Shown here one piece after another: positions 1 through 64,000 of a stretch of DNA of 64,000 bases. Under the pieces are notes generated by a model. The model saw only the letters and a list, made by a program, of their open reading frames with translations, was not told the DNA's origin and ran no database searches. This DNA comes from an uncultured bacterium. GTDB lineage: Bacteria > Bacillota_I > Bacilli_A > RF39 > UBA660. Made by a program: the position numbers and the translations under genes. The DNA lies in assembly GCA_945935525.1 (NCBI GenBank), contig CAMERI010000001.1, positions 227,548-291,547 on the forward strand, written 5' to 3'. Numbering within the stretch: position 1 is the first letter of the stretch; the number at the start of each line of letters is the position of its first letter.

Positions 1-337
1 TTTGTACTAATGTTTTTCCTTCACCAGTTTTCATCTCAGCAACAGCATTATCATGCATAGCAACTGCAGCTTCAACTTGAACATTATAATGAAACATACC
101 AAGTTGTCTTTTAGTAACTTCACGACATACAGCTATTGCATCAACCATAACATCATCAAGAGTCTCACCTTTAGAAATTCTATTCTTAAATATTTGTGTC
201 ATCTTCTTAAGTTCATCATCACTCATAGAAGCATATTTATTTTTAATAGAACTACTATCTATTTGATTAACAATTCTTCTAATTCTATTTCTATTTTGAA
301 CAGTATAATTACCAAATATCTTATCAGACATACTCAT
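1..337 (-). CDS. secA: Preprotein translocase SecA (or SecA2), N-terminal part; 3' part lies outside the window
   Basis: Minus-strand translation from the ATG at 335-337 gives MSMSDKIFGN...LGMFHYNVQ...AEMKTGEGKTLVQ, which matches the conserved SecA N-terminus (DEAD motor, Walker-A-like 'MKTGEGKT'). It runs off the window edge. It is not in the ORF track because it is partial. Confidence 0.6.
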   Translation of the reverse strand, partial: MSMSDKIFGNYTVQNRNRIRRIVNQIDSSSIKNKYASMSDDELKKMTQIFKNRISKGETLDDVMVDAIAVCREVTKRQLGMFHYNVQVEAAVAMHDNAVAEMKTGEGKTLVQ

Positions 338-407
338 ACTTCATCACCTATTTTCTCATACATTAAATATAACATTTTTAATAAGATTTATCAATTAAAA
401 ACAAATA

Positions 408-914
408 TTAACCTTTAAATTTGCTAATAGTTGTCACTACCATATCAATAAGAAACAAAAAACTAAATATAATTGTAACCAACAAAGGTATTTTCTTTAT
501 AAGATTTAAAGACCAAGGTAAGACTAAATATATAAGTATTATACTACCTACTCCCCAAACTAAACTCATTTCAAGTGATATATATTTTCCAATATGATAT
601 TTATAATTACTATAATCCCAAAATGTAATATGAAATAATTTTTCAATAAGTATTCCACCTAACCATTCAAGTATAGTAAGTACTATCGTTATAACAACAA
701 ATACTATTATAGTTTCTACTACTTTGTTTAGATGTAGACTTTCAAATATTTTATTAGAAAGTAACATTATTATTAAGACTCCAAATCCATATAAAGGAGT
801 CCATGGTCCATAAAGTATTCCACTACTAAAACCAGTTTTAAATATCCATGAACATATAGTTTCAAATAAATAACCAATAATTGAAAAACATAAGAATATA
901 TTAATATAAAACAT
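408..914 (-). CDS. Polytopic membrane protein, DUF1113-like (putative ABC-transporter type IV family)
   Basis: 168 aa and very hydrophobic; the 'GILYGPWTPLYGFG' motif is reminiscent of PF06541-like membrane proteins. Confidence 0.4.
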   Translation of the reverse strand: MFYINIFLCFSIIGYLFETICSWIFKTGFSSGILYGPWTPLYGFGVLIIMLLSNKIFESLHLNKVVETIIVFVVITIVLTILEWLGGILIEKLFHITFWDYSNYKYHIGKYISLEMSLVWGVGSIILIYLVLPWSLNLIKKIPLLVTIIFSFLFLIDMVVTTISKFKG

Positions 915-1048
915 AATTTCACCTCTATTATTTTTCTCAAAAATGAAAATTATATGAAATTATACTTGCATTTTCACAAAAAGAGTGTATAATATAGCCC
1001 TACAAAGCAACATATTTGTTGCTAATAAAATATAGGGGGATTTTGGAA

Positions 1049-2527
1049 ATGAAGAAAGTACTACTTTCATTAGTTGCTTTTCTTATGATTTTTAATACTA
1101 TATCTGCTGAAGAAGTAGAAGTGCTAGAAAATGATAAAGAAGTAACTGAATCAATTTTAGCTATTAATGCTGAAGAAAACACTGCTAATGAAAATACTAC
1201 AAACGAAAACGAAGAAAGTAATCAAGAAGATGATTACAAATGGGCTGCTATTCAACCAGGTAGAACAAAAACAAGTGAAGGACTTATAATTGACTATTCT
1301 TATGAAGGATACTTTAGATCAGCAACTGGTTCTTACTACTTATTCACATTAGTTTATACTATACCAGAAGACTATGAAGAAGAAACACTTGTTATCAATC
1401 CAGATATTTTTGAAGTAATTGCTTGGGGACAAGATGAATCAGGAGCTCCATACATATTACCAAGTTATACTATAAAGGTTAATGTTAAAATCGTTAATAA
1501 ATCAAAGTATAACTATAATTACGATGAAAATTCTTTCGTAATATATCCAAAAAGTGCTGATGAATTAGAAGAAATGGGATTTGAAAGAATCGATAGCGAC
1601 AAAACATCATTTAATGGTGAAGATCTAACTGAATTGCAAAAATTTGCAAGAACAGATAATGCTGCATTAAAAGCATTAGGTTTAAAAAGAAAAGAAATGA
1701 GCAATGAAAATATTGATAAAGTTCTTAAAGAAAAAGGATATAATGGTATTGAAGATTTAGCTAAATATTATTTAGATTTCTTTAATGATTTTTATAAATA
1801 TGGACAAAATGGTAAAGAAAGAGTTACTAAATTATCAGACTTTACTATTACTGAAATCGCACATGGAATCTTTGGTGGATTTGTAACTGGTTATGAGGAA
1901 GAAAATGCTGAATTAATGGCATTACATTTTGATTTCTTATATAACTATGGTATGGGAGTATCTTTAGATGATGAAAAAATTAATGATAGCAATCAACAAG
2001 ATTATGCTCCAGGTGAATACATGAGAAATGAATCTAAGGGAGATACTAAAATTAAAGAAAAAGTTGGAAAACTAGAAAGTGAAACAGAAAAAGATATAGA
2101 TATGAATTTCCATTTTAGTGGACCGCTTTTAAATAATCCATATCAAGGATATAGATTAACAGGAAGTTCTCATTTATCTTATACTGCAGAAAAAGGTAAA
2201 GTTATAGCTAGATACATTGATGTTAAAGGAAATGTATTACATGAAGAAATCATTACAGTTGGTATGGTAAATAAAGCATATCAAACTGGTGCATTAGAAT
2301 TTAATGGATATGAATTAATTGAAACTGAAGGAAAAGAGACAGGATTATATCAAACTGAAGACCAAGTAGTAACATACATCTATGAATTCGTAGATGGCGA
2401 AGGTGGAGATGATACCCCTGAAATACCTAATACTGGTATTAATACTAATAATACATTAGAAATTACTACAGTTCTTAGTATGATCACTTTAGTTGGTGCA
2501 ATCGTTTTAAGAAAAAGATTCAACTAA
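1049..2527 (+). CDS. Cell-wall-anchored surface protein with a C-terminal MucBP-like domain and an IPNTG sorting signal
   Basis: Signal peptide MKKVLLSLVAFLMIFNTISA and an acidic N-region. The C-terminus carries '...VTYIYEF' (MucBP-like), then GGDDTPEIPNTG, a hydrophobic stretch and RKRFN, which is the tripartite layout of a sortase sorting signal. The likely start is the ATG at 1049, after a GGGGG RBS. Confidence 0.65.
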   Translation: MKKVLLSLVAFLMIFNTISAEEVEVLENDKEVTESILAINAEENTANENTTNENEESNQEDDYKWAAIQPGRTKTSEGLIIDYSYEGYFRSATGSYYLFTLVYTIPEDYEEETLVINPDIFEVIAWGQDESGAPYILPSYTIKVNVKIVNKSKYNYNYDENSFVIYPKSADELEEMGFERIDSDKTSFNGEDLTELQKFARTDNAALKALGLKRKEMSNENIDKVLKEKGYNGIEDLAKYYLDFFNDFYKYGQNGKERVTKLSDFTITEIAHGIFGGFVTGYEEENAELMALHFDFLYNYGMGVSLDDEKINDSNQQDYAPGEYMRNESKGDTKIKEKVGKLESETEKDIDMNFHFSGPLLNNPYQGYRLTGSSHLSYTAEKGKVIARYIDVKGNVLHEEIITVGMVNKAYQTGALEFNGYELIETEGKETGLYQTEDQVVTYIYEFVDGEGGDDTPEIPNTGINTNNTLEITTVLSMITLVGAIVLRKRFN

Positions 2528-2530
2528 CAC

Positions 2531-2566
2531 ATAAAAATTACAGTATAAATTTTATACTGTTTTTTT
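2531..2566 (+). terminator. Rho-independent terminator (hairpin acagtataaa/tttatactgt followed by a T-run)
   Basis: Perfect inverted repeat followed by T7; an identical 35-bp copy sits at 4479-4512. Confidence 0.6.
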
Positions 2567-2716
2567 ATGGAAAATATCAATTTTGATGCAAAACATCTTG
2601 AAAAAATTTAATTTTATGATATAATATGGACTCGATAAGCGATAAGGGGGTTTTGGGAACAGTTTATACTACTCTTCCCTTAACAAATCGCATATATTTT
2701 AAGGGAGGTTTTTTAA

Positions 2717-4477
2717 ATGAAGAAAGTATTACTTTCTTTAGTTGCATCTACTCTACTTTTTAATACTATCTATGCAGAAGAAATAAAAAGTACTGAAGAA
2801 GTAACTCAAAATGAAATGGTTTTAACTTCTAGTCCAGAAGATGTTAAAACTTACGTAGCTCAAATCAAAGACGTAAAATACGAAACATTTGATGAAGCAG
2901 TAACTGCAGCAGTTGATGGTGATACAATTAAATTACTTGATAATGCAACCACAAAAGGTTTAAATTTATCTAAAAATTTAACAATTGATGGTTCAAAAGA
3001 ATATACTCTTACATTTGAAGATAAAGGAATTGCTTTATGGGGAGTATCTTTAACTTTTAAAGATGTAACAGTAAATATTAAAGGAATAGGTTCAACTCCT
3101 TATACAGCAGAATGGAATTGGATGACAATCAGTGCTTCAAAAAATGCAGCCTTAAACTTAGAAAATGCAAAACTTACATTAGATGGTACAGGAACAAAAA
3201 GTAATGTTCATGCTATTTATTTTTGCAGTAATAATAAGTTAAATCTAAATAATTCTACTTTAATCATTAAAAACTATACACAAGATGCATTAGAGTGGGA
3301 TGGTGGAGATGGCGGATATAATGTTAATTTAGTTAATTCAACATATATATCTGACAACAATCGTCAAGGATTTACAGGTACATTCTATACAACTATAGAT
3401 AATAGTACTGTAGAAGTACTTAATAGTAGCGCAAGTGGATCAAATGGAACATACTACACTATTAAAAATAATAGTAAAGTAACATTTGAAAATAATAGTT
3501 CTTGGGGAATCTCAGCATGGAGAATCGACATGACAAACAACTCTACACTAAATGCTAATAACAATGGATATAGTGGTATCTGGACAAGAGTTTTAAATGT
3601 AGATAAATCATGTACTTTAATAGTAAATAAAAATGGAACAAAAGCACCTAGTTCATCAAATAATGCAGGTATTTTCTTCCAAGGAAATAAAAGTTTTACA
3701 AGTACTATAGAAGAAGGTGCTAAAGTAGAAATTAAAAATAATGCTGGTTCTGGAATCTATACTAAACAATCAGTCGGAAACTTAACAATATTATCAGGTG
3801 ACATTACTAATAATGGTACTGGTAGTGTAAATGAAAACAATGTAGGAGCAGACTTCGGTGGTGGCATTTACAATGTAGGTACATTAGTTATTGGTAACAA
3901 AGTAAATATTTATAACAATCATGCAAGTAAAGCTGCAGATGATATTTATAATAAAGCAGGATCTAAAATAGAATTCAAAGATACTAAAAAAGATTGGATC
4001 TTAGATGACTGTAATGATAAAATTGATGGTTGGTACGATGACAATGAAAAAACAAGATGGAATGCTCATGATAAAGAAAATAAATATGTAGAAGAGGTAG
4101 AAGCTAATACATATGAAACAGAATTAACAATCAAAGCAGCTCACGGAGTATATGGAAAACTAATCGTAAGATACGTAGACAATAAAGGAAACGTATTAAG
4201 CGAAGAATCAACTTATTCTGAAAAGGTTGGAACTGAATATGCCACAACAGAAAAAGAATTCGAAGACTATAGTTTAATTGACGTAAATGGTGAAACTAAA
4301 GGTAAATATATTGATGGTACTATCGTAGTAACTTATATTTATGAATTTACTAGTGGTATGGGTGGAGATGATGTACCAGCTACTGGAATTACTTCATCTA
4401 ATACTTTAGAAGTAACTACAATACTTAGTATGATTTTTCTAATTACAACTATAATAATTAGAAAAAGATTTAACTAA
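2717..4477 (+). CDS. Cell-wall-anchored beta-helix-like adhesin with a MucBP-like domain and a VPATG sorting signal
   Basis: Signal peptide, then Asn/Thr/Gly-rich repeats of the Pmp/right-handed beta-helix type ('FGGGIYNVGTLVIGN'), then MucBP-like 'VTYIYEF', then GGDDVPATG, a hydrophobic stretch and RKRFN. It is a paralogue of the preceding gene at its ends. Confidence 0.65.
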   Translation: MKKVLLSLVASTLLFNTIYAEEIKSTEEVTQNEMVLTSSPEDVKTYVAQIKDVKYETFDEAVTAAVDGDTIKLLDNATTKGLNLSKNLTIDGSKEYTLTFEDKGIALWGVSLTFKDVTVNIKGIGSTPYTAEWNWMTISASKNAALNLENAKLTLDGTGTKSNVHAIYFCSNNKLNLNNSTLIIKNYTQDALEWDGGDGGYNVNLVNSTYISDNNRQGFTGTFYTTIDNSTVEVLNSSASGSNGTYYTIKNNSKVTFENNSSWGISAWRIDMTNNSTLNANNNGYSGIWTRVLNVDKSCTLIVNKNGTKAPSSSNNAGIFFQGNKSFTSTIEEGAKVEIKNNAGSGIYTKQSVGNLTILSGDITNNGTGSVNENNVGADFGGGIYNVGTLVIGNKVNIYNNHASKAADDIYNKAGSKIEFKDTKKDWILDDCNDKIDGWYDDNEKTRWNAHDKENKYVEEVEANTYETELTIKAAHGVYGKLIVRYVDNKGNVLSEESTYSEKVGTEYATTEKEFEDYSLIDVNGETKGKYIDGTIVVTYIYEFTSGMGGDDVPATGITSSNTLEVTTILSMIFLITTIIIRKRFN

Positions 4478-4478
4478 T

Positions 4479-4512
4479 AAAATTACAGTATAAATTTTAT
4501 ACTGTTTTTTTA
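4479..4512 (+). terminator. Rho-independent terminator (second copy of the 2531-2566 hairpin)
   Basis: Identical 35-bp sequence aaaattacagtataaattttatactgtttttttat. Confidence 0.6.
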
Positions 4513-4539
4513 TATATAAAAATAGTAGTCAACAAACTA

Positions 4540-5595
4540 CTATTTTCTTTCAATCTCTTTTCCAACAATAACCAATAATTTGTCATGATATCTACCAAAT
4601 ATGCATGTTTGAAGTACCATTATTTTATCATCTTTATTTACATCAACATCTATTTTATATTTGCTTCTTCTTTTAAGTCTTTGATAATGTTTTAACCAGT
4701 CACTATCTTTCTTATAACTAAATTGCATATGTTCTTCAGCGTCTTCTTTATCAGCAATAATAACACTAAATATTTCATACTTACGAGTTTCATCATTAAC
4801 CATAAATTCAAAATACTTATGTTCTTCATAATAATCTTTATTTAAGTATTCCTCTAATACTTTAAATGGAGGATCAAACTTAGTACTATTGTGTCCATAT
4901 ACATTTATTTGTCTGCTAGTAGTATTATTTCTATAATCAATGAAAACACTACCTATTACACTTTTCTTTTTAGTAACAGCATGCTTTAAATAATAGCTAT
5001 TGTCTTTACCCTTAACTACTGGAATACTAACATCAAGTCCATCAATACTAAGTATACCCTTAATATCATCATTATCATATTTACTTCTAAGTTCATTAAT
5101 ATAATCTTTAACAGTCTTATCATCAACTATTTCAATATCTTTAGTAATAACAGTTTCTTCAAGTTCCTTGATAGTTTCATTATCTTCTTTTCTCTTAAAA
5201 TATAATAATACTAAACATACACAAACAACACCTATAAACACATATATAATAATATCAAGTATTGTTTTAGTTTTCTTATTATCTTTCTTTTCTTCTGCCT
5301 TTACTACTTCTTCTTTTTTAGGAACTTCCTTCTTAACTATCTTTTTCTTTGTCCCTGTACTTTTATTTTTATTACTAGTAGTTTTTTTAACACTAGTACT
5401 TTTATTTTTAGTACTAGTAGTTTTTCTCTTAGTATTATTTGTTTTCTTAGGAGTACTTTTTTTAGTACTTGCTTTTACATTACTACTTTTAGTACTATCC
5501 TTTTTACTTGTACTAGTTTTCTTTTTAGTACTAGTGGTTTTCTTAGTACTACTAGTCTTTCTTTTAACAGTAGTTTTCTTCTTTTCTTCATCCAT
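4540..5595 (-). CDS. srtB: Class B sortase-family transpeptidase with a roughly 110-aa Lys/Thr/Ser-rich N-terminal cytoplasmic extension
   Basis: After a TM segment (ILDIIIYVFIGVVCVCLVLLYF) the sequence reads 'YYLKHAV...VFIDYRNN...NVYGHN' and 'MVLQTCIFGR'. These parallel the second sortase at 31161-31982 ('YYLTHSF...LFLDYRNN...IIYAHGRN', 'LTLSTCYSK') and the SrtB His/TLxTC-Cys motifs. The N-terminal 110 aa are low-complexity K/T/S repeats. Confidence 0.6.
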   Translation of the reverse strand: MDEEKKKTTVKRKTSSTKKTTSTKKKTSTSKKDSTKSSNVKASTKKSTPKKTNNTKRKTTSTKNKSTSVKKTTSNKNKSTGTKKKIVKKEVPKKEEVVKAEEKKDNKKTKTILDIIIYVFIGVVCVCLVLLYFKRKEDNETIKELEETVITKDIEIVDDKTVKDYINELRSKYDNDDIKGILSIDGLDVSIPVVKGKDNSYYLKHAVTKKKSVIGSVFIDYRNNTTSRQINVYGHNSTKFDPPFKVLEEYLNKDYYEEHKYFEFMVNDETRKYEIFSVIIADKEDAEEHMQFSYKKDSDWLKHYQRLKRRSKYKIDVDVNKDDKIMVLQTCIFGRYHDKLLVIVGKEIERK

Positions 5596-5605
5596 ACTTT
5601 TTCAC

Positions 5606-8509
5606 CTAACCCAAATTAATCATATTATACACTATTAATTGATAAGTGTTATCTTTTTTTTCAACTTTAGCATTAATTTTATATACATAATTCTTTTTAA
5701 CTTCACCAATCTTCTTATATGCATCAGGAAAAACAACACCTTCAACACTTCTATATTCATCACTTAACTTAACAAAAGACATCTTATCTCCATTCTTAGT
5801 CTTAATAGTTTTAACACTTTCTACATATAAAACACAAGATATAACTTTATCAAAATATTTAATAAAATCTTTAAGAGTTATTGAGTTACTTCTATCAAAC
5901 TTAGTAACCGGATGAAATGATAAATAAAATCCATAATTAATTATTTCATTATCTATTATTTCCTTATCTGTATAGTCTTCCATATCTTCAAGTATAGGTT
6001 TTTCATCAATAACCATATTTAAGTCTTTACACAAAGTTACATAATTGAGTACTTCATCAAAACTTTTTATCAAACTTTTTTTATTAATATTAAATACATC
6101 AAAAGCTCCACACTCTATTAAAGCAATAACCACTCTTTTATTAACGCTTTTACCATAACACCTAATCATAAAGTCATAAAAATCTTTAAATAATCCTTTA
6201 CATCTTTCATTTTCAATCTCTTCACTTACCGTAGATGCTATACTTTTAATTATAGTAAATGGTATTACTAGCTTTTTATCATTAATAATAAACTCTTTGC
6301 AAGAACTATTTATATTAATTGGTAAAAATTCTATTCCTAGTAACTTGCTTTCATCTATATATTCTTTAATGCTTTCACTACTTTTATTCATATTAAGTAA
6401 ATTTTTCATGAAGTATAAAGTATAATTTATTTTTAAATATGCCATTTGAAATGCCACTACTGAATATACTACTGAGTGTGATTTATTAAATCCATAAGAA
6501 GAGAATTTAATAATTAACTCGTATAACTCTTCTCCAACCTCTCTAGTGTGTCCATGAGAAACAACTCCATTAATAAATTTATCTTTATTTGATGCTATAA
6601 CACTCTCTTTCTTCTTAGACATAGCTCTTCTTATTATATCTGCTTCAGCATAACTATATCCACCAATACTTCTAAGAATCTCTAATACTTGTTCTTGATA
6701 TATTATAATTCCATAAGTACTCTTAAGTATTGGTTCAAGTTCAGGTATTAAGTATGTTACTTTCTCAAGACCTTTTTTTCTTTTAATATAAGTGGGTATC
6801 ATCTCACGAGGACCTGGTCTATATAAAGCTATCGCATCTACTAAAGTGTGAAATGAATCAACCTCTAATTCTTTTAAGAATGCTTTCATACCACTACTTT
6901 CAAATTGAAATACACCAGTAGTATAAGCTTTACTAAATAAATAAAGAGTTCTCTTATCATTTAAATCTATATTATTTATATCTATATTTATTCCACTACT
7001 TCTTATATCATCTATTATATTAGATATTGTATTTAAGTTTTTAATTGATAAAAAGTCCATTTTTAATAAACCAAGACTTTCTATATATTCCATAGAATAA
7101 CCAGTTAAAACAGTATCCCCTACTTTATATAAAGGCATAATACTATCAAGTTCTATATCACTTATAACAACACCAGCTGCATGCATACTGGTATTCTTCT
7201 TTAAGCCACATAACTTATCACATACTTTTACTAAATACATAGCATCTTTATTTCTTCTAACTATATTATTAAATTCAAAATTATTTTTAAGTTCATCAAA
7301 TGTCTTTTCATCTTTTATAGTTCTACAGATATTATCAACTAATATTTGGTTTAATTCCATTACTCTAGATACATCTCTTATAACTTGTTTAGGAAGCAAT
7401 GTATTAAATGATATTATTCTAGCCGTATTCTTGTGTCCATATTTATCACTAACGTATTTAATTACTTCTTCACGTTTCAAACTATCAAAATCTATATCTA
7501 TATCAGGCATAGTAACTCTATCAGGATTTAAGAATCTTTCAAATATTAAGTTATATTTTAATGGGTCTACATTTATAATTCCAAGACTATAGTTTACTAA
7601 AGATGCAGCACCACTTCCCCTTCCAGGACCAACTAAAATATTATTTCTTTTTGCAAATAATACAAAATCATACACTATTAAAAAGTAATCTACAAAGTTC
7701 ATCTTTTCAATAACAGAAAGTTCATACATAAGTCTGTTTTTATATACTTCTGGTACATCACCATTAAGTCTCTTCTCTAATCCCTTTTTAGCAAGAGCAA
7801 ATAAGAACTTTTTTGAGTCTTCTCTATACACTGGTATATGCAACCTAACAGGAGGCATTTCAATATTAATAAGATTTGCAAAATCAAAAGTACTCTTAGT
7901 ATATTCTTTTCCTATATTATTTTTAAAACCACTCTCATATACATTAATCTTTTCTTTAAATACTTTTCCCTCATCTATATATCTAATATATTTAAAATAT
8001 TCTATATCATCAGGTTCAAAATATCTAATCAAATCCATATATACTATATTCTTTGTAAGTTTTAATGCTTCCTCTTTAGTTTTTTCGTTATGAAATTTTA
8101 AATAACAATCTTTAAAATATTTAGATACTACCTCATAATGTCTTATGCTTGTTACTACTATTAAATTAGATATATATTTTTCTACATCTTCAAATGTTAT
8201 AACACCATCTATATTCTTTTTAGAAACTAATTTGAATAACGAAACTAAACCATCATAGTTTCTAGCATATAAAACGACATATGCATCTTCTATAATAAGT
8301 TCACATCCAACTATAGGTTTAATACCACATAAATTACATTTAGTTATAAATTCCATAGTACCAAACATAGATGAATCTGTTATTCCAAGTGCTTTAACAT
8401 CTCTACTTTCAGCATATAAAAGCAAATCATCTATTTTAATTAGACTATTCATTAAATCATATTCAGTTTTAATATTAAGTGGTATATAATTCATAACATT
8501 TCCTTTCAT
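5606..8509 (-). CDS. dnaE: DNA polymerase III alpha subunit (DnaE-type)
   Basis: N-terminal PHP domain, the 'GRGSGAASLVNYSLGI' polymerase core motif, a C-terminal OB fold; 967 aa. Confidence 0.85.
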   Translation of the reverse strand: MKGNVMNYIPLNIKTEYDLMNSLIKIDDLLLYAESRDVKALGITDSSMFGTMEFITKCNLCGIKPIVGCELIIEDAYVVLYARNYDGLVSLFKLVSKKNIDGVITFEDVEKYISNLIVVTSIRHYEVVSKYFKDCYLKFHNEKTKEEALKLTKNIVYMDLIRYFEPDDIEYFKYIRYIDEGKVFKEKINVYESGFKNNIGKEYTKSTFDFANLINIEMPPVRLHIPVYREDSKKFLFALAKKGLEKRLNGDVPEVYKNRLMYELSVIEKMNFVDYFLIVYDFVLFAKRNNILVGPGRGSGAASLVNYSLGIINVDPLKYNLIFERFLNPDRVTMPDIDIDFDSLKREEVIKYVSDKYGHKNTARIISFNTLLPKQVIRDVSRVMELNQILVDNICRTIKDEKTFDELKNNFEFNNIVRRNKDAMYLVKVCDKLCGLKKNTSMHAAGVVISDIELDSIMPLYKVGDTVLTGYSMEYIESLGLLKMDFLSIKNLNTISNIIDDIRSSGINIDINNIDLNDKRTLYLFSKAYTTGVFQFESSGMKAFLKELEVDSFHTLVDAIALYRPGPREMIPTYIKRKKGLEKVTYLIPELEPILKSTYGIIIYQEQVLEILRSIGGYSYAEADIIRRAMSKKKESVIASNKDKFINGVVSHGHTREVGEELYELIIKFSSYGFNKSHSVVYSVVAFQMAYLKINYTLYFMKNLLNMNKSSESIKEYIDESKLLGIEFLPININSSCKEFIINDKKLVIPFTIIKSIASTVSEEIENERCKGLFKDFYDFMIRCYGKSVNKRVVIALIECGAFDVFNINKKSLIKSFDEVLNYVTLCKDLNMVIDEKPILEDMEDYTDKEIIDNEIINYGFYLSFHPVTKFDRSNSITLKDFIKYFDKVISCVLYVESVKTIKTKNGDKMSFVKLSDEYRSVEGVVFPDAYKKIGEVKKNYVYKINAKVEKKDNTYQLIVYNMINLG

Positions 8510-9063
8510 ATATATTCTATCATAATTAAAAGGTTCTTACGAACCTTTTTTCTCATTTGTTAAATTAATTAGTTTAAGTGTAAAATAATATATTTTTTAA
8601 ATTTACTTAAAATTGAATTTTATATATCAAAACATATTTGATAATTAAATTTTTGTATAAAGAAAAATGTAATTATCACCATGAAAAACTATCTCAGAAT
8701 TAAATTTTGCCTATTTGAATTGCTTTTTTATATATGATACTCTACATGCCGAAGTACCTGGGGTTACGTATCGCCAAAGCATGTTTCTCTCTTCAGGGGG
8801 CGCGAACATTTGTTCTAGAATTATGCTAAATTTGCTAAACATAAAGCAAAGAAAATTATTACCTAATTGTAATGCTAAAATCCTTATTTTATCGTATATA
8901 AAGACCTATTTTGTACCCTTCAGTTTGTGTTATTTTTTATTCATAGAATTGTTCGCTTTTTGCTTACTATGATTATTTAGGTACACATAATTAAGTCCTA
9001 AACTCTTGACTTTTATCTATTAATAAGTAACTAATACAATACCTTTTGAAAGGAGGTATTTTG

Positions 9064-9324
9064 ATGAAAGCAAAAGAAATATTAGAACTTATTGCATCAC
9101 CCTGGTGCTATAATCAAGACATTATGAAAATTGCTAATCTATCAGCTTCTACTGCTAGTAAGGTTAAACGAACTATTGAGATGGATTTTAGAAAAAAGAA
9201 TCCTACTAAGTTTATGCCTTCACATTGTGTACCAACAAAAGAAGTAATTAAATACTTTGATCTGGATGTAGAGTTTTTAAAGAGTATAGCTAATATCAAA
9301 ACTAATGAGGATACTAATGAATAA
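9064..9324 (+). CDS. Small HTH protein, possibly Xis/excisionase-like
   Basis: AGGAGG RBS. The pattern 'IMKIANLSASTASKVKRTI...VPTKEVIKYF' resembles the Tn916 Xis-like HTH. It is the first gene of an accessory block. Confidence 0.3.
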   Translation: MKAKEILELIASPWCYNQDIMKIANLSASTASKVKRTIEMDFRKKNPTKFMPSHCVPTKEVIKYFDLDVEFLKSIANIKTNEDTNE

Positions 9325-9643
9325 ATATGTTATTGCACATGTTCATGATGAATTTAAATTATACCTAGCTGATTTCTTTACTAAACCTTTAGGTTCTGGA
9401 GCTATACTAACATGTGATATAGATATCTTAAAAGCTAAAATATATAATTCATATAAAATGGCTAAAAGTGATTTATATTTCATTGGTGATCCTAGTCTTA
9501 GAGTATTACCTATTTGTCCTATATATGATAAAGTTTATGAAACCCATCCAGCTACATCTAGAAAAGATAACAAAACTAAAATATGTCCTTCATGCGGTAC
9601 ACGTGAAGCATTAGAAATATTCCAAACTAAAAGAGCCGATTAA
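9317..9643 (+). CDS. Hypothetical protein with a C-terminal Cys pair (CP...CPSCG, zinc-ribbon-like)
   Basis: ORF with a start context; there is no recognisable family. Confidence 0.3.
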   Translation: MNKYVIAHVHDEFKLYLADFFTKPLGSGAILTCDIDILKAKIYNSYKMAKSDLYFIGDPSLRVLPICPIYDKVYETHPATSRKDNKTKICPSCGTREALEIFQTKRAD

Positions 9644-9656
9644 TTCGACTCTGTTT

Positions 9657-11246
9657 TTATTTTGATACAATTATTGACTTCTTTGATAGTATTGTTGCTT
9701 TATATTTAGTACCAACCTTTTCGACTTTTGATATACAAGCATCCTTCATTTTTACTACTGTGTTGCTCATCTCTATATCTTCATCAAACATTGTTACTTT
9801 TCCTAACCCTAATTCCTCTCCACTTAATACTAGTCCTTCATTAACGGAATCATCAACTATTAAATCAAATGACATTTCGTTATTATATGTTTTTTGTTTC
9901 TTTCTTAAATAGTTGTACACAATATCTATAGAATTCATATTTCTGTAAAAATTCTCATTGTTAACTTTAAATTTATAGCCTAATTGGTTTTCTATAAATA
10001 TAATCTTATTAAAGTAATCTATTGTATCGTTAATGTTCTTAACATCTTTTTTATTATAGATATACTTACCATTACAATATGAATCAATTAAAGGTTTATC
10101 TGTGCCTTCTATTTTTACAATTATTTTTGTTTTTTTATCTTGCCCTAACATATGCCATTTATATAATTGCAATTGTTCTTTTGCATCATCTTTATATTTA
10201 TCCTTAACCAAATATGTATAATGAAATCCTAAATAATTACCTTTTTTAGTTAATTTTAATGTTAAAGAATATGGCTCATCAAATCTAGAGTTAGATACCA
10301 CACTTTCGTTTTCTGTAAATTTTAAAAGATGCATATCAATATTATTAAAACACAATTGTATAAAATCATTTTTCATAATTAATGTGAATTTTCTAACAGG
10401 TAACTCGTCAGATGGTTTTGGTAGTATATATAACATCGACCCTTTTTTGTTTTTTTGAAATGGTGATGGTATAGTTCCAAAATAATCTTTAGCATCTAAC
10501 ATTTTTCCTATAAGTACAGCTTTATTAGTCACATTAGCTTCTCCTGATAACCAATTAATATCTAGCATTCTGTTTCTTTCTTCTTCAGTCATGCCTGAAA
10601 CATCAAATGTTATTTTAGTATTAAAAGGATACTTTTCGTAAGCTTCTTTATTTTTTGCTACTATATGTTCATATGTATCATCATTATGAGAATATTTAAC
10701 TTCATAATAAGGTTTTAATTCATCTGGCAATTTTGATGATTGAATTTTCTCAATTGCTGAAAATGTTTTATTAACAGAATCTTTTATCATCTTATCTGCA
10801 TCTTCTATAGATGGATCAGCGAAATCTACTACTGTCTCTTTAAGTATAGATAACTCATTTTTTGTACTAATAACTTCTTGTTCTATAAATCCTGATGCTT
10901 TGTTAATAATACTAATAAATATATCAGCTATTTCACTTGCCCAATTATTTGAACTTATTATGTGACCTTCCTTAATAAATTCATTTATTAACTCTTGTGA
11001 TCTGTCATCATAATTATCATCTAGGTAATCAATAAAAAAATCTTTATTCATAATAGGTTTTATTTCTTTCGCTAATTTATCAAACTTAGTACCGCCAGTA
11101 CAATATCTACCTATCGAATCATCGTTAATCTCTTCTAAATACTTTATCTTAGTATTAGTAATAGCTTCTGATAATTCTTTTACTATTTCCGAACTACTAC
11201 AATTTAATATCTTTTTAAATATCTTAGAAAATATTGAAAAATCCAT
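9657..11246 (-). CDS. Hypothetical 530-aa cytosolic protein (accessory island)
   Basis: Long ORF. The start MDFSIFSK at 11246 has an AGGAGG RBS, and the upstream in-frame extension has no RBS. There is no family I can name. Confidence 0.5.
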   Translation of the reverse strand: MDFSIFSKIFKKILNCSSSEIVKELSEAITNTKIKYLEEINDDSIGRYCTGGTKFDKLAKEIKPIMNKDFFIDYLDDNYDDRSQELINEFIKEGHIISSNNWASEIADIFISIINKASGFIEQEVISTKNELSILKETVVDFADPSIEDADKMIKDSVNKTFSAIEKIQSSKLPDELKPYYEVKYSHNDDTYEHIVAKNKEAYEKYPFNTKITFDVSGMTEEERNRMLDINWLSGEANVTNKAVLIGKMLDAKDYFGTIPSPFQKNKKGSMLYILPKPSDELPVRKFTLIMKNDFIQLCFNNIDMHLLKFTENESVVSNSRFDEPYSLTLKLTKKGNYLGFHYTYLVKDKYKDDAKEQLQLYKWHMLGQDKKTKIIVKIEGTDKPLIDSYCNGKYIYNKKDVKNINDTIDYFNKIIFIENQLGYKFKVNNENFYRNMNSIDIVYNYLRKKQKTYNNEMSFDLIVDDSVNEGLVLSGEELGLGKVTMFDEDIEMSNTVVKMKDACISKVEKVGTKYKATILSKKSIIVSK

Positions 11247-11426
11247 ATAAAACCTCCTTTCGGACTCCTTCCAGTCCCAACAAATCCTTCCCAATCCTGA
11301 TAAAAGTTTCAATTTGTGTGATAATGAAACCAGTCAAGAGGAAGTGCACTCTTCTTGATAATATATTATAACAGATTTTTCCTATATTCTGGCCAAATAT
11401 GGAGAAAATTTAGGAGGAATTATCAA

Positions 11427-12113
11427 ATGACTAATTTTGAAGATAAAAAACCTAGAAAAGGCTGTAAAGATGTATTTAATGCATATATGGTTAATGAAGC
11501 AATATTTACTGGTGAATTCGATATACCCGTATGTTTAACTGACAAAATTGAAATACCTGAAAGAGTTATTGCTTATGATTTAACTAAATCAAGTACCGAT
11601 TATGAAGCATATGTTCATTTTTATATTGATGACCAAAAGTTTGATGGTCCACAAGGTATATGGAATAATCCAAAGAAAGCTTTAGATCGACTTCGAAAAT
11701 TTAAAGGTGTTATTACACCAGACTTCTCAACTAATATAGATTTTCCTGTATCATTAAAAATATTTAATACATATAAAATGAGAGCATTTGGTTGTTGGCT
11801 TAGATCTAATGGAATTAATGTAATTAATAATGTTAGATGGTCTGAACCTAATTCTTATAATTATTGTTTTGATGGTATACCTAAAAACAGCATTATTTCA
11901 ATTGGTACTATTGGTTGTATAAAAGATAGCTCATATTGGGATTTATATCAAAAAGGTTTAGATGAAATGATTGAAAGATTAGAACCTAAAATAATTCTTG
12001 TATATGGAAGATCACCAGACAAGTTCTTTAAAAAATACAAAGATAAAGGAATAATTATTCATCAATATGAAAGTCAAACAAGTCTAGCATTTAGAAAGAA
12101 GGAATTAGAATGA
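11427..12113 (+). CDS. DUF4417 domain protein
   Basis: Motifs 'KGCKDVFNAYMV...EAYVHFYIDD...IWNNPKK...FKGVITPDFS...IFNTYKMRAFGCWLRSNGINVI...CFDGIPKNSIISIGTIGCIK...ILVYG' match my recollection of the DUF4417 family, which is common in Firmicute mobile elements and phages. RBS TAGGAGG. Confidence 0.5.
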   Translation: MTNFEDKKPRKGCKDVFNAYMVNEAIFTGEFDIPVCLTDKIEIPERVIAYDLTKSSTDYEAYVHFYIDDQKFDGPQGIWNNPKKALDRLRKFKGVITPDFSTNIDFPVSLKIFNTYKMRAFGCWLRSNGINVINNVRWSEPNSYNYCFDGIPKNSIISIGTIGCIKDSSYWDLYQKGLDEMIERLEPKIILVYGRSPDKFFKKYKDKGIIIHQYESQTSLAFRKKELE

Positions 12114-12511
12114 AATCATCATCTGGACTTTATAAAAACACCTCTGGAACTAAAGCACTAAAGAAAAATAATAAAGAAAATATCGTTAAATCAATTAATA
12201 TAAATAAAGTTAACAAAATTCCTGAAAAAGTATCTCAGATAGATCATATATTTAGAGAAGATGAAGGTCACTTAACTTTTAGTGAAAAAAATGTTAAAAT
12301 TATATCGAAGTTGATTAATAACGATAAAAACATCTCACTAGAAAAAGATAAAAACGGAAATACTTGGTATTCCAAAACTAATGAAGATGGTTGCCAAATT
12401 TGGGGAAAAGTTCATAATAGAACTTTAAGTAATGGTGGAATAAATAAAACACCTAGACCATTAGACAAAGATACAGGATATGATAAAAATCCATTTAAAA
12501 AGAAGGAATAA
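12110..12511 (+). CDS. Small basic protein, toxin/nuclease-like (His-rich 'IDHIFREDEGH...WGKVHNRT')
   Basis: 4-bp ATGA overlap with the DUF4417 gene. Size and the His/Gly-His motifs recall HNH/GH-E-like or RNase toxin tips. No family is assigned. Confidence 0.35.
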   Translation: MKSSSGLYKNTSGTKALKKNNKENIVKSININKVNKIPEKVSQIDHIFREDEGHLTFSEKNVKIISKLINNDKNISLEKDKNGNTWYSKTNEDGCQIWGKVHNRTLSNGGINKTPRPLDKDTGYDKNPFKKKE

Positions 12512-12516
12512 TATTT

Positions 12517-12837
12517 ATGAAACTCATAGATTTAAAAAAATATTATTTTCATGATAGTTCTATTTTAGAAATAGTTAAAACTAATGATGTTATTAAATTA
12601 AAAATAGACTTTTGTTTATTTATGCAAGATAACTACATTGAAGGAACTAAAGAAAATTGCATATTAGAACTAACTTTCAATGGAGCATCAACAAATATTG
12701 AAAATATTGAAGTTAATACAATCATAGATACAAAAATAGATGAAAACAAAATTGTATTTAATTTAAACATAGATAAAAATGATGATTATATTCAATTAGA
12801 AATACAAGCCTCATCTGTAGAATTATCTATAAATTAG
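12517..12837 (+). CDS. Small acidic protein (candidate immunity/antitoxin)
   Basis: 106 aa and acidic; it follows 5 bp after the toxin-like gene. Confidence 0.3.
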   Translation: MKLIDLKKYYFHDSSILEIVKTNDVIKLKIDFCLFMQDNYIEGTKENCILELTFNGASTNIENIEVNTIIDTKIDENKIVFNLNIDKNDDYIQLEIQASSVELSIN

Positions 12838-12851
12838 AAAGGAGACTAAAT

Positions 12852-13184
12852 ATGTTAAATACTTATACATCATTTAAATTATTATATTACGCATTAGATT
12901 CAATTTTTGATGAAACTAAAGAAGAAGAATTAGGTGAATTTTGTAGCAATATGAACCCTTTTATATTTGCTGATGAAGGTTCTGCTGACCCTGCTATATA
13001 TTCAAATTACAAAAAACAATTTGAAGAAAGATTCAACAAAGAATGTTCAATATCTGAAGCTTATGAATTTGCAAAAGAATATTTAAATAAAGAAGTTGAT
13101 ATTTATGCAAAACATGCTGTTGATGCATTTAGTAGAGTTTCATTAGAAGATTGGACAAATGCCGCTAATAATATGAACGATTAA
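12852..13184 (+). CDS. Small acidic protein (candidate immunity/antitoxin)
   Basis: 110 aa and acidic, with its own RBS (AGGAGA); last gene of the block. Confidence 0.3.
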   Translation: MLNTYTSFKLLYYALDSIFDETKEEELGEFCSNMNPFIFADEGSADPAIYSNYKKQFEERFNKECSISEAYEFAKEYLNKEVDIYAKHAVDAFSRVSLEDWTNAANNMND

Positions 13185-13489
13185 CATTGAGAACTATATG
13201 GTTTGGTTGATAAAATACGTACACTTCTTCTTGAAGAGTATTAAAACACTTACAATTCCTTTATTTAAAAGGTTTTAAAAGGTATTATTCTACTCTACAT
13301 ACAAATTACATACGAATAATTCTTGGCATCATTCTTAAAATATTACAATTTTTGAGTACCTAAACAAAGGGCTTCAAACCCTTATAATTCCTAGAAAAGT
13401 CACGTTTTTCGCTTACATTATTTGAGCCTAATCTGTACCTAAACTCAACTTTTTCAAATTTCACAAACCCTTATTTTATCGCACAAAAA

Positions 13490-13530
13490 ATGAAGATGCC
13501 TTTGACAGCATCTTCTTCAGGGGGGTTAAT
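13490..13530 (-). terminator. Rho-independent terminator on the minus strand (gaagatgc/gcatcttc hairpin plus T-run)
   Basis: Minus strand reads gaagatgctgtcaaaggcatcttc followed by attttttgtg. Confidence 0.45.
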
Positions 13531-13544
13531 GGAGGCGATGTTAT

Positions 13545-13634
13545 ATGAGTAAAAAAGATTATTTAATAAGTTCTTTACTTGTTATCATTTTCTTATTACT
13601 TTTTATAATATTTTTATTAATTTTCATAAATTAA
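13545..13634 (+). CDS. 29-aa hydrophobic peptide MSKKDYLISSLLVIIFLLLFIIFLLIFIN (candidate type I toxin-like small membrane peptide)
   Basis: GGAGG RBS 8 nt upstream of the ATG; charged N-terminus followed by one TM helix; lies between two hairpin terminators. Confidence 0.3.
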   Translation: MSKKDYLISSLLVIIFLLLFIIFLLIFIN

Positions 13635-13645
13635 TAAAAATACCT

Positions 13646-13682
13646 AACTCACTTTGTAGTTAGGTATTACAACAACATGATA
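13646..13682 (-). terminator. Rho-independent terminator for the pilin-like gene (acctaact/agttaggt hairpin plus T-run on the minus strand)
   Basis: Inverted repeat with an 8-nt loop, followed on the minus strand by ttttattaattta. Confidence 0.55.
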
Positions 13683-13755
13683 CCTGGCCTACAAAGGGTC
13701 AGGTGCTTCACTAAAATTAATTTATCATATTTTAATATATATTGTAAATAATTTA

Positions 13756-14166
13756 TTATTTTTCATTATAAAATTTACATTCATAATTATCTAAATTACC
13801 TTTTTCAATATTATTATCAGATAAATCTTTTATAGTTTGATTATCTTCTAAAGAAACAAGGTACTCTCCATCAGATACTTTAATACTTACTACTTGTCCA
13901 TCATCACTTAAATAAACGCAATATTGCAGTTTACTATCAAAACCATCTAATTTTGTATCATCTTTTGAACTTACTACCTTTGTATTATTACCACTTCTAA
14001 ATCTATTTTCAGCTTCACTATAAACCTTTTTAGTTTCATTAATAACATATTCTTTTTTAGAATTCTTTACAACATTATAAACGTTAGGAAGTGCTATTAT
14101 AACTATAATTGTCAATATGATAATAATTGTTAAAAACTCTATTAAAGTAAAACCAGTTTTATTCAT
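13756..14166 (-). CDS. Prepilin-type N-terminal cleavage/methylation domain protein (type IV pilin/ComGC-like)
   Basis: N-terminus MNKTGFTLIEFLTIIIILTIIVI carries the class III signal G/FTLIE; 136 aa. Confidence 0.65.
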   Translation of the reverse strand: MNKTGFTLIEFLTIIIILTIIVIIALPNVYNVVKNSKKEYVINETKKVYSEAENRFRSGNNTKVVSSKDDTKLDGFDSKLQYCVYLSDDGQVVSIKVSDGEYLVSLEDNQTIKDLSDNNIEKGNLDNYECKFYNEK

Positions 14167-14202
14167 CCCTTCTCCTTAAATAAAATACCAAGAAATTAAT
14201 CC

Positions 14203-14661
14203 TTAGTATTTACTATCTACGTCATTAAAATCAACTTTATCCATTTCTTCAATAACTTCTAATTGATTTTCTATTATTTGTTTTAATCTTCGTTTTAAAA
14301 TATTAGTATTTCTTTTTAGTTGATCAGCGTGATTTTGAGCTTTTTCTGCTTTTAATAAAGCATCATTTATTATTCTACTTGCATTATGTCTTGCTTCAGT
14401 AACTAAAGACTCTGCCTCTCTTCTTGCACTACTCTTTATTTGGTCACCTGCTGCTTCGGCAGTATATATTGCTCTATTCATAGTATCTTCTATTCTTTGA
14501 TAGTAAGAAATTTGTTCAACTAATTTTTTATTTTCATCTTCTGTTTTCTGACTCTTCTTAAGTAAAGCTTCATAATTATTTATTATTTCGTCTAAACATT
14601 TTTGAACTTGATACTTATCATAGCCACGGAAAACAGTATCGAACTTTTTCATAAGCTCCAC
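14203..14661 (-). CDS. divIVA: DivIVA-domain cell division protein
   Basis: 'KFDTVFRGYDKYQVQKCLDEI' is the DivIVA N-terminal domain, followed by coiled coil; it is immediately downstream of sepF. Confidence 0.7.
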   Translation of the reverse strand: MELMKKFDTVFRGYDKYQVQKCLDEIINNYEALLKKSQKTEDENKKLVEQISYYQRIEDTMNRAIYTAEAAGDQIKSSARREAESLVTEARHNASRIINDALLKAEKAQNHADQLKRNTNILKRRLKQIIENQLEVIEEMDKVDFNDVDSKY

Positions 14662-14684
14662 CTCTAATATTTTAAAACTTTATA

Positions 14685-15071
14685 TTACCATTCTCCTGTA
14701 TCTGCTTTTTTAGTTTTTTTAGTATCGTCTTCTGTTATATTTCCTTCAATCTCAAATCCTTTAGGTGCACAAATAACAATACCAGGACCTAACTTTTGCA
14801 TAGTTCCTTCAATCGCATAAATTATACCATTAAGAAAATCCATAATTCTCTTAGATACATCTGAAGTGACTCTTTTAAAGTTAACAACAACTTGATTTTT
14901 AGCCTTTAAATAATCAGCTATTTGTTGTGCTTCAGAAAATGCTCTTGGTTCTACTAAAATAGTTTTATTTCTATATTCTTCTTTTTTATTTTTAGTTATT
15001 TCTTTTGTTTCATATTCTTCTACGCCTTCATCATCATCTTCAGGCTTAAATATGTTATTAATAAATCCCAT
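14685..15071 (-). CDS. sepF: Cell division protein SepF
   Basis: C-terminal SepF core 'VEPRAFSEAQQIADYLKAKNQVVVNF...IVICAPKGFEI'. Confidence 0.7.
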   Translation of the reverse strand: MGFINNIFKPEDDDEGVEEYETKEITKNKKEEYRNKTILVEPRAFSEAQQIADYLKAKNQVVVNFKRVTSDVSKRIMDFLNGIIYAIEGTMQKLGPGIVICAPKGFEIEGNITEDDTKKTKKADTGEW

Positions 15072-15200
15072 AAGTGTTCCTCCTTATTCTCGTACTACAA
15101 TACCATTTTAACACAATAATAAACTAGTATCAATAATAAAATTGATAAATTTAACAAGAAAAACTGACAATTTTCTACCAAAAAAGAAATTATATAATTT

Positions 15201-16577
15201 CTAGAACTCTATTCTTTCTTCAATATAATTTCTTAAATCTTCTAATTTTATAGTTTCTTGTTCCATAGTGTCTCTATCTCTAACAGTTACTGTACCATTA
15301 TTAATAGTTTCATCATCTACTGTTACGCAAAATGGCGTACCTACTGCATCAGCTCTTCTATAACGTTTACCTATAGATGCAGTTTCATCATAACTACACA
15401 TAAAGTATTTAGATAAACTCTTATATACTTCTTGTGCTTTTTCACTATGATATTTTTTAACTAGTGGAAGTATTGTAACCTTAATAGGTGCTAAGAAAGG
15501 ATGAAGTCTTAATACTTCTCTTTCATCAGTATCACTAAGTTTTTCTTTTTCATAACTATCACATAACACTGTTAAGAATAGTCTTTCTACTCCTAGTGAC
15601 GGTTCTATTACATAAGGAATATATTTTTCATTAGTTTCTGGATCTAAGTATTCTAAACTTTGACAACTTACTTTCATATGTTGACTCAAATCATAATTAG
15701 TTCTTGATGCAATTCCCCAAAGTTCTCCCCATCCGAATGGAAATTTATATTCTATATCAGTAGTAGCATTACTATAAAAACTCAATTCTTCTTTTTCATG
15801 ATCTCTAAGTCTTAAGTTTTCTTCTTTAATACCAAGGCTTAATAAGAAATTCTTACAATATTCTTTATAATGTTTAAACCAATCTAGTTCTGTTCCTGGT
15901 TTACAGAAAAATTCAAGTTCCATTTGATCGAATTCACGTACTCTAAATATAAAATTACCTGGTGTAATTTCATTTCTAAATGATTTACCTATTTGTCCAA
16001 TACCAAATGGTAATTTAAGTCTCATACTACGTTCAACATTCTTAAAGTTTACAAATATTCCTTGAGCAGTTTCCGGTCTTAAATATACTGTACTTTTAGC
16101 ATCTTCAGTAACTCCTTGGAATGTCTTAAACATTAAGTTAAAGTTTCTAATATCAGTAAAGTCACTACTTCCACAATTAGGACACACAACATTATGTTCT
16201 CTAATATAATTCATCAATTCTTCATTACTAAATTTACCAGCATCTTCAACACCTAAATCTTCTAATAATTTATCTGCTCTATGACGAGTTTTACAATGCT
16301 TACAATCTATAAGTGGATCACTAAAAGTCTTTAAGTGTCCACTTGCTTCCCAAGTCTTAGGATTCATAAGTATTGCCGAATCTAAAGCAACATTATTAAC
16401 ATCTTCTTGAATAAATTTCTTAGTCCAAGCTAATTTAATATTATTTTTAAGAATTGCTCCTAAAGGTCCAAAATCCCAAGTATTAGCAAGTCCTCCATAT
16501 ATCTCACTTCCTTGGAAGATAAATCCATAATTTTTACAATAATTAGTAAGTTCTTCCATAGTTATTTTCTTTTCCAT
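15201..16577 (-). CDS. glyQS: Glycine--tRNA ligase (alpha2 GlyQS type)
   Basis: N-terminus '[36 protein letters not shown]' is the class II GlyRS signature; 458 aa. Confidence 0.85.
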
Positions 16578-17365
16578 TAAAATCCCTCCATTTTTAGTTG
16601 TAATTTTCTTAGTTCTTCTTTTTCTTTTCTTATTTTTTCACACTTTTTATTATGTTCTTCTACTTTCTTTAAAATATCTTTATTCATCATACCAAGAATT
16701 ACTCTTTTACCATTACCAACTAATTCATAATTACTATTATATTCTTCACCGTTTTTAGGTTTAACAACAGTTATTACATCATCACCAAATATTTCATTTA
16801 AGAATGTTTCTACGAATGTACTCTCACATTCAGGTAATTTACCATTCTTACGAGATAAATTAAATTTAACTGAACCACCTCTTGTTAAAGAATATGAACT
16901 AGTATCTCCATAATTAACATTAAGTCCATACATATCACAAGGATGATTATATAAGAAATAATATCTATCTCTTACATATTTATTTAATATTTTTGTTTTT
17001 TCTACTAAAGTAGTTTCATCATTAATAATTAACAATTTACCACTTTCTGATCCTACATAATATATAGGTCCAGTAATTCTACTAAAATCATCAGATACAA
17101 AATTAAGTCTATTATAATTCAAAAAGTATTCTATAATAGATCTTTTTATTTCTTCATCACTTTTCCCTCGCAAAGAATCAGTAAATGATTTATTCATATG
17201 TATTGTATCTAACACTTTACCGCTTACTTTAATAACTCCATCTCTAACAGTTATTGTTTCATAAAAGTTTTGATCTAGTTGTTTTATTCCTTCTATTTTC
17301 ATGCCTTCCTCCAATAAATAAAAAACTTCTAAAACATCATAAGGGTCCTTTAAGGACGGTTCCAC
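16577..17365 (-). CDS. Hypothetical protein upstream of glyQS
   Basis: 262-aa ORF overlapping glyQS by 1 nt. It sits where recO lies in Bacillus, but the sequence does not look like RecO. Confidence 0.4.
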
Positions 17366-17457
17366 CTTATTTATTCTAGAAGAATCACTTTAAATCTATA
17401 GCCTAAGTGCTTTACCATCACACTATCATCGCTCAATACATGTATTTTAACACATTA

Positions 17458-19599
17458 TTATTTACTTTTCAATACAAGTTGTTTTGTTTTTAAGAAATCA
17501 TCCTTTTTACAATCTTTTGGTGTAAATCTTTTTTCTTCAAATTCTAACATTTCGATTTCACCTCTTTGATTTACATACATATCTACAAAGTATGCACCCA
17601 TAGTATTTTCAAGTCCTTGCCTTATAGCAAAATTAGTTTTAGCTGTCAAACATGGTATTAAGAATGCTATTACATTTCTATAAGCCATCATATGGCTTTG
17701 ATGAAAGTGTCCACTACCAAGTATGTTAGGTTTACACCCAGGCTCCATTTTATCTATATATTTTTGCATTTTATAAGAAAGGCTTGATGCACATCCACCT
17801 CCAGGATGATACATCTCCTCAATCGTTTTAGGACTTTCTTTAGGACTGAATATTCCTTTATCGTCACCCATAAAATGTAAGTCAGGTCTAAGTCTTTCAA
17901 TAGCAGGTCCCATAAATAATCCACCATTCTTAGCATGAGTTTGATCATGAGTACCAGTTATAAAATATGTATCTACTCCTTCAACCTTAGGATAATAATT
18001 AACTATATATTCAAGTTGTCTTGAAGCCCCTTGTCTAAATAAAGCATATTGATGTTCTGGTCTGTTATGATAATCTCCATCAAGTACATCTCCAAAATGT
18101 AAAACAGTATCAATTCCTTTATCACGAGTTTCCCTATATATTTGATTCACGAGTCCAAGTTGTTGAGTTTCATTACAAAAATGTGTGTCAGATATCCATG
18201 TTTGTTTAATATGAGTTAATTCTTCAATCTGAGGCTTAATAGTTTTACTACTTCTTCCTTTATTTTTCTTTATAACAATCTTACTACCAGATTTATCCAT
18301 TAAATCTATGTCATACCCCTTAAGTTTTAATTCTTCAACAATACCGCCAAACTTTAAAGTACTAATTCCTAATCTAGAACATATTTTGTCTACTTTTTCA
18401 CCACTTTTAATATTAGAATATACTTTATCTCTATAATCTTTAATAACTGGCTTACTTAAATATATACTTTCATTATCAGTAAGATAAAGTGTTTTAAAAT
18501 TCTTATAGTCATCTTTTATAGTTTGATAATATGGAATATACATTTGACTAGTATTTCTTAAATTACCTTTTTTATCTTTTTTTAATGTAATAATCCAACT
18601 ACCAACAGTATTATATACTGGTGTATTAGCATCCTTCATTTCATCTGTAGTACTAACCACAGTAGGAACTTGATAAGAACGCACACCACGTCTTAAAAAA
18701 GAATCACAAGCAGCAAAATGACTAGTAACAAGTATATCAGTTTTATCTTCATTTCTAAGCGCAGCTATCTTTTGTTGAGGTTTATAACTTATAGTATATG
18801 GAACATTACCACTAGAATGTTGTAAATAAATAGATACACTTCCATTTCCTGTGTCACTAATAAACGTAACTTTCTTACGTCTAGGACCTAAATAAATCAT
18901 ATCATCTCTTTTAGAAGCAATTAACTTACCTATATCTACCTTCTCTTTAGTCTTTAAAAAAGATAAATCATGTTCACCAGTAACAAAATATGTGGTTATC
19001 CCTTCAACTCTTGGAAAACAAGAAGCTACATAATCAGCTTGATCTTCATATCCATCCTTATGTAAGGTAGAATTATATATACTTTTACTACCCCTATATA
19101 TTCCTTCAACTACATCACCAGTTAAAAATACATACTTAACACCCATAGCTTTAGCTTTTAAATACATATCATTTAAAATACTTGTTTGCTGATATATACT
19201 GCCAAATCTAGTATCGGATATAAGCATGCACTTAATATTTTCATCATTACTTATAATATCATAAGAAAGATCATTAATTAATTGTTCATGACCAAAATTA
19301 CGTATTAAAGTTACAGTAGTTTTATCTTCATTCTCATAATTAGAAGCAGAAGTATTCATAATGACAATATTATTACCTCTTTTTTTAAGTTCATGAATAA
19401 GTACAAACATATCTTCACGACTTATATTATAAGACCTACATAAATCTTCAAGAATACATTCTTCTGCTAAAGTATCAAATTGTAATTGATCAGCAAGTTC
19501 CTTTAAGTTTGAAGAAGTTACTTCAATTAAACCATTATCCCCTGTTTTAATTATGTCATCTTCACCAAGTATTAATCCATTATTAATTTTCTTAACCAT
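17458..19599 (-). CDS. Tandem calcineurin-like metallophosphoesterase domain protein
   Basis: Two sets of MPP motifs (GDVVEG...GEHD; GDVLDG...GTHD...GHFH); 713 aa. Confidence 0.6.
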   Translation of the reverse strand: MVKKINNGLILGEDDIIKTGDNGLIEVTSSNLKELADQLQFDTLAEECILEDLCRSYNISREDMFVLIHELKKRGNNIVIMNTSASNYENEDKTTVTLIRNFGHEQLINDLSYDIISNDENIKCMLISDTRFGSIYQQTSILNDMYLKAKAMGVKYVFLTGDVVEGIYRGSKSIYNSTLHKDGYEDQADYVASCFPRVEGITTYFVTGEHDLSFLKTKEKVDIGKLIASKRDDMIYLGPRRKKVTFISDTGNGSVSIYLQHSSGNVPYTISYKPQQKIAALRNEDKTDILVTSHFAACDSFLRRGVRSYQVPTVVSTTDEMKDANTPVYNTVGSWIITLKKDKKGNLRNTSQMYIPYYQTIKDDYKNFKTLYLTDNESIYLSKPVIKDYRDKVYSNIKSGEKVDKICSRLGISTLKFGGIVEELKLKGYDIDLMDKSGSKIVIKKNKGRSSKTIKPQIEELTHIKQTWISDTHFCNETQQLGLVNQIYRETRDKGIDTVLHFGDVLDGDYHNRPEHQYALFRQGASRQLEYIVNYYPKVEGVDTYFITGTHDQTHAKNGGLFMGPAIERLRPDLHFMGDDKGIFSPKESPKTIEEMYHPGGGCASSLSYKMQKYIDKMEPGCKPNILGSGHFHQSHMMAYRNVIAFLIPCLTAKTNFAIRQGLENTMGAYFVDMYVNQRGEIEMLEFEEKRFTPKDCKKDDFLKTKQLVLKSK

Positions 19600-19675
19600 T
19601 AATACTACCTACCTATCTTACTTTAAGTATATTATTTTATTAAAAAAAATTCAATTTATTTTTTAAAATTGAATT

Positions 19676-20287
19676 TTATATGTATTTATCACAAGGAGCA
19701 AATGTTTTTCTATGTTCTTTTATTATTCCATATTTTTCTATTGCTTCTATATGTTTTTTAGTTCCATATCCTTTATTATGTTTAAAGTCGTATTCAGGAT
19801 GTATTTTATCTAATTCTATCATCATTCTGTCTCTTGTTACTTTAGCAACTATACTAGCAGCAGCAATGCTTTCACTTTTAGCATCTCCTTTTATTATAGA
19901 TATTTGTGGTATATCTATATTTAGTTTAACTGCATCTATCAATAAATATTCCGGTTTAACACTTAAATTGTTTACCGCTTCTATCATTGCTTTCTTAGTA
20001 GCTTCAAGTATATTTATTTCATCTATCACATCTTCACTACTAATACCTATTCCTACACTAACTGCATTTTCCATTATAACATCGTATAATAATTCTCTTT
20101 TTTTCTCAGTTAGTTTTTTTGAATCATTTATTCTTTCATCATAAAAATCTCTTGGAAGTATAACAGCAGCAGTGACAACAGGACCTACTAAAGGACCTCT
20201 ACCTACTTCATCTATACCTGCTATATATTTTATTCCACTTTCATATAATTCATTCTCAAACTCTTTCATATTGCCTCTATAATTCAT
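19676..20287 (-). CDS. rnhB: Ribonuclease HII
   Basis: '[23 protein letters not shown]' and the remainder of the RNase HII fold. Confidence 0.85.
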
Positions 20288-21290
20288 CTATTTTTATTTT
20301 CATTGCTTTCTCAAATATTGGAACAAGTCCAATCTTCTCACTCACAAAACTAGGTTTTATTTGATAAACACCCGGAAAACAATTTCCCTCAATAATAACA
20401 GCATCACTTTCAGTAATTGCTACATCCCATCCAACATATTTTACTTCTGGCATTTTTTTAGCACATTTTCTTACTAAATCAATTGCTTTATCATAATTAG
20501 GAATCTCATAACCTACTATTTTAATCTTACTGATTGGATGCTCATAAAATATATTATCATCTCTATCTATTGCTGGAACTATTATTTTACCATCGCAAAC
20601 AAAAGTATACATGCTTCCACTAGAGAAGTTATCAGTTACACCACCATTACCTATCTTAAATACAACATTTAAAATATGAGTCTCTTTTCCATCAAAGAAC
20701 GTAACTATTCTAAATGTATTAACACTTGTTTTATTAAGTTTAGCTATTTCTTTATTTTGAATAATCTTTTCTTCAACTAATAATTTATTATTAGAAACTA
20801 AATATTCATAAATATCTTTAAGTTTCTTTTTATCTACTTTTATAAGTTCTATTCCTTCTCCACCACTACCACCTACAGGTTTAGCAATAAAATCTTTTTT
20901 ATTATCACAAAACTTAACAAACTCATCATAATTATTATCTAAATATAACCAATCACGTTTTAAAAACTCATTAAATATTTTATTAAATTCTACCTTATCA
21001 TCAAACTTCTTTGATATCTCTTTATCATTAAACATTCTTACGATAGCATTATTTTTAACTCTAGTTAAGTAAGTCTTTCTCTCTTTAGAATTCAAATTAT
21101 AAAATTCAAACTCTTGATAATCATAAGGACCACTACCATATTTTATAGAACAAAATACTATATCAAAAAGTAAAAATAACCTACATTTATGAGTCTTATT
21201 ATGTATCTTACCAACTATATTAAATATACTTTTAATAGTTCCACCCTTAAAACATTTTATTTTATAAATTAAACTTTTCATATTCACCAC
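20277..21290 (-). CDS. ATP-grasp domain protein (TupA-like, sugar-transfer-associated)
   Basis: '[17 protein letters not shown]' ATP-grasp signature; 337 aa. Confidence 0.45.
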
Positions 21291-21358
21291 TACACTTAGT
21301 ATACCATAATTTTCTTATTTTTACTAAATAAAAAGTAGTAGTACATAAATACTACTAC

Positions 21359-23455
21359 TTATGATATTTGAATTTCATTATCTTTATAGTCTACAACTAT
21401 ATCAGTATTTTGTCTTATTTCGTTATTAATAAGTTTACGTGCTATTAAAGTTTCAAGTTTATTATTAACAAGTCTCTTTAAAGGTCTAGCACCATAATAT
21501 TCATCATATCCATTATTGATAAAGTATTCTTTAGCTTTTTCTGTTAATCTAATTTTAACATTAATATCAACAAGTCTATGTTCTATTTCACTAATAATCT
21601 TATCAAGTATTTCACTTAAATTATCTTTAGAAAGTTTATTAAATACAACTATTTCATCAAGTCTATTTAAAAATTCCGGTCTAAAATATTTATTAAGTTC
21701 ACTTCTTACTTTATCTTCTTCATTATTTATAATATACTCACTTCCTACATTAGAAGTCATAATTATAATTGTATTTTTAAAGTTAACTGTTCTACCATTT
21801 GAATCAGTTAGTCTTCCTTCATCAAGTATTTGAAGTAATAAGTTAAGTACATCTGGATGTGCTTTTTCTATTTCATCAAATAAAACTATTGAATATGGAT
21901 TTCTTCTTACTTTTTCAGTAAGTTGTCCACCTTCTTCATATCCAACATATCCAGGAGCAGCACCAATTAATCTAGACACAGAATATTTTTCCATGTATTC
22001 ACTCATATCTATTCTTACCATATGGTGTTCATCATCAAATAATTCATATGCAAGACTTCTAGCTACTTCTGTTTTACCTACTCCAGTTGGACCTAAAAAC
22101 ATAAATGAACCAATAGGTCTTTCAGGATCTTTAATTCCACTTCTAGAACGAATTATAGCATCACTCACAAGCTTAATTGCACCATCTTGACCCTTAACAC
22201 GTTTCTTTAAGTTTTCCTCTAAATTAAGTATCTTTTCCTTTTCACTACTCATTAGCTTAGATAATGGAATATTAGTCCATTTACTTATAACATCTCCAAT
22301 ATCTTCACTAGTAACAGTATCAGATAAAATACCATCTTTACGTTTCTTAGTAAGCTCACTTAATTTTTGTTCTAATTTTGGTAAAGTACCATTCTTAATT
22401 CTAGCAGCAGTTTCTAAATCATAATTATTTTTAGCTTCTTCAAATTCAAAAGTATATCTAGATATATCAGATTTAACTTTCTTTATATCTTCATTAATTT
22501 CTTTTTCTTCTTTCCATTTAGTACTTAATTCTTGTTCTTTTCCTTTTAATGTATAAAGTTCATCATCAATTTTTTCAAGTCTCTTAATAGAAAGTTCATC
22601 CTTTTCTTTCTTTAATGCTTCTTTTTCTACTTGTAAAGTTAATATTTTTCTAGTTATTTCATCTAATGAAGTTGGTACACTATCCATTTGTACTCTTATA
22701 GTAGCACATGCTTCATCAACTAAATCTATTGCTTTATCTGGTAAGAATCTATCAGTTATATATCTATTTGATAAAGTTGCAGCACTTACAAGAGCTTTAT
22801 CTTGAATAGTAACCCCATGATATATTTCAAATCTTTCTTTAAGTCCACGAAGTATTGTTATAGTGTCTTCTACAGTTGGTTCACTAATAGTTACTTTTTG
22901 AAATCTACGTTCTAAAGCACCATCTTTTTCAATATACATTCTGTATTCATTTAAAGTAGTAGCACCTATTACATGTATTTCACCACGAGCAAGCATTGGT
23001 TTTAATATATTACCTGTATCCATTGCTCCATCAACTGCTCCAGTACCAACTATTAAGTGAATTTCATCAATAAACATTATTATGTTTCCTTCACTCTTCT
23101 TAACTTCATCAAGTACTTTTTTAAGTCTTTCTTCAAATTCTCCTCTATATTTAGCACCAGCTATTAAAGAAGACATATTTAACTCCCATACTATTTTATT
23201 TTTTAAACTCTCTGGTACATCTCCTCTAACTATTCTTTGAGCAAGTCCTTCTACTATCGCAGTTTTACCTACTCCTGGTTCTCCAATTAAAACCGGATTA
23301 TTTTTTGTCTTTCTAGATAAAATTCTAGTTATACTACGAATCTCATCATCACGACCGATGATAGGATCAATCTTATGATTCTTAACATCTTCATTTATAT
23401 TACGTCCATACTTTTCTAAGACGTTTTCATTTTCTTCATTATTCATATTGAACAT
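21359..23455 (-). CDS. clpB: ClpB-type AAA+ disaggregase lacking the N-terminal domain
   Basis: Begins at the '[11 protein letters not shown]...[46 protein letters not shown]' NBD1 region. A long ClpB-type middle coiled coil and NBD2 (GPTGVGKTE) follow; 698 aa. Confidence 0.8.
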
Positions 23456-23496
23456 ATCTATACCTCCTATTCAATGAGCATATTATACATCATTTT

Positions 23497-23523
23497 TTAG
23501 CACTTGTCAATATAGAGTGCTAA
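23497..23523 (-). promoter_or_regulatory. CIRCE (HrcA operator) upstream of clpB
   Basis: TTAGCACTT-N9-GAGTGCTAA matches the CIRCE consensus TTAGCACTC-N9-GAGTGCTAA; it is about 45 bp upstream of the clpB start. Confidence 0.7.
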
Positions 23524-23583
23524 TTATTTATAAATAAAAATCGTTTAAGATTTTTTATTATTTTCTCCAACGAAATTGTAAAA

Positions 23584-23988
23584 CTATCCTTGTCCAAAAT
23601 TTACCATATTCCATGAATTATCTTTTTTAATAAATTCCATAGAATATATATATTCTTCATTTCTATTTAAAGTTTGATCGGTAATTAAAAAAGTTTTAAA
23701 TTTAATATTAATTACTACTGCCTCGGTAGCTGAATATTCATTTTTTAGTTGTTCTTCCAAATCTGCAACATCCTTTTCATAATACTCAATTGTTAATAAT
23801 TTAGCATTTATATTCCATTTATAAAATTCTTTTTCTGCTAACTCAACAACTTCATTAATATCTTTCAAATCATGTGATTGATTATTTATAGTTATTTTAA
23901 CATCATTAGTTTTATTCAAAAAAATATAACAACCCACTACAAAGCCAATTACCAATATAATTATTAATATAAACCATTTCTTTTTCAT
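23584..23988 (-). CDS. Small membrane-anchored hypothetical protein
   Basis: N-terminal TM/signal anchor MKKKWFILIIILVIGFVVGC; 134 aa. Confidence 0.4.
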   Translation of the reverse strand: MKKKWFILIIILVIGFVVGCYIFLNKTNDVKITINNQSHDLKDINEVVELAEKEFYKWNINAKLLTIEYYEKDVADLEEQLKNEYSATEAVVINIKFKTFLITDQTLNRNEEYIYSMEFIKKDNSWNMVNFGQG

Positions 23989-24259
23989 ACAAACATAATA
24001 CCATTAAATATAATTAGTATCAATCATAGTATATCAAATATATGTAAACACACTATATTTCTTCTTAATAAAGAAAGCCTTATTTATCTTTAACATTTAA
24101 AATGATACCAATGCTCATCATACTAACTAATAAAGATGATCCACCATAACTAATAAAAGGAAGAGTTACACCTCATAGATTGCCATAATAACTGTTTTTG
24201 TTTGGTTACACTTACTAAATAACTGTAAATTAGAGGTAATATTTCTAAATAACTGAAAA

Positions 24260-25831
24260 TTAAATTTCTACTAATTCTGGAAATTTTAAATATACATATA
24301 CCTTCTTATCTTTATCAATTTCAATCTTTTTAACTAACCTTTCAATTTGATCTTTAGTAGGATTCTTTAATGACATATAGTCTATAACAGCACTTTTACA
24401 TTTATTAAAGCTTGTACTAGACTTCTCATTTTGATTAGCTAAAAGTCTTTTGTTTAAAATCTCTAGTTCGTGATTAATTTTAGTTATTTCACTTTTTGTT
24501 TTCTCATAGATTCTTTTATACATTTCTTCATCAACCAGTCCCTTTACTTTATCAATATACAAATTATCAATAGTTGTTTGATGAGAACTTAGTAAAGCTT
24601 CGAATCTTTCAATTTTCTTTTTAATTTCTTTAATATTTTTAATAACAATATTTTCAGAATTATCAACTAAATTACTTATGTCATAATATTTACAAATTTT
24701 TTCACACATTTCTTGTAAATATTCAACAATATCTTCTTCTAGCCAATCATAATTAACTCTATGTGATGAACAAATACCAAACTTTCCCTTTCTAGTATAT
24801 AAATTACATTGTGTATAATGTCTTATACCAGATTTTGTAACATCTTCACTAATTCTTATAGAACGACCACATTCCTTACATATAAGTAACCCACCCAGTA
24901 AATATTCTAATTGATGGCTTGTTATTCTTGTTTTAGTTTTACTATTAATTATTTCTTGTACTTTTTCAAATGTTTCTTTAGATATTATACCTTCATGTGT
25001 ACCTTCAACAATAATTAATTCATTATCTGCAGTTTTTCTTAATTTTTTCGAATTATAGCTTATCTTATTATGAGTATTTTGAACCATATTACCAATATAC
25101 ATTTGATTAGTTAAAATTCCTTTAATAGTTTGTCTTTTCCATATACCGTAGCCATCATTTTCAGTTACATCTTTTGCTCTAGGCTCACCTTTATAAACAA
25201 TAGGAATAGGTATTTTCTTTAAAGTTAAATGTTCTGCTATTTTATTTGATGATTTACCTTCTAGTGCTAAATCATAAATTAATTCAACAATATGTCTTAC
25301 ATCTTCGTCAACAATTAATTTGTGTCTATCATTTGGATTTTTTTTATATCCATATAATGGAAAAGAACCTATATAGTCTCCTCTATTTTGTTTTGCACGA
25401 AGAGATGTCTTAACTTTTTTAGAAACATCCCTTAAATATAAATCATTAACACTTAATCTAATTCCAAGCATTGAATCACCTATATTGGAGTCATAAGAAT
25501 CATTAATTGCAATATATCTAATACCTTTTTCTAAAAAATACTCTTCTATATATTTTCCAGTTTTATACATTTCACGACCTAAACGAGATAGGTCTTTTGT
25601 AATAACACAATTAATTTTCCCTCCTTCAATATCACTAATCATTTCTTGAAATCCTGGTCTATCAAAATTACCGCCTGAATAACCATCATCTATATAATGT
25701 TTATATATTTTAAGATTGTTGAATTTAGCAAAAGAATCAATTATAATTTTTTGACTTTGAATAGAAGAACTTTCATCAACTTTATTGTCTGCATCTGATA
25801 ACCTATCATAAGCACCACATATATATTCCAT
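24260..25831 (-). CDS. Large serine recombinase (resolvase/invertase catalytic domain plus recombinase and zinc-ribbon-like C-terminal region)
   Basis: N-terminus 'YDRLSDADN...IDDGYSGGNFDRPGFQEMI...VITKDLSRLGRE' is the serine recombinase catalytic domain. Length is 523 aa, with Cys clusters in the C-terminal half. Confidence 0.8.
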   Translation of the reverse strand: MEYICGAYDRLSDADNKVDESSSIQSQKIIIDSFAKFNNLKIYKHYIDDGYSGGNFDRPGFQEMISDIEGGKINCVITKDLSRLGREMYKTGKYIEEYFLEKGIRYIAINDSYDSNIGDSMLGIRLSVNDLYLRDVSKKVKTSLRAKQNRGDYIGSFPLYGYKKNPNDRHKLIVDEDVRHIVELIYDLALEGKSSNKIAEHLTLKKIPIPIVYKGEPRAKDVTENDGYGIWKRQTIKGILTNQMYIGNMVQNTHNKISYNSKKLRKTADNELIIVEGTHEGIISKETFEKVQEIINSKTKTRITSHQLEYLLGGLLICKECGRSIRISEDVTKSGIRHYTQCNLYTRKGKFGICSSHRVNYDWLEEDIVEYLQEMCEKICKYYDISNLVDNSENIVIKNIKEIKKKIERFEALLSSHQTTIDNLYIDKVKGLVDEEMYKRIYEKTKSEITKINHELEILNKRLLANQNEKSSTSFNKCKSAVIDYMSLKNPTKDQIERLVKKIEIDKDKKVYVYLKFPELVEI

Positions 25832-26413
25832 TAATAAAGTTCCTCCATTATAGTATAGTTCTTAATATTGTTATTGGTATTTCTATATTGAATAGTACTA
25901 TTCTCCATTTCTAAATTATGCAATACCAATACCTCACGATGCCATGATAACATCAAATTTTTAAAAAGACAAATCATTTGGCTTTTAAGTTTCTTAAATA
26001 GCATAAATATCCCTCCTTTAATATTTCTTCAAGTTTTATACCATCTTTATTATAAATATAAGTAATATCAAGTTTTCTTCTTTTTCCATTCTTATCTATT
26101 CGTTTCATAGAGAATTCACCTCTATAAAATCTATTCGCCTAAAAAGAAAATAATACTTATCATTTTCTAACATATTTTTCTCCTATTTGATATTCAAACG
26201 AATGAGAATTCTTTAAATGTATTTCAATATAATAAATATTATATTAATGATTTTTCCATATCATTTATATCTTTAGTTAAACTAATAACAGAAAATGTTC
26301 TGTTATTTTTTGTTTTATATTTAATTCGCCTCTCTTCCTCTCTAGCATTCTTACTAGATATTTTTAATGCACAAAATAAAAAAGAATAGAAATTCTTTTA
26401 GAAAATCTATTCT

Positions 26414-26923
26414 TTATTTAACTTTATTAGCAAGTTTTATAACTGCTTTTGTATATTTCATAAGTTCTTTTTTGTTTTTAAATCCACAAGTCATTGCATA
26501 ATAATCAGTATAACTATCATCTTCTTTTATTAACTTTAACTGTAAAGATTTATCAATATTATAATTTTCTTTAGCAGATAAGTTAGATAATTTAGAATAA
26601 TCTTTAACTGTTATATTATAAAGTGGATCATTACTTTTAAATTTATCATATATTTCATTTGATATTATACAATTATCAATAAGTTCCTCGTTATTCTCAA
26701 ATTCTATTAATATCTTGTTTTTATCAGGATATACTGTTACATTTTTAACTCTATCAATGTATACTGCTTTACCATCTTTTATTTTACCTACATATGGTCC
26801 TTTTAGTGATAGTAAAACAATAATTAGTATAACAACTAGAAGAATACTTGAAATAATGATAATTTGTTTTTTAGATAGTTTCTTTATCTTTAATTTTGTC
26901 TTTTTCACATTACCATCCTTCAA
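26414..26923 (-). CDS. Membrane-anchored hypothetical protein
   Basis: Basic N-terminus followed by a TM segment (IIIISSILLVVILIIVLL); 169 aa; immediately downstream of the large surface protein gene. Confidence 0.4.
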   Translation of the reverse strand: MKDGNVKKTKLKIKKLSKKQIIIISSILLVVILIIVLLSLKGPYVGKIKDGKAVYIDRVKNVTVYPDKNKILIEFENNEELIDNCIISNEIYDKFKSNDPLYNITVKDYSKLSNLSAKENYNIDKSLQLKLIKEDDSYTDYYAMTCGFKNKKELMKYTKAVIKLANKVK

Positions 26924-26934
26924 ATTTTATATTT

Positions 26935-26965
26935 AAAAAGGAGTTAGAGTTTTCTCTAACTCACA
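26935..26965 (-). terminator. Rho-independent terminator after the large surface protein gene
   Basis: Hairpin gagttagag/ctctaactc followed on the minus strand by a T-run. Confidence 0.45.
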
Positions 26966-26967
26966 TT

Positions 26968-29900
26968 TTAATTTGTTTGTTTTCTTCTATAAAAGATTCC
27001 AGCTCCAGCAAGTCCTACGATTGATAAGATTCCACTTATTATATAGAATCCAATATTATCTCCAGTTTGTGGATTGTCAGTAGGCACTGTTACTTTTGCT
27101 ACATTAAATGTTGTAATTGCTTCTCCACCATCATTGAATACAACTTTTAAAGTATGTTCTCCAACTGATAATGTATCAACAAATTCTTTCTTTAATGTAA
27201 TTATTGTGCTTCCACTTTCTGCTGTATAATTTTTAGGATCAACTAATTCATTATCAACATATACTTTACCAGCATCAAATAATCTAAAGTCAGCATTTAT
27301 TTTAAATTTAGCTTCAGTATTTTTAGTAATTATATATTTTTGATTAGCTCCTTCAGTTACTTCATAAACTATTTTTTCAACTACAACTTCTAAATTGATA
27401 TTAGATGTTATATTTGTAAGTTTTAAAGTATCTCCAACCATATCAGCAGTTTTATCAGTTCCATCGACTAGAACTTTAACTAACTTATATCCACTATTAG
27501 CAGTTATAGTAAATTCTTTATCTTCACCATAACTTACTGCAACTACTCCGTTTGGAGTAATAGTAGCACCATCTACATCTTTAACAGTTACAGTAAATGG
27601 TATTTTCTTATAACTTACAATAACCTTTTTTTCTTCATTTATAGTAAGTACTATTGTATTACCAGTTACAGTAGTTTCTACTGTATTTACTAATACTTTA
27701 TCAATCATATATCCAGTATTTGGTGTAAATGTTATTTCAACTTTAGTTCCTTCAACAGCACCTATTATACTTGGTGTAATTGTTCCATTTCCACCATCAA
27801 CTGATGTTATTACATTAAACGTATTTTTAACTACAACCTCAATATCAATATCAGTTATTGTTTTATAGTTTATAGTATCAACTGGAGTATATGTAGCTTT
27901 ATAAATATGTGTTCCAACTGTTAATACTATACTTGCATCATTCCAAGTAAATCCACTAGGTAAAGTCACATCATTTAACGTTTTTCCTATTACACTAGTA
28001 AGACCAGTTGGTACAGTATAGTTTGGTGTTGCTTGAGTGATTGACCAATTTAAAACTAAATCTGTAGTTGTACTATCTTTCCACTCATAATTATTTTTAT
28101 CTTTTAAGGATACTGTAATGCTATAATTTCCAACATTAGTAGCCTTAATATCGCCAGAAAAACTCATCTTATTTAAATCAAAATTACTATCTTGTGGAAC
28201 TATTTCATCACCAGTATATTCAAAAGTATCTTTAACTAAAGTTACTTTTTCAAGTTGTACTTTTTTAATAGTAAATGCTACACTAAATGTTCCAGTGTAA
28301 TTTGCATTTGTATCAGGAACTTTATATGTTACTGTATAAGTACCAGCATTTGTAGGTGCTGTAGCACTATTATAATTTGTAGAACCAGTTCCTTTATATA
28401 ATACTTCTAAATCACTAACATTTACTGTTCCATCATTAACACTAATTGTTCCTGTTGGCATTTTAGGATTTCCATCATAAGTAAATGTTTCATTATTAGA
28501 AAGTCCTGAAATATTTACATCTGTTTTATTTACAACATGAACTGTAAATTCTTTTGATGTTTCTTTCCATTCAGGAGTAGCATCTCCACCAAGATCCATT
28601 TTTGCTGCTGTAACAGTCATTACAACATCACCTTCAGTAGCTCCTGCTACATATTCTTCATTTGTAGCAAGATATGTAAGTGCTGTTCCTGATTTAATAG
28701 TAAAATCAATATTTCCTACATTTCCAGTTACTGATTGTTCTAAATAATCTTTTGTTATAGAACCATTAACTCTTACATATTGATCTGCAATTGCTAAAGG
28801 TTGTTCTGCACTTGTTACTGTTAGTTTTCCAAATGTATGAGTTCCAAATGTATAATTATCAGTAACATCATCAGAACCTCTCATAACTTTAACAGTAAAC
28901 TCATTATCAGATGTTCCTACATATGTTTGACTTCCAGTAAATTCTACTACTACCTCATCACCAGCTACAGTTTCACCTGTTACTGTTTTATTATTATTAG
29001 TTAGTGGATTACCATCATATGTTTTATTAGCATTTTCAGATGTTACAGTAATACTACTATCTTTTTTGTTTACAGTTAATTTACCAGCAGCTTTTACTTT
29101 ATTAGAATAACAATCACTTACATCAACACCCTCAGCATTTGTTATAGTAATTTTTCCAATTGTATTATTTTCAAGAGCTGTTTCGTTAACATCTCTTACT
29201 TTACCAGTAATTTCTGCAGTAACTTTATCACCATTAGGTAATGTTTTATCAGCTACTGCACTACCATTATTTGCCCATAAAACATCATAAGCATTTTTTG
29301 TATGGTATGTTCCATCATAAGTAAATGTTTCATCATAACTTTTTACTTTTACTTCTGTAGTAATTGGTTTAATTTCAAAATCAACACTACTTTCACTTTC
29401 AATATAGTTTATACTTGTGATTTTTACATTCACTTTATATTTACCTACTAATATAGGTAATGTATTTCCTACATTTTCATAATTTCCAGGAGTTGTTTCT
29501 TTTGAATAATAAATTTCATATTCATTACTTCCTAAAGATTCTAATCCTGTTATACTTAAAGTTGGATTACTATTATATATCCAATCACTTGGATAATCAA
29601 TTACTACTCCATCATAATTTTTCTTTTCAACTTTTAATGTAACTGTTGCTGTATATGTTTTACCATCCATAGCTTCTACAGTAATTGTAGCTGTATAAGT
29701 ACCAACAGCAAGACCAGCTTTTGCTTTTACTTTAAAATCAGTATTTGTTGCACCAGCACTAACTGTTGGTTGTGTAGTTCCAATGATTTCAAATTTTCCA
29801 GGTTCAGACACTGTTACATTTTTAATTTGTAATTCATTATCACCAACATTTTTAATTGATATACCATTAAGACTAGGTGTTTCCTTATAAGTTTCATTTA

Positions 29901-30804
29901 TTTCTACATTATTTACTTCAAAGCCATTAACTTTTTTTATAATAATGTAAGGATTTTCTCCTCCTGTTGAATAAAAATCTTCAACTAAAGTATTTCTATC
30001 TTTTTCAGTTAAAACTGGAGCCCCTGTTGTATAAGGTAGTTCTTGAAAGTATGCTTTAGAATTAGGATTAATTACATTATCTAATTTCATTTTTCCTAAT
30101 TTATTACTTCCTAATTTGCTTGCAAGTCCCATCACTTTCAATGACTCAAAATTAAAATTGAATTTAATATCTGAATCTGAATCATCACTAGTGTGAAAAA
30201 GAGACTTCTGATCACCGACTTTAAATACAGCGTCTTTTACTTTTACATCAACAGTAATATTTCTACCATTTGTATAGTATTTATTAGAAAAGAAAGAAAA
30301 GTAACTATTAGTTGAACTAATCATTTCATAATACCCACCATCAATAGTTAGTCCAAATTTTTTTATTTCCTCATCATGAATAACATCATAAGTAGTAAAA
30401 TTAATGCTTTTTTTTGTAAGAATCTTACCAGTTTTACTACTACTACTATCCTTAATAGTTAACTTACTATTAAAGTTATAATAGTAATCGTTAATTGCTT
30501 CATCATAATCAGACATTCCATAATTAAATGAAAGACCTTCGGAACCTGTATCTAATGTTTGCCCATTTAATTCAAGAGTAATGTCATTAACAACATAAAA
30601 ATTTAGGTACTTTGTTAAAGTAATATCTTTTGTTAATTTAATTTCATTTATCTCAGAATCAAATCCTTTTGATGCATTAATTAGCTCTTCCTCATTCTCT
30701 ACCGTGATTGTTTTTGCATTTACATTAGTTAACCCTACAGCAAAGATTGCTACTAATGTAAATAATATCGTAGTTAATTTTTTAACTACATTTTTCTTTT
30801 CCAT
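26968..30804 (-). CDS. Large cell-wall-anchored surface protein (Ig-like repeats, Listeria-Bacteroides/Flg_new-type repeats, NPQTG sorting signal)
   Basis: Signal peptide; many beta-rich repeats; two C-terminal repeats with 'TPNTGYMIDKVLVN'/'ANSGYKLVKVLVDG'; C-terminus NPQTGD, then a hydrophobic stretch and RRKQTN. Confidence 0.7.
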   Translation of the reverse strand: MEKKNVVKKLTTILFTLVAIFAVGLTNVNAKTITVENEEELINASKGFDSEINEIKLTKDITLTKYLNFYVVNDITLELNGQTLDTGSEGLSFNYGMSDYDEAINDYYYNFNSKLTIKDSSSSKTGKILTKKSINFTTYDVIHDEEIKKFGLTIDGGYYEMISSTNSYFSFFSNKYYTNGRNITVDVKVKDAVFKVGDQKSLFHTSDDSDSDIKFNFNFESLKVMGLASKLGSNKLGKMKLDNVINPNSKAYFQELPYTTGAPVLTEKDRNTLVEDFYSTGGENPYIIIKKVNGFEVNNVEINETYKETPSLNGISIKNVGDNELQIKNVTVSEPGKFEIIGTTQPTVSAGATNTDFKVKAKAGLAVGTYTATITVEAMDGKTYTATVTLKVEKKNYDGVVIDYPSDWIYNSNPTLSITGLESLGSNEYEIYYSKETTPGNYENVGNTLPILVGKYKVNVKITSINYIESESSVDFEIKPITTEVKVKSYDETFTYDGTYHTKNAYDVLWANNGSAVADKTLPNGDKVTAEITGKVRDVNETALENNTIGKITITNAEGVDVSDCYSNKVKAAGKLTVNKKDSSITVTSENANKTYDGNPLTNNNKTVTGETVAGDEVVVEFTGSQTYVGTSDNEFTVKVMRGSDDVTDNYTFGTHTFGKLTVTSAEQPLAIADQYVRVNGSITKDYLEQSVTGNVGNIDFTIKSGTALTYLATNEEYVAGATEGDVVMTVTAAKMDLGGDATPEWKETSKEFTVHVVNKTDVNISGLSNNETFTYDGNPKMPTGTISVNDGTVNVSDLEVLYKGTGSTNYNSATAPTNAGTYTVTYKVPDTNANYTGTFSVAFTIKKVQLEKVTLVKDTFEYTGDEIVPQDSNFDLNKMSFSGDIKATNVGNYSITVSLKDKNNYEWKDSTTTDLVLNWSITQATPNYTVPTGLTSVIGKTLNDVTLPSGFTWNDASIVLTVGTHIYKATYTPVDTINYKTITDIDIEVVVKNTFNVITSVDGGNGTITPSIIGAVEGTKVEITFTPNTGYMIDKVLVNTVETTVTGNTIVLTINEEKKVIVSYKKIPFTVTVKDVDGATITPNGVVAVSYGEDKEFTITANSGYKLVKVLVDGTDKTADMVGDTLKLTNITSNINLEVVVEKIVYEVTEGANQKYIITKNTEAKFKINADFRLFDAGKVYVDNELVDPKNYTAESGSTIITLKKEFVDTLSVGEHTLKVVFNDGGEAITTFNVAKVTVPTDNPQTGDNIGFYIISGILSIVGLAGAGIFYRRKQTN

Positions 30805-30947
30805 TTTTTATCTCCTTTCTATTACATTGTATCATATTGTTTTCGCTTTTAAAATATGTTTTTAACATTTAAAATTAAAAATTATTTTCGTTATTATTTG
30901 AAACGAATAATTATAAGTATTTATATATGTTTTTTATTATAAAAAAA

Positions 30948-31000
30948 GGAAATGTGACAAAATACTGCCACAAATCGTATTTTGCTGAAATCACATTTCC
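30948..31000. promoter_or_regulatory. Long imperfect palindrome in the divergent promoter region between the surface protein and sortase genes
   Basis: ggaaatgtgacaaaatac-N11-gtattttgctgaaatcacatttcc. Confidence 0.35.
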
Positions 31001-31160
31001 AATATGTATATTTTGATTTTTGCTTCGAGGAATTTTTGATGAAACAAATCAAAAACATATTTGAATTGGCTATTACTACCAACAATTTAATTATAGCAAA
31101 ATTGTTTTTATATATAAATCTAATTTATATTTTTTTAATTTAATTTTTGATATAATATTT

Positions 31161-31982
31161 ATGGTGATTATATTGAGATTAAGAAATAAAATAATTTTAG
31201 ATGCTTTTATTTTATTATGTTTTATGATTTTATCATATTCTATTTATAATATAGTTAAATGGAAGTTAGATTCTAATAATACAAATAAACAAATAGAAGA
31301 TGTTCAAGAAACAGTTAAAATAGAAGAAGTAATTGATACTGAAAATACAGAAATAATAAAACCAGTAGAAGAAATACCAAAATCTAATCCATATTGGGAT
31401 TATATAAAAATGAATATGATAGATATTAACTTTAATGAATTAAAAAATATCAATAATGATGTTAAAGGCTGGATCAAAGTAAATGGTACTAATATAAATT
31501 ATCCTTTCGTGCAAGCTAACAATAATAAATATTATTTAACTCATAGTTTTGATAAATCTTATAATTCAGCTGGTTGGTTATTTCTAGATTATAGAAATAA
31601 TATAAATAATAGTAAAAACACTATTATTTATGCACATGGTAGAAATGATAAAACTATGTTTGGATCATTAAGAACTGTATTAACTAAAAAATGGTTATCT
31701 AATACAAATAACTATGTAATAAAAATATCTACTGAAAAAGAAAATAGTTTGTGGCAGATTTTTAGTACTTACCATATTCCTACTACTAGTGATTACTTAC
31801 AAACTAATTTTGATAGTGATATTGAATATCAAGAATTTTTAAATATGGTAAAAGATAGAAGTAGTCATAACTTTAATACAAATGTTACATCTACTGATAA
31901 TATTCTTACCTTGTCTACTTGTTACAGTAAAAGTGATAAAATGGTAGTTCATGCCAAGCTTATAAAAAAAGAACAAAAATAA
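31161..31982 (+). CDS. srtB: Class B sortase
   Basis: N-terminal TM, then 'YYLTHSFDK...WLFLDYRNN...NTIIYAHGRND...LTLSTCYSK', which are the SrtB-family His/Cys motifs. Confidence 0.7.
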   Translation: MVIILRLRNKIILDAFILLCFMILSYSIYNIVKWKLDSNNTNKQIEDVQETVKIEEVIDTENTEIIKPVEEIPKSNPYWDYIKMNMIDINFNELKNINNDVKGWIKVNGTNINYPFVQANNNKYYLTHSFDKSYNSAGWLFLDYRNNINNSKNTIIYAHGRNDKTMFGSLRTVLTKKWLSNTNNYVIKISTEKENSLWQIFSTYHIPTTSDYLQTNFDSDIEYQEFLNMVKDRSSHNFNTNVTSTDNILTLSTCYSKSDKMVVHAKLIKKEQK

Positions 31983-32315
31983 AAAGATTGGATAATGTAT
32001 AATATAATACTTATTATATATTAGATGTTCCAATCTTTTTTCATTTTGAATAAAATAAGTAATTATTACTTCATTATTGTCTTTAATATGTTCGTTAAGA
32101 TAATTTAACTTACTATTTCTCATCTCTTTTAATCCTTTATCAATTTTTCATAACATTTTTTCCTCCAAAAATATGTAAGGTATTTTTGGTATTGCTAGGG
32201 ATAACTTTTTGCAGTAATGGCAAAATTACCCTATTTTCTTATCTGCAAAATTTAATATATTTTATATATTCTTTGAAAATTAACTCATTTTTATCAATTA
32301 TTTCAATATTTAATT

Positions 32316-32346
32316 CATTAAAAATCCCTTAAAATAAGGGCAAAAC
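32316..32346 (-). terminator. Rho-independent terminator immediately after the truncated ftsW
   Basis: Hairpin cccttaaaataaggg, followed on the minus strand by a T-run. Confidence 0.45.
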
Positions 32347-32377
32347 TTAATTGTCGTTATCAGTTACCACGGAGGAC

Positions 32378-33376
32378 TTACCCTGTTATTGGAACAAGAC
32401 CAACTACTACTGAAAGATTAAGAAGTGTCTGAAACATCATTAAAAATACTAAACCAAATATCAAATACTTTGAAAATAAATCCTCAGTATTTATAGCTTT
32501 TTTAATGATATTATAAAATAGTGTAATAAAAAGTAATATTAAAACTAGGTCTCCAATGAAACCAAACTCTTCACTAATTATTGAGAATATAAAATCTGTT
32601 TGAGGTTCTGGAAGATAAAAATGTTTTTGTCTTGAATTTAAGAATCCAAATCCAAGTAGCCCTCCTGGACCTATTGCATATAAACTTTGTATCATTTGAA
32701 AACCACTACCCAAGGGATCACTCCATGGATTTAAAAACGATGTAATTCTATCCATTCTATATGGTGCGATTATAATAAGAACAACTATTCCAATTATACC
32801 AAGAATACCAAGTTTTATAAATATTGATACATCTGTTCCACTTATAAATATAAGTCCAATTAAAGAGCAAACTATAACCATACCTGTACCAAAATCCGGT
32901 TCTAACATTATAAGACCAAAAAACAACATTATTATAAAAAGTACTGGAGCCATAAATTTAAATGGATTTCTTTTTATTTTATCGTTATTACTTAAATACT
33001 TAGATGTAAATATTATAAGAGATATCTTAGTAAGCTCACTAGGTTGAAAACCAAGTCCCATAATACCAAACCAACTTCTACTTCCATTCCTAACACTACC
33101 AATTCCTGGTATCAAAACTAAAAAAAGTAATAAAAAGCAAATACCTAAAAAAGTATTTGAATGTTTTTTATAAATATTAACATCTACTTTAGAAAACATA
33201 AACATAATAAAAATACCTATTATAAAGAATATCCCCTGATTAAGTACATATTTATATGGATTATTATATTTAAAAGATGCCCATATATAACTACTAGAAT
33301 AGATCATTATGACACCTATTAAAGCAAGTATTATAGTTATAATAATTATTAGTTTATTTCTTTTAATAAAAATCAC
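32378..33376 (-). CDS. ftsW: SEDS-family protein FtsW/RodA, C-terminally truncated
   Basis: Multi-TM SEDS protein. It ends at '...VVGLVPITG*', so the downstream 'PLPFISYGGSS' block is missing, and no continuation appears in any frame. Confidence 0.6.
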   Translation of the reverse strand: MIFIKRNKLIIIITIILALIGVIMIYSSSYIWASFKYNNPYKYVLNQGIFFIIGIFIMFMFSKVDVNIYKKHSNTFLGICFLLLFLVLIPGIGSVRNGSRSWFGIMGLGFQPSELTKISLIIFTSKYLSNNDKIKRNPFKFMAPVLFIIMLFFGLIMLEPDFGTGMVIVCSLIGLIFISGTDVSIFIKLGILGIIGIVVLIIIAPYRMDRITSFLNPWSDPLGSGFQMIQSLYAIGPGGLLGFGFLNSRQKHFYLPEPQTDFIFSIISEEFGFIGDLVLILLFITLFYNIIKKAINTEDLFSKYLIFGLVFLMMFQTLLNLSVVVGLVPITG

Positions 33377-33428
33377 CTATTCATTAATAATATGAATAAG
33401 TGATTATATTTATGTATTTAGTTTTTCT

Positions 33429-34421
33429 TTACATCCATACACCATAGTATATTGCAACCATACCAAGCATAAATCCAATTATATAAAACATTTTTACTAT
33501 ATCAGTTTCTTCCCAACCTAACTTTTCAAAATGATGATGTATAGGTGCCATTAAGAATACTTTTCTTTTAAATTTTTTAATAGCAGTTAATTGTATTATT
33601 GAAGATAATACCTCCATTACGAATACTCCGCCTATAACAGCAAGTGATAATTCGTGTTTAGTAACTATTGCAACTGCCGCTAGTGTTGCTCCTAAAGCTA
33701 AAGAACCAGTGTCTCCCATAAATACTTTAGCTGGATGTGTATTAAATACTAAAAATCCTAATATTGAACCAACAAGTATAAAACAGAAAATTGCTATTTC
33801 TTGATAACCAGCTATCCAAGTAGTTCCCCATGTAATAATACCAAAACTTAAGAATGCTATTAATGAAAGTCCTCCAGCAAGTCCATCTAATCCATCAGTT
33901 AAATTAACTGCATTAGAACTTCCTACTAAAAGGAATAATATAAAGAGTCCATATAACCATTTCATATCTATATTTATACCAAGAGAAGTTATTGTTAAGT
34001 ATGCATCTCCTCCCCCCTGCATATAAATATAGAAGAATATAAGTGCTATTAATACTTGAACCACTAACTTTTGTGTTATAGAAAGTCCTTCATTATTATG
34101 AGCTTTTATCTTTAAATAGTCATCTACAAATCCAAGTAATGCATAACTTACAAATACAAATATTATAATAAGTAAATTATGAGTTATTTCTAAACTGCCT
34201 CTTAAATATAAAAGAATCATCGTAACTAAAGTAGGAATTATAAATATAAGACCACCAATAGTTGGAGTTCCTTGCTTACTAGCATGTCTAAATGCAACAA
34301 ATGAACTTATTGTTTGACCACACTTTAATTTTCTTAAAACTGGTATTAAGAATAAACCTAATACTACAGATAAAAAGAAACCTATCATTAATCCTAATAT
34401 ACTTTTAGCTAGAATTAACAT
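33429..34421 (-). CDS. mraY: Phospho-N-acetylmuramoyl-pentapeptide transferase
   Basis: 'NAVNLTDGLDGLAGG' and the overall MraY topology. Confidence 0.85.
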   Translation of the reverse strand: MLILAKSILGLMIGFFLSVVLGLFLIPVLRKLKCGQTISSFVAFRHASKQGTPTIGGLIFIIPTLVTMILLYLRGSLEITHNLLIIIFVFVSYALLGFVDDYLKIKAHNNEGLSITQKLVVQVLIALIFFYIYMQGGGDAYLTITSLGINIDMKWLYGLFILFLLVGSSNAVNLTDGLDGLAGGLSLIAFLSFGIITWGTTWIAGYQEIAIFCFILVGSILGFLVFNTHPAKVFMGDTGSLALGATLAAVAIVTKHELSLAVIGGVFVMEVLSSIIQLTAIKKFKRKVFLMAPIHHHFEKLGWEETDIVKMFYIIGFMLGMVAIYYGVWM

Positions 34422-34507
34422 AAAATATCACACCCTTATAAATATATTATACTTTTATTTTATTATTTTACATAATAATTTTACGTTTACTATGTAAAGT
34501 ATATACA

Positions 34508-35434
34508 TCATATTGATAAATAAAAGTTCTCTAGAACTTTACTTTTATCAAGCCCCTCTACTTTTATAGAAATATCTGCATCACTTAATTTATATATTAT
34601 ATTAAGTAACTTTTCTTCACTAAATTTACCTACTACATCAAGCATCTTCTTAAATACAAAAGGATTTATAGAAAGTCTACTTGTTATAGTTTGTGCTCCT
34701 GTATCTTTAGACATAACTTTTATTTGATAAAGTGTCCTAAACTGTTTAGATAAATAATCTATTATAACTACTTCATCTACTCCACTACTAACAAGTGTCT
34801 TAGTACTTTCAAGCATATTAGGTATATTATGATTCATTACTGCATCATTTAACCTAAACATTTCTTTTTCACTATTCTTACTAATTACTTTTTCTATATC
34901 TTCATCAGTAATCGTATCACTATCTAACTTATATAAAAGTAACTTATTTACTTCATTTAACACACTATCGGTATCATTCTCGCATAGACTTAATATATTC
35001 TTTATTTGATTATAAGTAATTCTCTTTTTATTATCACTAAATATTTTAGTAACATATTCATGTAATGTCTTATAATCCATCTTAACTAATTCTATAACCT
35101 TACACTTTTCATTTAATAACTTAATAATACTCTTTTTAGAATCTAACTTCTCATCTATACATTTTAATATAATAACATTATCATTCATATGATTTATATA
35201 ATTACTTAGTGCTTTTTCTTCTTTATCTTTCATTTTTTTAAAAGTAAAATTTGATACTATAAGTAATTTCTTTTCATTAAATAGATCTACATAATTTATT
35301 TCATTTAATATATCATCTACACTTACACTATCATAATCATATTTAATAATATTATTTATTTTAAGTTCATCTATTAAAGAATCTACTTTTCTCTTAATAA
35401 TATTTATTTCATTTCCTAAGAATACATATATCAT
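34508..35434 (-). CDS. holA: DNA polymerase III delta subunit (HolA-like)
   Basis: N-terminus 'IYVFLGNEINIIKRKVDSL...LFNEKKLLIV' follows the HolA pattern; 308 aa. Confidence 0.45.
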   Translation of the reverse strand: MIYVFLGNEINIIKRKVDSLIDELKINNIIKYDYDSVSVDDILNEINYVDLFNEKKLLIVSNFTFKKMKDKEEKALSNYINHMNDNVIILKCIDEKLDSKKSIIKLLNEKCKVIELVKMDYKTLHEYVTKIFSDNKKRITYNQIKNILSLCENDTDSVLNEVNKLLLYKLDSDTITDEDIEKVISKNSEKEMFRLNDAVMNHNIPNMLESTKTLVSSGVDEVVIIDYLSKQFRTLYQIKVMSKDTGAQTITSRLSINPFVFKKMLDVVGKFSEEKLLNIIYKLSDADISIKVEGLDKSKVLENFYLSI

Positions 35435-35435
35435 A

Positions 35436-36299
35436 TTAATTATCCTTTACTATAACACTTCTAACACTAGCATCTATTATAAAGTTAGAAGGATTATCTA
35501 TTCTCACATTATCTATATATATAGATTTAGTTTTATAAGCTATTTTTAAAGCTTCTAAGAGTTCTACTAAAGAAGTATATAGTTTTACCTTAACAATAAT
35601 AGGTTTACCATTATTAATAGTTAAAATAGTGTTATCATACATATAATCTAAAGATATAGCCTTATGAATTGCAAGAATCTCTTCAACACTATAAAATACA
35701 CAAGTAGAATCCTTAAATTTCCTATTACTATGAACCATACATATATTTAAAAAAGCATTAATATATTTGTTATAAGCCCCTATAGAATTTAAGTCATCTC
35801 TACTTACACATATATAACAATTCTTCATACCAAAAGCACTCATAAATTCATCTATTGCTTCAAGTATTTCTTCATAACTTTCATAGTTAATTACCATATC
35901 TTTAAGATCATAATTTTTATCATATAAAGAATTAACTACTAAAGTAGTTTTACTATTTATTTTATTATCAAGTCCATATTTTTTTAATGATTCAACTATA
36001 TCGCTCTTCTTAGTCTTACTTAAATTTCTAGTAGGATTTAATCTTTCTTTTTTATCTATAAAGTCATTTTCAATAACTAAACTGTTAAAGTCCCCATTCT
36101 TATAAGACATTCTAGAAGTACCAACTACTTTACCACTAACTGGACTAAATATCTTTTTACCACTATCTCTTTCACCAAGTAATGTATTATGATTAACCAT
36201 TTTATCTTTAGATAATTCTAACTTTTCTATTGAATCAAACGGAACATAAATAAATTCAGGTGTTAAATATGTTATATATTCATTATTTTCTTTTGTCAT
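35436..36299 (-). CDS. Hypothetical protein
   Basis: 287-aa ORF with no recognisable motifs. Confidence 0.35.
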   Translation of the reverse strand: MTKENNEYITYLTPEFIYVPFDSIEKLELSKDKMVNHNTLLGERDSGKKIFSPVSGKVVGTSRMSYKNGDFNSLVIENDFIDKKERLNPTRNLSKTKKSDIVESLKKYGLDNKINSKTTLVVNSLYDKNYDLKDMVINYESYEEILEAIDEFMSAFGMKNCYICVSRDDLNSIGAYNKYINAFLNICMVHSNRKFKDSTCVFYSVEEILAIHKAISLDYMYDNTILTINNGKPIIVKVKLYTSLVELLEALKIAYKTKSIYIDNVRIDNPSNFIIDASVRSVIVKDN

Positions 36300-36394
36300 T
36301 TTTTACTTCTCCATAAAATATTATATATTATATTTGAATATTTTAAAAGCATAAATTGTATGTTATAATACTTTTAGAATAAAGGTGGTTAATT

Positions 36395-37927
36395 ATGAGT
36401 AAGAAAAAAAGAATCATTATAATATGTATCATGATACTATTAATTTTATGTATAGGTCTTTCTATTATAGGTATTTTATCATCTTCAAAAGAAGAACCTA
36501 CTAAACCAAAAGAACCTGAAATACCAAAGATAACTGAAGACTTTAAAGAAGTAGAACTTGTTTCTAAATATATGTCTACTGGTAGTATATATTTTAACGA
36601 AGAATCAAATGAAATAATCGAATATGTTGATAGTAATCGTTACTTAATCGGAAGTAATGGTGTATTAAATAGTGAAAAGGTACTTAAAACTGATAATGAT
36701 GATCCAAGTCTAAAAGATGGTCCATTCGCAGAAAGTAAAAATTATAAATTCTATATAGATGAAAATGGTTATTGTTACTATATAAATACTAAAAATAAAA
36801 AGAAATCAAAGTCATACTATGATATTATCTTACCATATAAAGGAGAATTAACTGGAGTATATGCAATACTTGTTACATATGATGATAAAACAGATGAAAG
36901 AACATACGAAGTATTAAATACTAATGATGGTTCTATTAAGAAAATAGATGTAAATGATGCTACTATAGAAAATGATCAATCTATTAGTCATAGAGAAATG
37001 GAACCAGTATATGCAAGTACAGTTAACTACTTCACTATAACAAATAAAACAAATAAAGTTGGTTTAATAAATCCTAACGGAGACATAGTAATAGATATAA
37101 TATATGACAATATAAGTGTATTTGAAGATAAATATATAATTGCTTCACTTGATAATAAATATGGCATTGTAAATTTTAAAAACGAAGAGGTCATTCCATT
37201 TGAATACGATAATATCTACTCAGTAGGAAACTTCTTAATACTAGAAAAAAATAAAAAACTTAGTATAGCTAACTCTAATGCAAAAATATATATTGATAGT
37301 AAAATAGACACTACTACTGATAATAGAGACTTTGATACTATGGGTTACTACTTTGAATCTACTGTATACAATAATAAACTCTATTTAGTAGTTTACTATA
37401 ATAACAAAACATCTATATATTTAATAAATTCAAAAGATATCGAAAGAAAAGTAAGTACATCTACTTATTTTGAAATACTACAAAGTTATAATAAAAACAC
37501 TAAATACTTCTACACTATTGAACAAAATAATGATAAAGATATAATAACTTTCTATGATTATGATTTATATGAATACTTTAAAACTGACGTAGACGTTAAT
37601 AAGAATATTAAACATAATACTGAAGTAAAACCTCTACAAAATAATCCTAATTATTATAGTATTAATATTTATACAGAACTAGGTACTATAGGAGATAAAA
37701 CATATTATATAGATTTATTTAATTCTAAAAAGATAGATGAATATACTGCATTAAAAAGATACTTCAAAAATGGTTATAATTTCTATATATCAACTGATAA
37801 TAAATTAAAAGTATATAAAGATTCAACAATGTTAAATGAATTTGAAGGAGAATATAAATACTTAGGTGGTTACCTATTCTTAAAAGAAAATGAAATATTT
37901 GAATTAACTTTTAAAAAAGAAAAATAA
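36395..37927 (+). CDS. Membrane-anchored protein with KWG/WG-type beta repeats
   Basis: N-terminal TM; repeats such as 'KVGLINPNGDIVIDIIYDNISVF' and 'KYGIVNFKNEEVIPFEYDNIYSV'. Confidence 0.45.
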   Translation: MSKKKRIIIICIMILLILCIGLSIIGILSSSKEEPTKPKEPEIPKITEDFKEVELVSKYMSTGSIYFNEESNEIIEYVDSNRYLIGSNGVLNSEKVLKTDNDDPSLKDGPFAESKNYKFYIDENGYCYYINTKNKKKSKSYYDIILPYKGELTGVYAILVTYDDKTDERTYEVLNTNDGSIKKIDVNDATIENDQSISHREMEPVYASTVNYFTITNKTNKVGLINPNGDIVIDIIYDNISVFEDKYIIASLDNKYGIVNFKNEEVIPFEYDNIYSVGNFLILEKNKKLSIANSNAKIYIDSKIDTTTDNRDFDTMGYYFESTVYNNKLYLVVYYNNKTSIYLINSKDIERKVSTSTYFEILQSYNKNTKYFYTIEQNNDKDIITFYDYDLYEYFKTDVDVNKNIKHNTEVKPLQNNPNYYSINIYTELGTIGDKTYYIDLFNSKKIDEYTALKRYFKNGYNFYISTDNKLKVYKDSTMLNEFEGEYKYLGGYLFLKENEIFELTFKKEK

Positions 37928-37928
37928 A

Positions 37929-37960
37929 GTGACTTAGATAATTCCAAGTCACTTTTTCAT
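37929..37960. terminator. Bidirectional terminator between convergent genes
   Basis: aagtgactt-N10-aagtcactt hairpin flanked by A/T runs. Confidence 0.5.
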
Positions 37961-38553
37961 TATTGTTGTTTTGTTACTTTTAAACTATAATCTTCAGGTA
38001 TTATATCTTGAATAAGCCCTTTTATAAGCACTTCTGCTTGTTTATCAGCAGTTTCTAATATACCAAGTCCAACTACTTTTTCTTTTGCTTTCTTTTCTGC
38101 TTCCGCTTGTGCTTTATTAGCATCTTCTTTTGAATTAAAGTTAAATAATGCAAAACCTTCATCATAATATTTAATACTATTCGGATCTACTTTAATATCT
38201 AAAACTTCTGCTTTTGGTAAAGAAATCATTATTGTTTTAGTAACATAATCAGCAGTAATTTTAACTTTCTTTACATCTATTCCAGCTCTTGCAGTAGCCT
38301 GATATATCATTAAGAAATCACTTCTACTAATTATCTTAATACCTGAATCTTTATATGGATATATACCTTCAAAAGTAAGTTTTGCTGTTGTAAGCTCACT
38401 AGACTTTTCAAGTTTAGCAAGTAAATACGTCACATCAACTTCTTCATCCTTATTACATAATGTCATAAATAAAACCACAAGTAATCCAACAATAACACCA
38501 ATAATAACACAATACGTTTTGTTTCTTAATATTTTTTTAATTTTACTTTTCAC
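37960..38553 (-). CDS. Membrane-anchored DUF4230-like protein
   Basis: N-terminal TM, then 'LAKLEKSSELTTAKLTFEGIY', which is typical of the DUF4230 family. Confidence 0.35.
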   Translation of the reverse strand: MKSKIKKILRNKTYCVIIGVIVGLLVVLFMTLCNKDEEVDVTYLLAKLEKSSELTTAKLTFEGIYPYKDSGIKIISRSDFLMIYQATARAGIDVKKVKITADYVTKTIMISLPKAEVLDIKVDPNSIKYYDEGFALFNFNSKEDANKAQAEAEKKAKEKVVGLGILETADKQAEVLIKGLIQDIIPEDYSLKVTKQQ

Positions 38554-38640
38554 TTCTACACTCCTTTATAAATAAAATGTTTTTGACGCGACCAGATTAT
38601 CTATTAACACAATATTATCATATTTATTTCACAAATACAA

Positions 38641-39186
38641 TTACTTAGTATGTTTTAAATATATATTATAGATATATCTTTTATTAAGAACTTTTTCCCC
38701 TTTTTTGCCTAAATCGTAGAATACTTCTTCTAAAAAATCTTTAAGTTTAGGGTTTAACTGATAAGTATCTTTACGAGCCATAAAGTATTCATATGGAGTA
38801 CTATTCTTATAATCTTTCTTATAATATGTTTTTGATGCAGCTATTCTATCACATATCATTTCAAGCATATATTTAAAAGGTATTATAGGAGTCTTCACTG
38901 GAGCACTATAGTCATACCAATATTCAAAATGATGTTTGTTACGACCAAAATGATGAAGCCAAGCCTTACTATAACCATTAATCTTCTTACTAGTTCTTAA
39001 AGGACTATCAGACCCATTTGTATAATATTTAACTGATTCAAAAAACTCTTCAAAAGAATACTTAGATAAATCATGAACTAACCCTCTAAAAGGTATACCA
39101 ACTTTACAACATAATTTAAATACTTCAAATCTATGTTTATTTACTGTATGTAAATGTCCAAAAAACTTATTCATATATTTCACCAT
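38641..39186 (-). CDS. Small HD-motif-containing hypothetical protein
   Basis: H...HD..K spacing ('GHLHTVNKHRFEV...GLVHDLSKYS'). Confidence 0.3.
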   Translation of the reverse strand: MVKYMNKFFGHLHTVNKHRFEVFKLCCKVGIPFRGLVHDLSKYSFEEFFESVKYYTNGSDSPLRTSKKINGYSKAWLHHFGRNKHHFEYWYDYSAPVKTPIIPFKYMLEMICDRIAASKTYYKKDYKNSTPYEYFMARKDTYQLNPKLKDFLEEVFYDLGKKGEKVLNKRYIYNIYLKHTK

Positions 39187-39211
39187 AAAAATTATAACAC
39201 AAAAAAAGCTC

Positions 39212-39415
39212 CTATTGGAACTTTTGCATTTGTTTCATTAATTGATTAACTTGTTTTTGACTAGGATTTCTACCCATACCTCTCATTAAAGTCTTAATCA
39301 TTTCTTCATTTATAGGTGGATTTTCTTTTAATTGTTTTGAAACTAACTTTTTAGAAATAAAGAACCCAGCTATAAGTCCAACTACAAGACCAATTACTAA
39401 ATATAAAATATCCAT
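39212..39415 (-). CDS. yneF: UPF0154/YneF-family small membrane protein
   Basis: 'MDILYLVIGLVVGLIAGFFISKKLVSKQLKENPPINEEMIKTLMRGMGRNPSQKQVNQLMKQMQ' matches the YneF family. Confidence 0.7.
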   Translation of the reverse strand: MDILYLVIGLVVGLIAGFFISKKLVSKQLKENPPINEEMIKTLMRGMGRNPSQKQVNQLMKQMQKFQ

Positions 39416-39490
39416 CCAGATATTACCAGTACATTTAACTGTTTCTAATATTAACATAAATTCATCTCCTCAAGATAATTCTATCAAGAA

Positions 39491-39922
39491 TTAAGAGTTT
39501 ATGCAAGAATATATATTATTATCCAAAAGAAAATAATCATGGTTATCAAAGTCACATACAAATATATTTTTAAATGTACGAATGTTATAAAAAAATGATG
39601 GAGCATTTTTATTAGTTTTAATCTTTATATGAGAGTTATTAATAGTCATTTTAGTAGTTTCATCATTATAAAAATCATTTATAGTATGAGTATAGTTATA
39701 ACAAATATAGTTTTCATTTTCTATATTATTTTCTTTTATATATTGATTATATTCTTCTTTCTTTAAAGGAACTACTAAAGAATTAAATATGTTATAACCA
39801 AGAACTATATCTTCAGTTTTTAAATGATGTATATTTTCAAGCATAGTATATAATTCTTCATAATTATTTCTATAATTTCTAATAATATTATCTTTTACTT
39901 CAAATAAATAAAATGTTCTCAT
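39491..39922 (-). CDS. SirA/YneE-like protein (sporulation inhibitor of replication-like)
   Basis: N-terminus 'MRTFYLFEVKDN' parallels the SirA 'MRHYYIFLIKEN' N-terminus. It sits next to yneF, as yneE-yneF does in Bacillus. Confidence 0.4.
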   Translation of the reverse strand: MRTFYLFEVKDNIIRNYRNNYEELYTMLENIHHLKTEDIVLGYNIFNSLVVPLKKEEYNQYIKENNIENENYICYNYTHTINDFYNDETTKMTINNSHIKIKTNKNAPSFFYNIRTFKNIFVCDFDNHDYFLLDNNIYSCINS

Positions 39923-39985
39923 ATCTCACCTCAAGTATATTGTATATCACTAATATTAAAAAATTTGTCGAATTAAAAAGAAGGA

Positions 39986-42178
39986 TTAACTTTTTCCATC
40001 CTTCTTCTCATCTTTAATCTCTTCTTTATACTTTGGTTCAAGTCCTACTACTAGTTTAGTACCTTTGCTAAGCACCTCACCTATCTTTATAGAACTTGTT
40101 TTAGCATATCCATATCCTTCAAAAGAAACATCTATTCCAGTAAGACTAGCAAATGTAGTTACATCACTCCTACTCCAGTCTTTTATATTTATCATTTTAT
40201 AATTAGTATCATTTGTTACTAAGAATATTTTATTTCCTGCATTTAATTTAGTATTAGCACTAGGATATTGTTTTATTATTTTAGTTCCTTCTCCTATAAC
40301 TATGGGTTTCATAGAAGATGCTTCTAAATTCGTTTTAACTATATTAGTATCTAAGTTTATATAACTCTTTGTAGTATATGTACCAGTTTCTTCTACTTCT
40401 TTATTTCCTACTATATTTAAGTAAGTTCCAGCATCTTTTATTAATCCTTTAACAGCGTTCTTTAAGTATTTAGCATCAGTTACTTTACTAACAGCAGCAT
40501 ATATTATTATCTCTGGGTCATCTCCTGGAAATAAAGCAGCAAAACTTCTTATATAGTTTCTGTTTCCCTTTAAGTATCCACCACTCCTAGAAGCAATTTG
40601 AGCTGTACCTGTTTTACCTATAACGTCATATCCAGGTACATTATATCCACCACCAGTAGATATCTTACATCCATCTTGTACAACTCCACGCATTATATCT
40701 TTAATCTTTGTTACTGTTTCAGTACTAGCTACCTTAGCTACCTCAGTCCTTTTATTTTCAAGAACTATTTCACCAGTTTCACCACTAACTATTTTAGATA
40801 CCAAATATGGTTTAATCATAACTCCATCATTAGCTATACTAGTAAGAGCCTGTACCATTTGAATAGCACTAACTGTCATACCTTGACCATAAGATGCAGC
40901 AGCAACTTCAGTATTATATCTAAAATTAACTGTACCTTTACTCTCATTAGGAAGTGAAATACCAGTTTTCTTACCAAAACCAAGCGAAGTATAATAATCT
41001 TTTAACTTAGCTCTACCAAGATCCATAGCCAAGTTAACAGCAGCTATATTCGAAGAAGCCATAAATCCTTCATCAAATGTAATCATACCCCATCCTCTAT
41101 TATTCCAATCTTTAATATTAGCTTCATCTATTTTAATAGTTCCACTCTTATATTTTTTACTTCCATCATATATTCCATTTTCCATAGCTGCCATAAAACT
41201 AAATATTTTCATTGTTGAACCCGGTTCATACTCATAAGCAACAAATGGATCATAATATGATTTAATTTCTAAAGTATTGTTATTAAAACTAGGACTTGAT
41301 GCAACACTTAATATTTCACCAGTCTTAGCATTTACTACAGATATAGTAGCCCATTCAGGTTTACCTTCTTCTAAAGTATTCATTGCTTGTTCAGTGAACA
41401 TCTGAATATTATCATCTATTGTTAAATATAAATCATCCCCACTAATACTTTTTTTCTCTACAGCTGGTGTAGTTGTTATTTGATATCCATATAAATCAGA
41501 TTGATATTGTTTATAACCATCAGTACCAGTAAGTTCATCATTATAATAAAGTTCTAATCCCATTTCACCAACATACTGGTTATTATCATTATTTTTAGCA
41601 TACCCAAGAGTATATGACAAGAAGTCTCCATTAGGATAATATCTCTTAGTACTAGCAATAAAGTCAATACCTGGTAAATCCAAGTCTTCTATTTGATCTT
41701 TTAATAACTCTGTAATGCCACGACCACCAGGACCTAATTCTACTTGATATGGTACTTTTTCTATACATTCAGTATTATCTTCATTACAAGATTTGATCTT
41801 AGTATTTAATAAAGATAAAATTCTTTCTTTAGTCATATTTATTAAAGGACTTAAAAGTTCAGCAGTTTTTTCTTTATCTACAACATGATATGGTCTTTTT
41901 TCATCCTTTGTTCTACTTGGATCTAAATAAGCTATTACTGTATAACTATTTACATCTTTTGCTAAAACTTCTCCTTTAGCAGAATAAATAGTACCACGTT
42001 TAGCAGTTAAAGTCTTTTTTCTTGTGTCACGATTACTAGCAAACTCAGCAAGTGGTTTATCATCTACTTTAACATTTCCAAGTCCTATCCATAACAATTT
42101 AAAAATTATTGCAGCAAAAATAAAAACAACAATAATTATGAATACTGCATTTATCTTAATTACTCTTGTTTTCTTCAT
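39986..42178 (-). CDS. pbpB: Class B penicillin-binding protein (PBP2B/FtsI-like transpeptidase)
   Basis: N-terminal TM, dimerisation domain, 'EPGSTMK', 'SSN' and 'KTGT' motifs, C-terminal PASTA-like region. Confidence 0.8.
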   Translation of the reverse strand: MKKTRVIKINAVFIIIVVFIFAAIIFKLLWIGLGNVKVDDKPLAEFASNRDTRKKTLTAKRGTIYSAKGEVLAKDVNSYTVIAYLDPSRTKDEKRPYHVVDKEKTAELLSPLINMTKERILSLLNTKIKSCNEDNTECIEKVPYQVELGPGGRGITELLKDQIEDLDLPGIDFIASTKRYYPNGDFLSYTLGYAKNNDNNQYVGEMGLELYYNDELTGTDGYKQYQSDLYGYQITTTPAVEKKSISGDDLYLTIDDNIQMFTEQAMNTLEEGKPEWATISVVNAKTGEILSVASSPSFNNNTLEIKSYYDPFVAYEYEPGSTMKIFSFMAAMENGIYDGSKKYKSGTIKIDEANIKDWNNRGWGMITFDEGFMASSNIAAVNLAMDLGRAKLKDYYTSLGFGKKTGISLPNESKGTVNFRYNTEVAAASYGQGMTVSAIQMVQALTSIANDGVMIKPYLVSKIVSGETGEIVLENKRTEVAKVASTETVTKIKDIMRGVVQDGCKISTGGGYNVPGYDVIGKTGTAQIASRSGGYLKGNRNYIRSFAALFPGDDPEIIIYAAVSKVTDAKYLKNAVKGLIKDAGTYLNIVGNKEVEETGTYTTKSYINLDTNIVKTNLEASSMKPIVIGEGTKIIKQYPSANTKLNAGNKIFLVTNDTNYKMINIKDWSRSDVTTFASLTGIDVSFEGYGYAKTSSIKIGEVLSKGTKLVVGLEPKYKEEIKDEKKDGKS

Positions 42179-42187
42179 ATGCCACCT

Positions 42188-42475
42188 CTACTTTGAAATT
42201 ACTCTAATATTACTATTATTATACTTCAAATCATTGGCATCCGCAACTTCTAAAGCATTATCTAAAGATGCAAGTTCATTTATTTTCATTTGCATACTTG
42301 AATTTAACTTTTGTTGACTTTCTACTTTACTTTTTAATCTTTGAAGTTCAGAGTTACTTGATTGTACTTTTGCACTCATAACAAAAGTTGATAGTAAAAA
42401 TCCAATGAAGAAAATTACTGTCAATGATTTAAGTAACCCTTCCCCCTTAGTTTTTACATATCTTTTTTGTTTCAT
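42188..42475 (-). CDS. ftsL: Cell division protein FtsL
   Basis: 95 aa with a single TM and a coiled coil, between rsmH and pbpB. Confidence 0.6.
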   Translation of the reverse strand: MKQKRYVKTKGEGLLKSLTVIFFIGFLLSTFVMSAKVQSSNSELQRLKSKVESQQKLNSSMQMKINELASLDNALEVADANDLKYNNSNIRVISK

Positions 42476-43378
42476 TTACCTTATCCTTTCAATTACTCTT
42501 AATTTAGAACTTCTACTTCTATTGTTATCATCTAGTTCATCAGTACTAGGTGTTAATTTCACTATTTTTTTAGCTCTTGCACTTAATTCAACTGGAACAA
42601 CTGGAAGCTTCTTAGTACTAGGATCATCACTACATAATTCTTTGAAAACTTTTGAAACTATTTTATCCTCCAAAGAATGAAATGAAATTACTTCAAGTCT
42701 ACCACCAATTTTTAATAAATCAAATGCATCTCTTAAAGAACTTTCTAATATGTCAAGTTCATGATTAACTTCTATTCTAATAGCTTGGAATGTCTTTCTA
42801 GCTGGATGACTTTTATTTCTATAACTAATTGGTACACTATTTTTAATTATTTCTGCAAGTTCTAGTGTTGTTTCAATTGGTCTTGCATCTATAATTGCTT
42901 TTGCAATACTTTTAGCATATTTTTCTTCACCAAACTTAAATAGAATTTCTACTAATTTTTGATAGTTATACTCGTTTACTACTATCTTAGCATTTAATGG
43001 ATTACTTTTATCCATTCTCATATCAAGAGGAGCATCTTTATGAAAACTAAATCCTCTTTCTGCCTCATCTAATTGAGGACTTGAAACCCCTAAATCAAAG
43101 ATAATTCCATCTACATTTTCATTAATATATTTTTTCATATTAACAAAGTTACTTTTAAATATTGTAAAGTTATCACTAATAGCACTTAATCTTTTAGTTG
43201 AATACTCTATTGCTTCATCATCTTGATCAAAGGCGAAAAGAACCCCTTCTTTTCCAATTTTCTTTAATATTACACTTGAATGTCCTGCATATCCTACAGT
43301 AGCATCCACATATATTCCACCCTGTTTAACATTTAAATAATTTATTACCTCTTCTAACAATACACTTTTATGCTTCAT
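42476..43378 (-). CDS. rsmH: 16S rRNA (cytosine1402-N4)-methyltransferase RsmH
   Basis: 'GGIYVDATVGYAGHS' SAM-binding N-terminus and RsmH-like length. Confidence 0.85.
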   Translation of the reverse strand: MKHKSVLLEEVINYLNVKQGGIYVDATVGYAGHSSVILKKIGKEGVLFAFDQDDEAIEYSTKRLSAISDNFTIFKSNFVNMKKYINENVDGIIFDLGVSSPQLDEAERGFSFHKDAPLDMRMDKSNPLNAKIVVNEYNYQKLVEILFKFGEEKYAKSIAKAIIDARPIETTLELAEIIKNSVPISYRNKSHPARKTFQAIRIEVNHELDILESSLRDAFDLLKIGGRLEVISFHSLEDKIVSKVFKELCSDDPSTKKLPVVPVELSARAKKIVKLTPSTDELDDNNRSRSSKLRVIERIR

Positions 43379-43805
43379 AATTTGCTTCGAAGATATCTTC
43401 TGCTATTTCATCAAGATTTTCTTCATTCTCTTTCATATAATTATTAAATTCATCAAGACTCCATATTTCTAGTCGTTCATTTACGCCAATAATTACACAT
43501 TCTTTATTAATATTGGCGTAATGAACTAACGGTGAGGTAATATTAATTCGACCTTGTTTATCGAATTCAATTAAAGAAGCTCCACCAATGAAAGATCTTT
43601 CAAAAGCTCTTACATTCTTTTTAGTAAATTGTAGGTTACTTACTTTTTGCACTATCTTATTCCATTCATTTTCAGAATAGATAAATAAGCACTTATCTAG
43701 CCCTTTAGTGATAATAGCTTTTTCTCCAAGCTCATTTCTAAACTTACTTGGAATGATTAATCTACTTTTTTCATCAAGGTTATGATGAAATTCACCCATA
43801 AGCAT
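43368..43805 (-). CDS. mraZ: Transcriptional regulator MraZ
   Basis: 'MLMGEFHHNLDEKSRLIIPSKFR' and the duplicated MraZ fold. The true start is probably the ATG at 43805, not the GTG at 43820. Confidence 0.8.
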   Translation of the reverse strand: MLMGEFHHNLDEKSRLIIPSKFRNELGEKAIITKGLDKCLFIYSENEWNKIVQKVSNLQFTKKNVRAFERSFIGGASLIEFDKQGRINITSPLVHYANINKECVIIGVNERLEIWSLDEFNNYMKENEENLDEIAEDIFEANYEA

Positions 43806-43814
43806 TTCAAAGCA

Positions 43815-43862
43815 CCCCACTTTCTACCACTTTGTTTCACTTCCTACCACTATATTACTATT
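43815..43862 (-). promoter_or_regulatory. Putative MraZ operator: four direct AGTG(G/A) repeats with 10-bp periodicity
   Basis: Minus strand reads atAGTGGtaggaAGTGAaacaaAGTGGtagaaAGTGGggtgc, immediately upstream of mraZ. Confidence 0.45.
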
Positions 43863-43969
43863 TTTGTTTGCTTTTGTAAATACCTTTTAAAAAATAGTTT
43901 GTAAAATTATTGTCAAATTAAAAAAGAACTATTGATAGTTCTCTTTAAAAAATATATAATCTATGATTT

Positions 43970-44422
43970 TTATAATTCTATTTTATATCCTTTAGGTACT
44001 TCTTTGAATTCAGGTTCACCTAGGTACATATCAATCATATAGTATGTTTTAGTATTAAAGTTATAACCTACTGATGTCATATTAGAATAATTTCTAAATA
44101 CATCTTCTAGTTCAAATGAAATACCATTATTAGTAAGAATATCACATACCATATCTAAACTAGATGGTACTGTCTTAAGAGACTTAAATACTTCAGCCTT
44201 TTCTATCTCACTTTTTCTTTCATTAACTATATTTATAAATTTATCAAGTTCTATTACTCCACTTTCAAATGCAGCTATATGCATAAGTATACTAGATTCT
44301 TTTAAATGTAAAAGTACAGCAATACAAGTAGTAAGATCTCTTGTGTATCCTAGTGGATTTTCTTTAGTTAATTCTTTTGCTTCATCCAAACCTACAACAT
44401 ATTTATCCATATTATTCCTCAT
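43970..44422 (-). CDS. Hypothetical protein
   Basis: 150-aa ORF that overlaps the downstream ABC gene by 11 nt. Confidence 0.35.
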   Translation of the reverse strand: MRNNMDKYVVGLDEAKELTKENPLGYTRDLTTCIAVLLHLKESSILMHIAAFESGVIELDKFINIVNERKSEIEKAEVFKSLKTVPSSLDMVCDILTNNGISFELEDVFRNYSNMTSVGYNFNTKTYYMIDMYLGEPEFKEVPKGYKIEL

Positions 44423-46181
44423 TCAAATCAAATTGACTACTATATAGTTCATAATAGTAACCCTTATTTTTAAGTAATTCTTTATGTGTACCAGTTTCAA
44501 GTATTTGACCATTCTTTATAACAACTATCTTATCACTTTCAACTATAGTTGAAAGTCTATGAGCTATAACTATAGAAGTTCTATTCTTCATTAAACTATT
44601 CATAGAATGATTTATTAAATATTCAAGACGTGTATCAACATTAGATGTTGCTTCATCAAGTATAAGTATCTCTGGATCTTGAACTAAAGCACGAGCAATC
44701 GTAAGTAATTGTTTTTCACCAGCAGACATATTATTAGTTTCTTCATTTATTTCATAATCAAGTCCATTCGGAAGTCCTTCTATCATATGAAGTATCTTAG
44801 ATTTAGAAAGTGCTTTACTTAACTTTTCATCACTAATTCTTCTATCAAAAACTATATTTTCTTTAATAGTTCCTTCAAATAACCAAGTATCTTGAAGAAC
44901 CATACTTATTAGTTTTCTATATGAAGTTTTATCTATATCTCTAATATCTACTCCATCAATTAATATTTGACCAGTATAATGAGCATGAAAATTCATAAGA
45001 AGATTTACTATTGTAGTTTTACCTGCCCCTGTCTTACCAACTAACGCAATCTTTTCACCTTTATTAATTTTAAGATTAAAATTCTTAAGAACTGTTTTAC
45101 CTTCAACATAACTAAATGTTACATCTTTAAATTCAATTGAATCATTAAAAGTAAATTCTTTTATTTTACCATTAGTTTCTTCTTCTAAATCAAGTATTTC
45201 ATATATTCTATCAACACTTGCAATAGCCATTTGTAAATTACTTATTACTTGAGCTACTACATTCATAGGTCTATTAAAATCCTTCATATATTGTATAAAT
45301 GATTGAATAGCTCCAAGTCTCATATGTCCTTTAATAACACTAATACTACCAACACAAACAATAATTATATAGTTTAAGTTTCCAATAGCTTTATTAAAAG
45401 GAACTGCAAGACTACTATAAAAACTACTCTTAAATCCATATTCTGATAGTGTTTTACTCTCTTTATCAAACTTCTTATTAAAATATTTTTCTTTATTAAA
45501 TGACTTTATTACATCACTATTAGTAACACTCTCTTCTACAAAAGAGTTAACGTTTCCTATAGCTTTTTGATTAAGTTCAAAGTAATTTTGTGTCTTACGA
45601 ACTACAAATGATAGTAAGAAATATGTAAGAGGAATTGCAATTATCGTAAGAGATGCAAGTTTAACATCAAGTATAAACATCATTATAACAACACCTATTA
45701 TTAACGAAATATTATATACAAGTTCAGGTATTATTTCAGTAATATTATCAGTAAGTCTTTCTACATCATTAGTTATTTTACTAATAATATCACCTTTCTT
45801 CATACTATCAAGTTTTCTTAATTTAGTAACATTAATTTTATTAATAAGTTTGCGTCTTAAGTCATATCCAATTTCTTGACCAAGCTTTGAAGACATATAA
45901 CTTTTAAAATAAGTACATACAGCATCTATAATATAACAAGATAAAACTATCATTAGAACTTTTACTATATAAATGTAATTAAACGCAGTACCATTTTTAA
46001 TTGAATCATATAAGCTATCTGTGGCATACCCTAAAAAATATGGAGCTAAAGCACTAAATAAAGCAGCAAGTAAGCAGAACAATATTATAAGTATATAGTG
46101 ATTTTTATAGTCTTTAATTATCTTAAATGTTTTACTAACCATCTCACTAAAAGTAGGAGCTTTATTATTTTTCTTTTTCAT
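44412..46181 (-). CDS. ABC exporter, fused permease/ATPase subunit
   Basis: Six TM segments followed by an NBD (Walker A GKTGAGKTT, signature MSAGEKQ, Walker B ILILDEAT). Confidence 0.8.
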   Translation of the reverse strand: MKKKNNKAPTFSEMVSKTFKIIKDYKNHYILIILFCLLAALFSALAPYFLGYATDSLYDSIKNGTAFNYIYIVKVLMIVLSCYIIDAVCTYFKSYMSSKLGQEIGYDLRRKLINKINVTKLRKLDSMKKGDIISKITNDVERLTDNITEIIPELVYNISLIIGVVIMMFILDVKLASLTIIAIPLTYFLLSFVVRKTQNYFELNQKAIGNVNSFVEESVTNSDVIKSFNKEKYFNKKFDKESKTLSEYGFKSSFYSSLAVPFNKAIGNLNYIIIVCVGSISVIKGHMRLGAIQSFIQYMKDFNRPMNVVAQVISNLQMAIASVDRIYEILDLEEETNGKIKEFTFNDSIEFKDVTFSYVEGKTVLKNFNLKINKGEKIALVGKTGAGKTTIVNLLMNFHAHYTGQILIDGVDIRDIDKTSYRKLISMVLQDTWLFEGTIKENIVFDRRISDEKLSKALSKSKILHMIEGLPNGLDYEINEETNNMSAGEKQLLTIARALVQDPEILILDEATSNVDTRLEYLINHSMNSLMKNRTSIVIAHRLSTIVESDKIVVIKNGQILETGTHKELLKNKGYYYELYSSQFDLNEE

Positions 46182-47891
46182 CTATGCCACCTCCCTTTTT
46201 TGAGAATCAATAAATTCTTTAAATACTTTACTAGAGTTTTCAAGAGTTTCATAGTTACCAATAGATTCAATCCTTCCTTCATCTATTACTATTATCTTGT
46301 CAGCTTCTTTTATTGTTCCAACTCTTTGAGTAACAAGTATAACCATTTTATCACTATAATTTTTATTTATTGAACTTCTTATTCTTTTATCAGTTATATA
46401 ATCTACTGCACTAAATGAATCATCAAAAAGTAAACATTCACCACCACTTAACAATGCACGAGCAATAGACATTCTTTGTTTTTGACCACCACTTAAATTA
46501 GCAGCAGCTTGTTCAATCTTAAATTCATATCCTTCACTATTATTATCAATAAAGTCTTTTATAGCAGCTTCATCTAATGCATTATCAAGAACATTATTTG
46601 CAAGATTCTTATCAAATGTTAAATTTTCACGAATAGACCCTTTAAATAATAAAGTCTTTTGAGGAGTGTATGCAAATATATTTCTAAGTGATTCTATATC
46701 ATACTCTTTAATATCAATACCATTTATTAGTATTTCACCGCTAGTCGCATCAATATGTCTTAAAAGCAAATTCACTATAGTAGTTTTACCACTACCAGAA
46801 CTACCTATAATACCAACATTCTCTCCTTTTTCTATTCTAAATGATATATTTTTAAGCATATCTTCATGTGCTTTATCATATCTAAAAAATACATTTTTAA
46901 ATTCAATACTTTCTAAACTATTAAGTTTAATTCTACCAGTATTACTAATACTAGGTTCTACACTTAATATTTCATTAATTCTCTTAAATGATACTACTAC
47001 TCTTGGTATATTTAAAATTATAACAAGCAGCATCATAAAACTTAATAATACTGTAGACATATATTGAATAAATGCCATCATAGAACCAATTTCAAGAGTA
47101 CCAAGACTTAAATAATCACAAGATACATAAACTATAACAATCGTAGCAATATTTATTATTAAAGACATCATAGGTTCTACTAAATATAAAACTTTATTTA
47201 AGAATATATTTAATTTTTTATTTTCAGTATTTACTTTATCAAATCTCTTTTTAAAGTAATCTTGTTTATTAAATGCTTTTATTACCCTTAACCCTGATAA
47301 GATCTCTCTAGTAGATGCGTTTAATTTATCAAGTAGTTTTTGTAATACTTCAAACTTAGGAAACACAAGCATAAATATAGTAGTAAGCCCAAGAACTAAT
47401 ATACATACTGCAATTATTACTATTGGTGCTAAACTAGGAGCAGTTTTATACCCCATTATAGCAGCACCTATTCCCATTATTGGAGCGAATACTATAAGTC
47501 TAAGTCCAAAACTAAATGTACTTGTTATATTACTAACATTATTAGTACTTCTTGTTATTAAAGTTGAAGCTCCAAACTCATCTATTTCTTTTTTACTAAA
47601 AGATGTAATCTTTGAATATAATGCTTTTCTAATTTTATAACCATAATTATTAGAAAACTTAGCTGTACTATAAACAACCATAGTATGTGATATTAAACAC
47701 ACAATTGTTGTAATAAGCATAACTATGGCTTCTTTAGTTATAAATACTTTATCAGAATTAGCTATACCTATGTCTACTATATTACTCATTATATTAGGTA
47801 AATAAAGTTCACAAAATACTTGAATAATACAAAATACTAACATAATAAATATATATTTCTTTAAATCCCCTATCAATTTAAATATTTTCAT
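46182..47891 (-). CDS. ABC exporter, fused permease/ATPase subunit (heterodimer partner)
   Basis: TMD followed by an NBD (GSSGSGKTT, LSGGQKQR, LLFDDSFSAVD); abuts the partner gene. Confidence 0.8.
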   Translation of the reverse strand: MKIFKLIGDLKKYIFIMLVFCIIQVFCELYLPNIMSNIVDIGIANSDKVFITKEAIVMLITTIVCLISHTMVVYSTAKFSNNYGYKIRKALYSKITSFSKKEIDEFGASTLITRSTNNVSNITSTFSFGLRLIVFAPIMGIGAAIMGYKTAPSLAPIVIIAVCILVLGLTTIFMLVFPKFEVLQKLLDKLNASTREILSGLRVIKAFNKQDYFKKRFDKVNTENKKLNIFLNKVLYLVEPMMSLIINIATIVIVYVSCDYLSLGTLEIGSMMAFIQYMSTVLLSFMMLLVIILNIPRVVVSFKRINEILSVEPSISNTGRIKLNSLESIEFKNVFFRYDKAHEDMLKNISFRIEKGENVGIIGSSGSGKTTIVNLLLRHIDATSGEILINGIDIKEYDIESLRNIFAYTPQKTLLFKGSIRENLTFDKNLANNVLDNALDEAAIKDFIDNNSEGYEFKIEQAAANLSGGQKQRMSIARALLSGGECLLFDDSFSAVDYITDKRIRSSINKNYSDKMVILVTQRVGTIKEADKIIVIDEGRIESIGNYETLENSSKVFKEFIDSQKREVA

Positions 47892-47903
47892 CTTTTTTCC
47901 TTT

Positions 47904-48986
47904 CTATAAAATCATATTAATTATTTCATTCATAACATATATTTTATCTTCAGGTATATATATTTTATCTCCATTCATTATAAGATATTTACGTTTAATT
48001 GCTTCATCTAACTTAAACACATCAAAAATATCTTTTTTAAATCTATTATTAAATTCACTAATACTTATACCATCTAACTTACGAAGTCCTAGTATTACTT
48101 CATTTTCCATTTCTTCTTGAGTAGATACAAGTAATTCATTAAGTCTATATTTTCCTTTTAAATATTTATTAAAGTTACGAGTATTTTCATATCGCATTTC
48201 ATTTATATATCCATGAGCTCCAAGTCCAAAACCATAGTATTCATTATTATCCCAATATATTAAATTATGTTTACTTTCATAACCAGGTAATGAGAAATTA
48301 CTAACTTCATAATGATGAAAACCACGTTTCTTTAACTTCTTACATATGTATTTATACATTTTATAATCAAGTAACTCATCTATAGATTTAGTACCATTAT
48401 TATATAACATAGTATGTTCTTCTATAATTAATGAATATGTGCTTACATGAGTAATACCAAGTTTTAACATAGTATTTAAATCACTCTTAAGAGTAAATAA
48501 ACTCTCATCAGGAAGAGCATATATTAAGTCTACATTAATATTATTAAAACCAAGTCTTTTACATAAATTAATTTTCTCAAACACTTCTTTTTTAGTATGA
48601 CTTCTATTCATTAATTTAAGATTTCTTTTATTAAAACTCTCTACTCCTATACTAAGTCTATTTACATTATTTCCTTTAAGTATAATAAGTAATTCTTCTG
48701 TTATATCATTAATATTACATTCAAAAGTAATTTCAGCATCCTCTATTCTTCTTATATGACTAATAATTTCAAATAATTTATTTAAATTACTAGTACTAAG
48801 ACTGGATGGAGTACCACCACCTATATAAATACTTTTTACTTTATCTCCTTCATAATATTCCTGAATTTCTTGATTTAAAAAATCTAAATAAGTATTAGCC
48901 CACTCCTCATTATATAAGAATTTACAAAAGTCACAATAACTACATATATTCTTACAAAAAGGAATATGTATATATACGCCTCTCAT
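47904..48986 (-). CDS. hemW: Radical SAM protein HemW (coproporphyrinogen III oxidase-like haem chaperone)
   Basis: 'GVYIHIPFCKNICSYCDFCK' CxxxCxxC motif and HemN-like C-domain. Confidence 0.75.
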   Translation of the reverse strand: MRGVYIHIPFCKNICSYCDFCKFLYNEEWANTYLDFLNQEIQEYYEGDKVKSIYIGGGTPSSLSTSNLNKLFEIISHIRRIEDAEITFECNINDITEELLIILKGNNVNRLSIGVESFNKRNLKLMNRSHTKKEVFEKINLCKRLGFNNINVDLIYALPDESLFTLKSDLNTMLKLGITHVSTYSLIIEEHTMLYNNGTKSIDELLDYKMYKYICKKLKKRGFHHYEVSNFSLPGYESKHNLIYWDNNEYYGFGLGAHGYINEMRYENTRNFNKYLKGKYRLNELLVSTQEEMENEVILGLRKLDGISISEFNNRFKKDIFDVFKLDEAIKRKYLIMNGDKIYIPEDKIYVMNEIINMIL

Positions 48987-48997
48987 ATTATTACCTC

Positions 48998-49034
48998 AAT
49001 ACAATTATAATATAAAAAAAAGATAATCACAAGA
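48998..49034 (-). terminator. Rho-independent terminator
   Basis: aagataatc-acaa-gattatctt hairpin followed on the minus strand by T8. Confidence 0.5.
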
Positions 49035-50243
49035 TTATCTTCTTAAAGTCATACCTCCACTTGTTGGTTGACTTTCCTCTATTAAATTTCTTCTATAACT
49101 TATTAAATAGCTTATTCTCTTTTCAACATCTTCTTTTTGACTAATAATTGAGTCAACTGTTTTTTTACTAGCACCATCAGCTATTGATTTAATATATAGT
49201 CTTTCAAGTCTAGTTTTTTCATTCATTAAGTTTTGAATTTCATTATCAAGTGAGTCAACTGTAACAGCTAAATCAATGTTTCTAGATGTTCTATTATTTT
49301 GAACAACAGGTTTATTTGTAACTAATGATTTACGTCTAATATTTAATTCATTATATTCAGTTGCCACTCTTTGTGCTTTTCTAAGAACAGTATTTAATTC
49401 TGTTTGTGATGCACCATTAGCTTTTAAACTATTATATTGTCTTTTAAGTCTATTATGTTCATCTTTTAATAAAGCCATATTTGTATCTATTTCTTTAATA
49501 ATTCTTTCATTATGACTAATAGTATTTTCTTTTCTAGTATTAGTAGCAGTTCTTTCTGTTACTACAGGTGTTGAAGTTTTAGTTTGTTTACTTTTTAATT
49601 CTTTACTTTGTTTTTCTAAATCATTATATTCATCAACAAGTTCATTTATTCTTAAAGCAACTTTTCTCTTTTCACTAGAATTTTCTAAAGAATTATATTT
49701 TTTTATTAAACTATTATACTCACTTCTAACAGAACTAATTCTTTCAGATAATTCGGTTTCTGTATAAGTTTTATCTTTAGAAAGATTTTCTTTAGATTCA
49801 GCCTTTTTATTTTTTCTTTCTTCAAGCATTTTATCTTTTTCAGTTTTAACGTTTTCTTTAGTCTTATTAAACCAGTTAGATATTTTATTAAGTTTATTTT
49901 TAATTTTCTCCTTAGATGATTCATTTTTAGCTTCTTGACGTTTCCATTCATTTAAGAAATATTTACCGTTATTTTTTAATGACTTAATTGGATGAAATAA
50001 ACTAATTAATTTTGAATTTAAAATCATAACAATAGGATGAATTATATTATAAACCGGTATAAATATTTTAATTATATTTTTAGCAAAGAATGCAATTTTA
50101 GCATCTTTAGATTTCTTTTTAAATTTCTCGTAATAATCTTTATCCTCAGTTTTAGCATACCATAAAGCAAGTAAACTATTTGTTGTATTAACAATACTAC
50201 TAGCAACAATTCCCCAAATATATAATGCAAGAATCCATGACAT
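49035..50243 (-). CDS. Membrane-anchored coiled-coil protein with three internal repeats of about 60 aa
   Basis: N-terminal TM helices, then a Lys/Glu-rich coiled coil with recurring '...EYN(S/E)L...' modules. Confidence 0.45.
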   Translation of the reverse strand: MSWILALYIWGIVASSIVNTTNSLLALWYAKTEDKDYYEKFKKKSKDAKIAFFAKNIIKIFIPVYNIIHPIVMILNSKLISLFHPIKSLKNNGKYFLNEWKRQEAKNESSKEKIKNKLNKISNWFNKTKENVKTEKDKMLEERKNKKAESKENLSKDKTYTETELSERISSVRSEYNSLIKKYNSLENSSEKRKVALRINELVDEYNDLEKQSKELKSKQTKTSTPVVTERTATNTRKENTISHNERIIKEIDTNMALLKDEHNRLKRQYNSLKANGASQTELNTVLRKAQRVATEYNELNIRRKSLVTNKPVVQNNRTSRNIDLAVTVDSLDNEIQNLMNEKTRLERLYIKSIADGASKKTVDSIISQKEDVEKRISYLISYRRNLIEESQPTSGGMTLRR

Positions 50244-50299
50244 ATCAATTCCCCCTTAATAATGTACATATTATATCACATTTGATACAATATGTCAAT

Positions 50300-50899
50300 T
50301 TATTTCTCAATTATAGGTTTAACTATCTCTAAAGTTTTAATATAGTTATATCTTCCAAGTACTCTTTCTTGAGGCATCTCTACTCTTTCAATTATAGGAG
50401 AATAACCTAACTTATGAGACCAAGTACCATCCATATTTTGTCTTATAAAATGAAAATCAAAAGATGCTTTAAAAAAAGCAATTTTATATCCTCCATGATG
50501 AGTATCCCCAAGCATAGTGCATTCATAAGAGTCTATACCAAGCAATTCCAAATCCTTTTGCAAATCATATAAATTAGTATTTAAATCATTTGAACTATAA
50601 AGGTCATCAGTCATAAACCCTAAGTTATGAGTTAAATTATCTATTTCTTTATATTCATATACACTTGCAAATATTTCTGGAGTTATTAATCCCAAAGCAT
50701 ACATATAACAATTAGAATGATTATATTTGCCTTCCTTCTCATCAAAAAGAGGCTTATTAGTTCCAAGTTTAACACACAATTTTAGATATTCTCTATATAA
50801 TTCATACACATCTAAAGATGTTAAATTTCTAATATTTGATATTAATCTAACATAAACAAATACAAGTTCTCTATACGTTTTTAAATATTCTAGCGTCAT
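50300..50899 (-). CDS. Uncharacterised cytosolic protein, paralogue A (conserved Cys/His motifs)
   Basis: Shares 'NCYxYALG', 'GYK..F...F.DFHF.RQN.DG.WSHK.GY.PII' and 'Y..T.EIVKP' with the upstream gene. Confidence 0.5.
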   Translation of the reverse strand: MTLEYLKTYRELVFVYVRLISNIRNLTSLDVYELYREYLKLCVKLGTNKPLFDEKEGKYNHSNCYMYALGLITPEIFASVYEYKEIDNLTHNLGFMTDDLYSSNDLNTNLYDLQKDLELLGIDSYECTMLGDTHHGGYKIAFFKASFDFHFIRQNMDGTWSHKLGYSPIIERVEMPQERVLGRYNYIKTLEIVKPIIEK

Positions 50900-51486
50900 T
50901 TAAGCCTCCTAACAAGAGGTTTAACTATTTCATATGTATGGATAATATCATAATCTGAAACATCAAAAGGATTACATTTAGTTATTATAGGTCTATATCC
51001 TACTTTGTGTGACCAACTTCCATCACTATTTTGTCTTGTAAAATGAAAATCTTTAAAACCTCTATATAATGAAACTTTATATCCATTATGTAAATTTGGC
51101 TTATCTACTTCACTATCAAAACATTTTATTCTTAAGTAACCCATATCAGTTTCAAATCCAAACATTAAATCATTAGGATCTGATACATCAATAATATTGT
51201 TACTTATAAAACCTATATTATGTGTCATCATCTTCTTTTTAAATCTAGCATACACATCACTGAATACATCATGAGTTGTAAATCCTAACGCATAACAATA
51301 ACAATTACCATATCTATATTTATCCTTATCAGCTTTAAATGATGGACTATTAGTACTAACTCTACTTTCTAAAAATAAATATCTTTTATATAATTCTTTA
51401 ACTTCATCTTCACTAATACTAGAAAAATTATCTTTAATGAAATTAATTATATTATCCATCTCTCTCCTAATATCAAATTCATTCAT
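50896..51486 (-). CDS. Uncharacterised cytosolic protein, paralogue B (conserved Cys/His motifs)
   Basis: Tandem paralogue of 50300-50899 with a 4-nt overlap. Confidence 0.5.
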   Translation of the reverse strand: MNEFDIRREMDNIINFIKDNFSSISEDEVKELYKRYLFLESRVSTNSPSFKADKDKYRYGNCYCYALGFTTHDVFSDVYARFKKKMMTHNIGFISNNIIDVSDPNDLMFGFETDMGYLRIKCFDSEVDKPNLHNGYKVSLYRGFKDFHFTRQNSDGSWSHKVGYRPIITKCNPFDVSDYDIIHTYEIVKPLVRRLK

Positions 51487-51731
51487 ATTAACCCCTCAAA
51501 TTAGTGTATATTATATAAAAAAATGCTAAAAAAAGCAACAAAAAGAGAGATTCCCACGAAGTCCATCGAACTAGAATAGTTCTTCACTTATAACAAGGAA
51601 TCTCTCGTAAGAACAAATATACATTAAATGTATATAAAAGTCAATATTAACCTTTAAAGTGTGGTTGAAAGTGTGGTTCAAAATAAAAAAACAATTAAAA
51701 AAGCCTAAATATAAGGCTTAATTAACATTAA

Positions 51732-51777
51732 TGGTGTCCTCGGCACGATTCGAACGTGTGACCGACGGCTTAGAAGG
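51732..51777 (-). repeat. Partial copy of the 3' half of tRNA-Arg (att-site direct repeat of the tRNA at 61218-61294)
   Basis: tggtgtcctcggcacgattcgaacgtgtgaccgacggcttagaagg aligns with the 3' half of the intact tRNA-Arg. The core gaccgacggcttagaagg is identical, and the T-stem changes are compensatory. The expected 5' half is absent. A terminator hairpin (aagcctaaatataaggctt) follows on the minus strand. Confidence 0.7.
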
Positions 51778-51913
51778 TTTTTGATAAAACTCTAGCCATC
51801 GATTTATTACACATCGTTTTTTTGCCTTAAACACTGGGGAAAATAAACATTATTCTTTCTAAAGTTATGTTTTAACAATTAACGGGTGCCGTAAAATGGT
51901 GCCATACCAATTT

Positions 51914-52516
51914 TTAAACACCTTTCAAAATCTTATCAAACATATCTGCACTTTGCTGTTTACTAGCCTCATAAGCATGTGTATATATGTTCATTGTAGT
52001 ATTTGTATTTGAATGTCCTAGTCTTAAACTAACAGCTTTAATATTAACACCATTATCTATTAACAAGCTAGTGCAAGTATGTCTTAATTCATGAAAAGTA
52101 ATTTTAGGTAGATCATATTTTTTAATAATTTGAGAAAGTATATCTGTACAAGTATCTGGATGAATATGAGTACCATATTTTGATGTAAAAATTCTGTTTT
52201 CATTTTTTCACATTCTTCCAAGTTTCTTTTTATAATCATCTTGCCAAGCTTTGTACTCTTTTAATAAATCAATACATACTTGACTGATTATAATCTTTCT
52301 ATTGGAATATGTATTTTTAGCTTTTGATTCATCTACTATTCCATTTACTACTTTTAATCCATTATCAATTAGAATAGTATTATTTTCAAAATCTACATCA
52401 TTCCATTTAAGAGCACATATTTCACTTCTTCTTGCCCCACTATCAATTGCAAGTGTTATTAATGTTCTATATTTAATATTTTCATTTTTCAAGTGATTGT
52501 TCAAATGTGTATCCAT
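51914..52516 (-). pseudogene. int: Tyrosine integrase, N-terminally truncated and frameshifted
   Basis: 102-aa ORF carrying the box I Arg ('SGARRSEICALKW'). The C-terminal catalytic part ('FHELRHTCTSLLIDNGVNIKAVSLRLGHSNTNTTMNIYTHAY') is in a different frame, ending at 51914. No N-terminal arm/core-binding domain is present. Confidence 0.7.
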
Positions 52517-52862
52517 ATAATATATTATCTAATGATCCACTTCCATTAATATCTGAATTATATTCTACAAATTCATTTATATAATCTATTATTTCATTTT
52601 TACGTTCTAATGATGGTGTCTCTAAATAAAATCTTTCTATTAAATTACCATTCATAATTATTACTCCTTTTTTATTTATATGACATTAGGTTGTATCTAT
52701 TATATCATAAAATATTTCTTTTTAGATAGTCTAAAATCATACTGTGCTTATATAAAATTTATTATTAAACCAAACTAATTCAACATAAAAAGAGCAATAA
52801 AATATTTTACTGCTCAAAATATTATAAATTACTTTTTATATATTCTATTTAATCAACAAATA

Positions 52863-54938
52863 TTATTCATCGTAATGAGCTTTAGCAGGAGAAAATTCAT
52901 ACTTTTCACATTTTTCACCATTTAGTGTATATACCTTAGAACAAGTATACTTTTTTATTGCTTTAGGAAAACTATTTTTATAACATTTGGTACCACTTGC
53001 AACAAATCCTTCTTCACATACATACATTCCAACAGCATCAGTAGTTATTGTGGCGTAACACTTTGTACCCTTAAGTACAGTATCATCAGTGCATATATAT
53101 TTACTTGTGGCTGCTATTCCAGTTGTTTTAGCACACTGATTATTAACAGCTATATATCCACTTGGACAAATATATTTTTTCGTAGCAGCTATTGTTGTAT
53201 TAGAAGAAATAACACAATTTCCTTTTCCATCTGATGTTCCTTGAGAACAATAATATGTTTTATTAGCAAAGGTAGTGTAATGGCATAATCCATCGGTATA
53301 ATCATATCTTCCTTGTGCACACCAGTAATAATATGGACTTGCAGTGTGTTCACAAGTTTGGCCTTTTAATGTTCCAGAACTACAAGAATATTTGATAGAA
53401 GCAGCAACTATACTTGGTCTATTTTTTATGCAATTAGTTCCAGATAAATTATAAGAAGAATCAGGACATGAATATTTAACTTCAGCAGAAATATTAGAAA
53501 TGGTAAAACATTGATTTCCAGATGAAATATATCCTTTAGGACAAGAATATACTACAACTGCATCTGCAGATTCAACTTTTTCACATTTAGTATCTTTTAG
53601 TTTAAAACCATCTGCACATTTGTATACAAATTTTGAATCTCTAATATCATTACTTACGCAAATATCACCACTTACACTATAACCATCTTTACAGGTATAT
53701 GTAATTTTAGCATCTACAGAATCTATTGTTTTTTGACATTTATTGTCATCATTCAAAGTATATCCATTTTCACAGTAATAATATCCTTTAACACAGGTTC
53801 CATTTTTATTTATATACCCACTATCACATTTTTTTAAAGAAAAATATCCTTTAAGTATAAGTAAAAATAATAAACAAAGAATTAAAAACAACATTACTAT
53901 TTTTAAAACGAAATTTTCTGCAAAAAAATTTCTTATTTTAATAGCTATTGAACTATTCTTTATTAAATCAAAATAACTATCTTTAATATCATTATTCTTA
54001 ATAGCATCATTATCATATATTCCAATAGTAACAGATGTCAAATCAGATGAAAAATTAATTTTTTTACTAGTATTAGAATATATTTTTATTTTTTCTAAAT
54101 CTTTTCTCATTTTATTAGCACTATCATATCTATTATTATGATTAAATGAACATGCTTTAGTCAAGATACTCATAATTTCATTAGATATTCCATCTATATT
54201 TGGAATTTTTTCACCCGACATTCTAATATCAAATGCCTTCTTTTCATCAATATCAAAACTTACAAATGGAAGATTTCCATTAATCAATTTATACATAACA
54301 AGTCCTAATGAATATATATCAGATGTTGTATTTGGATTTTCACCATTATAAACTTCAGGAGAAATATAATCTAATGTACCAAATCCATTTAAATTATTAT
54401 TTGATGTTGCTATTCCAAAATCTCCAAGTTTATAATTACCTTTTTCATCAATAAATATATTACTAGGCTTAATGTCGTTATGTATAATATTTTTTGAAGA
54501 ACAATATTCTAAAGCTTTACATATATCACTGCCAAGTTTAATTACATCAGTAATTGTAACTTCCTTTTCAGAAAAATATTTAAGTATATCAGTTGCATAT
54601 TCCATAAATATATATATATCATATCCATTTTCTTCTTTTTTACTCTCCTGAAAAAAGTCATAATACTTAATAATATGATCATTATTATCAAGATTTTTCA
54701 TTATTTCAATTTCTTTTTTAATATTTTCAATGATATGCAAATAATAAACATTTATATCATCTTCACTTCTTATGTATCCTTCGGTAAAAAGAAATCTAAT
54801 TTCCTCATCATTTTTTGGTAAACTTATATATTTAACAGCACATACATCTCCATTATTATTTACTGCTCTATATACTTCAGAAAAACCTCCTTCACCTATT
54901 TTTTCATAAATTTTCCAATTTTTAATTTCTTTCTTCAT
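52863..54938 (-). CDS. Hanks-type Ser/Thr protein kinase with a TM segment and an extracellular Cys-pair repeat domain
   Basis: GEGGFSEV...AVK...HNDIKPSNIFID...DFGIAT...YISPEV; TM around residues 340-360; at least 10 repeats of Y-x-C-x2-G-[YF]-x-[LV]-x-G-x2-C. Confidence 0.8.
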   Translation of the reverse strand: MKKEIKNWKIYEKIGEGGFSEVYRAVNNNGDVCAVKYISLPKNDEEIRFLFTEGYIRSEDDINVYYLHIIENIKKEIEIMKNLDNNDHIIKYYDFFQESKKEENGYDIYIFMEYATDILKYFSEKEVTITDVIKLGSDICKALEYCSSKNIIHNDIKPSNIFIDEKGNYKLGDFGIATSNNNLNGFGTLDYISPEVYNGENPNTTSDIYSLGLVMYKLINGNLPFVSFDIDEKKAFDIRMSGEKIPNIDGISNEIMSILTKACSFNHNNRYDSANKMRKDLEKIKIYSNTSKKINFSSDLTSVTIGIYDNDAIKNNDIKDSYFDLIKNSSIAIKIRNFFAENFVLKIVMLFLILCLLFLLILKGYFSLKKCDSGYINKNGTCVKGYYYCENGYTLNDDNKCQKTIDSVDAKITYTCKDGYSVSGDICVSNDIRDSKFVYKCADGFKLKDTKCEKVESADAVVVYSCPKGYISSGNQCFTISNISAEVKYSCPDSSYNLSGTNCIKNRPSIVAASIKYSCSSGTLKGQTCEHTASPYYYWCAQGRYDYTDGLCHYTTFANKTYYCSQGTSDGKGNCVISSNTTIAATKKYICPSGYIAVNNQCAKTTGIAATSKYICTDDTVLKGTKCYATITTDAVGMYVCEEGFVASGTKCYKNSFPKAIKKYTCSKVYTLNGEKCEKYEFSPAKAHYDE

Positions 54939-57388
54939 TAATATCTACCACTTTCCAACTGTCTTTTCAAGATAACAAAACTAATAATAATAAAAGCAAC
55001 CGTCATAATAATAATTATAGTTCCATCATAAACTAAATGATTAATCGTAAAAGAGTAATAACTTTCTACTTCTCTAATGTATCCAGGAAAAACTTCTTGT
55101 ATAGAACTAATTAAACTGTTTAAATCATTAATAGTTCCAAGTGCTTCTACAGACCATCTGCATAATATAAAATTAGATATCTTACCTATAACACCATTTA
55201 ATGGAAATAGTATTCCAGAAAATAATAATTGAGGTACCAAAAGTAATGTAGGCATTGTTGAAGCAGAAGATGAATCTTTAGCCAATATAGAAACAAAAAG
55301 TCCCATGGAAGAAGCTGAAAATATAGTTAATATAATTATAAAAATAGTTTCTATATACCAGCTAAAAATAATACCATTACTTGGAACATCAACAAATAAA
55401 ACAAATGCAGAAATCAATAGAAAAGATTGAATTACAGAAAGTAAAAATAGAAAAAGTAGTTTTGAGCACAAATAAGATGATATACGTAAATCAGACATAT
55501 ATTCCTTTTCTAAAATTACTCGTTCTTTACAAACCTCTTGAATTGCATTTAAAAGTCCTAACCATATAGCAGCTGTAACTAAAGAAAATAAAATTGCTTT
55601 GGTTTCTTCATAAGAATAAAATATATTTTTAGTAACAACAATAGATAATAAAAATGCAATTAAAGGAACTTGTGCAAAAAGTAGTATTAATTGTTGATGA
55701 TTATTAATTAATATTTTTAATCTTCTTCTAAACAATGTATATAATTGTTTAGAAAATGATTTAGAATTCTTCTTTTTATTAATATTTGTAATTTCATTTT
55801 CAATATTTTTATTATTAGTATTAAATTCATCTATGTTATTTTTGTTATTATTTTTTGATTCATTAAATTCATTTAACCATTTATCTGGGTCATTTGAGAT
55901 TAAATTATAAATATCGACAAAATCTTTAACTTTAAAGAATTCTAAAGCTTCATCAGGTTTTCCATCAAAGCATAATTTACCACCATATCCAAAAAATACA
56001 ACTTTATCACATAAATTTAGATTTAAAGTATTATGAGTAACTAATATTATTGTTTTACCACTATCAGCCATTTTTCTTAATGTTTTCATTATACTTCTTT
56101 CTGTTCCTGGGTCAAGACCACTTGTAGGTTCATCAAGAAAAAATAATTTAGGGTCTGCAATTAATTCAACAGCTATACATGCTCTTTTTTTTTGTCCACC
56201 AGAAAGGTTTCTAATCATAACATCTTTTTTATCGGATAATTCGACTATCTCTAATACATTATTAATTCTATTAATTTTTTCTTGATAAGTAACATCATCA
56301 GGCATTCTAAGATTAGCTGAGTATTTAAGCATATCAATTAAAGTTAAATCGTTAAAAATTATATTTTCTTGTGGTACATAACCAATCAAATTTTTTAAAG
56401 CAGAATAATTATTAAACAGGTCACTACCATTAACCAAAACTTTACCACTTGTAGGTTTTGAAATACCACTGATACACTTTAAAAATGTAGATTTACCAGC
56501 TCCGCTTCCTCCAATAAATGCGATAAATTGACCAGGAGTTGCCGAAAAATTAATATGTTGTGCAATATCTTTCTTTTTTCCTTTAACTTTTATAGTTTTA
56601 ACTATATCTATAGCATCAAGTCTAACGCCTTCATCATATAACTGATATAAAATACTATTTTTATTATATATAAGCTTAATGTTATTAATAATTATTACAT
56701 CTTTGTCTTTAAGAAGCTTTTGTCCTACTAATATATTATTATTTAGTATTATACTACCTTTATTATTATAAGCACTTATATAATGTCCTTTATCTAGTTT
56801 TGTGATTTTAGCATGTTTAAGTAACACAGATATACGATTGAAAACAATATCACAATCTTCACCTCTACCAATCAATACATTTTTTTTATCACGTAAAGGA
56901 AAGCTAACCCACTTATTTGCTTTTTCTCCAATTGTAATAACCATTAGTATTCCTATACTTAGAGGATTATTAGGATTATCAATTTTGATGAAATCACCGT
57001 CATTTAAATAGCTATCTTTTGCTTTAACACTATTAACAAAAATACCATTTTTGCTATTTTCATCAAAAACTCTTATGGAACCATCATCAATAATAAAGTA
57101 TCCATGATGCTGTGATACTAATAAAGATGGTAAAACGATGTCATTATCTTCTGAACGCCCAAAAGTAATTTTATTACTTTCATAATCATTAAGAGAAATA
57201 TTTTTTATATAATTATCTCCAATTATAGTAATAATATATTTTATTTTCTTTTTTGTATTTTTATTTAAGTCGTTATTCTTTTCAGTATCATTAATATATG
57301 AAATAAAATTATCATCTTTTTTATTAATTTTAATCTCGGTATTAAAATCATTAATAAATTTACCTTTAGTATTTATCCCTTCATTCAC
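54938..57388 (-). CDS. ABC transporter (ABCG/ABC-2 type) with two N-terminal FHA domains (Rv1747-like architecture)
   Basis: Two FHA domains ('ITFGRSEDNDIVLP...', 'VLIGRGEDCDIVFN...'), then an NBD (GGSGAGKST, LSGGQKKR, LFFLDEPTSGLD), then a 6-TM permease. It overlaps the kinase gene by 1 nt. Confidence 0.8.
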   Translation of the reverse strand: MNEGINTKGKFINDFNTEIKINKKDDNFISYINDTEKNNDLNKNTKKKIKYIITIIGDNYIKNISLNDYESNKITFGRSEDNDIVLPSLLVSQHHGYFIIDDGSIRVFDENSKNGIFVNSVKAKDSYLNDGDFIKIDNPNNPLSIGILMVITIGEKANKWVSFPLRDKKNVLIGRGEDCDIVFNRISVLLKHAKITKLDKGHYISAYNNKGSIILNNNILVGQKLLKDKDVIIINNIKLIYNKNSILYQLYDEGVRLDAIDIVKTIKVKGKKKDIAQHINFSATPGQFIAFIGGSGAGKSTFLKCISGISKPTSGKVLVNGSDLFNNYSALKNLIGYVPQENIIFNDLTLIDMLKYSANLRMPDDVTYQEKINRINNVLEIVELSDKKDVMIRNLSGGQKKRACIAVELIADPKLFFLDEPTSGLDPGTERSIMKTLRKMADSGKTIILVTHNTLNLNLCDKVVFFGYGGKLCFDGKPDEALEFFKVKDFVDIYNLISNDPDKWLNEFNESKNNNKNNIDEFNTNNKNIENEITNINKKKNSKSFSKQLYTLFRRRLKILINNHQQLILLFAQVPLIAFLLSIVVTKNIFYSYEETKAILFSLVTAAIWLGLLNAIQEVCKERVILEKEYMSDLRISSYLCSKLLFLFLLSVIQSFLLISAFVLFVDVPSNGIIFSWYIETIFIIILTIFSASSMGLFVSILAKDSSSASTMPTLLLVPQLLFSGILFPLNGVIGKISNFILCRWSVEALGTINDLNSLISSIQEVFPGYIREVESYYSFTINHLVYDGTIIIIMTVAFIIISFVILKRQLESGRY

Positions 57389-57465
57389 TTTTAATCACCT
57401 ATTCTATTATAATCATATCATTTGCTATAAAATAAATCAATAAATATTCCATACACTATTTATAT

Positions 57466-57498
57466 ACCTAATAAAAAAGAATCCTAAATGGATTCTTA
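57466..57498 (-). terminator. Rho-independent terminator after the hydrolase gene
   Basis: aagaatcc-taaa-tggattctt hairpin followed on the minus strand by a T-run. Confidence 0.5.
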
Positions 57499-57510
57499 AA
57501 ATTTGTAATT

Positions 57511-59202
57511 TTATTTAATAATGCTTTCAAGTGGTTTACCTGAATTTTCAAAAGCTGAACATTGCATATTTGCAACACAATTTGCAAAATTTCCTATTAA
57601 ATTAGTATATTCAGTTTTATTTGAACCTACTACAATGAAAGCATGTGGTGCTTTTGCAACATTCCATCTATAAAGTAATTTTGCATTGCCAATATTAGCT
57701 GCAATAACATCTGCATTACTAGGTGGAACCATAGTATCATTATCTCCATGAATTATAATAACTTTACTTCCTTTTGGAAATTGTCTTCCTGAAGAAAATG
57801 CATTAGCATATTTGTCGTAATTTTCTTCTGTTAATCCAATTCCTCCAAATTTAATTAATAGTTTGGCAATAATATCTTCAAGTAATGATGAAGAATCTTT
57901 ATTAAAAGAATTATTTACTTTATTAATAGAGTAGTTATCAATAATATAAGTTTGTTTACTAATAGTATATTTATTCCACCAATCAATAATTTCATTTTTA
58001 TCTATTTCTGGAATTTGTATTTGGTTTTTATCATTTACGTTTGGATAATTGTCTTTTTTATTTTCTATATATTCATTTAACTTATCACTAAATCCTTTTA
58101 AATATTCATTAAGTTCAGTTCCATTAGTAATATCAATTTCATTAATTTCAGAAAAATCTCCAATATTTAAATTTTTAATTTGATTTTGAAGTTCATTCAT
58201 AAAGTTATTTACATCAATACCAAATCCACCAAGAAGTGCAGTAGACTGACTACTATCTCCTAAAGAAAGCATACCGGTAATAATTCCTGTCATAGAAGCA
58301 TATCCACAATCATCTACAAATCCTTTTACATTTAATTCTGTTAAATTGGCTGAATATACTCCCCCAGAAGCTGAAGCAATATCTGGATTTGTTGCAAGTT
58401 GAAGTGTTGTAGCACTACCTAAAGATACACCATGTACTACAATAGTTTCTGGTTTACTATTAACACCATATCTCGCATAATTAGTATTTAAATCTTTGAT
58501 CCAGTCATAAGTATCTAAACTTTCTAAGTAACCCATAGCTACTTTACCTTCGCTTTTTCCAGCACCTCTTAAATCCGGAGCAATAACATTATATCCTTGT
58601 GAAGTGTACATTTCTCCTAAAGTACTATATATTTGTTTTCCGGTCATATTTACACCATGTAATAATACTGCCCATTTATTAGAATTAGCATCACTTATAT
58701 AAACATTAGCGCTTAAACCATTATCACTTAGGCAATAATCTCCACCGATTGTTTCACATACTGTATATGATTTTAACGTTAAAGTTTTACTAACAATTGA
58801 TGAATTACCACCAATATTAGTATTTAATAAAGAATCCAATATGCTAATTATACTATTTAAAAATTTCCCAGTATCATTTTCATTATTTTCTATAACACTA
58901 TTAGTAAGTAAAGTGTTTGCATAACCAGTACCATCACCATCATCATAAGTTTTTCCATATTCTTGAACTTTTTCCAAGAAATCAACCTTAGCCTCTTCAA
59001 CATCCACGCTAGAATCCATATTGCTTGCATATTCTTTTAAGCCAGATAAATATTCTTTGTATTGTTTTGTCTCGTAAGTTTCTATAGTTTTTTCATTAGA
59101 AAAATCAAATAACTTAAAAACAACAAAAACTATGGCAATAACAACTACTATAATTCCTATCCACAAAACCCACTTATTACTTTTATTTTTTTCTTCACTC
59201 AT
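57511..59202 (-). CDS. Membrane-anchored alpha/beta-hydrolase (serine esterase/lipase-like)
   Basis: N-terminal TM; 'HGVSLGS' GxSxG nucleophile elbow; C-terminal 'HGDNDTMVP' and 'APHAF', which are candidate Asp and His of the triad. Confidence 0.6.
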   Translation of the reverse strand: MSEEKNKSNKWVLWIGIIVVVIAIVFVVFKLFDFSNEKTIETYETKQYKEYLSGLKEYASNMDSSVDVEEAKVDFLEKVQEYGKTYDDGDGTGYANTLLTNSVIENNENDTGKFLNSIISILDSLLNTNIGGNSSIVSKTLTLKSYTVCETIGGDYCLSDNGLSANVYISDANSNKWAVLLHGVNMTGKQIYSTLGEMYTSQGYNVIAPDLRGAGKSEGKVAMGYLESLDTYDWIKDLNTNYARYGVNSKPETIVVHGVSLGSATTLQLATNPDIASASGGVYSANLTELNVKGFVDDCGYASMTGIITGMLSLGDSSQSTALLGGFGIDVNNFMNELQNQIKNLNIGDFSEINEIDITNGTELNEYLKGFSDKLNEYIENKKDNYPNVNDKNQIQIPEIDKNEIIDWWNKYTISKQTYIIDNYSINKVNNSFNKDSSSLLEDIIAKLLIKFGGIGLTEENYDKYANAFSSGRQFPKGSKVIIIHGDNDTMVPPSNADVIAANIGNAKLLYRWNVAKAPHAFIVVGSNKTEYTNLIGNFANCVANMQCSAFENSGKPLESIIK

Positions 59203-59333
59203 AATTTTTCCTTCCTATTCTAAATTTAAATATACATTCTTTAATAAATAAAGTCAAGAATTAACAAAATATTTGGATGTATATTTATAATGTTATTTGA
59301 TAAAATTGACTATATTACTTTATGTTTTAAAAA

Positions 59334-59957
59334 TTAATAAATATTTTTTTCTTTGGATTTATTTTTATATAATTTAGTTATTAAAATTATTAATAATATA
59401 AATAAAAGTAGTAATGAAAAACGTGAATATAATTTAAATATCTTTAGTATTGCTTTCCAATTTCTTCCAACTATATGTCCTAGTATTATTAATACTAGAT
59501 TCCATATTACTGAACCAAGTAATGTATAAGTTATAAACTTACTTATATTCATTTTATTTATTCCTGCTGGTATTGAAATTATACTTCTAATTAATGGTAT
59601 AAATCTACCAAAAAATACTGTTTTTTTACCTTCGTTAGTAAACCATTTATTTGCATTATCTATATTGCTATTTTTTAATTTTAATACTCTTCCTAGTTTT
59701 CCTGAAATTAATATTTTTAATTTTTCTTTGCTAAATATAGTTCCTATTTTATATAACAATAAAGCACCAATTAGTGACCCTAAAGTTGATGAAATAATCA
59801 TTCCTATTATGTTTAATTTTGTATATGTTGTCATAAAACCACCAAATAATAAAATTAATTCTGATGGTATTGGTGGAAATATATTTTCAATTAATATTAA
59901 TAAAAATACTCCTATATATCCGTAACTATTCATAATATTTATAATAAATTCTTGCAT
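59334..59957 (-). CDS. DedA/SNARE-associated family membrane protein
   Basis: 'ENIFPPIPSELILLFGG' DedA signature plus multi-TM topology. Confidence 0.7.
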   Translation of the reverse strand: MQEFIINIMNSYGYIGVFLLILIENIFPPIPSELILLFGGFMTTYTKLNIIGMIISSTLGSLIGALLLYKIGTIFSKEKLKILISGKLGRVLKLKNSNIDNANKWFTNEGKKTVFFGRFIPLIRSIISIPAGINKMNISKFITYTLLGSVIWNLVLIILGHIVGRNWKAILKIFKLYSRFSLLLLFILLIILITKLYKNKSKEKNIY

Positions 59958-60071
59958 ATTATTTCTCCTTTAATAGTTTGTTTACTAAAATAATATATTT
60001 TTCCTAAAGAATTATTATTACTTTCTTCTAAATCTTTTAAATACTATTTAATTTTTTATACATTAATATAA

Positions 60072-60098
60072 ATTAAAAAAGAACTGATATTTCAGTTC
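60072..60098 (-). terminator. Rho-independent terminator after the hsdM remnant
   Basis: gaactga-tattt-cagttc hairpin followed on the minus strand by T6. Confidence 0.45.
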
Positions 60099-60105
60099 AA
60101 TACTT

Positions 60106-60513
60106 TTATTTTATAACAATTCCATCTAAATTAACATTTCTCATTGTGGGTGAATTATAGTTTTTAGGTAAAACATTTTTTAAAGAGTTATTTTCTTTTT
60201 CTATTAAAGTTAATGCATCATCAATTATTTCTCCAATGTTTGTCTCTTTAGAATGTTCTACTAAAAATTCCCATCTTGCATTTTTAGGTACATAAAAAAT
60301 ATTTTCTGCAGTATAGCAATCTCTTTCCTCTTCTAATCCCGCACCTTCTTCTACAAGTTCTTTGTATTTTTCTTCAAAAGAATCTGATATATATTTTAGA
60401 AATATCAAACCTAATACAATAAATTAATAATCAGATACAGAAACTGCACCTCTCATTTTATCAGCTGCAGCCTATAACTTATCTTCTAACTTTTTCAAAT
60501 CTTGTTCATTCAT
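60106..60513 (-). pseudogene. hsdM: Type I restriction-modification methyltransferase HsdM, N-terminal remnant with two in-frame stop codons
   Basis: Continuous frame MNEQDLKKLEDKL[TAG]AAADKMRGAVSVSDY[TAA]FIVLGLIFLKYISDSFEE...TAENIFYVPKNARWEFL...IDDALTLIEKENNSLKNVLPKNY is HsdM_N. The stops fall where W and K normally are. The ORF ends after about 135 codons, whereas HsdM is roughly 500 aa. Confidence 0.65.
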
Positions 60514-60650
60514 TAATTCTTCACCTCATAATTCAATTCTTATACTAATTATAACATAATTTTACATTTTTTCTTCAAATCTAATATTATTTTATATAAT
60601 TATGAAATGATTTTGACTTTTTGAATTTTTATGATATATTGCTCTTGAAA

Positions 60651-60950
60651 AAAGGAGATGTATTATGAATAAAGAATTAGAAAAATTAACAGATGAAGAA
60701 TTTTTGAATATTATTAAATTTCATAGTGAGCAAGTAAAGTTTATCTTGAAAATGAATTATATGAGTATATTGCTTTTTATATTGCTAAAGGACTTGAATA
60801 TAATGCTATATTTGATGATAACTTTGAAAGAATAGTAAATACTGCTATGAAATCATTTGATTCATTTCAATTTAGGAATAAAATTGATTATGAAAGAATA
60901 AAATCAATACTTAAAAATAAATATCATCTAAAAAAGAGATTTAATTAAAA
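60651..60950 (+). pseudogene. Small frameshifted ORF (MNKELEKLTDEEFLNIIKFHSEQVKFILK / ENELYEYIAFYIAKGLEYNAIFDDNFERIVNTAMKSF...)
   Basis: RBS GGAGATG; the reading frame shifts after about 30 codons and continues for about 65 codons in the +1 frame. Confidence 0.3.
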
Positions 60951-61217
60951 ATCTCTTTTAAATTTTGATGTTTTTTATTAAAAAGTGACATTTTGCATCC
61001 ATTTTTATAATTATAATACACGTTTCTCCCTTTATTTATCGATGATTGCTCTATTTTTAATGGGTGCCCAAAAAGGTGCCGAAAACATCAAAAAGCGCCT
61101 ATAAAAGTGCCAAAAAATGTAATAATTTGTGATAGTTTGTGATAATTAAGAATTTGTATTGAACAAATAAAAAATGCCTTAAACTCAGCATTTATAAGGC
61201 ATTTTTAATTTTTAAAC

Positions 61218-61294
<77 letters not shown>

Positions 61295-61350
61295 AACTGG
61301 AAATTACTACTAAAGTATACAACACTATTTTTATTTTTGCAACCCCTTTT

Positions 61351-62280
61351 TTAACTTTTTTTAACACTTACTATATTATTATGCTCTTTTGTACTAAAAA
61401 TAACCTCTTTTACATTTATATTTTCAAATACACTTTGAGACACCACATACTTAACTTCTTCTAAAATAACTTTAGAAGATGCATCACTAAATATAAAATC
61501 ATTAAATATTAAATTAACTTTTTCATCAGTTATTTCAGAATCTACAAGTTCAATATTACTAGAAACATAACTATTTAAATTTTCTTGAGCATTAACAGTA
61601 CTTTTTAATTCTTCAATAATTATATCTATCTTAGAACCACTTGTATTACTAACTTTAGTAACAGGCACATAATATTCTACTTCATCACAAGTTTTAACAA
61701 AATATACAATTGTTTTATCTAATTCATTTAAGCTATTTAAGTCATACTTCTTATTTATACCAAAACTTCTAGTTAACGGATATGGTATCTCCCTTCCTGA
61801 ATTAGGAAGTTTAGTAAGTTTTTTAGAGTCAACATTTATATAAACATTATTAATACCATTTATCTCAGTCAAACTAAATACTATAGCTTCAATCATAGAT
61901 TCTTCTAAGTACTTATTTACGCTTAAAAATTCTTTATTAAAATTCAAGTATACACTATCCTTCTCAACCTTAACATCCTTTAAAATAGTATTTTTAGGTA
62001 TCAAAGAATAAAACTTACCTAAACTCTTATCTCCATTAATAAGAATTTTTATTTTCTCACGAATTAACGCTTCAATATCACTTTCTTCATAATAACTAAT
62101 AACTCTAGATACATAATTATCTTCATCAAGCAAGTACACTACATTCTCTTTACCTTTTTTATTTTCTTCCTCCACTACTTCCATATCAAAAGAAGGACTA
62201 GGTACCAAATAAAACAAAACTAACAAGCCAAACACTAAAGTACTAACAAAAATTTTATTCATTGCATATCTCTTTATCAT
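61351..62280 (-). CDS. GerMN-domain lipoprotein-like protein (GerM-like)
   Basis: N-terminal signal/TM; two regions of the type 'VYLLDEDNYVSRV...' and 'IVYFVKTCDEVEYYVPV' typical of GerMN domains. Confidence 0.45.
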   Translation of the reverse strand: MIKRYAMNKIFVSTLVFGLLVLFYLVPSPSFDMEVVEEENKKGKENVVYLLDEDNYVSRVISYYEESDIEALIREKIKILINGDKSLGKFYSLIPKNTILKDVKVEKDSVYLNFNKEFLSVNKYLEESMIEAIVFSLTEINGINNVYINVDSKKLTKLPNSGREIPYPLTRSFGINKKYDLNSLNELDKTIVYFVKTCDEVEYYVPVTKVSNTSGSKIDIIIEELKSTVNAQENLNSYVSSNIELVDSEITDEKVNLIFNDFIFSDASSKVILEEVKYVVSQSVFENINVKEVIFSTKEHNNIVSVKKS

Positions 62281-62330
62281 ACTAAAGTTTATTCATTATA
62301 ATAAAAAAAATTCACTTTTTTTAAAGTGAA

Positions 62331-62543
62331 TTATAATGAAATTTCTCCTAACTTCAAGAGTTCTATAACTGCTCCTGCTCTTCCCTTACATCCTAGTTTC
62401 TGCATAGCATTACTTATATGATTTCTAACAGTCTTTTCACTAATACCTAAATCCTCTGCTATCTCTTTAGTTGTTTTATTAAGTACTAAAAGTTCAAATA
62501 CATCTTTTTCTCTCTTAGTTAATATATTCCCTGTCATAAACAC
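62331..62543 (-). CDS. gerE: LuxR/GerE-family small transcriptional regulator
   Basis: 'LTKREKDVFELLVLNKTTKEIAEDLGISEKTVRNHISNAMQKLG' HTH; 70 aa, like GerE. Confidence 0.7.
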   Translation of the reverse strand: MFMTGNILTKREKDVFELLVLNKTTKEIAEDLGISEKTVRNHISNAMQKLGCKGRAGAVIELLKLGEISL

Positions 62544-62613
62544 CTCCGTCTACATACACCTATGTTTCTAAAGTAATTTATGACATTGCTACTAATAATG
62601 TGACTTCGTTTGC

Positions 62614-63102
62614 CTATGACTCAAACTTAATAGTTATATTTTTCTTATCTTTAAACTCCTCTTGAACACTTCTCATTATATCATTAGCAAGTTTAGTATT
62701 ATGTTCACTAGAAGCAATAGTTATCTTAATATTATCGTTATTAATTTCTACGAATGATTTAATCTTAAAGTTATTAAGTATTTTATCTTCTAAGTATGTT
62801 TCTTTTCCTTTAGCTAAATTAAGTATTTGTAGTTCTTCAAACGCAGCATTTTTTACTTCGGTAGATGACGAAGGTGAAGTTATTTTATTTTGAAGTTCAC
62901 TCATAACAGTACTTATTTCTTCATCCCTTTCTACTCTTAAAGCAACAAGCTTATCATTCTCAGTTACTACTACATCAACATTCTTATTAACATTTTCTAA
63001 AGCTGACTTACTAAATATATCACTAGGAAGAGTAATATAATAAACACCTAAAATAAGAATTAATGAAAATAAAGTTACAAACCATAAATTTTGTCTATTC
63101 AT
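62614..63102 (-). CDS. spoIIIAH: Stage III sporulation protein AH-like (SpoIIIAH/YhcN-YlaJ fold)
   Basis: N-terminus 'MNRQNLWFVTLFSLILILGVYYITLPS' closely parallels the SpoIIIAH N-terminus; the size fits. Confidence 0.55.
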   Translation of the reverse strand: MNRQNLWFVTLFSLILILGVYYITLPSDIFSKSALENVNKNVDVVVTENDKLVALRVERDEEISTVMSELQNKITSPSSSTEVKNAAFEELQILNLAKGKETYLEDKILNNFKIKSFVEINNDNIKITIASSEHNTKLANDIMRSVQEEFKDKKNITIKFES

Positions 63103-63161
63103 CTATTCACCTCTAGTTAATTATATTTATAAGACTTAAAAATATCACAAAAAAAGAGAAA

Positions 63162-64000
63162 TTAATCTCTATCAATTTCTCTTTCAATTATTTTACCAGT
63201 TTTAGCATCTATTACATATTCATACTCAGCATCCTTAGTATCAAAACTAATTTCATAAGTTTCATCATCACTTTCAAATTCTATTTCATAATCATAATAA
63301 TTAGTAACCTTAGCATCACTTAATACAATAGTTTTAGCTTTTTCTTTAGTTATATATTTAGTTGCATCTACTTTCTTATTCTTAGTTTCATATTTAATTA
63401 TATTGCCACTTACTGCATCAAGTTCAATATCATATTCTTTATCTTTAGTTTCAAATTCAACTTCATAAACAGCTTTTCCACTCTTAAATTCAAACTCTAT
63501 TTCATAATCATAATACTCTTTAACTTTAGTTTTATTAAGTACTATTTCTTTTATTTTTTCTTTAGATAAATAATTTTTAGATGTACTTGCATTCTCTTTT
63601 TTATTTTCTATTTCTTTTTCAATTATTTTACCGGTTTTAGCATCTATTTCATAATCATATTCAGTATTATTAGAAACAAATTCTATATCATAAACCATAA
63701 TACCATCATCATAATCATATTCAATTTCTAAATTTTTAACTGTATCAATACTTACTTTTGAATCATCAAATACTATTTTTTTAGCTTCATCCATACTAAT
63801 ATAATTGCTCTTACTAGCAGTACCTACAGTACTTATTTCTCCAGTCTTATTATAAGTTGTATTTGCTAAAATATTTAATTCATTAGTACTTAGTTTAGAC
63901 AATTCTTCAAAATTATATAAAGAATTCTTATTAAGAATACTTCTTATTAATTTAACTTTAGATACGGAGATATTATATTTTTTTGATAAATCTTTATCAT
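63162..64000 (-). CDS. PepSY-repeat protein, 5' end outside the window
   Basis: Three PepSY-like modules ('ISMDEAKKIV...YDIEFVSNNTEYDYEIDAKTGKII' and two more). The open frame continues upstream of the TTG at 63902 to the window edge. Confidence 0.55.
   Translation of the reverse strand, partial: DKDLSKKYNISVSKVKLIRSILNKNSLYNFEELSKLSTNELNILANTTYNKTGEISTVGTASKSNYISMDEAKKIVFDDSKVSIDTVKNLEIEYDYDDGIMVYDIEFVSNNTEYDYEIDAKTGKIIEKEIENKKENASTSKNYLSKEKIKEIVLNKTKVKEYYDYEIEFEFKSGKAVYEVEFETKDKEYDIELDAVSGNIIKYETKNKKVDATKYITKEKAKTIVLSDAKVTNYYDYEIEFESDDETYEISFDTKDAEYEYVIDAKTGKIIEREIDRD

What the first reader, a model, noticed from the sequence alone, without database searches (positions are those of the whole stretch)
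4540..5595. Sortase B paralogue with an unusual 110-aa Lys/Thr/Ser-rich cytoplasmic tail, encoded by repetitive DNA
Sortases normally have only a short cytoplasmic stub before the TM anchor. Here the gene encodes about 110 residues of 'KKTTSTKKKTSTSKK'-type low-complexity sequence before the TM. The underlying DNA at about 5340-5590 is made of degenerate 'tttagtactagtagttttt' units. These units could change length by slipped-strand mispairing. The gene is convergent with two MucBP adhesins whose sorting motifs are IPNTG/VPATG rather than LPXTG, so it is plausibly their dedicated sortase.
Basis: partly seen in the sequence, partly recalled or inferred. Interest (0 to 1): 0.55.

Follow-up and report, generated by a model that had tools for sequence, protein, structure and literature searches.

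The report
Tailed class-B sortase lacking catalytic arginine
A gut bacterium's cell-surface protein-anchoring enzyme (sortase) carries an unusual 111-residue positively charged tail inside the cell, whose length differs between strains, and it belongs to a large unstudied sortase group that lacks the arginine thought to be essential in all sortases.

Summary
ORF 4540..5595(-) encodes a 351-aa protein with three parts. The first 111 residues are a Lys/Thr/Ser-rich tail (K 39, T 24, S 15; net charge about +31). One transmembrane helix follows, then a domain with a confident class B sortase fold. The start codon is sound, so the tail is not an annotation artefact. The tail DNA consists of degenerate 18/21-nt repeats. 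Related strains differ by in-frame blocks of 12 to 81 nt. Two relatives carry near-perfect 81-nt and 57-nt tandem arrays. This is length polymorphism, not on/off phase variation.

The order dnaE, then sortase, then convergent MucBP genes with D[VI][PV]xTG signals recurs in six related species-level loci. This supports a dedicated sortase. A second, canonical-scoring SrtB lies at 31161..31982, so "paralogue" is fair.

The triad check failed in part. His235 and Cys331 are present, but Leu340 occupies the arginine position. The protein belongs to a large "LQTC" clade, known only from uncultured Bacilli. In this clade Tyr, Phe or Leu replaces the arginine and Gln sits at Cys-2.

The tail's function is inferred, not shown. 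Electrostatic membrane localisation is the likeliest role. I rate this a new variant of a known kind, of moderate interest.

The parts
4540..5595 (-). Sortase gene (351 aa plus stop): cytoplasmic tail, TM anchor and class-B-fold catalytic domain.
   Evidence: The ORF is. TIGR03064 gives E 1.4e-37 at 129.3 bits, below the 153.75 cutoff. 120 listed homologues (69-100% identical) keep the reading frame, of 165 hits.
5263..5595 (-). Tail-coding region, residues 1-111. It is Lys/Thr/Ser-rich with net charge about +31 and is predicted to be cytoplasmic and disordered.
   Evidence: Composition is. Among the aligned relatives the tail is 40-96% identical to the window's, against 82-100% for the rest of the protein, while its composition is kept. 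Length classes run from 90 to 160 aa.
5357..5580 (.). Degenerate in-frame tandem repeats (periods 18 and 21 nt, plus a 39-nt pair) underlying the tail.
   Evidence: TRF results are and the repeat family. The 19-mer is enriched 4 against 0.21 expected. The 39-nt unit is deleted in L008; 12 + 54 nt are added in L011; L001 has an 81-nt unit x3.2 at 97%.
5602..5607 (-). Shine-Dalgarno AGGTGA, 6 nt upstream of the ATG and overlapping the dnaE stop codon.
   Evidence: Read directly from the sequence. It is conserved in L008, L011 and L001.
5197..5262 (-). Signal-anchor transmembrane helix, residues 112-133.
   Evidence: The hydropathy maximum is 3.06. The segment is invariant or nearly so in relatives.
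4543..5196 (-). Extracellular linker and catalytic domain, residues 134-351. His235 is at 4891..4893, Gln329-Thr330-Cys331 at 4603..4611, and Lys339/Leu340 at 4576..4581.
   Evidence: The AF2 model of residues 135-351 has pLDDT 95.5 and pTM 0.92. Foldseek's 19 best PDB matches are all class B sortases, with target-normalised TM-scores up to 0.92. The Arg column is occupied by Leu340.
4477..4545 (.). Two AT-rich hairpins in the 62-nt gap between the convergent sortase and MucBP genes. They are probably terminators for both directions.
   Evidence: RNA fold gives -19.9 kcal/mol with z = -4.66. The consensus terminator scan found none because it requires at least 3 G-C pairs.
2717..4477 (+). MucBP surface protein (586 aa) with a signal peptide and the C-terminal signal DDVPATG + TM + RKRFN. 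Probable substrate.
   Evidence: Pfam MucBP E 2.6e-12. The C-terminus is shown. Orthologues sit next to the sortase in L001-L006 and L008-L010.
1016..2527 (+). MucBP surface protein (503 aa from the first start; the likely start is the MKKVLL at codon 11) with PEIPNTG + TM + RKRFN. Probable substrate.
   Evidence: Pfam MucBP E 3.6e-13. The C-terminus is shown.
5606..8509 (-). dnaE (DNA polymerase III alpha), ending 10 nt before the sortase start. Probably co-transcribed with it.
   Evidence: Pfam and NCBIfam hits are. The same order occurs in L001-L005 and L007-L011. Co-transcription is an inference.

Best explanation
The gene encodes a type II membrane sortase of class B fold. An N-terminal 111-residue polycationic, Ser/Thr-rich, disordered tail stays in the cytoplasm. 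One helix crosses the membrane, and the catalytic domain faces the cell wall.

The enzyme most likely cleaves the D[VI][PV]xT|G signals of the MucBP adhesins encoded convergently next to it and links them to peptidoglycan. The organism does have a wall-building machinery.

The enzyme belongs to a large, uncharacterised 'LQTC' clade of uncultured gut Bacilli in which the active site is remodelled. His and Cys are kept. Gln is invariant at Cys-2. His replaces the Tyr of the beta6/beta7 helix. The catalytic Arg at the start of beta8 is replaced by Tyr, Phe or Leu (Leu340 here, preceded by Lys339).

The tail is built from in-frame repeats that duplicate and delete by replication slippage or unequal recombination. 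Strains therefore differ in tail length while charge and composition are kept.

The most likely role of the tail is electrostatic. It would hold or concentrate the enzyme at anionic membrane regions where secretion and lipid II are found. Possibly the charge is tuned by Ser/Thr phosphorylation.

Shown here: the gene, topology logic, fold, residue states, synteny and length polymorphism. Inferred: enzymatic activity, substrate assignment and the tail's function.
For: Gene and start.

Fold: AF2 pLDDT 95.5; the 19 best Foldseek PDB matches are all class B sortases, with rmsd 1.6 A to the C. perfringens SrtB.

His235 and Cys331 align with the catalytic residues of solved SrtBs.

Wall machinery in the window: FtsW/RodA, MraY and a PBP with a PASTA domain.

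Synteny: dnaE, sortase, then 1-3 convergent MucBP genes with [VI][PV][ENA]T[GA] + TM + RKRFN in L001-L006 and L008-L010. The same pairing holds for a 52%-identical tailed relative, L015, with DIPATG.

Other LQTC sortases also sit beside PPKTG, PPKTS or NPTTS proteins.

Clade properties: Gln at Cys-2 in 129 of 141 nearest representatives. In those 129 the Arg column holds Y 68, F 29, L 20 and R 2. The 12 non-Gln sequences have R in 11 (Fisher p = 1.3e-13; the sequences are not phylogenetically independent). In 115 further clusters, all 115 have QTC with Y or F. hhalign places Y on R. The B. anthracis R243 aligns with Tyr (PMC11987632).

Tail: it is conserved in charge and composition (K+R 34-49, D+E 5-11) but not in sequence across the clade. 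Similar basic Ser/Thr-rich tails arose in separate lineages (P0121, P0122, P0134, P0142, P0192). It is unique among the window's proteins. Six tail-length classes occur among proteins whose core is at least 95% identical. Fresh tandem arrays of 81 nt x3.2 (97%) and 57 nt x6.9 (96%) occur in relatives.

Precedents: the cytoplasmic extension of SrtE1 is needed in vivo (PMC5148588). From my own memory, not read here: positively charged cytoplasmic residues direct focal localisation of E. faecalis sortases (Kline et al. 2009, J Bacteriol 191:3237).

A Hanks-type kinase and an FHA protein are encoded in the window.
Against: - No activity, localisation or binding data exist for any member of this clade.
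- The protein scores below the curated TIGR03064 cutoff (129.3 against 153.75) and gave no Pfam Sortase hit at E <= 0.01.
- The missing Arg could mean low or altered activity.
- Tail sequence and length evolve quickly, and two relatives have tails of only about 52-55 aa (P0118, P0120). This also fits weak or no constraint.
- One relative's locus (L007) and the P0122 lineage have no adjacent substrate.
- A second SrtB in the window could share or take the substrates.
- Nothing links the kinase to the tail.
- Model coordinates could not be inspected, so it is unresolved whether Lys339 reaches the active site.
Confidence: 0.55

Rival explanations
1. The tail has no specific function. It is a neutral by-product of repeat slippage in a 26% G+C genome. 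It is tolerated because a basic cytoplasmic N-terminus obeys the positive-inside rule.
For: Among the aligned relatives the tail is only 40-96% identical to the window's where the rest of the protein is 82-100%. Lengths range from about 52 to 160 aa. The codons are the A/T-rich AAA, ACT and AGT. Recent tandem duplications occur in relatives. No family or domain match was found.
Against: Apart from evident fragments, every clade member keeps a basic tail of at least about 50 aa with nearly constant charge density, across 7 GTDB species representatives. Comparable tails arose independently in several lineages, yet only 8 of 149 nearest clusters have one. No other protein in 64 kb shows such a segment. 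The roughly 30 juxtamembrane residues and the MDEEKKK start are conserved.
Confidence: 0.28
2. The tail is a histone-H1-like nucleic-acid-binding arm with S/TPKK-type motifs. It would tie the membrane enzyme, which is co-transcribed with dnaE, to the AT-rich nucleoid or to RNA.
For: A TPKK motif occurs in the window tail, and its unit is duplicated in L011 and L001. The P0121 tail consists of seven 19-aa repeats, each with SPKK. The gene lies 10 nt downstream of dnaE in all clade loci.
Against: There is no homology to any DNA-binding family. P0093 and P0098 show no S/TPKK motif in the alignment. There is no functional logic linking sortase chemistry to DNA. The dnaE adjacency is absent in the P0121, P0122 and P0134 lineages.
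Confidence: 0.08
3. Because the catalytic Arg is missing, the protein is not a transpeptidase. It would be an inactive pseudo-sortase, or a hydrolase or scaffold.
For: Leu340 sits at the Arg column. Reviews state that Arg is present in all sortases and indispensable (PMC8225981, PMC13257024). The score is below the TIGR03064 cutoff.
Against: The catalytic domain is under strong purifying selection (82-100% identity; His235, Gln329, Thr330 and Cys331 invariant). The loss of Arg is clade-wide and coupled to invariant Gln at Cys-2, which looks like remodelling and not decay. Neighbouring proteins keep intact sorting signals across species.
Confidence: 0.1
4. The repeats form a contingency locus that switches the sortase on and off by slipped-strand mispairing.
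For: The DNA is repetitive and length differs between strains.
Against: All observed indels are multiples of 3 (12, 39, 54 and 81 nt). The units in this window match only 68-78%. All 120 listed homologues keep the reading frame.
Confidence: 0.03
5. The N-terminal extension is an annotation artefact caused by a wrong start codon.
For: None was found.
Against: A strong Shine-Dalgarno sequence lies 6 nt upstream of the ATG. There is no alternative start before the middle of the TM helix. The start and frame are conserved in relatives despite many indels.
Confidence: 0.01

Closest known systems
Clostridial class B sortases (C. perfringens SrtB, PDB 5b23; C. difficile SrtB, PDB 5gyj/4ux7)
   Same: These are the best sequence and structure matches: E 1.7e-24, rmsd 1.6 A, target-normalised TM up to 0.92. 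Both have an N-terminal signal anchor, the YGHN histidine and a xTC cysteine motif. Substrates carry (S/P)PxTG-like signals. By my recollection C. difficile also has a Val-containing variant, NVQTG, to compare with IVETG here.
   Different: Identity is only about 30%. Gln replaces Ser/Ile at Cys-2. His303 replaces Tyr. Leu340 sits where R217 lies in C. difficile (6kyd is the R217A mutant). The 111-aa cytoplasmic tail is absent from these enzymes. The score is below the TIGR03064 cutoff.
Streptomyces coelicolor SrtE1 (class E) cytoplasmic extension
   Same: It has an N-terminal cytoplasmic extension of about 100-200 aa before the TM. The extension varies in sequence and length between species and is required for function in vivo. 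The authors call such extensions absent in nearly all other sortases (PMC5148588).
   Different: It belongs to a different sortase class and phylum. The SrtE1 extension has distinct acidic and basic patches and is not a Lys/Ser/Thr repeat. No sequence similarity is evident, and no tandem-repeat DNA has been reported.
Positively charged cytoplasmic segments that localise E. faecalis sortases, and the anionic-lipid ExPortal of S. pyogenes
   Same: Basic cytoplasmic residues next to a sortase TM segment are linked to focal membrane localisation. [quoted passage not shown] The Kline et al. 2009 work is cited from memory.
   Different: Those segments are a few residues long and, in SrtC, C-terminal. 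Here the segment is an N-terminal 111-aa polycation. Localisation was not tested here.
Histone H1-type / bacterial lysine-rich low-complexity tails (S/TPKK motifs)
   Same: The composition is similar (about 35% Lys, abundant Ser/Thr/Pro-Lys-Lys units). The construction is tandem-repeat and the length evolves rapidly.
   Different: This tail is attached to a membrane enzyme and not to a DNA-binding fold. No homology and no evidence of DNA binding were found.

Membership tests
Class B sortase (SrtB, MEROPS C60B, TIGR03064) | Sortase beta-barrel with the class-B-specific N-terminal helix and long helical beta6/beta7 loop | tested here: met
   AF2 pLDDT 95.5 with helices at model residues 28-39 and 163-175. 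The 19 best Foldseek PDB matches are all class B; other classes have query-normalised TM of 0.50 or less.
Class B sortase (SrtB, MEROPS C60B, TIGR03064) | Score at or above the curated cutoff of the TIGR03064 equivalog model | tested here: not met
   129.3 bits against a cutoff of 153.75. The second sortase in the window passes with 167.5 bits.
Class B sortase (SrtB, MEROPS C60B, TIGR03064) | Catalytic His in the (Y)GH(N) motif and catalytic Cys in the TLxTC motif | tested here: met
   His235 (VYGHN) and Cys331 (VLQTC) align with those of solved SrtBs. Both are invariant in relatives.
Class B sortase (SrtB, MEROPS C60B, TIGR03064) | Catalytic Arg at the start of strand beta8 | tested here: not met
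   Leu340 occupies the column and Lys339 precedes it. Profile-profile alignment puts the clade's Tyr on Arg. Whether Lys339 can substitute could not be judged without model coordinates.
Class B sortase (SrtB, MEROPS C60B, TIGR03064) | N-terminal signal-anchor TM helix with the catalytic domain outside | tested here: met
   A single hydrophobic helix spans residues 112-133, with a +31 tail on the N side. The topology is inferred from the positive-inside rule.
Class B sortase (SrtB, MEROPS C60B, TIGR03064) | Genetic linkage to substrates with a non-LPXTG, (N/S/P)PxT(G/N)-type sorting signal | tested here: met
   Adjacent MucBP proteins carry IPNTG, VPATG, VPETG, VPNTG or IVETG in the window and in L001-L006, L008-L010 and L015.
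Class B sortase (SrtB, MEROPS C60B, TIGR03064) | Transpeptidase activity on the sorting signal | not testable with these tools
   This needs a peptide cleavage or ligation assay.
Phase-variable contingency locus (slipped-strand mispairing) | Near-perfect short repeats whose copy-number change shifts the reading frame or promoter spacing | tested here: not met
   Repeat units match only 68-78%. All indels between strains are multiples of 3, and no frameshifted homologue appears among the 120 listed.
Phase-variable contingency locus (slipped-strand mispairing) | Repeat-number polymorphism between closely related strains | tested here: met
   Six tail-length classes occur among proteins with at least 95% identical cores. 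Block indels fall at repeat boundaries.
Sortases with a cytoplasmic extension (SrtE1-like architecture) | At least 100 aa N-terminal to the TM helix, conserved as a feature across relatives | tested here: met
   111 aa here, and about 52-160 aa in clade members apart from evident fragments. This is an architectural resemblance only; homology to SrtE1 was not tested.

The most novel reading that the evidence does not exclude
LQTC sortases would be a distinct, widespread class of wall-anchoring enzymes in uncultured reduced-genome gut Bacilli that catalyse transpeptidation without the supposedly universal catalytic arginine. They would use Gln at Cys-2 and a His on the beta6/beta7 helix, or a neighbouring Lys, to position the substrate or stabilise the oxyanion. 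In some lineages, a repeat-built polycationic tail that may be phosphorylated would add cytoplasmic control of where or when adhesins are anchored.
Probability: 0.25. Interest if true: 0.75.

Novelty: new variant of a known kind. Interest (0 to 1): 0.52.

Why it matters
Sortases are drug targets and protein-ligation tools, and their mechanism is taught as a universal His-Cys-Arg triad. A large natural clade without the Arg, still genetically coupled to intact sorting signals, would give a direct test of what the Arg does. It could also provide enzymes with new specificities, such as [VI][PV]xTG.

The tail is a rare case of a long cytoplasmic module on a sortase. The only studied precedent is class E SrtE1. 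It evolves by repeat gain and loss, so it offers a handle on how sortases are positioned in the membrane.

The carriers are abundant but uncultured human-gut Bacilli with genomes of about 1.4 Mb. Their MucBP adhesins and the anchoring machinery for them probably matter for colonisation.

Tried and rejected
- AF2 on the 18-sequence clade alignment gave an unusable model (pLDDT 38.8). A 127-sequence alignment solved this. Coordinates are not exposed, so the active-site geometry, including whether Lys339 or Gln329 reaches Cys331, could not be examined.
- Two profile searches meant to name cultured carriers of LQTC sortases returned almost only unnamed metagenome proteins. A cluster look-up also gave no names. 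The taxonomic range therefore stays at 'uncultured Bacilli/Mollicutes MAGs'.
- Pfam, at E up to 10, found nothing for the tail alone or for the P0121 tail.
- The promoter scan around the dnaE-sortase junction was not above chance (14 found, 15.4 expected). The terminator scan found none because it requires G-C-rich stems. Folding showed two significant AT-rich hairpins instead.
- Literature searches for a QTC sortase motif, or for sortases lacking Arg, found nothing relevant. Kang et al. 2020 and Kline et al. 2009 are not held.
- Rejected: the wrong-start artefact, on/off phase variation, and a genome-wide low-complexity habit.
- PADLOC found nothing in the neighbouring island.
Full report
**1. 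Observation**

The ORF at 4540..5595 on the minus strand is real and encodes 351 aa.
- Residues 1-111 contain 39 Lys, 24 Thr and 15 Ser. K+R is 41 and D+E is 10. Entropy is 2.79 bits for the tail against 3.94 for the rest.
- The only strongly hydrophobic stretch is residues 112-133.
- The ATG at 5595 is preceded by AGGTGA at a 6-nt spacing, and this overlaps the stop codon of dnaE (5606..8509).
- No ATG, GTG or TTG occurs in frame before codon 119, which lies inside the helix. The extension therefore cannot be removed by re-annotation.
- The DNA under the tail is repetitive but degenerate. TRF reports periods of 18 and 21 nt with 68-78% matches.
- Among the window's ORFs of at least 100 aa, this is the only basic, Ser/Thr-rich 40-residue segment. 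It is not a general habit of this 26% G+C genome.

**2. What the protein is**

- NCBIfam's class B sortase model matches residues 111-331 (E 1.4e-37), but at 129.3 bits, below the curated 153.75 cutoff. Pfam gave no hit at E <= 0.01.
- The closest solved proteins are SrtB of C. perfringens and C. difficile (E 1e-24 to 1e-22).
- An AlphaFold model from a shallow alignment failed (pLDDT 38.8). With 127 diverse relatives, the model of residues 135-351 reached pLDDT 95.5 and pTM 0.92.
- Its 19 best PDB matches are all class B sortases, with rmsd 1.6 A to 5b23. Other sortase classes follow with query-normalised TM of 0.50 or less.
- The fold and the His235 (YGHN) and Cys331 (LQTC) residues are therefore those of a class B sortase.

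**3. The triad is not complete**

The C-terminus reads QTC-IFGRYHDK-LLVIVGKEIERK.
- Anchored on the conserved VxxKEI end of strand beta8, Leu340 falls on the catalytic Arg of C. perfringens SrtB and on C. difficile R217. PDB 6kyd is the R217A mutant, which fixes that position. Lys339 is one residue earlier.
- An exhaustive HMMER scan of 1.84 billion representatives found 11,677 relatives.
- Of the 141 nearest usable clusters, 129 have Gln at Cys-2 ('LQTC'). Their Arg column holds Tyr 68, Phe 29, Leu 20, Lys 4 and Arg 2.
- The 12 sequences without Gln have Arg in 11. Fisher p = 1.3e-13, with the caveat of shared ancestry.
- Of the 129 LQTC sequences, 77 have no Lys or Arg at that column or the one before. 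Twenty-seven have none in the whole beta7/beta8 loop.
- A further 115 clusters from a profile search are all QTC with Tyr or Phe.
- Profile-profile alignment of LQTC against canonical SrtB (probability 100%) places Tyr on Arg without a gap.
- B. anthracis R243, whose guanidinium contacts the P3/P2 carbonyls (PMC11987632), aligns with Tyr in P0169.
- The clade also has His at position 303 (87%) where canonical enzymes have Tyr or Phe.
- Reviews state that all sortases carry His-Cys-Arg (PMC8225981, PMC13257024). I found no paper in the held library pairing sortases with a QTC motif.
- I could not inspect model coordinates. What replaces the Arg, and whether Lys339 does so in this lineage, remains open.

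**4. Evidence that it still works as a sortase**

- The TM and catalytic part is 82-100% identical across relatives, and His235, Gln329, Thr330 and Cys331 are invariant.
- The window encodes FtsW/RodA, MraY and a PBP with a PASTA domain, so there is a wall to anchor to.
- The two convergent MucBP genes end in PEIPNTG and DDVPATG, each followed by a hydrophobic segment and RKRFN.
- The order dnaE, sortase, then 1-3 convergent MucBP genes recurs in L001-L006 (GTDB species representatives) and L008-L010. Signals there are VPETG, VPNTG, IVETG and VPNTA.
- A tailed relative only 52% identical (P0121, L015) has the same partner, with DIPATG.
- Tail-less LQTC sortases sit beside proteins ending in PPKTG or PPKTS (L016) and NPTTS (L018).
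- These signals fit the (N/S/P)PxTG preference of class B enzymes (PMC13257024), so the departure from LPXTG is not in itself unusual.
- L007 and the P0122 lineage lack adjacent substrates.

**5. Paralogue**

- A second sortase at 31161..31982(+) passes the TIGR03064 cutoff with 167.5 bits.
- It is only 24% identical to the first.
- It lies divergently next to a 1278-aa protein ending in NPQTG.
- A division of labour, [VI]PxTG for the tailed enzyme and NPQTG for the other, is plausible but untested.
- This second enzyme has Lys at the Arg column, where its nearest representative has Arg.

**6. The tail in evolution**

- Among the 120 listed homologues, all from uncultured human-gut 'Bacilli/Mollicutes' MAGs with contigs up to 1.4 Mb, the tail is kept. 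Its length ranges from about 52 to 160 aa.
- Charge density is stable (K+R 34-49, D+E 5-11). In the 17 aligned relatives, tail identity is 40-96% while the rest is 82-100%.
- Six length classes (97-115 aa) occur among proteins whose core is at least 95% identical.
- DNA alignment of near-identical strains shows clean in-frame blocks. L008 has a 39-nt unit deleted. L011 has 12 + 54 nt added. L001 has further copies, with an 81-nt unit x3.2 at 97%.
- The P0121 lineage has a 57-nt unit x6.9 at 96%, encoding KDSPKKSTKTTSGTKKIEx.
- Between the window and L008, the catalytic part is 100% identical in DNA over 750 nt. The tail region has about 20 substitutions plus the deletion.
- Repeat-mediated length change is therefore real and ongoing in the clade. 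It is always in frame, and the window's own units are old and degenerate. It is not an on/off switch.
- Long basic tails are rare: 8 of 149 nearest clusters have at least 30 aa before the TM. They recur in separate lineages with different sequences, including an Arg/Ser-rich one, P0134.

**7. Mechanism of the tail (inference)**

The +31 charge on the N side of a single helix fixes the tail in the cytoplasm by the positive-inside rule. It has almost no hydrophobic residues and no family match, so it is most likely disordered.

The best-supported idea is electrostatic. The tail would bind anionic lipid head groups and so retain or concentrate the enzyme where secretion and lipid II occur. Three points support this by analogy:
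- The S. pyogenes ExPortal is rich in anionic lipid (PMC3781834).
- Charge-dependent focal localisation has been reported for E. faecalis sortases (Kline et al. 2009, cited from memory).
- S. coelicolor SrtE1 needs its cytoplasmic extension in vivo, a feature its authors call absent from nearly all other sortases (PMC5148588).

The high Ser/Thr content, together with a Hanks kinase and an FHA protein in the window, makes charge tuning by phosphorylation conceivable, but nothing tests it. The main rival is that the tail is a tolerated slippage product. A DNA-binding, H1-like role (S/TPKK motifs, dnaE linkage) is a minor rival.

**8. Verdict**

The item is a new variant of a known kind in two respects. 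It is a class-B-fold sortase with a long repeat-built polycationic cytoplasmic tail. It is also a member of a large, apparently undescribed LQTC clade that lacks the canonical catalytic arginine. The second point is the more consequential and deserves biochemical testing.

Noticed in passing
window 31161..31982 (+) and 26968..30804 (-): There is a second class B sortase (273 aa, TIGR03064 167.5 bits, above the cutoff). It lies divergently next to a 1278-aa surface protein ending in NPQTG + TM + RRKQTN. This sortase has Lys where the catalytic Arg should be (LSTC...SDK-MVVHAK). Its nearest representative, P0226 (42% identical), has Arg.
   Followed up: partly
window 1016..4477; loci L001, L003, L008-L010: The number of MucBP adhesin genes beside the sortase differs between related genomes. 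The near-identical strain L008-L010 has one, the window two, and the more distant L001 and L003 three. Some copies carry IVETG (Val in place of Pro) or VPNTA signals.
   Followed up: partly
window about 8510..14200: A roughly 5.5-kb island lies between dnaE and divIVA. It holds a DUF4417 protein (11355..12113), a 551-aa protein with no family hit (9657..11312) and several small ORFs. In related loci this interval is a short gap (L002) or holds other genes (L001). No PADLOC defence match was found.
   Followed up: partly
window 24260..25831 (-): A large serine recombinase (Resolvase, Recombinase and Zn-ribbon domains) lies 1.1 kb from the NPQTG protein and second-sortase pair. That pair might therefore sit on a mobile element.
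   Followed up: no
window 52863..57388 (-): A Hanks-type Ser/Thr kinase (691 aa) lies directly downstream of an ABC transporter with an N-terminal FHA domain (816 aa). This could be a phospho-signalling pair.
   Followed up: no
window 4540..8600 versus L008: Divergence between two otherwise near-identical strains is patchy. There are 0 differences over the 750-nt catalytic part of the sortase. There are about 20 substitutions in the tail-coding 200 nt, 17 in dnaE 6450..6599, and clusters in the MucBP gene. This suggests recombination patches.
   Followed up: partly
locus L013 8001..8987 (P0122): A 51%-identical LQTC sortase with an 88-aa basic tail sits in a cell-envelope cluster (LtaS-like sulfatase, glycosyltransferases, GtrA, CDP-alcohol phosphatidyltransferase) with no adjacent substrate. 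All 15 listed members of its 53-member cluster are 328 aa, so its tail length is stable.
   Followed up: no
window 14203..15071 (-), 32378..34421 (-), 39986..42178 (-): Genes for DivIVA, SepF, FtsW/RodA, MraY and a PASTA-containing PBP are present. This reduced-genome 'Mollicutes/Bacilli' MAG lineage therefore makes peptidoglycan.
   Followed up: no

Follow-up and report, generated by a model that had tools for sequence, protein, structure and literature searches.

What a run of small accessory genes is doing beside dnaE, and how it came to be there, is the question raised by this locus. The window, the whole 64,000-nt stretch of DNA that was analysed, comes from an uncultured bacterium, and an earlier note, made from the sequence alone, had taken positions 9046-13184 for a toxin–immunity or anti-phage cassette on a phage or ICE remnant. 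We found the block to be accessory and without housekeeping genes, as described there, but the true unit is larger and covers window positions 8801-13524, a 4,724-bp (4.7-kb) cassette adjoining dnaE. The best explanation of the whole, to which we give a probability of about 0.6, is a cis-mobilizable element (CIME), an integrative cassette lacking an integrase of its own, with conflict genes as cargo.

The exact 11-bp direct repeat TCTTCAGGGGG was detected at both ends of the cassette, as the attL core (8790..8800, forward strand; sequence verified), where homology with all other cassette copies begins, and as the attR core (13514..13524, forward strand). In the near-identical strains L016 and L017 the block is missing next to dnaE, and the empty site consists of the left flank, one core and the right flank; the alignments of the two flanks, 97.5-99.6% identical to the window, overlap by 11 bp. 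The insertion site lies between dnaE and the divIVA/sepF operon. The attR core ends 6 nt ahead of the GGAGG of a 29-aa hydrophobic small ORF (13545..13634, forward strand; translation and leader fold), the leader of which is split by the insertion. This leader is uninterrupted in L016 and L017, the latter having an in-frame 6-bp indel, and the end of another cassette was found at the same site in L018. At least three other flanking contexts contain copies of this cassette at 99.8-100% identity, and some of these contexts are short metagenome contigs possibly mis-joined at the repeat. The identical att cores, the near-complete identity across contexts and the precise empty sites point to recent movement as a discrete unit, confirming the proposed accessory and mobile nature; judged from these alignments, the cassette is a recent insertion at a specific site adjoining dnaE. 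Its GC content (0.267) does not set it apart from the flanks (0.266 and 0.269).

Both ends carry non-coding arms. The left arm (8801..9063, forward strand) contains the arm-type motif AAATCCTTATTTTATCG (8878-8894; repeat family D10, motif searches), an inverted GTACCTAAAT (8975-8984; motif searches, sequence verified) and CCTAAACTCTTGACTTTT (8997-9014). The right arm (13185..13513, forward strand) has two copies each of GTACCTAAAC (13356 and 13435) and AACCCTTAT (13377 and 13466), followed at the right end by a hairpin (13492-13515), and also CCTAAACTCAACTTTT (13438-13453). CCTAAACTCTTGACTTTT and CCTAAACTCAACTTTT form the imperfect direct repeat proposed earlier as flanking the block. This repeat is real and non-random (two matches against 0 expected in shuffles), but it is located within the arms of the element and is not its boundary.

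Neither an integrase nor a relaxase was detected within the block (Pfam; tblastn with the integrases of loci L004 and L011 and the L004 relaxase). The 64-kb window has no intact integrase, only a broken copy near 52 kb, which leaves any helper in this genome putative, and the scan of JGI contigs gave no circular (attP) junction. In L004 the order is Mob_Pre, integrase, core and block, in tandem, and a weak match to Arm-DNA-binding was found for the integrase. In other contexts the cassette adjoins a Mob_Pre+integrase element, HerA, a PHP+ATPase protein, and a DarT+helicase cassette with cores of its own at both ends (L003 positions 1325 and 6482). At the right end the repeat pair is followed by AACCCTTAT, the hairpin and CAGGGGG, and the ends of the integrase-bearing elements and of the DarT cassette show this order too; the hairpin stands directly ahead of the core in each right end examined, and the conserved arm motif precedes it in most.

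The left-end genes also suggest a relationship to these elements. The 86-aa HTH-like protein (9064..9324, forward strand), described earlier as Xis-like, has no Pfam match and is homologous to the 80/81-aa backbone proteins of Mob_Pre+integrase elements (36% identity to those of L020 and L024, blastp E 1e-17), the genes of which are situated between an HTH_3 regulator and the AAA_25/Mob/Int genes. It is indeed a mobile-element gene by this homology and a candidate excision or regulatory factor. The adjacent 108-aa protein (9317..9643, forward strand) has a C-terminal Zn-ribbon-like segment matching phrog_2945 (E 5e-10, residues 70-108), with a weak TFIIS Zn-ribbon match (E 0.066), and is 93.5% identical in L011. 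The DNA of the left-end region is 92-95% identical in L011, though for the L011 cargo the figure is only about 70%.

An att-flanked unit without an integrase, with an 86-aa gene related to the backbone of integrase-bearing elements, fits the definition of a CIME, which is described together with tandem accretion in PMC5704250; accretion with an autonomous element is seen in the L004 tandem and the shared ends. We suggest that the cassette entered by tyrosine-recombinase site-specific recombination at the 11-bp core, the target being the leader of the small hydrophobic-peptide gene in the dnaE to divIVA/sepF interval, and it keeps both att sites, the arm-type repeats and, in the 86-aa gene, a backbone gene of the Mob_Pre (MobV)+integrase mobilizable element family. 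Movement would be driven in trans by the integrase of a Mob_Pre+integrase element, and the tandem position beside such an element makes co-transfer also possible. The CIMEs accreted with ICEs/IMEs in Streptococcus thermophilus (ICESt1-related; PMC5704250) are similarly flanked by attL and attR, lack integration and transfer genes, share an att site with a related integrase-bearing element lying beside them in tandem, and form arrays by successive site-specific integrations. Unlike these, the putative helper here belongs to a MobV (Mob_Pre)+tyrosine-integrase IME family from MAGs of uncultured low-GC Bacilli/'Mollicutes', insertion was into an intergenic leader and not into the 3' end of a protein or tRNA gene, and the right ends examined have a hairpin directly ahead of the core, mostly with the arm motif.

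All seven ORFs predicted in the block exist and are intact, with starts backed by homolog alignments and gene calls. In the cargo, a 529-aa gene diverges from an operon in which DUF4417 and a putative small toxin are followed by one or two genes for putative acidic immunity proteins. The layout, in which the 52x-aa gene faces DUF4417 and the toxin and the acidic gene or genes come after it, persists in relatives at 87%, 53-56%, 33%, 26% and 23% identity. The divergent control region that separates the DUF4417 operon from the 529-aa gene (11247..11426) contains GGACT/AGTCC/AATCC repeats and a hairpin (11333-11359), and is conserved across L015, L011, L013 and L025.

The DUF4417 assignment of the 228-aa protein (11427..12113, forward strand) was correct: PF14386 was matched at E 5e-55 (186.2 bits against the Pfam gathering cut-off of 28.9) over profile positions 4-182 of 183. 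The protein has no sequence relative in PDB, and it matches phrog_8680 (E 2e-57) and phrog_940 'nuclease' (E 6e-49). DUF4417 was found in 495 phage records at about 33-36% identity, which makes the family strongly phage-associated, in agreement with the earlier description of a family associated with mobile elements. The phage genes (Streptococcus phages A25 and Javan394, many mycobacteriophages) differ from the one studied here in their position at the replication/packaging junction upstream of the terminase, in their frequent ParB_N fusion (ParB_N–DUF4417), and in the absence of immunity genes or a 52x-aa partner. In phage A25 a small basic His-rich ORF likewise overlaps the DUF4417 gene by 4 bp and is followed by no immunity gene, so the small partner of DUF4417 may not always be a toxin. 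In the cassette, DUF4417 is the enzyme-like partner of the putative toxin, to which it is coupled.

The large protein of about 530 aa is real (9657..11246, reverse strand; a family of 67 representatives); its start was refined to give 529 aa, and a 551-aa TTG start was not backed. It comprises a helical N-domain (1-118) joined by a disordered linker (121-146) to a large C-terminal region of alpha/beta type, and the sole invariant residues in the family are N319 and prolines. The AlphaFold2 model (pLDDT 88.4) gave no match in PDB by Foldseek (best E 0.18). Only the N-domain matches uncharacterised siphovirus proteins. Elsewhere this domain is fused to NACHT+SNaCT14, NACHT or CTD11 (Lamassu/ABC-3C), and one homolog of the C-domain bears SMEK_N in its place. 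The N-terminal position in bacterial NACHT proteins is that of an effector module (10.1101/2022.07.19.500537). The likeness to bNACHT and Lamassu/ABC-3C systems is confined to this helical domain of about 120 aa, which opens NACHT+SNaCT14 proteins and an ABC-3C CTD11 protein, whereas the 529-aa protein lacks an NTPase domain, an ABC/SMC partner and a known effector. The 529-aa protein may be a non-catalytic regulator or sensor.

The 133-aa protein (12110..12511, forward strand) is a putative small toxin, here called type A. It is translationally coupled to DUF4417 by a real 4-bp ATGA overlap and is basic (net +11), as proposed. Its family is narrow, with invariant Q43, H46, R49 and H54. The two histidines belong to the 'HIFREDEGH' motif, previously named as nuclease-like, while the His of the other such motif, 'VHNRT', is not invariant; the invariant His, Arg and Gln residues suggest that the protein is probably a nuclease or RNase. 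No match was found in Pfam, NCBIfam, PDB or phages, and the protein belongs to no recognised toxin domain family. Many natural alleles are truncated or fused. Downstream are two acidic proteins, of 106 aa (type X; 12517..12837, forward strand; net -9) and 110 aa (type Y; 12852..13184, forward strand; net -12), neither of which matches a toxin or immunity family.

The toxin slot is variable in relatives. It is occupied by an unrelated 115-aa protein (type B) in L011 and L013 and by EndoU_bacteria (PF14436, E 1.8e-15) in L026 and L031; hhalign showed no relation between the 133-aa family and the EndoU protein (probability 0.3). The downstream acidic genes co-vary with the toxin across 7 loci: Y is found with type A, X with type B, and Z and W with EndoU. 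Type Y accompanies type A in all three loci compared (the window, L015 and L025), and in L025 it is 61% identical and the sole gene after the toxin homolog. The 106-aa protein is 62% identical to the protein following type B in L011 and L013, and it is missing from L025, which has a type A toxin. That the slot can be taken by the 115-aa protein or by a genuine EndoU RNase toxin, in each case together with a particular acidic partner, supports and strengthens the toxin–immunity reading. The 133-aa protein would be a small intracellular toxin neutralised by the 110-aa protein, its probable cognate immunity protein, and the 106-aa protein is probably an orphan, giving immunity to another type of toxin.

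The module is uncharacterised, is always on mobile elements and is often near known anti-phage genes, the neighbours having PADLOC matches to DarT (3e-11), a DpdF-like helicase (2e-81) and HerA (3.6e-174), and a weak Ppl match in the PHP+ATPase protein (2.6e-7). We infer that the cargo serves defence, addiction or competition, with an anti-phage or anti-element abortive defence as the most likely conflict function. PADLOC-DB v2 contained no known defence system or protein matching the block, a lone pAgo match (13.6 bits) being spurious, and the proteins of the L011 variant had no match either; the putative anti-phage role suggested by the earlier note is indicated by the neighbours and the shared domains. 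The lack of a secretion or trafficking domain in the toxins was counted against the abortive-defence reading. The same holds for orphan immunity, which is a more typical feature of inter-bacterial toxin systems than of abortive infection. We nevertheless consider it improbable that the cassette serves inter-bacterial competition, in which polymorphic toxins would be delivered to neighbours, acidic proteins would shield kin and orphan immunity would act against the neighbours' toxins. The polymorphic slot, with the known polymorphic-toxin domain EndoU_bacteria in relatives, the co-varying toxin and immunity types, the apparent orphan immunity gene and the SG(H/L)(F/Y)xxTSG motif shared by the N-termini of types A and B agree with such a role. 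The toxins are, however, only 115-166 aa, and reading the translations by eye, not by computation, revealed no signal peptide, LXG/WXG, Rhs, trafficking domain or membrane segment in the module; likewise, Pfam gave no secretion or trafficking domain, and no secretion-system genes were found in any neighbourhood. The polymorphic toxin–immunity cassettes (Zhang/Aravind; EndoU_bacteria PF14436) are alike in the variable slot followed by cognate small acidic proteins, in the apparent orphan gene and in the EndoU domain, while the toxins here are free-standing, with translational coupling to DUF4417 and a divergent 52x-aa gene as partner, and the 133-aa protein is in no described toxin family.

An addiction module, stabilising the cassette and its arrays by post-segregational killing with no anti-phage role, is also unlikely, though somewhat less so than competition. 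Its constant presence on mobile elements (CIME/IME; an ICE-like region with CHAP and ParA genes), the C-domain family on a RepA_N/Mob_Pre plasmid-like contig and the usefulness of a maintenance function to an integrase-less cassette are consistent with it, as is a mobilizable island maintained by a toxin–antitoxin system, cited in PMC5704250. A simple toxin–antitoxin pair would need neither the conserved 529-aa partner nor DUF4417, though, the frequent natural truncation of the toxin shows the cassette persisting without it, and the N-domain common to NACHT and Lamassu-type proteins points to sensing more than to simple addiction. Far less probable than either is a decayed prophage or ICE fragment without current function or mobility. 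The block does lack integrase and transfer genes, and DUF4417 and the Zn-ribbon segment match phage families (PHROGs), but these are its only PHROGs matches, and structural, lysis and packaging genes are absent. The relatives are absent from viral contigs, and with tblastn against phages the 133-aa protein had no match and the 529-aa protein just two, at E 0.5. The intact ORFs, the four-gene module kept down to 23% identity, the identical cores, the 99.8-100% identity across contexts and the precise empty sites describe an intact att-bounded unit that moved recently, and the remnant proposed by the earlier note is disfavoured.

The integrase-less cassette can be compared with two further kinds of mobile system. 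An integron gene cassette was considered and rejected, the boundaries being TCTTCAGGGGG with arm repeats and the associated recombinase being a phage-type, arm-binding integrase carried by a mobilizable element, with the weak domain match noted above, and not IntI. Integron arrays similarly hold discrete cassettes with a common recombination site, including defence systems, but the cassettes here have no attC structure or GTTRRRY core, carry several genes, in both orientations and with promoters of their own. The MobV relaxase+tyrosine integrase IMEs with defence cargo (L020, L021, L024) have in common with the block the core CAGGGGG, the arm motif AACCCTTAT, the pre-core hairpin, a homologous 80-86-aa backbone gene and a cargo of conflict genes, and differ from it in possessing the HTH_3 regulator, AAA_25 protein, relaxase and integrase.

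We suggest, with a probability of about 0.85-0.9, that the seven-gene block beside dnaE (8801-13524) is a discrete mobile cassette that moved recently. An exact look-up of its 133-aa protein returned 22 contigs, and BLAST of the window against them detected homology that stops sharply at 8788/8794 and 13524/13527; cassette copies inside those limits are 99.8-100% identical and the DNA outside differs. The 11-bp core direct repeat, TCTTCAGGGGG, is present at both homology limits (8790-8800 and 13514-13524). An earlier note on this DNA had proposed an imperfect repeat (8997-9014 and 13438-13453) as a possible flank of the block; this non-random repeat (2 matches vs 0 expected) is internal to the arms, the non-coding ends of the block, and the boundary is the core. 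Contigs were also sought via the identical neighbouring 136-aa protein, and in two of them only 538 bp extend from dnaE to that gene. In these two contigs (L016 and L017) the window left flank, a single core and the window right flank follow one another, representing the empty site. When the window is aligned to L016, the two aligned segments share exactly the 11 bp of the repeat, and therefore the insertion is 4,724 bp long.

The presence/absence comparison beside dnaE, proposed in the earlier note, thus found the block in some relatives (L002 and L006, as in the window) and an empty site in L016 and L017. At the same site, the block is followed in L005 by DNA starting with the HerA gene, and L018 shows another cassette's end. 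The block also occurs at a second site, with a right flank starting with TTTTGGTTGAATAC; the left neighbour of the block there is either a DarT+helicase unit (L001, L003) or genes for a Mob_Pre relaxase and a tyrosine integrase (L004). The genome collection scan, for which the wide alignment A3 was too divergent as a query, detected one locus, in a 'Mollicutes bacterium' MAG (L019), where the block adjoins the gene for a PHP+ATPase protein. The composition of the block is without contrast (GC fraction 0.267 vs 0.266 and 0.269 in the flanks). No circular junction (...GCATCTTCTTCAGGGGGCGCGAACATTTG...) was found in JGI metagenome contigs, a negative of little weight because the samples that bear the cassette come from ENA, Logan and NCBI records.

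Pfam and tblastn searches detected no integrase or relaxase inside the block. A phage satellite was ruled out, since the block lacks integrase, primase and packaging genes and viral contigs gave zero matches. In the 64-kb window, only a broken tyrosine-recombinase gene near 52 kb (about 51917-52516, minus strand) resembles an integrase. A 102-aa ORF is left of this gene, with 27-30% identity (tblastn) to the integrases of L004 and L011, and the gene may be a relic of another integrative element. Two paralogous genes (196 and 199 aa, 50300-51486) are directly downstream of the broken gene.

About 85 bp past the integrase stop, the ends of the integrase-bearing elements carry a repeat pair, an AA(A/C)CCTTAT-type motif, a hairpin and CAGGGGG, and this order was also found at the right end of the block and at the end of the DarT cassette; L024 has the 'site 2' flank too. 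The block has three copies of the arm motif, one in the left arm (8878) and two in the right (13377, 13466); of GTACCTAAAC there are two right-arm copies and one left-arm copy, the latter in inverted orientation. The integrase of these elements has a weak Arm-DNA-binding match. The 86-aa protein of the block is related to the 80/81-aa backbone protein of the integrase-bearing elements (36% identity, E 1e-17). Compared with L011, identity is 92-95% in the left arm and the genes for the 86-aa and 108-aa proteins, and only about 70% in the cargo; a mobile element is expected to be such a mosaic, with its backbone conserved and its cargo variable. We infer that an L004-type integrase would move the block in trans. 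The element type is known already, as CIME/IME accretion (cis-mobilizable and integrative mobilizable elements), and an integron was ruled out by the recombinase type and the site structure. Hypothetical genes are now a sharply bounded element with known ends, an empty site and a candidate helper integrase.

Units with the common core seem to be arranged in arrays. In L003, cores at 1325 and 6482 bound the DarT+helicase unit, whose ends carry hairpin+CAGGGGG sites; it resembles a second cassette using this recombination system. This 5.2-kb unit, also detected in the left part of L001, encodes DarT, a 1213-aa DpdF/PsyrT-like helicase and a 141-aa protein. An extra boundary was found in L020, 2.7 kb past the integrase. 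The right-hand neighbour of the block is the HerA ATPase gene in L005 (5201-6424) and, in L019 (535-2916), a gene for a 793-aa PHP+ABC-type ATPase; the DNA after the core in both loci starts with AAATCT(T/A)AATACCAGTTCG, resembling the post-core start in L020 (AAATTAATTAACCAGTCCG). Defence models (PADLOC) matched several of the genes beside the block elsewhere: HerA (E 3.6e-174), the DpdF/PsyrT-like helicase (E 2e-81), DarT (E 3e-11) and, weakly, Ppl (the 793-aa protein; E 2.6e-7, C-terminal 100 residues only). Several defence units with one boundary architecture are a new variant. Defence modules with one recombination-site architecture (DarT+helicase, the HerA-led unit, RM/GmrSD-carrying elements) stand in tandem in uncultured low-GC gut Bacilli, and common boundaries in tandem are a simple way to swap defence genes.

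The core of the empty site lies within the leader of a 29-aa hydrophobic ORF (13545-13634, plus strand; GGAGG at 13531-13535). An in-frame 6-bp indel in the L017 copy is consistent with this ORF being coding. In the predicted fold of the uninterrupted leader, AUCGCC pairs with GGCGAU across the ribosome-binding site and the core is in an inner hairpin (z = -1.87, modest), so that the intact leader is predicted to sequester the ribosome-binding site. The insertion cuts the ORF off the upstream half of its leader and probably also off its promoter. The 29-aa ORF, used as integration target, resembles a gene for a small membrane peptide or a type-I-toxin-like one. Its product, MSKKDYLISSLLVIIFLLLFIIFLLIFIN, is very hydrophobic; the ORF has a strong RBS, and its leader, split by the insertion, starts from about 8740. 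A tRNA gene as target was rejected, there being none at the insertion site. Known RNAs were considered for the G+C-rich stretches at both ends; Rfam gave zero matches on 8400-14000 and these stretches are att/leader sequence.

All seven ORFs proposed from the first reading of the block are present, with coordinates set by homolog alignments and independent gene calls: the 86-aa (9064-9324, +), 108-aa (9317-9643, +), 529-aa (9657-11246, -), 228-aa DUF4417 (11427-12113, +), 133-aa (12110-12511, +), 106-aa (12517-12837, +) and 110-aa (12852-13184, +) genes. The 228-aa protein is a full-length DUF4417, as had been recognized (PF14386, E 5e-55), and there is a 4-bp overlap between the end of its gene and the start of the next one, which encodes the basic 133-aa protein (net charge +11). 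The 106-aa (-9) and 110-aa (-12) proteins that follow are acidic. Pfam, NCBIfam, PHROGs and PADLOC gave no other assignment for the block proteins beyond DUF4417, which also matches phage families, and one PHROG match, to the Zn-ribbon-like tail of the 108-aa protein.

The 529-aa protein belongs to a small family, for which word search yielded 9 clusters and exhaustive HMMER 67 representatives. In every full-length relative with readable context, the 529-aa-type gene faces DUF4417, an overlapping small ORF and then one or two proteins of about 100-112 aa; this cargo architecture is a new variant. Identity to the window 529-aa protein is 87% in L015, 53-56% in L011-L014, 33% in L025, 26% in L031 (in a region whose CHAP and ParA-type genes are characteristic of conjugative elements) and 23% in L026. 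A homolog with the C-terminal domain only (426 aa) is encoded in L027 and L028, on a small RepA_N/Mob_Pre plasmid-like contig, adjoining a ThsB-like TIR, an 8xMP protein and an HTH_26 gene, without DUF4417.

The slot after DUF4417 is occupied by three unrelated proteins across loci: type A (133/134 aa; window, L015, L025), with invariant Q43, H46, R49 and H54, type B (115 aa; L011, L013) and a 166-aa EndoU_bacteria protein (L026, L031; above the Pfam threshold, 57.9 bits, E 1.8e-15). EndoU_bacteria is a polymorphic-toxin RNase domain. The partners vary with the slot. The 110-aa protein (Y) is always alongside type A, being in L025 the sole following gene (61% identity), the 106-aa protein (X) is alongside type B (62% identity), and EndoU is accompanied by the set Z and W. 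The gene order in the window is A, X, Y, and the simplest reading is that Y would be the cognate and X an orphan immunity protein. Natural 133-aa alleles are often N-terminally truncated to 89 or 73 aa (first 44 residues absent) or are deletion fusions to the 106-aa gene (130, 124 or 116 aa), and the 110-aa protein is intact far more widely. These alleles suggest recurrent inactivation, a pattern that would be expected of a costly toxin. The fusions join the first ~90 residues of the 133-aa protein to residues 25-106 of the 106-aa protein; the truncated and fused alleles are P0012, P0017, P0020, P0022, P0227, P0230, P0273 and P0277. The 133-aa protein had no toxin-family match in Pfam or the PDB sequence search, and hhalign did not support it as a divergent EndoU. 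Overall, the last three genes are a likely toxin-immunity set.

The role of the whole module allows several readings. Of the proposal of a toxin-immunity or anti-phage defence cassette, the toxin-immunity part is strengthened by the co-variation of slot and partners. PADLOC assigns nothing in the block, and a conflict or defence role is plausible at somewhat short of even odds. Addiction and inter-bacterial competition are both live rivals; the block differs from polymorphic-toxin systems in having neither a trafficking domain nor a secretion system. In Streptococcus phage A25 (L029, 2408-3471), the DUF4417 gene A25_22 shares 4 bp with A25_23, which lies shortly before the small terminase and encodes a basic, His-rich protein of 127 aa; the coupling is as in the window, whereas the phage has no immunity genes.

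For the 529-aa protein, AlphaFold2 with a 37-sequence alignment produced a confident model (pLDDT 88.4; 38 with 7 close homologs), in which residues 1-118 form a helical N-domain, joined by a disordered linker to a large alpha/beta region. Foldseek against the PDB detected nothing significant (best E 0.18) and PDB sequence searches of the family gave zero matches; this confident model without counterpart in solved structures is a possible new fold. From the viral structure set, siphovirus proteins that are themselves uncharacterised matched the N-domain alone (E 8.5e-5). Family-wide, the invariant residues are limited to N319 and some prolines, which argues against an enzyme. The N-domain alone is found at the N-terminus of many other proteins, with NACHT+SNaCT14, with NACHT, and in one ending in CTD11, and one C-domain homolog has SMEK_N in its place. 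CTD11 is a domain of ABC-3C (Lamassu) systems. The effector module of bacterial NACHT defence proteins occupies their N-terminal position (10.1101/2022.07.19.500537). The 529-aa gene is divergent from the DUF4417 operon, with a conserved intergenic region containing GGACT/AGTCC/AATCC repeats, a layout that would suit a protein sensing for, or regulating, the toxin operon.

A more specific and rather unlikely reading is that the four-gene module is a new mobile conflict system, in which a sensor with a NACHT/Lamassu-type N-module controls a DUF4417-coupled toxin, on an integron-like platform whose tyrosine integrase would shuffle hairpin+CAGGGGG-bounded defence cassettes. The sensor/regulator would be non-catalytic and the polymorphic toxin a small interchangeable nuclease; if true, this would be the first functional context for DUF4417. 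The domain is present in 495 phage records, chiefly of Mycobacterium and Streptococcus phages, is often fused to ParB_N (Pfam domain search), a fusion also described previously (10.1101/2025.10.10.680097), and has no solved relative by PDB sequence search. By tying the domain to exchangeable small toxins, EndoU among them, the module offers a concrete hypothesis on a DUF that hundreds of phages carry.

Separate from the block, a 713-aa protein (17458-19599, minus strand) has two metallophosphoesterase-like halves apparent from sequence. The identical gene in L016 has faint Metallophos Pfam matches only, and the gene is conserved beside recO-like and glyS genes.

What the first reader, a model, noticed from the sequence alone, without database searches (positions are those of the whole stretch)
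52863..57388. Ser/Thr kinase co-transcribed with a double-FHA ABC transporter (PknF/Rv1747-like module) as island cargo
The transporter gene encodes two N-terminal FHA phosphothreonine-binding domains, an ABC ATPase and an ABC-2 permease in one polypeptide. It overlaps by 1 nt a downstream Hanks-type kinase gene. This matches the domain architecture and gene pairing of Mycobacterium tuberculosis Rv1747 and PknF, in which the kinase phosphorylates the transporter's FHA linker. Finding the pair in an AT-rich Firmicute, inside a tRNA-integrated island, suggests a horizontally transferable phospho-regulated export module of unknown substrate.
Basis: partly seen in the sequence, partly recalled or inferred. 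Interest (0 to 1): 0.7.

Follow-up and report, generated by a model that had tools for sequence, protein, structure and literature searches.

The report
Kinase-controlled lipid-type exporter, horizontally acquired
A gut bacterium carries a membrane exporter with two phosphothreonine-reading domains and, overlapping it, a receptor kinase, like the Rv1747/PknF pair of the tuberculosis bacillus; this copy was recently cut from a sister species' chromosome and now sits in a decayed mobile element at a tRNA gene.

Summary
54938-57388(-) encodes FHA-FHA-ABC ATPase-ABCG-type permease (816 aa), overlapping by 1 nt (TAATG) a 691-aa Hanks kinase at 52863-54938(-). FHA1's best solved-structure match is Rv1747 FHA-1.

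The island claim also holds, but with a twist. The pair lies in a 9,486-bp insertion at tRNA-Arg(TCT), bounded by a 46-nt repeat and absent from conspecific strains with 99.5% identical flanks. The element is a wreck: a truncated integrase with a stop codon and an hsdM pseudogene. Its 7.7-kb interior (UptA-like DedA, lipase-like hydrolase, transporter, kinase) is 99.1% identical to a chromosomal locus of a sister lineage whose core DNA is only ~88% identical. It still carries scraps of that locus's two flanking genes. So this is captured chromosomal DNA, transferred between species.

Differences from Rv1747/PknF:
- The gene order is reversed.
- There is no inter-FHA phospho-acceptor linker (~6 residues), and FHA2 is degenerate.
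- The kinase is non-RD (HND), with 13 Cys-pair repeats outside the cell that are shared with TraN adhesins.
- An invariant juxtamembrane Thr (T304, TIGI) is the likely FHA1 docking site.

Verdict: a new variant of a known kind, of moderate interest.

The parts
61218..61294 (-). tRNA-Arg(TCT), the integration target. Its 3' 46 nt (61218-61263) is attL. The T-stem (GGCG/CGCC) and the 3' flank are element-derived.
   Evidence: ARAGORN and Rfam 68.8 bits. All empty-site relatives carry the other T-stem version, CACACG/CGTG.
60134..61217 (.). Left remnant of the integrative element. It holds a decaying small ORF (~60665-60949, +; 94 aa in L001, shorter in other strains) and an hsdM N-terminal pseudogene (60134-~60520, -) with two in-frame stops.
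   Evidence: HsdM_N Pfam 1.4e-15. PADLOC Type I MTase 4.7e-28. The stops are visible in the sequence. The ORF length varies between strains.
60106..60133 (-). Scrap of the donor's p281 gene (last 9 codons, NLDGIVIK*), fused in frame to the hsdM fragment. This is the left capture junction.
   Evidence: Identical to L120/L103/L091 p281 3' ends and different from the window species' own L105-type p281.
59334..59957 (-). DedA/VTT-family membrane protein resembling the undecaprenyl-phosphate transporter UptA.
   Evidence: VTT_dom 2.3e-21. NCBIfam UptA 1.1e-48, but 166 bits is below the 300-bit cut-off. The gene is split in 5 island-bearing strains.
57511..59202 (-). Membrane-anchored alpha/beta-hydrolase (TM at residues 11-29, GVSLG nucleophile elbow at 258-262), lipase/esterase-like. 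It is a conserved partner of the transporter.
   Evidence: Hydrolase_4 2e-11. The nearest PDB match is monoacylglycerol lipase, 2.4e-6. TM and motif. A homologue lies next to the FHA-ABC gene in 18 of 80 species loci.
57477..57497 (-). Terminator-like hairpin after the hydrolase gene. A promoter-like TTGATT-17-TATGAT site (57440-57412) follows, upstream of the transporter start.
   Evidence: sequence. These are consensus matches only.
54938..57388 (-). FHA-FHA-ABCG-type half-transporter (816 aa). Residues 1-47 are disordered. FHA1 is residues 51-153 (nt 56930-57238), FHA2 160-249 (nt 56642-56911), NBD 257-510 (nt 55859-56620). A disordered linker spans 515-540. The TMD is residues 545-812 (nt 54953-55756).
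   Evidence: Pfam. TIGR00955 5.3e-68 over residues 269-812. AF2 model. Foldseek ABCG2 E 1e-26, TM 0.80. Rv1747 FHA-1 2.4e-11.
52863..54938 (-). Receptor-type Hanks Ser/Thr kinase (691 aa). The catalytic domain is residues 9-274 (nt 54117-54914). The juxtamembrane segment carries the invariant T304 (TIGI; nt 54027-54029). The TM is residues 344-362 (nt 53853-53909). The ectodomain, residues 365-691 (nt 52866-53846), has 13 Cys-pair repeats.
   Evidence: Pkinase 1.1e-46. PknB 1.1e-23. Motifs. Orthologue alignment. AF2 ectodomain pLDDT 82, all-beta. Repeat relatives.
52792..52815 (-). Intrinsic-terminator-like hairpin (10-bp stem plus T-run) 48 nt after the kinase stop codon. It marks the end of the transporter-kinase unit.
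52484..52654 (-). First ~57 codons of the donor's GNAT acetyltransferase gene. This is the right capture junction.
   Evidence: Aligns to the intact 204-209-aa GNAT of L091/L120 up to ~52484, then diverges.
51915..52483 (-). Tyrosine-recombinase (integrase) remnant. Only the catalytic domain is present, the N-terminal domain is missing, and there is an in-frame TGA at 52208-52210.
   Evidence: Phage_integrase 4.6e-10. Translation. The same remnant is present in all occupied strains.
51732..51777 (-). attR: the displaced native 3' half of tRNA-Arg, followed by the native downstream flank.
   Evidence: Direct repeat D6, 89% identical. Identical to the tRNA 3' half and flank of the empty-site strains.

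Best explanation
WHAT IT IS
The module is an Rv1747/PknF-type phospho-regulated export system. It consists of an ABCG-type half-transporter with a tandem FHA head and, translationally coupled downstream, a single-pass receptor Ser/Thr kinase. The conserved neighbour is a membrane-anchored lipase-like hydrolase. In this strain lineage the module lies on a 7.7-kb piece of a sister species' chromosome, lodged inside a decayed tRNA-Arg integrative element.

HOW IT MOST LIKELY WORKS (inferred)
1. The kinase's extracellular rod of 13 disulfide-type Cys-pair hairpins binds a surface or envelope ligand. The same repeat occurs in TraN mating adhesins.
2. Binding drives autophosphorylation of the activation-loop Thr and of the invariant juxtamembrane T304 (T-I-G-I, hydrophobic at +3).
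3. The canonical FHA1 of the transporter docks on that phosphothreonine. The R78, S92, H95 and N114 residues of FHA1 are invariant.
4. Docking, possibly with further phosphorylation of the disordered N-terminus or of the NBD-TMD linker, raises the export activity of the homodimeric ABCG-type pump. The substrate is probably a lipid or lipid-linked envelope molecule.
5. The extracytoplasmic hydrolase processes that molecule.

Because the two FHA domains are about 6 residues apart and FHA2 has lost pThr-contact residues, the in-cis linker phosphorylation that operates in Rv1747 cannot work here.

HOW IT GOT HERE (shown, except for the order of events)
An element integrated site-specifically into tRNA-Arg and supplied a replacement tRNA 3' half. 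The element's interior now consists of the donor's p281(3' scrap)-VTT-HYD-ABC-KIN-GNAT(5' scrap) segment.
For: Architecture and kinship:
- Domain architecture.
- FHA1's best PDB match is Rv1747 FHA-1.
- The kinase is nearest to PknB/StkP.
- Catalytic motifs are intact, with a 1-nt overlap and a terminator after the kinase.

Mechanism leads:
- A juxtamembrane Thr with I/V at +3 is invariant in 14 orthologues.
- FHA1 pThr residues are invariant in 56 sequences, and FHA2 is degenerate.
- In Rv1747, FHA-1 mediates PknF docking, and mycobacterial FHA domains prefer a hydrophobic residue at pT+3: PMC3138270.

Genomic association and constraint:
- 51 of 80 species-level loci have a kinase within 10 kb of an FHA-ABC gene.
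- dN/dS is 0.11-0.19 for HYD, ABC and KIN.

Island:
- The repeat.
- Empty sites, including L131, whose flanks are 99.5-99.6% identical.

Donor:
- The native locus is 99.1% identical to the block.
- It belongs to the lineage whose HemW is 87.8% identical and whose core DNA is ~88% identical.
- The window's own species has a trio-less p281 locus.
- Junction scraps.
Against: - No experimental data exist. Phosphorylation, docking, substrate and direction of regulation are all inferred by analogy.
- The HND (non-RD) catalytic loop and its variability among orthologues (HRD/HKD/HCD, and HKN in one) leave the activation mode open.
- T-x-x-[IV] is a short motif.
- 29 of 80 loci have an FHA-ABC gene without a nearby kinase, so the adjacent kinase is not obligatory for the family.
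- Extracellular disulfides in a strict anaerobe are unverified.
- Whether island-free strains of the window's species have another copy elsewhere was not established.
- A dead integrase makes the route of arrival unclear.
Confidence: 0.6

Rival explanations
1. In-cis regulation as in Rv1747. The kinase phosphorylates the transporter itself, in the disordered N-terminal 47 residues (T7, T17, T35, T45) or the disordered NBD-TMD linker (residues 515-540). FHA1 then binds those sites within the dimer. The juxtamembrane T304 plays no special role.
For: Rv1747 is regulated through its own phospho-sites. Both segments are disordered and contain Thr.
Against: Neither segment is conserved. The N-terminal extension is absent from most orthologues (coverage 94%) and shows dN/dS ~1.4. 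No Thr in the linker is conserved. T304 is invariant.
Confidence: 0.2
2. There was no horizontal transfer. The pair is an ordinary vertically inherited cluster, and the tRNA half-copy plus integrase fragment are leftovers of an unrelated element that happened to lie beside it.
For: - There is no GC contrast.
- The trio is conserved in related MAGs.
- The integrase is adjacent to the distal repeat and not to the tRNA.
Against: - Strains with 99.5-99.6% identical flanks have tRNA-Arg directly followed by p196.
- The native tRNA version equals the distal half-copy.
- The block is 99.1% identical to another lineage's locus, against ~88% for core DNA.
- The p281 scrap is of donor type, not of the window species' own type.
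Confidence: 0.03
3. The kinase and ATPase pair is an anti-phage defence system, which would fit a location in an island that carries restriction-modification remnants.
For: PADLOC hits: kinase to MADS mad6 (1.2e-58) and PD-T4-6, NBD to mad3 (6.5e-30). An hsdM remnant lies in the island, and RhuM genes lie near the native locus.
Against: - The hits cover only the generic kinase and ATPase domains, and the NCBIfam MAD6 score of 105 is far below the 460 cut-off.
- The ATPase is fused to an ABCG-type permease.
- The other MADS components are absent.
- In the donor clade the cluster sits among rplS, lepB, thyA and lon.
Confidence: 0.04
4. The kinase acts mainly as a scaffold or pseudokinase. The non-RD HND loop means little catalysis, and the FHA head binds pThr made by another kinase such as the PASTA kinase.
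For: HND replaces HRD. One orthologue (L012) has HKN and a shortened activation loop. In M. tuberculosis other kinases can substitute for PknF.
Against: The catalytic Lys, Asp, Asn, DFG and activation-loop Thr are all present and conserved in 13 of 14 orthologues. The catalytic domain is under purifying selection (dN/dS 0.22). Non-RD kinases are commonly active.
Confidence: 0.1

Closest known systems
Mycobacterium tuberculosis Rv1747 (FHA-FHA-ABC exporter) with PknF (PMC3138270)
   Same: - Two N-terminal FHA domains, an NBD and an ABC-2/ABCG-type permease in one chain.
- A membrane Hanks kinase encoded next to it in the same orientation.
- FHA1 is the canonical, better conserved domain and is the closest PDB relative of Rv1747 FHA-1.
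   Different: - The gene order is reversed, with overlapping genes.
- The inter-FHA spacer is ~6 residues, against ~100 disordered residues carrying T150/T208.
- FHA2 lacks the canonical Ser/Asn.
- The kinase is non-RD and has a 330-aa Cys-repeat ectodomain.
- A lipase-like hydrolase is a conserved neighbour.
- The host is a low-GC gut bacterium of the Bacilli/'Mollicutes' MAG group.
Eukaryotic-type ABCG half-transporters (ABCG2, ABCG5/G8, ABCG1, plant ABCG25)
   Same: NBD-then-TMD order, the same fold (Foldseek E 1e-26, TM 0.80-0.85 relative to target), and the TIGR00955 profile over residues 269-812.
   Different: The tandem FHA head, the bacterial origin and the unknown substrate.
PASTA receptor kinases PknB / PrkC / StkP
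   Same: Nearest catalytic domains. The topology is the same: kinase, juxtamembrane segment, one TM, extracellular repeats.
   Different: There are no PASTA domains. The ectodomain is 13 Cys-pair beta-hairpin repeats, with no Pfam family and no PDB fold match.
Cys-rich repeats of F-type conjugation protein TraN and cEGF-like modules
   Same: The Y-x-C-P-x-G-Y-x-L-x-G-x-x-C unit. Of the 50 closest repeat-bearing proteins, 12 are TraN (PF06986, best 6e-85) and 8 match cEGF. TraN acts like an adhesin and needs its conserved cysteines (PMC7555446).
   Different: Here the repeats are fused to a cytoplasmic kinase in a bacterium of Gram-positive lineage, and no ligand is known.
tRNA-integrated genomic islands (tyrosine-recombinase elements that replace the tRNA 3' end)
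   Same: A direct repeat of the tRNA 3' half, a hybrid tRNA, an integrase gene at one end, and an empty site in conspecific strains.
   Different: The integrase and the R-M gene are wrecks. The payload is a chromosomal fragment of a sister species with truncated genes at both junctions. There is no GC contrast.

Membership tests
Rv1747-type FHA-ABC exporter | Two N-terminal FHA domains | tested here: met
   Pfam FHA, 2 stretches. AF2 shows two beta-sandwiches at 51-153 and 160-249, pLDDT ~80-88.
Rv1747-type FHA-ABC exporter | FHA-1 with intact pThr-binding residues (Arg, Ser, His, Asn) | tested here: met
   G77, R78, S92, H95, N114 and G115 are invariant in 56 sequences. The best PDB hit is Rv1747 FHA-1, 2.4e-11.
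Rv1747-type FHA-ABC exporter | NBD plus ABC-2/ABCG-type permease in the same polypeptide (exporter half-transporter) | tested here: met
   ABC_tran and ABC2_membrane. TIGR00955. Foldseek ABCG2/G5G8/G1.
Rv1747-type FHA-ABC exporter | Long disordered inter-FHA linker carrying the kinase's Thr phospho-acceptor sites (T150/T208) | tested here: not met
   FHA1 ends at ~153 and FHA2 starts at ~160. There is no conserved Thr in a disordered spacer.
Rv1747-type FHA-ABC exporter | Hanks kinase encoded adjacent and co-oriented (operon) | tested here: met
   1-nt overlap (TAATG) and a terminator only after the kinase. The order is reversed relative to pknF-Rv1747.
Rv1747-type FHA-ABC exporter | Phosphorylation by the cognate kinase positively regulates transport | not testable with these tools
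   Needs kinase assays and genetics.
Active Hanks-type Ser/Thr kinase | Gly-rich loop, VAIK Lys, catalytic Asp/Asn, DFG, activation-loop Thr, APE-like motif | tested here: met
   GEGGFSEV at 15, K36, D155, N160, DFG at 173, GT at 188-189, SPE at 193. These are conserved in 13 of 14 orthologues.
Active Hanks-type Ser/Thr kinase | RD kinase (Arg before the catalytic Asp) | tested here: not met
   HND in the window, L007, L087, L089 and L091. Other orthologues have HRD, HKD or HCD.
PASTA kinases (PknB/PrkC/StkP) | Extracellular PASTA repeats | tested here: not met
   No PASTA hit. The ectodomain has no Pfam family above threshold. NCBIfam PknB_PASTA_kin scores 143 bits, below the 450 cut-off.
tRNA-integrated genomic island | Insertion at a tRNA 3' end flanked by a direct repeat of the tRNA 3' part | tested here: met
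   46-nt repeat, spacing 9,486 nt, with a hybrid versus native T-stem.
tRNA-integrated genomic island | Empty site in close relatives | tested here: met
   L131, L117, L118 and L094-L102. L131 flanks are 99.5-99.6% identical.
tRNA-integrated genomic island | Functional integrase | tested here: not met
   Only the C-terminal catalytic part remains, with an in-frame TGA. It is fused to a GNAT fragment.
tRNA-integrated genomic island | Foreign origin of the payload | tested here: met
   The block is 99.1% identical to the L120-L124 locus. That lineage's HemW is 87.8% identical and its core DNA ~88%. There is no GC contrast, as expected for a closely related donor.
Anti-phage defence systems (MADS, PD-T4-6, Stk2) | Full component set or architecture of a described system | tested here: not met
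   Only single-domain hits, and NCBIfam MAD6 is far below its cut-off.

The most novel reading that the evidence does not exclude
The kinase's 13-unit Cys-pair ectodomain, shared with TraN mating adhesins, defines an undescribed class of bacterial receptor kinase. It would sense contact with another cell surface or a host or envelope macromolecule. It would switch on an ABCG-type lipid exporter directly, by FHA docking on its juxtamembrane phosphothreonine, without any transcription step. The hydrolase-exporter-kinase cassette would move between gut species as a selectable unit.
Probability: 0.15. Interest if true: 0.65.

Novelty: new variant of a known kind. Interest (0 to 1): 0.42.

Why it matters
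Rv1747/PknF is the only studied case of an ABC exporter controlled through FHA domains, and its substrate is still debated. This work adds three things.

1. The same design is widespread. More than 7,700 homologues were found, and a kinase lies within 10 kb in 64% of the sampled species. The design exists in a stripped-down form without the phospho-acceptor linker, which points to kinase-tail docking as the conserved core of the mechanism.
2. The conserved lipase-like and UptA-like neighbours give testable hints that the cargo is a lipid or a lipid-linked envelope precursor.
3. The locus is a cleanly documented case of a chromosomal gene cluster copied from one gut species into another through a tRNA-site element, with both junctions readable.

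None of this overturns current ideas, so the value is incremental.

Tried and rejected
1. Rival scenario that a second tRNA-Arg gene and an unrelated element remnant merely flank a native cluster (note). Rejected by the empty sites and the tRNA T-stem test.
2. First impression that L091 showed the 'native locus of the same species'. Revised after the flank comparison: L091 is a ~95% sister of the donor lineage.
3. Search for the parent element. The exact element-type tRNA half was not found in IMG/VR, and integrase relatives there are at most 33% identical. No intact element was seen in 10 contexts of the commonest GerM variant.
4. Fold identification of the ectodomain. Foldseek against the PDB gave nothing (best E 0.095, TM ~0.1), and Pfam gave only a sub-threshold Sushi hit. 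The word-indexed protein search found only 9 relatives, while the exhaustive HMMER search found 588.
5. Defence-system membership: rejected.
6. Rfam scan of the island: only the tRNA, plus a chance-level Ysr197 hit.
7. The full-length PDB sequence search was swamped by NBD hits. The FHA region had to be searched alone.
8. The GTDB species-representative scan did not return the window's own species or the donor.

Full report
1. THE OBSERVATION

The upstream gene, 54938..57388(-), has a GTG start with an AGGTGA Shine-Dalgarno 5 nt before it. It encodes 816 residues, with Pfam FHA (two stretches, E 1.6e-19), ABC_tran (1.9e-30) and ABC2_membrane (3.2e-18).

An AlphaFold2 model built on 56 homologues (mean pLDDT 78.6, pTM 0.77) resolves these parts:
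- a disordered N-terminus (residues 1-47);
- two beta-sandwich FHA folds (51-153 and 160-249);
- an NBD (257-510);
- a disordered linker (515-540);
- a helical membrane domain (545-812).

The NBD and TMD superpose on ABCG-family half-transporters: ABCG2 E 1e-26, TM 0.80-0.85 relative to target, and also ABCG5/G8, ABCG1 and ABCG25. The NCBIfam ABCG/'White' profile TIGR00955 aligns over residues 269-812 (5.3e-68).

The downstream gene, 52863..54938(-), encodes a 691-residue Hanks kinase (Pkinase 1.1e-46; nearest solved relatives PknB 1.1e-23 and StkP). It has a Gly-loop, K36, HND153-155, DFG173, an activation-loop Thr and SPE193. One TM helix (344-362) follows, then a 330-residue ectodomain with 26 cysteines.

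The stop and start codons share one base (TAATG). A terminator-like hairpin follows the preceding hydrolase gene, a promoter-like site precedes the transporter start, and a 10-bp-stem terminator follows the kinase. A bicistronic unit is therefore the simplest reading, but this is inferred, not shown.

2. KINSHIP WITH Rv1747/PknF

When the FHA region is searched alone against all PDB sequences, the top hit is Rv1747 FHA-1 itself (6cah, 2.4e-11). It ranks ahead of EmbR, GarA and the other mycobacterial FHA proteins.

The primary paper (PMC3138270) gives these reference facts:
- pknF and Rv1747 form an operon.
- PknF phosphorylates Thr-150 and Thr-208, which lie between the two FHA domains, and this positively regulates the transporter.
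- FHA-1, but not FHA-2, is essential and mediates the interaction with PknF.
- Mycobacterial FHA domains prefer a hydrophobic residue at pThr+3.

The window's protein shares the overall design and the dominance of FHA1. G77, R78, S92, H95, N114 and G115 are invariant in 56 sequences. FHA2 is degenerate: Leu replaces the canonical Ser in the window, and the Asn is not conserved.

It differs in one defining respect. The FHA domains are separated by about six residues, so there is no disordered phospho-acceptor linker. The gene order is also reversed.

3. A BETTER CANDIDATE FOR THE PHOSPHO-SWITCH

I aligned the kinase with 13 orthologues taken from related loci. The juxtamembrane segment is variable except for one Thr, which is invariant and always followed by I/V at +3. 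In the window this is T304, in the motif T-I-G-I. It is the only T-x-x-hydrophobic site in the segment, and it matches the FHA preference reported for mycobacteria.

No Thr in the transporter's two disordered segments is conserved. The N-terminal extension is missing from most orthologues and shows dN/dS of about 1.4 on eight changes.

I therefore propose, as inference, that FHA1 docks on the autophosphorylated kinase tail.

The catalytic loop is non-RD (HND) and varies among orthologues: HRD, HKD and HCD occur. One orthologue, L012, has HKN and a shortened activation loop and is probably a pseudokinase.

4. THE ECTODOMAIN

The ectodomain consists of 13 units of about 25 residues (Y-x-C-P-x-G-Y-x-L-x-G-x-x-C), and every cysteine is conserved.
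- It has no Pfam family; the only hit is a sub-threshold Sushi match.
- AF2 gives a confident all-beta hairpin array (pLDDT 82, pTM 0.34, as expected for a rod).
- There is no PDB fold match.
- An exhaustive HMMER search of 1.84 billion cluster representatives finds 588 relatives, 42 of them below 1e-30.
- Of the 50 best non-giant hits, 14 are kinases, 12 are F-type TraN proteins (PF06986, best 6e-85) and 8 match cEGF.

TraN is the conjugative mating-pair adhesin and depends on its conserved cysteines (PMC7555446).

The ectodomain is the most constrained part of the kinase (dN/dS 0.10, against 0.22 for the catalytic domain). An adhesin-like, ligand- or surface-binding role is plausible but unproven.

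5. CONSERVED NEIGHBOURS

Upstream lies a 563-residue alpha/beta-hydrolase with an N-terminal TM anchor and a GVSLG nucleophile elbow. Its nearest solved relatives are monoacylglycerol lipases (2.4e-6).

It accompanies the FHA-ABC gene in the related 'Bacilli' MAG loci. It also does so, convergently and without any kinase, in a group of 'Clostridia' MAG loci. In all, 18 of 80 loci have it.

Further upstream is a DedA/VTT protein that resembles the undecaprenyl-phosphate transporter UptA (1.1e-48, below the NCBIfam cut-off). This adjacency is limited to the donor clade.

Together with the ABCG fold, these neighbours point to a lipid or lipid-linked envelope substrate. This is inference.

6. DISTRIBUTION

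The FHA-FHA-ABC architecture is common. More than 7,700 homologues were found below 1e-10, in Bacilli, Clostridia, Cyanobacteria and Chloroflexi.

In the 80 species-representative loci:
- 51 have a Hanks kinase within 10 kb;
- 13 of these are immediately downstream on the same strand;
- 28 are elsewhere on the same strand;
- 10 are divergent upstream, all in cyanobacteria;
- 29 loci have no kinase nearby.

Only the 10 'Bacilli' loci share the Cys-repeat ectodomain. The kinase/FHA-ABC association is therefore ancient and general, and this lineage has its own version of the kinase.

7. THE ISLAND

tRNA-Arg(TCT) lies at 61218-61294(-). Its 3' 46 nt recur at 51732-51777 at 89% identity, 9,486 nt away. 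The differences are compensatory changes in the T-stem.

An integrase remnant lies just inside the distal copy. It has only the catalytic domain and an in-frame TGA. An hsdM N-terminal pseudogene with two stop codons lies near the tRNA.

In 15 loci the tRNA is followed directly by p196-p199-p402-HemW. These come from relatives whose GerM is 100%, 98%, 95%, 91% or 74% identical to the window's.

Every one of the nine empty sites I read (L094-L102) carries the T-stem and 3' flank of the window's distal half-copy. This is the expected outcome if an element brought its own tRNA 3' half.

The closest empty strain is L131, on a 1.375-Mb contig. It is 99.5-99.6% identical to both flanks, and its two alignments overlap by exactly the 46-nt repeat.

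The occupied arrangement recurs in at least 15 independent assemblies, so it is not an assembly artefact.

8. WHERE THE PAYLOAD CAME FROM

Window 52469-60133 is 99.1% identical to loci L120-L124. There the same genes sit between core genes: tmk-thyA-...-FtsW-rplS-lepB-p281 | VTT-HYD-ABC-KIN | GNAT-...-GTPase-Lon.

The window's copy still carries the last nine codons of p281, fused in frame to the hsdM fragment. It also carries the first ~57 codons of GNAT, fused to the integrase fragment. The p281 scrap is identical to the L120 type and differs from the L105 type.

Which genomes own which locus was worked out from cluster look-ups:
- The NCBI MAG GCA_022784165.1 holds the native-locus genes (ABC MCI7332769, HYD MCI7332770, p281 MCI7332772). 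It also holds a HemW (MCI7332525) that is 99.7% identical to the L100 type and only 87.8% to the window's.
- Contig lengths of 662,373, 728,093 and 657,291 bp are shared between native-locus proteins and the GerM-74%/HemW-88% variants.
- That lineage's core DNA around the tRNA-Arg locus is 87.7-88.6% identical to the window.
- Contig lengths of 808,920 and 917,474 bp link the window's own species (GerM 94-99%; HemW 98.9% for the 808,920-bp contig) to the L105-type p281 locus.
- The L105-type locus has a 68%-identical VTT paralogue and no hydrolase, transporter or kinase.

L091 is a ~95% sister of the donor lineage. It shows equal divergence in flank (95.4%) and block (95.1%), and matching synonymous divergence: block dS 0.10-0.13, most flank genes 0.10-0.16, LepB 0.30. 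The cluster is therefore native in that clade.

Conclusion: a 7.7-kb chromosomal segment of a sister species now resides inside a degraded tRNA-Arg element in one strain lineage of the window's species.

The order of events cannot be decided. Capture may have happened in the donor and been followed by transfer, or after DNA uptake. It is also open whether the integrase truncation came with the capture or later. The present element cannot move itself.

9. STATE OF THE ACQUIRED GENES

HYD, ABC and KIN are intact in every occupied strain where they are covered. They evolve under purifying selection (dN/dS 0.11-0.19), like the flanking core genes of the donor (0.10-0.13).

The UptA-like gene is split in five occupied strains. 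This fits redundancy with the recipient's own paralogue.

10. RIVALS

- A purely vertical explanation is excluded by sections 7 and 8.
- A defence-system reading finds only generic single-domain hits.
- An in-cis Rv1747-like phospho-switch remains possible but lacks conserved acceptor sites.
- A scaffold or pseudokinase role is unlikely because the catalytic residues are conserved.

11. VERDICT

- The proposed phospho-acceptor linker is absent.
- The kinase is a distinct receptor type.
- The 'cargo' is captured chromosomal DNA of a close relative inside a dead element.

This is a new variant of the known Rv1747/PknF kind, of moderate interest.

Noticed in passing
window 49035-51486 (-): Three genes right next to the tRNA-Arg site are hypervariable between sister lineages (28-68% aa). 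They are the tandem paralogues p196 and p199 and the Lys/Glu-rich p402. Their neighbours HemW, the ABC exporters, MraZ and RsmH are 88-98% identical. None of the three has a Pfam or NCBIfam family.
   Followed up: partly
L133, L136, L137, L138, L140 (equivalent to window 59334-59957): In five island-bearing strains the UptA-like VTT gene is split into 104-aa and 72-aa ORFs, while the hydrolase, transporter and kinase stay intact. This suggests that only the trio is under selection in the recipient.
   Followed up: partly
L016, L018-L020, L023-L028, L064, L068: In a group of 'Clostridia' MAGs the FHA-ABC gene has no kinase within 10 kb, but a convergent homologue of the membrane-anchored hydrolase lies directly downstream. 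There the hydrolase-transporter link is tighter than the kinase link.
   Followed up: no
L012 12298-14586: The kinase orthologue has HKN in place of HxD and a shortened activation loop. It is probably a pseudokinase that keeps the Cys-repeat ectodomain.
   Followed up: no
proteins P0366, P0377, P0380, P0381 and others: The same Cys-pair repeat builds giant proteins of up to 4,088 aa, with up to 25 matched stretches, and also occurs in small lipoproteins (P0245, P0248). This looks like an unannotated bacterial extracellular repeat family that overlaps TraN and cEGF.
   Followed up: partly
L133, L136-L138 (IS110 family) and L118 (IS605/TnpB), about 4-6 kb beyond window 64000 on the GerM side: There are strain-variable IS insertions next to the DUF1015 gene: between it and the sigma-factor gene for IS110, and upstream of it for IS605.
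   Followed up: no
L089, L091, L120, L124, downstream of the native locus: RhuM (PF13310) genes or fragments recur a few kb after the kinase/GNAT genes in the donor clade. This hints at an old mobile-element scar beside the native locus.
   Followed up: no
window 57248-57388 (transporter residues 1-47): The N-terminal extension is disordered in AF2, absent from most orthologues and apparently unconstrained (7 nonsynonymous against 1 synonymous change versus L091). It carries several Thr residues.
   Followed up: partly
window 63162-63902 (-): A 246-aa protein is built from three ~70-aa internal repeats (direct-repeat families D1 and D2). In relatives it forms the C-terminal part of a 462-aa gene annotated with RsgI_M and PepSY domains.
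   Followed up: no
window 52208-52210, ~60425 and ~60472: The in-frame stops in the integrase remnant (TGA, where Trp is expected) and in the hsdM remnant (TAG, where Trp is expected, and TAA) are decay mutations, not signs of an alternative genetic code. The long intact ORFs elsewhere read normally with table 11.
   Followed up: yes

What the first reader, a model, noticed from the sequence alone, without database searches (positions are those of the whole stretch)
52863..53900. Kinase ectodomain made of ten or more tandem two-cysteine repeats instead of PASTA domains
Downstream of the TM helix, the kinase carries about 330 aa of repeats with the pattern Y-x-C-x2-G-[YF]-x-[LV]-x-G-x2-C, for example 'YSCPKGYISSGNQCF', 'YICPSGYIAVNNQCA' and 'YVCEEGFVASGTKCY'. 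The regular Cys pairs about 10 residues apart suggest an array of disulfide-stapled beta-hairpins. Bacterial eSTKs usually sense through PASTA or PQQ/beta-propeller domains, so this sensor domain looks unusual. It resembles small eukaryote-like Cys-knot/EGF-like modules.
Basis: seen in the sequence. Interest (0 to 1): 0.55.

Follow-up and report, generated by a model that had tools for sequence, protein, structure and literature searches.

The report
Kinase with cysteine-hairpin repeat ectodomain
A gut Firmicute membrane kinase carries, outside the cell, a rod of 13 small two-cysteine beta-hairpin modules that no curated database names. The same modules occur in the surface part of some plasmid TraN mating proteins, and the kinase sits in an operon with a phospho-regulated ABC exporter, as in the mycobacterial PknF-Rv1747 pair.

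Summary
ORF 52863-54938 (-) encodes a 691-aa Hanks kinase (Pkinase aa 9-274, one TM helix at about aa 343-365). Its 326-aa ectodomain holds 26 Cys as 13 pairs with a period of about 25 aa.

No Pfam or NCBIfam model passes threshold on the ectodomain. There are only sub-threshold, motif-level echoes of Sushi and cEGF. AlphaFold2 with 18 orthologues gives an all-beta model (pLDDT 89). Foldseek finds no significant PDB match.

All 16 full-length orthologous ectodomains have an even Cys count (26, 28 or 30), and 12 population variants change no Cys. This fits one disulfide per module.

The repeat is not eukaryote-derived. An exhaustive search finds 662 cluster representatives, including about 14 full-length kinases with this architecture, TraN proteins, RHS toxins and lipoproteins. 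hhalign links the ectodomain to the N-terminal region of an annotated E. coli plasmid TraN (98.6% probability).

In 5 of 5 lineages a 2xFHA-ABC-2 exporter lies directly upstream. In the window its stop overlaps the kinase start (TAATG). The best solved match of its FHA region is Rv1747.

Best reading: a receptor kinase of PknF/Rv1747 logic with an undescribed disulfide-hairpin sensor or stalk. It is a new variant of a known kind. The ligand is unknown.

The parts
52863..54938 (-). Receptor Ser/Thr kinase gene, 691 aa plus TAA stop
   Evidence: ORF listing. The same exact protein occurs in 95 collection blocks and in a 195-member 90% cluster.
54117..54914 (-). Hanks-type kinase domain, aa 9-274. 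Motifs present: GEGGFS, CAVK, HNDIKPSN (non-RD), DFG, SPE
   Evidence: Pkinase E=1.1e-46. Motifs read. Closest solved structures are PknB and StkP.
53913..54116 (-). Cytoplasmic juxtamembrane linker, aa 275-342
   Evidence: Lies between the Pkinase match and the hydrophobic segment. No family hit.
53844..53912 (-). Single transmembrane helix, about aa 343-365
   Evidence: Hydrophobic stretch FVLKIVMLFLILCLLFLLILKGY.
52866..53843 (-). Ectodomain, aa 366-691: 13 tandem two-Cys modules, from Cys371 (nt 53828) to Cys677 (nt 52908)
   Evidence: Cys map, statistics, orthologue alignment, AF2 pLDDT 89.3 and all-beta, homology to the TraN N-terminal region.
54938..57388 (-). 2xFHA + ABC ATPase + ABC-2 permease exporter, 816 aa. 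FHA1 is nt 56981-57169, FHA2 about 56672-56878, NBD 56120-56560, ABC-2 TMD 55166-55747. Its TAA stop overlaps the kinase ATG by one base (TAATG).
   Evidence: Pfam, junction sequence, coordinates. Best solved match of the FHA region is Rv1747 FHA, 6cah, E=2.3e-11. Directly upstream of the kinase in 5 of 5 lineages.
52792..52815 (-). Terminator-like hairpin plus T-run just downstream of the kinase stop
   Evidence: Consensus scan.
57477..57497 (-). Terminator-like hairpin between the hydrolase gene and the ABC gene. It makes the ABC-kinase pair a likely two-gene unit.
   Evidence: Consensus scan.
57511..59202 (-). N-terminally membrane-anchored alpha/beta-hydrolase, a recurrent upstream neighbour with a looser association
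   Evidence: Hydrolase_4/Abhydrolase_1, translation with an N-terminal hydrophobic segment. Same neighbour in L006 and L007/L008.

Best explanation
This is a single-pass receptor Hanks kinase. Its extracellular part is an extended all-beta rod of 13 modules of about 25 aa. Each module is a short strand ending in Y-x-C, followed by a tight hairpin (G-Y-x-L / x-G / x-x-C) that is probably closed by one disulfide between the two Cys. The module is an old, uncurated bacterial surface repeat, also used in the exposed N-terminal region of some TraN proteins, in RHS toxins, in lipoproteins and in N-anchored surface proteins. The kinase gene is translationally coupled to a 2xFHA-ABC-2 exporter.

The proposed mechanism follows PknF-Rv1747. 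Binding of an unknown extracellular ligand or surface by the rod changes kinase clustering or activity. The kinase then phosphorylates threonines on itself and/or on the exporter's N-terminal region. The exporter's FHA domains bind these phosphothreonines, and export of an envelope component is tuned.

Shown here: the anatomy, the conservation, the homology and the synteny. Inferred: the disulfides, the phosphotransfer to the exporter, the existence of a ligand and the direction of regulation.
For: Anatomy and statistics of the 13 Cys pairs.

The kinase catalytic motifs are intact.

About 14 full-length 50%-cluster representatives share kinase + TM + a colinear ectodomain. Conservation is position-specific: units 1-2 and 13 are the most conserved, and units 7-9 are variable with indels.

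AF2 with 18 sequences gives pLDDT 89.3, with strands only and no helices.

Cys counts are even in 16 of 16 ectodomains, and extra Cys always come in twos. There are no Cys substitutions in 12 full-length population variants, and the ectodomain changes at about the same rate as the cytoplasmic part.

Homology to TraN:
- representatives P0055 and P0060 carry F_T4SS_TraN;
- tblastn hits annotated traN genes on plasmids, E from 2e-20 to 8e-8;
- hhalign gives 98.6% probability, E=1.1e-15, over 252 columns against E. coli pKL53-S TraN residues 57-321.

Operon:
- the FHA-FHA-ABC gene is directly upstream in the window and in the loci of P0045, P0058, P0075 and P0054;
- the window has a TAATG overlap and is bracketed by terminator-like hairpins;
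- the best PDB match of the FHA region is Rv1747.

In M. tuberculosis, PknF is in an operon with Rv1747 and phosphorylates it on two threonines, which positively regulates the transporter (PMC3138270).
Against: No disulfide was measured.

pTM is only 0.40, so the overall shape of the rod is uncertain.

The host is a low-GC gut Firmicute, probably an anaerobe. Aerobic Firmicutes tend to exclude Cys from exported proteins (PMC2823432), and no disulfide oxidoreductase was looked for outside this 64-kb window.

The inter-FHA linker here is short (34 aa) and has only one Thr, so the Rv1747 phosphosites have no obvious counterpart.

Gene order is ABC then kinase. The order in M. tuberculosis was not checked here.

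Several family members have degenerate Gly-rich loops or lack a plain DFG by regular expression, so some may be weak kinases.

No ligand is indicated by any result.
Confidence: 0.55

Rival explanations
1. The rod is a contact or adhesion device rather than a small-ligand sensor. As in TraN, it binds a protein or glycan on another cell or on host mucus, and the kinase reports physical contact.
For: The only relatives with a known role are TraN mating-pair stabilisation proteins, which bind recipient outer-membrane proteins through their exposed part (PMC9246713). Homology between the ectodomain and the TraN N-terminal region is shown. The repeat also occurs in RHS toxins, a pilin-like protein and lipoproteins. 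The distal unit 13 is among the most conserved.
Against: In the TraN studied structurally, the receptor-binding element is a tip beta-sandwich with its own hairpin. Homology of that element to this repeat was not shown: there was no TraN hit in the PDB sequence search with the repeat profile. The kinase ectodomain is not hypervariable, which argues against an arms-race adhesin.
Confidence: 0.2
2. The rod is functionally equivalent to PASTA. It spans the thick wall and reads the state of peptidoglycan or a wall polymer, coupling wall status to export of an envelope precursor.
For: The organism is walled: a class B PBP with PASTA lies at 39986-42178 and an NPQTG-anchored surface protein at 26968-30804. 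PASTA arrays of PknB-type kinases are also linear (PMC6213207). The ABC-2 exporter and the extracytoplasmic hydrolase are envelope-type neighbours.
Against: There is no sequence or fold similarity to PASTA. The NF033483 score is 143 against a cut-off of 450 and comes from the kinase part only. There is no evidence of carbohydrate binding. The genome may well carry a separate PASTA kinase, which was not checked.
Confidence: 0.15
3. The 13 Cys pairs act as an extracellular redox or oxygen sensor. They are reduced and floppy in the anoxic gut, and oxidised and folded under oxidant exposure, which switches the kinase.
For: An extreme Cys load in an exported domain of a Firmicute is unusual (PMC2823432). 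The pairs are strictly conserved.
Against: The same repeat is used in many aerobes and Gram-negatives as a plain structural module. Nothing ties the operon to oxidative stress.
Confidence: 0.07
4. The Cys residues bind metal, and the units are zinc-ribbon-like.
For: High Cys content alone.
Against: There are no CxxC knuckles and no conserved His. The units have single Cys 10-12 residues apart on either side of a beta-turn, and the location is extracellular.
Confidence: 0.03

Closest known systems
N-terminal Cys-rich region of some F-type TraN mating-pair stabilisation proteins (for example WP_248698483.1 of E. coli plasmid pKL53-S, and Sphingopyxis/Sphingobium plasmid TraN)
   Same: The same two-Cys module, C-P-x-G-Y-x-x-x-N/G-x-C, occurs in tandem in an exposed part of a surface protein. 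hhalign gives 98.6% probability over 252 columns, and tblastn gives E down to 2e-20.
   Different: TraN is an outer-membrane protein of Gram-negative conjugation systems with a C-terminal F_T4SS_TraN domain, which is absent here. The protein here is a Gram-positive-type membrane kinase. As far as I recall, the classical F TraN lacks this array (own knowledge, not tested).
PknF-Rv1747 of Mycobacterium tuberculosis
   Same: [quoted passage not shown] The FHA region here is most similar to Rv1747 FHA among solved structures. In M. tuberculosis the kinase phosphorylates and activates the transporter (PMC3138270).
   Different: The phylum differs. The inter-FHA linker is short and lacks the two mapped phospho-threonines. 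This 326-aa Cys-repeat ectodomain is a distinctive feature of the kinase here; the PknF ectodomain was not compared.
PASTA kinases (PknB/PrkC/Stk1/StkP)
   Same: A PknB-like kinase domain, a single TM helix, and a linear array of small extracellular modules.
   Different: The modules are all-beta two-Cys hairpins, not beta3-alpha PASTA domains. There is no adjacent PP2C phosphatase, and the operon partner is an exporter.
C-terminal (C5-C6) hairpin of EGF/cEGF and the central strand-hairpin of Sushi/CCP modules
   Same: The local motif Y-x-C-x2-G-[YF]-x-L-x-G(-x2-C). The best PDB sequence hits of the repeat profile are CR1, CR2, the vaccinia complement control protein, FCGBP and fibrillin.
   Different: There are only 2 Cys per 25 aa, against 6 in EGF and 4 in the roughly 60-aa Sushi module with its conserved Trp. 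Scores fall below the family thresholds. Convergence on, or very remote sharing of, a stapled hairpin fits better than membership.

Membership tests
Hanks-type Ser/Thr protein kinase (Pfam PF00069) | Kinase domain above the gathering score, with Gly-rich loop, catalytic Lys, HxD...N, DFG and [AS]PE | tested here: met
   159.8 bits against a cut-off of 31.7. GEGGFS, CAVK, HNDIKPSN, DFG and SPE are present.
PASTA kinase (NCBIfam NF033483, PknB/Stk1 family) | Extracellular PASTA repeats and a whole-protein score of at least 450 | tested here: not met
   143.2 bits, and only the kinase part is matched. Pfam finds no PASTA hit on the protein.
EGF / cEGF (PF12662 and relatives) | A module of about 40 aa with six Cys and three disulfides, scoring above the gathering score | tested here: not met
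   cEGF scores 12.3 bits against 26.6, with no stretch passing on its own. There are two Cys per unit.
Sushi/CCP (PF00084) | A module of about 60 aa with four Cys and an invariant Trp | tested here: not met
   14.9 bits against 20.7. Only profile positions 21-38 are matched. The period is 25 aa and there is only one Trp in the whole ectodomain.
   Not listed even at E<=10 in the hmmscan of the ectodomain alone.
TraN (PF06986 F_T4SS_TraN / TIGR02750) | The conserved C-terminal TraN domain | tested here: not met
   No TraN model hits the kinase. Only the N-terminal repeat region is shared.
PknF/Rv1747-type kinase-exporter pair | Kinase gene adjacent to, and in one transcription unit with, an FHA-FHA-NBD-ABC-2 exporter | tested here: met
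   Adjacent in 5 of 5 lineages. TAATG overlap in the window. Terminator-like sites only outside the pair. Domain order confirmed.
PknF/Rv1747-type kinase-exporter pair | The kinase phosphorylates threonines of the exporter, and these are bound by its FHA domains | not testable with these tools
   Needs in vitro phosphorylation and ITC. The mapped Rv1747 sites have no clear counterpart in the 34-aa linker.
Disulfide-stapled hairpin repeat (structural class) | The two Cys of each unit are bonded to each other | tested here: inconclusive
   Indirect support only: even Cys counts in 16 of 16, invariant pairs, and a hairpin turn between the Cys in a confident model. No coordinates or chemistry were available.

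The most novel reading that the evidence does not exclude
The ectodomain and the exposed N-terminal region of TraN are one ancient family of surface-recognition rods. On this reading the kinase is a cell-contact or surface-receptor sensor, which switches an envelope exporter when the bacterium touches a partner cell or host surface. A 13-disulfide exported domain in an anaerobic Firmicute would also imply a dedicated extracytoplasmic oxidative-folding route in this lineage.
Probability: 0.15. Interest if true: 0.7.

Novelty: new variant of a known kind. Interest (0 to 1): 0.48.

Why it matters
Ligands and sensor folds are known for very few bacterial Hanks receptor kinases, essentially PASTA and the PknD propeller. 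This finding defines a coherent kinase family in abundant gut Firmicutes. It has a new, confidently modelled ectodomain type and a built-in hypothesis for its substrate, the coupled FHA-ABC exporter.

It also brings to light a widespread repeat (662 representatives at 50% identity) that Pfam and NCBIfam do not model. The repeat makes up the exposed part of some TraN conjugation proteins, of RHS toxins and of many lipoproteins. A curated model would therefore improve annotation well beyond this gene.

The heavy use of paired Cys in an exported Firmicute protein runs against the cysteine-exclusion trend. That makes oxidative folding in these organisms a testable question.

Tried and rejected
- Pfam and NCBIfam were run on the whole protein and on the ectodomain alone. 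Only sub-threshold Sushi, cEGF and EGF_Tme5 hits appeared, with no GCC2_GCC3 and no myxococcal Cys repeat.
- phmmer of the ectodomain against PDB sequences gave only a spurious antibody CDR hit.
- The first AF2 run, with a 2-sequence alignment, was unusable (pLDDT 41.7). It was replaced by the 18-sequence run.
- Foldseek against PDB gave no hit at E<=1e-3. The top hits were long-hairpin pore formers with TM below 0.15. Against BFVD there was one weak Megaviridae protein.
- The word-indexed homologue search found only 11 proteins and missed most of the family. The exhaustive search was needed.
- The search for related loci failed with the 18-sequence alignment. With A1 it returned only the source MAG.
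- tblastn against phages gave nothing.
- Literature searches for a description of the repeat, or of such kinases, found none.
- Genetic code 4 was considered because of the 'Mollicutes' title and an in-frame TGA in the integrase remnant. It was rejected: long ORFs are intact under table 11 and contain Trp residues, so they have no in-frame TGA, and four other contigs have TGG at that site.
- A recent DNA-level tandem expansion or a hypervariable array was considered and rejected.
- Metal binding was considered and rejected on the pattern of the Cys residues.
Full report
**1. The observation**

The minus-strand ORF 52863..54938 encodes a 691-aa protein. Pfam places a protein kinase domain at aa 9-274 (E=1.1e-46).

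This region has 26 Cys (8.0% of residues), against 4 in the 340 cytoplasmic residues. They fall into 13 consecutive pairs, 10-12 residues apart, with a unit period of about 25 aa. Tyr occupies position -2 of the first Cys in 12 of 13 units and Gly occupies +3 in 10 of 13.

C-x(9-11)-C occurs 15 times, against 5.4 +/- 2.0 in residue shuffles. There is no tandem repeat at DNA level, and the units are only 16-60% identical to each other. The array is therefore ancient, not a recent expansion. In detail: there are 13 units, the central ones (6-9) being degenerate.

**2. What curated resources say**

Neither Pfam nor NCBIfam has a model that passes threshold on the ectodomain. When the ectodomain is scanned alone, only Sushi (14.9 bits against a cut-off of 20.7), EGF_Tme5 and one unrelated domain appear at E<=10. 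cEGF reaches 12.3 bits against 26.6 on the whole protein.

NCBIfam's PASTA-kinase model matches only the kinase part (143 against 450). phmmer against all PDB sequences gives only a spurious antibody hit.

A profile of 97 units finds, in the PDB, the central 'v-x-Y-S-C-x-x-G-Y-x-L-x-G' strand-hairpin of complement CCP modules. It also finds the 'C-x-x-G-F-x-L-S-G-x-x-C-V' motif of FCGBP and a fibrillin cbEGF. The EGF/Sushi resemblance is therefore real but confined to about 15 residues. The unit lacks the six Cys of EGF, and it lacks the four Cys and the Trp of Sushi. It is not a member of either family.

**3. Relatives**

The word-indexed search found only 11 proteins. The exhaustive profile search of 1.84 billion cluster representatives found 662 at E<=1e-3 and 56 at E<=1e-30.

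About 14 full-length representatives (636-778 aa) have the same architecture: kinase, one TM helix, and an ectodomain colinear over all 13 units. In the 16 full-length ectodomains aligned, the Cys count is 26 in eleven, 28 in four and 30 in one. It is always even, and extra Cys always come in twos. Among 12 full-length variants of the window protein's 90% cluster, no Cys is ever changed, and the ectodomain accumulates substitutions at about the same rate as the cytoplasmic part. Conservation is highest in the membrane-proximal units 1-2 and in the terminal unit 13. It is lowest, with indels, in units 7-9. This is the signature of a folded, functionally constrained domain whose Cys are paired.

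The other hits show that the unit is a promiscuous bacterial surface module. Among the best 150 there are:
- 17 proteins with a TraN-like C-terminal domain;
- 16 with an RHS core;
- 18 with a shared N-terminal membrane anchor;
- about 20 with a lipobox-like start;
- one prepilin-like protein.

P0055 and P0060 carry F_T4SS_TraN at E=6e-85 and 6e-64. tblastn of the window ectodomain against PLSDB hits 43 plasmids, including genes annotated traN in Sphingopyxis, Sphingobium, E. coli and Enterobacter (E from 2e-20 to 8e-8, about 90% of the query covered).

The TraN of E. coli plasmid pKL53-S has about ten C-P-x-G-Y-x-x-x-N-G-x-C units at its N-terminus. hhalign of the kinase-family profile against it gives 98.6% probability, E=1.1e-15, over 252 columns.

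There were no phage hits. Literature searches found no description of the repeat or of kinases carrying it.

**4. Structure**

With two sequences AF2 failed (pLDDT 41.7). With the 18-sequence alignment it gave pLDDT 89.3 (161 residues at 90 or above). The model has strands only, roughly three per unit: a 5-residue strand ending in Y-x-(C), a 3-residue strand (G-Y-x-L), a 2-residue turn (x-G), and a long strand beginning x-x-C that runs through the linker. pTM is 0.40, as expected for an elongated array without a fixed global shape.

Foldseek finds nothing significant in the PDB (best E=0.04, TM below 0.15) and only one weak giant-virus protein in BFVD. I could not access coordinates, so Cys-Cys distances are not verified. 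The disulfides remain an inference from parity, invariance and hairpin geometry.

**5. Context**

The gene immediately upstream (54938..57388, -) encodes two FHA domains, an ABC ATPase and an ABC-2 permease. Its TAA stop overlaps the kinase ATG (TAATG). Terminator-like hairpins lie only before the ABC gene and after the kinase.

The same exporter gene sits directly upstream of the kinase in all four other lineages examined: P0045, P0058, P0075 and P0054, the last three at about 38-44% ectodomain identity. A membrane-anchored alpha/beta-hydrolase precedes it in three lineages.

Among solved structures the FHA region is most similar to an FHA domain of M. tuberculosis Rv1747 (6cah, E=2.3e-11). 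Rv1747 is an FHA-FHA-ABC exporter encoded in an operon with the kinase PknF. PknF phosphorylates it on two threonines and thereby activates it (PMC3138270).

The window's kinase keeps all catalytic motifs. It has HND instead of HRD, so it is a non-RD kinase.

**6. Organism**

The only genome-collection match is 'MAG: Mollicutes bacterium isolate W3P13.010'. However, the window also encodes a class B PBP with a PASTA domain, a GerM-type protein and a large NPQTG-anchored surface protein. Relatives have sporulation genes next to the operon. The host is therefore a walled, low-GC (about 25%) gut Firmicute that uses the standard genetic code.

The exact protein is seen in 95 blocks of the metagenome collection, so it belongs to a common organism.

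**7. Interpretation**

The best-supported reading is a receptor kinase of PknF/Rv1747 logic. Its sensor or stalk is an undescribed array of probably disulfide-stapled beta-hairpin modules, homologous to the exposed N-terminal region of some TraN proteins.

What the rod binds is unknown. The rival readings are a contact or adhesion sensor by analogy with TraN (PMC9246713), a wall-state sensor functionally equivalent to PASTA (PMC6213207), and a redox sensor.

The redox idea draws on the observation that aerobic Firmicutes tend to exclude Cys from exported proteins (PMC2823432). That makes a 26-Cys ectodomain notable. It is also a caveat for the disulfide inference in a probable anaerobe.

**8. 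Verdict**

The finding is real and moderately interesting. It is a new variant of a known kind: a Hanks receptor kinase with a new ectodomain type, in a known kind of kinase-exporter operon. Its by-product is an uncurated, widespread surface repeat that deserves a family model.

The 'Cys-knot' and eukaryote-like framing was not, and the operon partner and the TraN link were missed.

Noticed in passing
window 51913-52515 (-), and about 51740-51790: This is the C-terminal catalytic half of a tyrosine recombinase without its N-terminal half. The window has an in-frame TGA where four metagenome contigs (L001-L004) have TGG (Trp). Just downstream lies a sequence that by eye looks like the 3' half of a tRNA ending in CCA. 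It may be an old attachment-site remnant, but neither ARAGORN nor Rfam calls it.
   Followed up: partly
window 26968-30804 (-): A 1278-aa predicted surface protein with a signal peptide and a C-terminal NPQTG sortase-type anchor. No Pfam domain at E<=1e-5.
   Followed up: partly
window 39986-42178 (-): A class B penicillin-binding protein with a PASTA domain. The organism therefore has a peptidoglycan wall, although the matching public MAG is titled 'Mollicutes bacterium'.
   Followed up: partly
window 50300-50899 and 50896-51486 (-): Two adjacent, overlapping paralogous ORFs (199 and 196 aa, sharing motifs such as GNCY-YALG and FHF-RQN-DG-WSHK). They have no Pfam match and are conserved next to the integrase remnant in other contigs.
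   Followed up: no
window 49035-50243 (-): A 402-aa ORF with an N-terminal membrane segment followed by long, repetitive coiled-coil-like Lys/Glu/Asn-rich sequence. No Pfam match.
   Followed up: no
window 1016-2527 (+) and 2717-4477 (+): Two neighbouring proteins with C-terminal MucBP (mucin-binding) domains, consistent with a gut-associated lifestyle.
   Followed up: no
window 24260-25831 (-): A large serine recombinase (Resolvase + Recombinase + Zn_ribbon_recom). It may mark a mobile element about 27 kb from the kinase operon.
   Followed up: no
P0002 (531 aa, ENA contig of 3.4 kb): This is the closest non-identical relative found by the word-indexed search. It has a DUF4886 fragment fused in front of a truncated kinase domain, which is probably an assembly chimera or a rearranged gene. 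Its ectodomain is intact and 64% identical.
   Followed up: no
P0003-like proteins (18 of the best 150 representatives, e.g. P0069, P0094, P0103): A family of N-terminally anchored low-GC Firmicute proteins (start M-Y-x-x-x-x-I-N-W-K-D-I-I-I-K...). They carry the same Cys-hairpin repeats after an uncharacterised N-terminal domain.
   Followed up: partly
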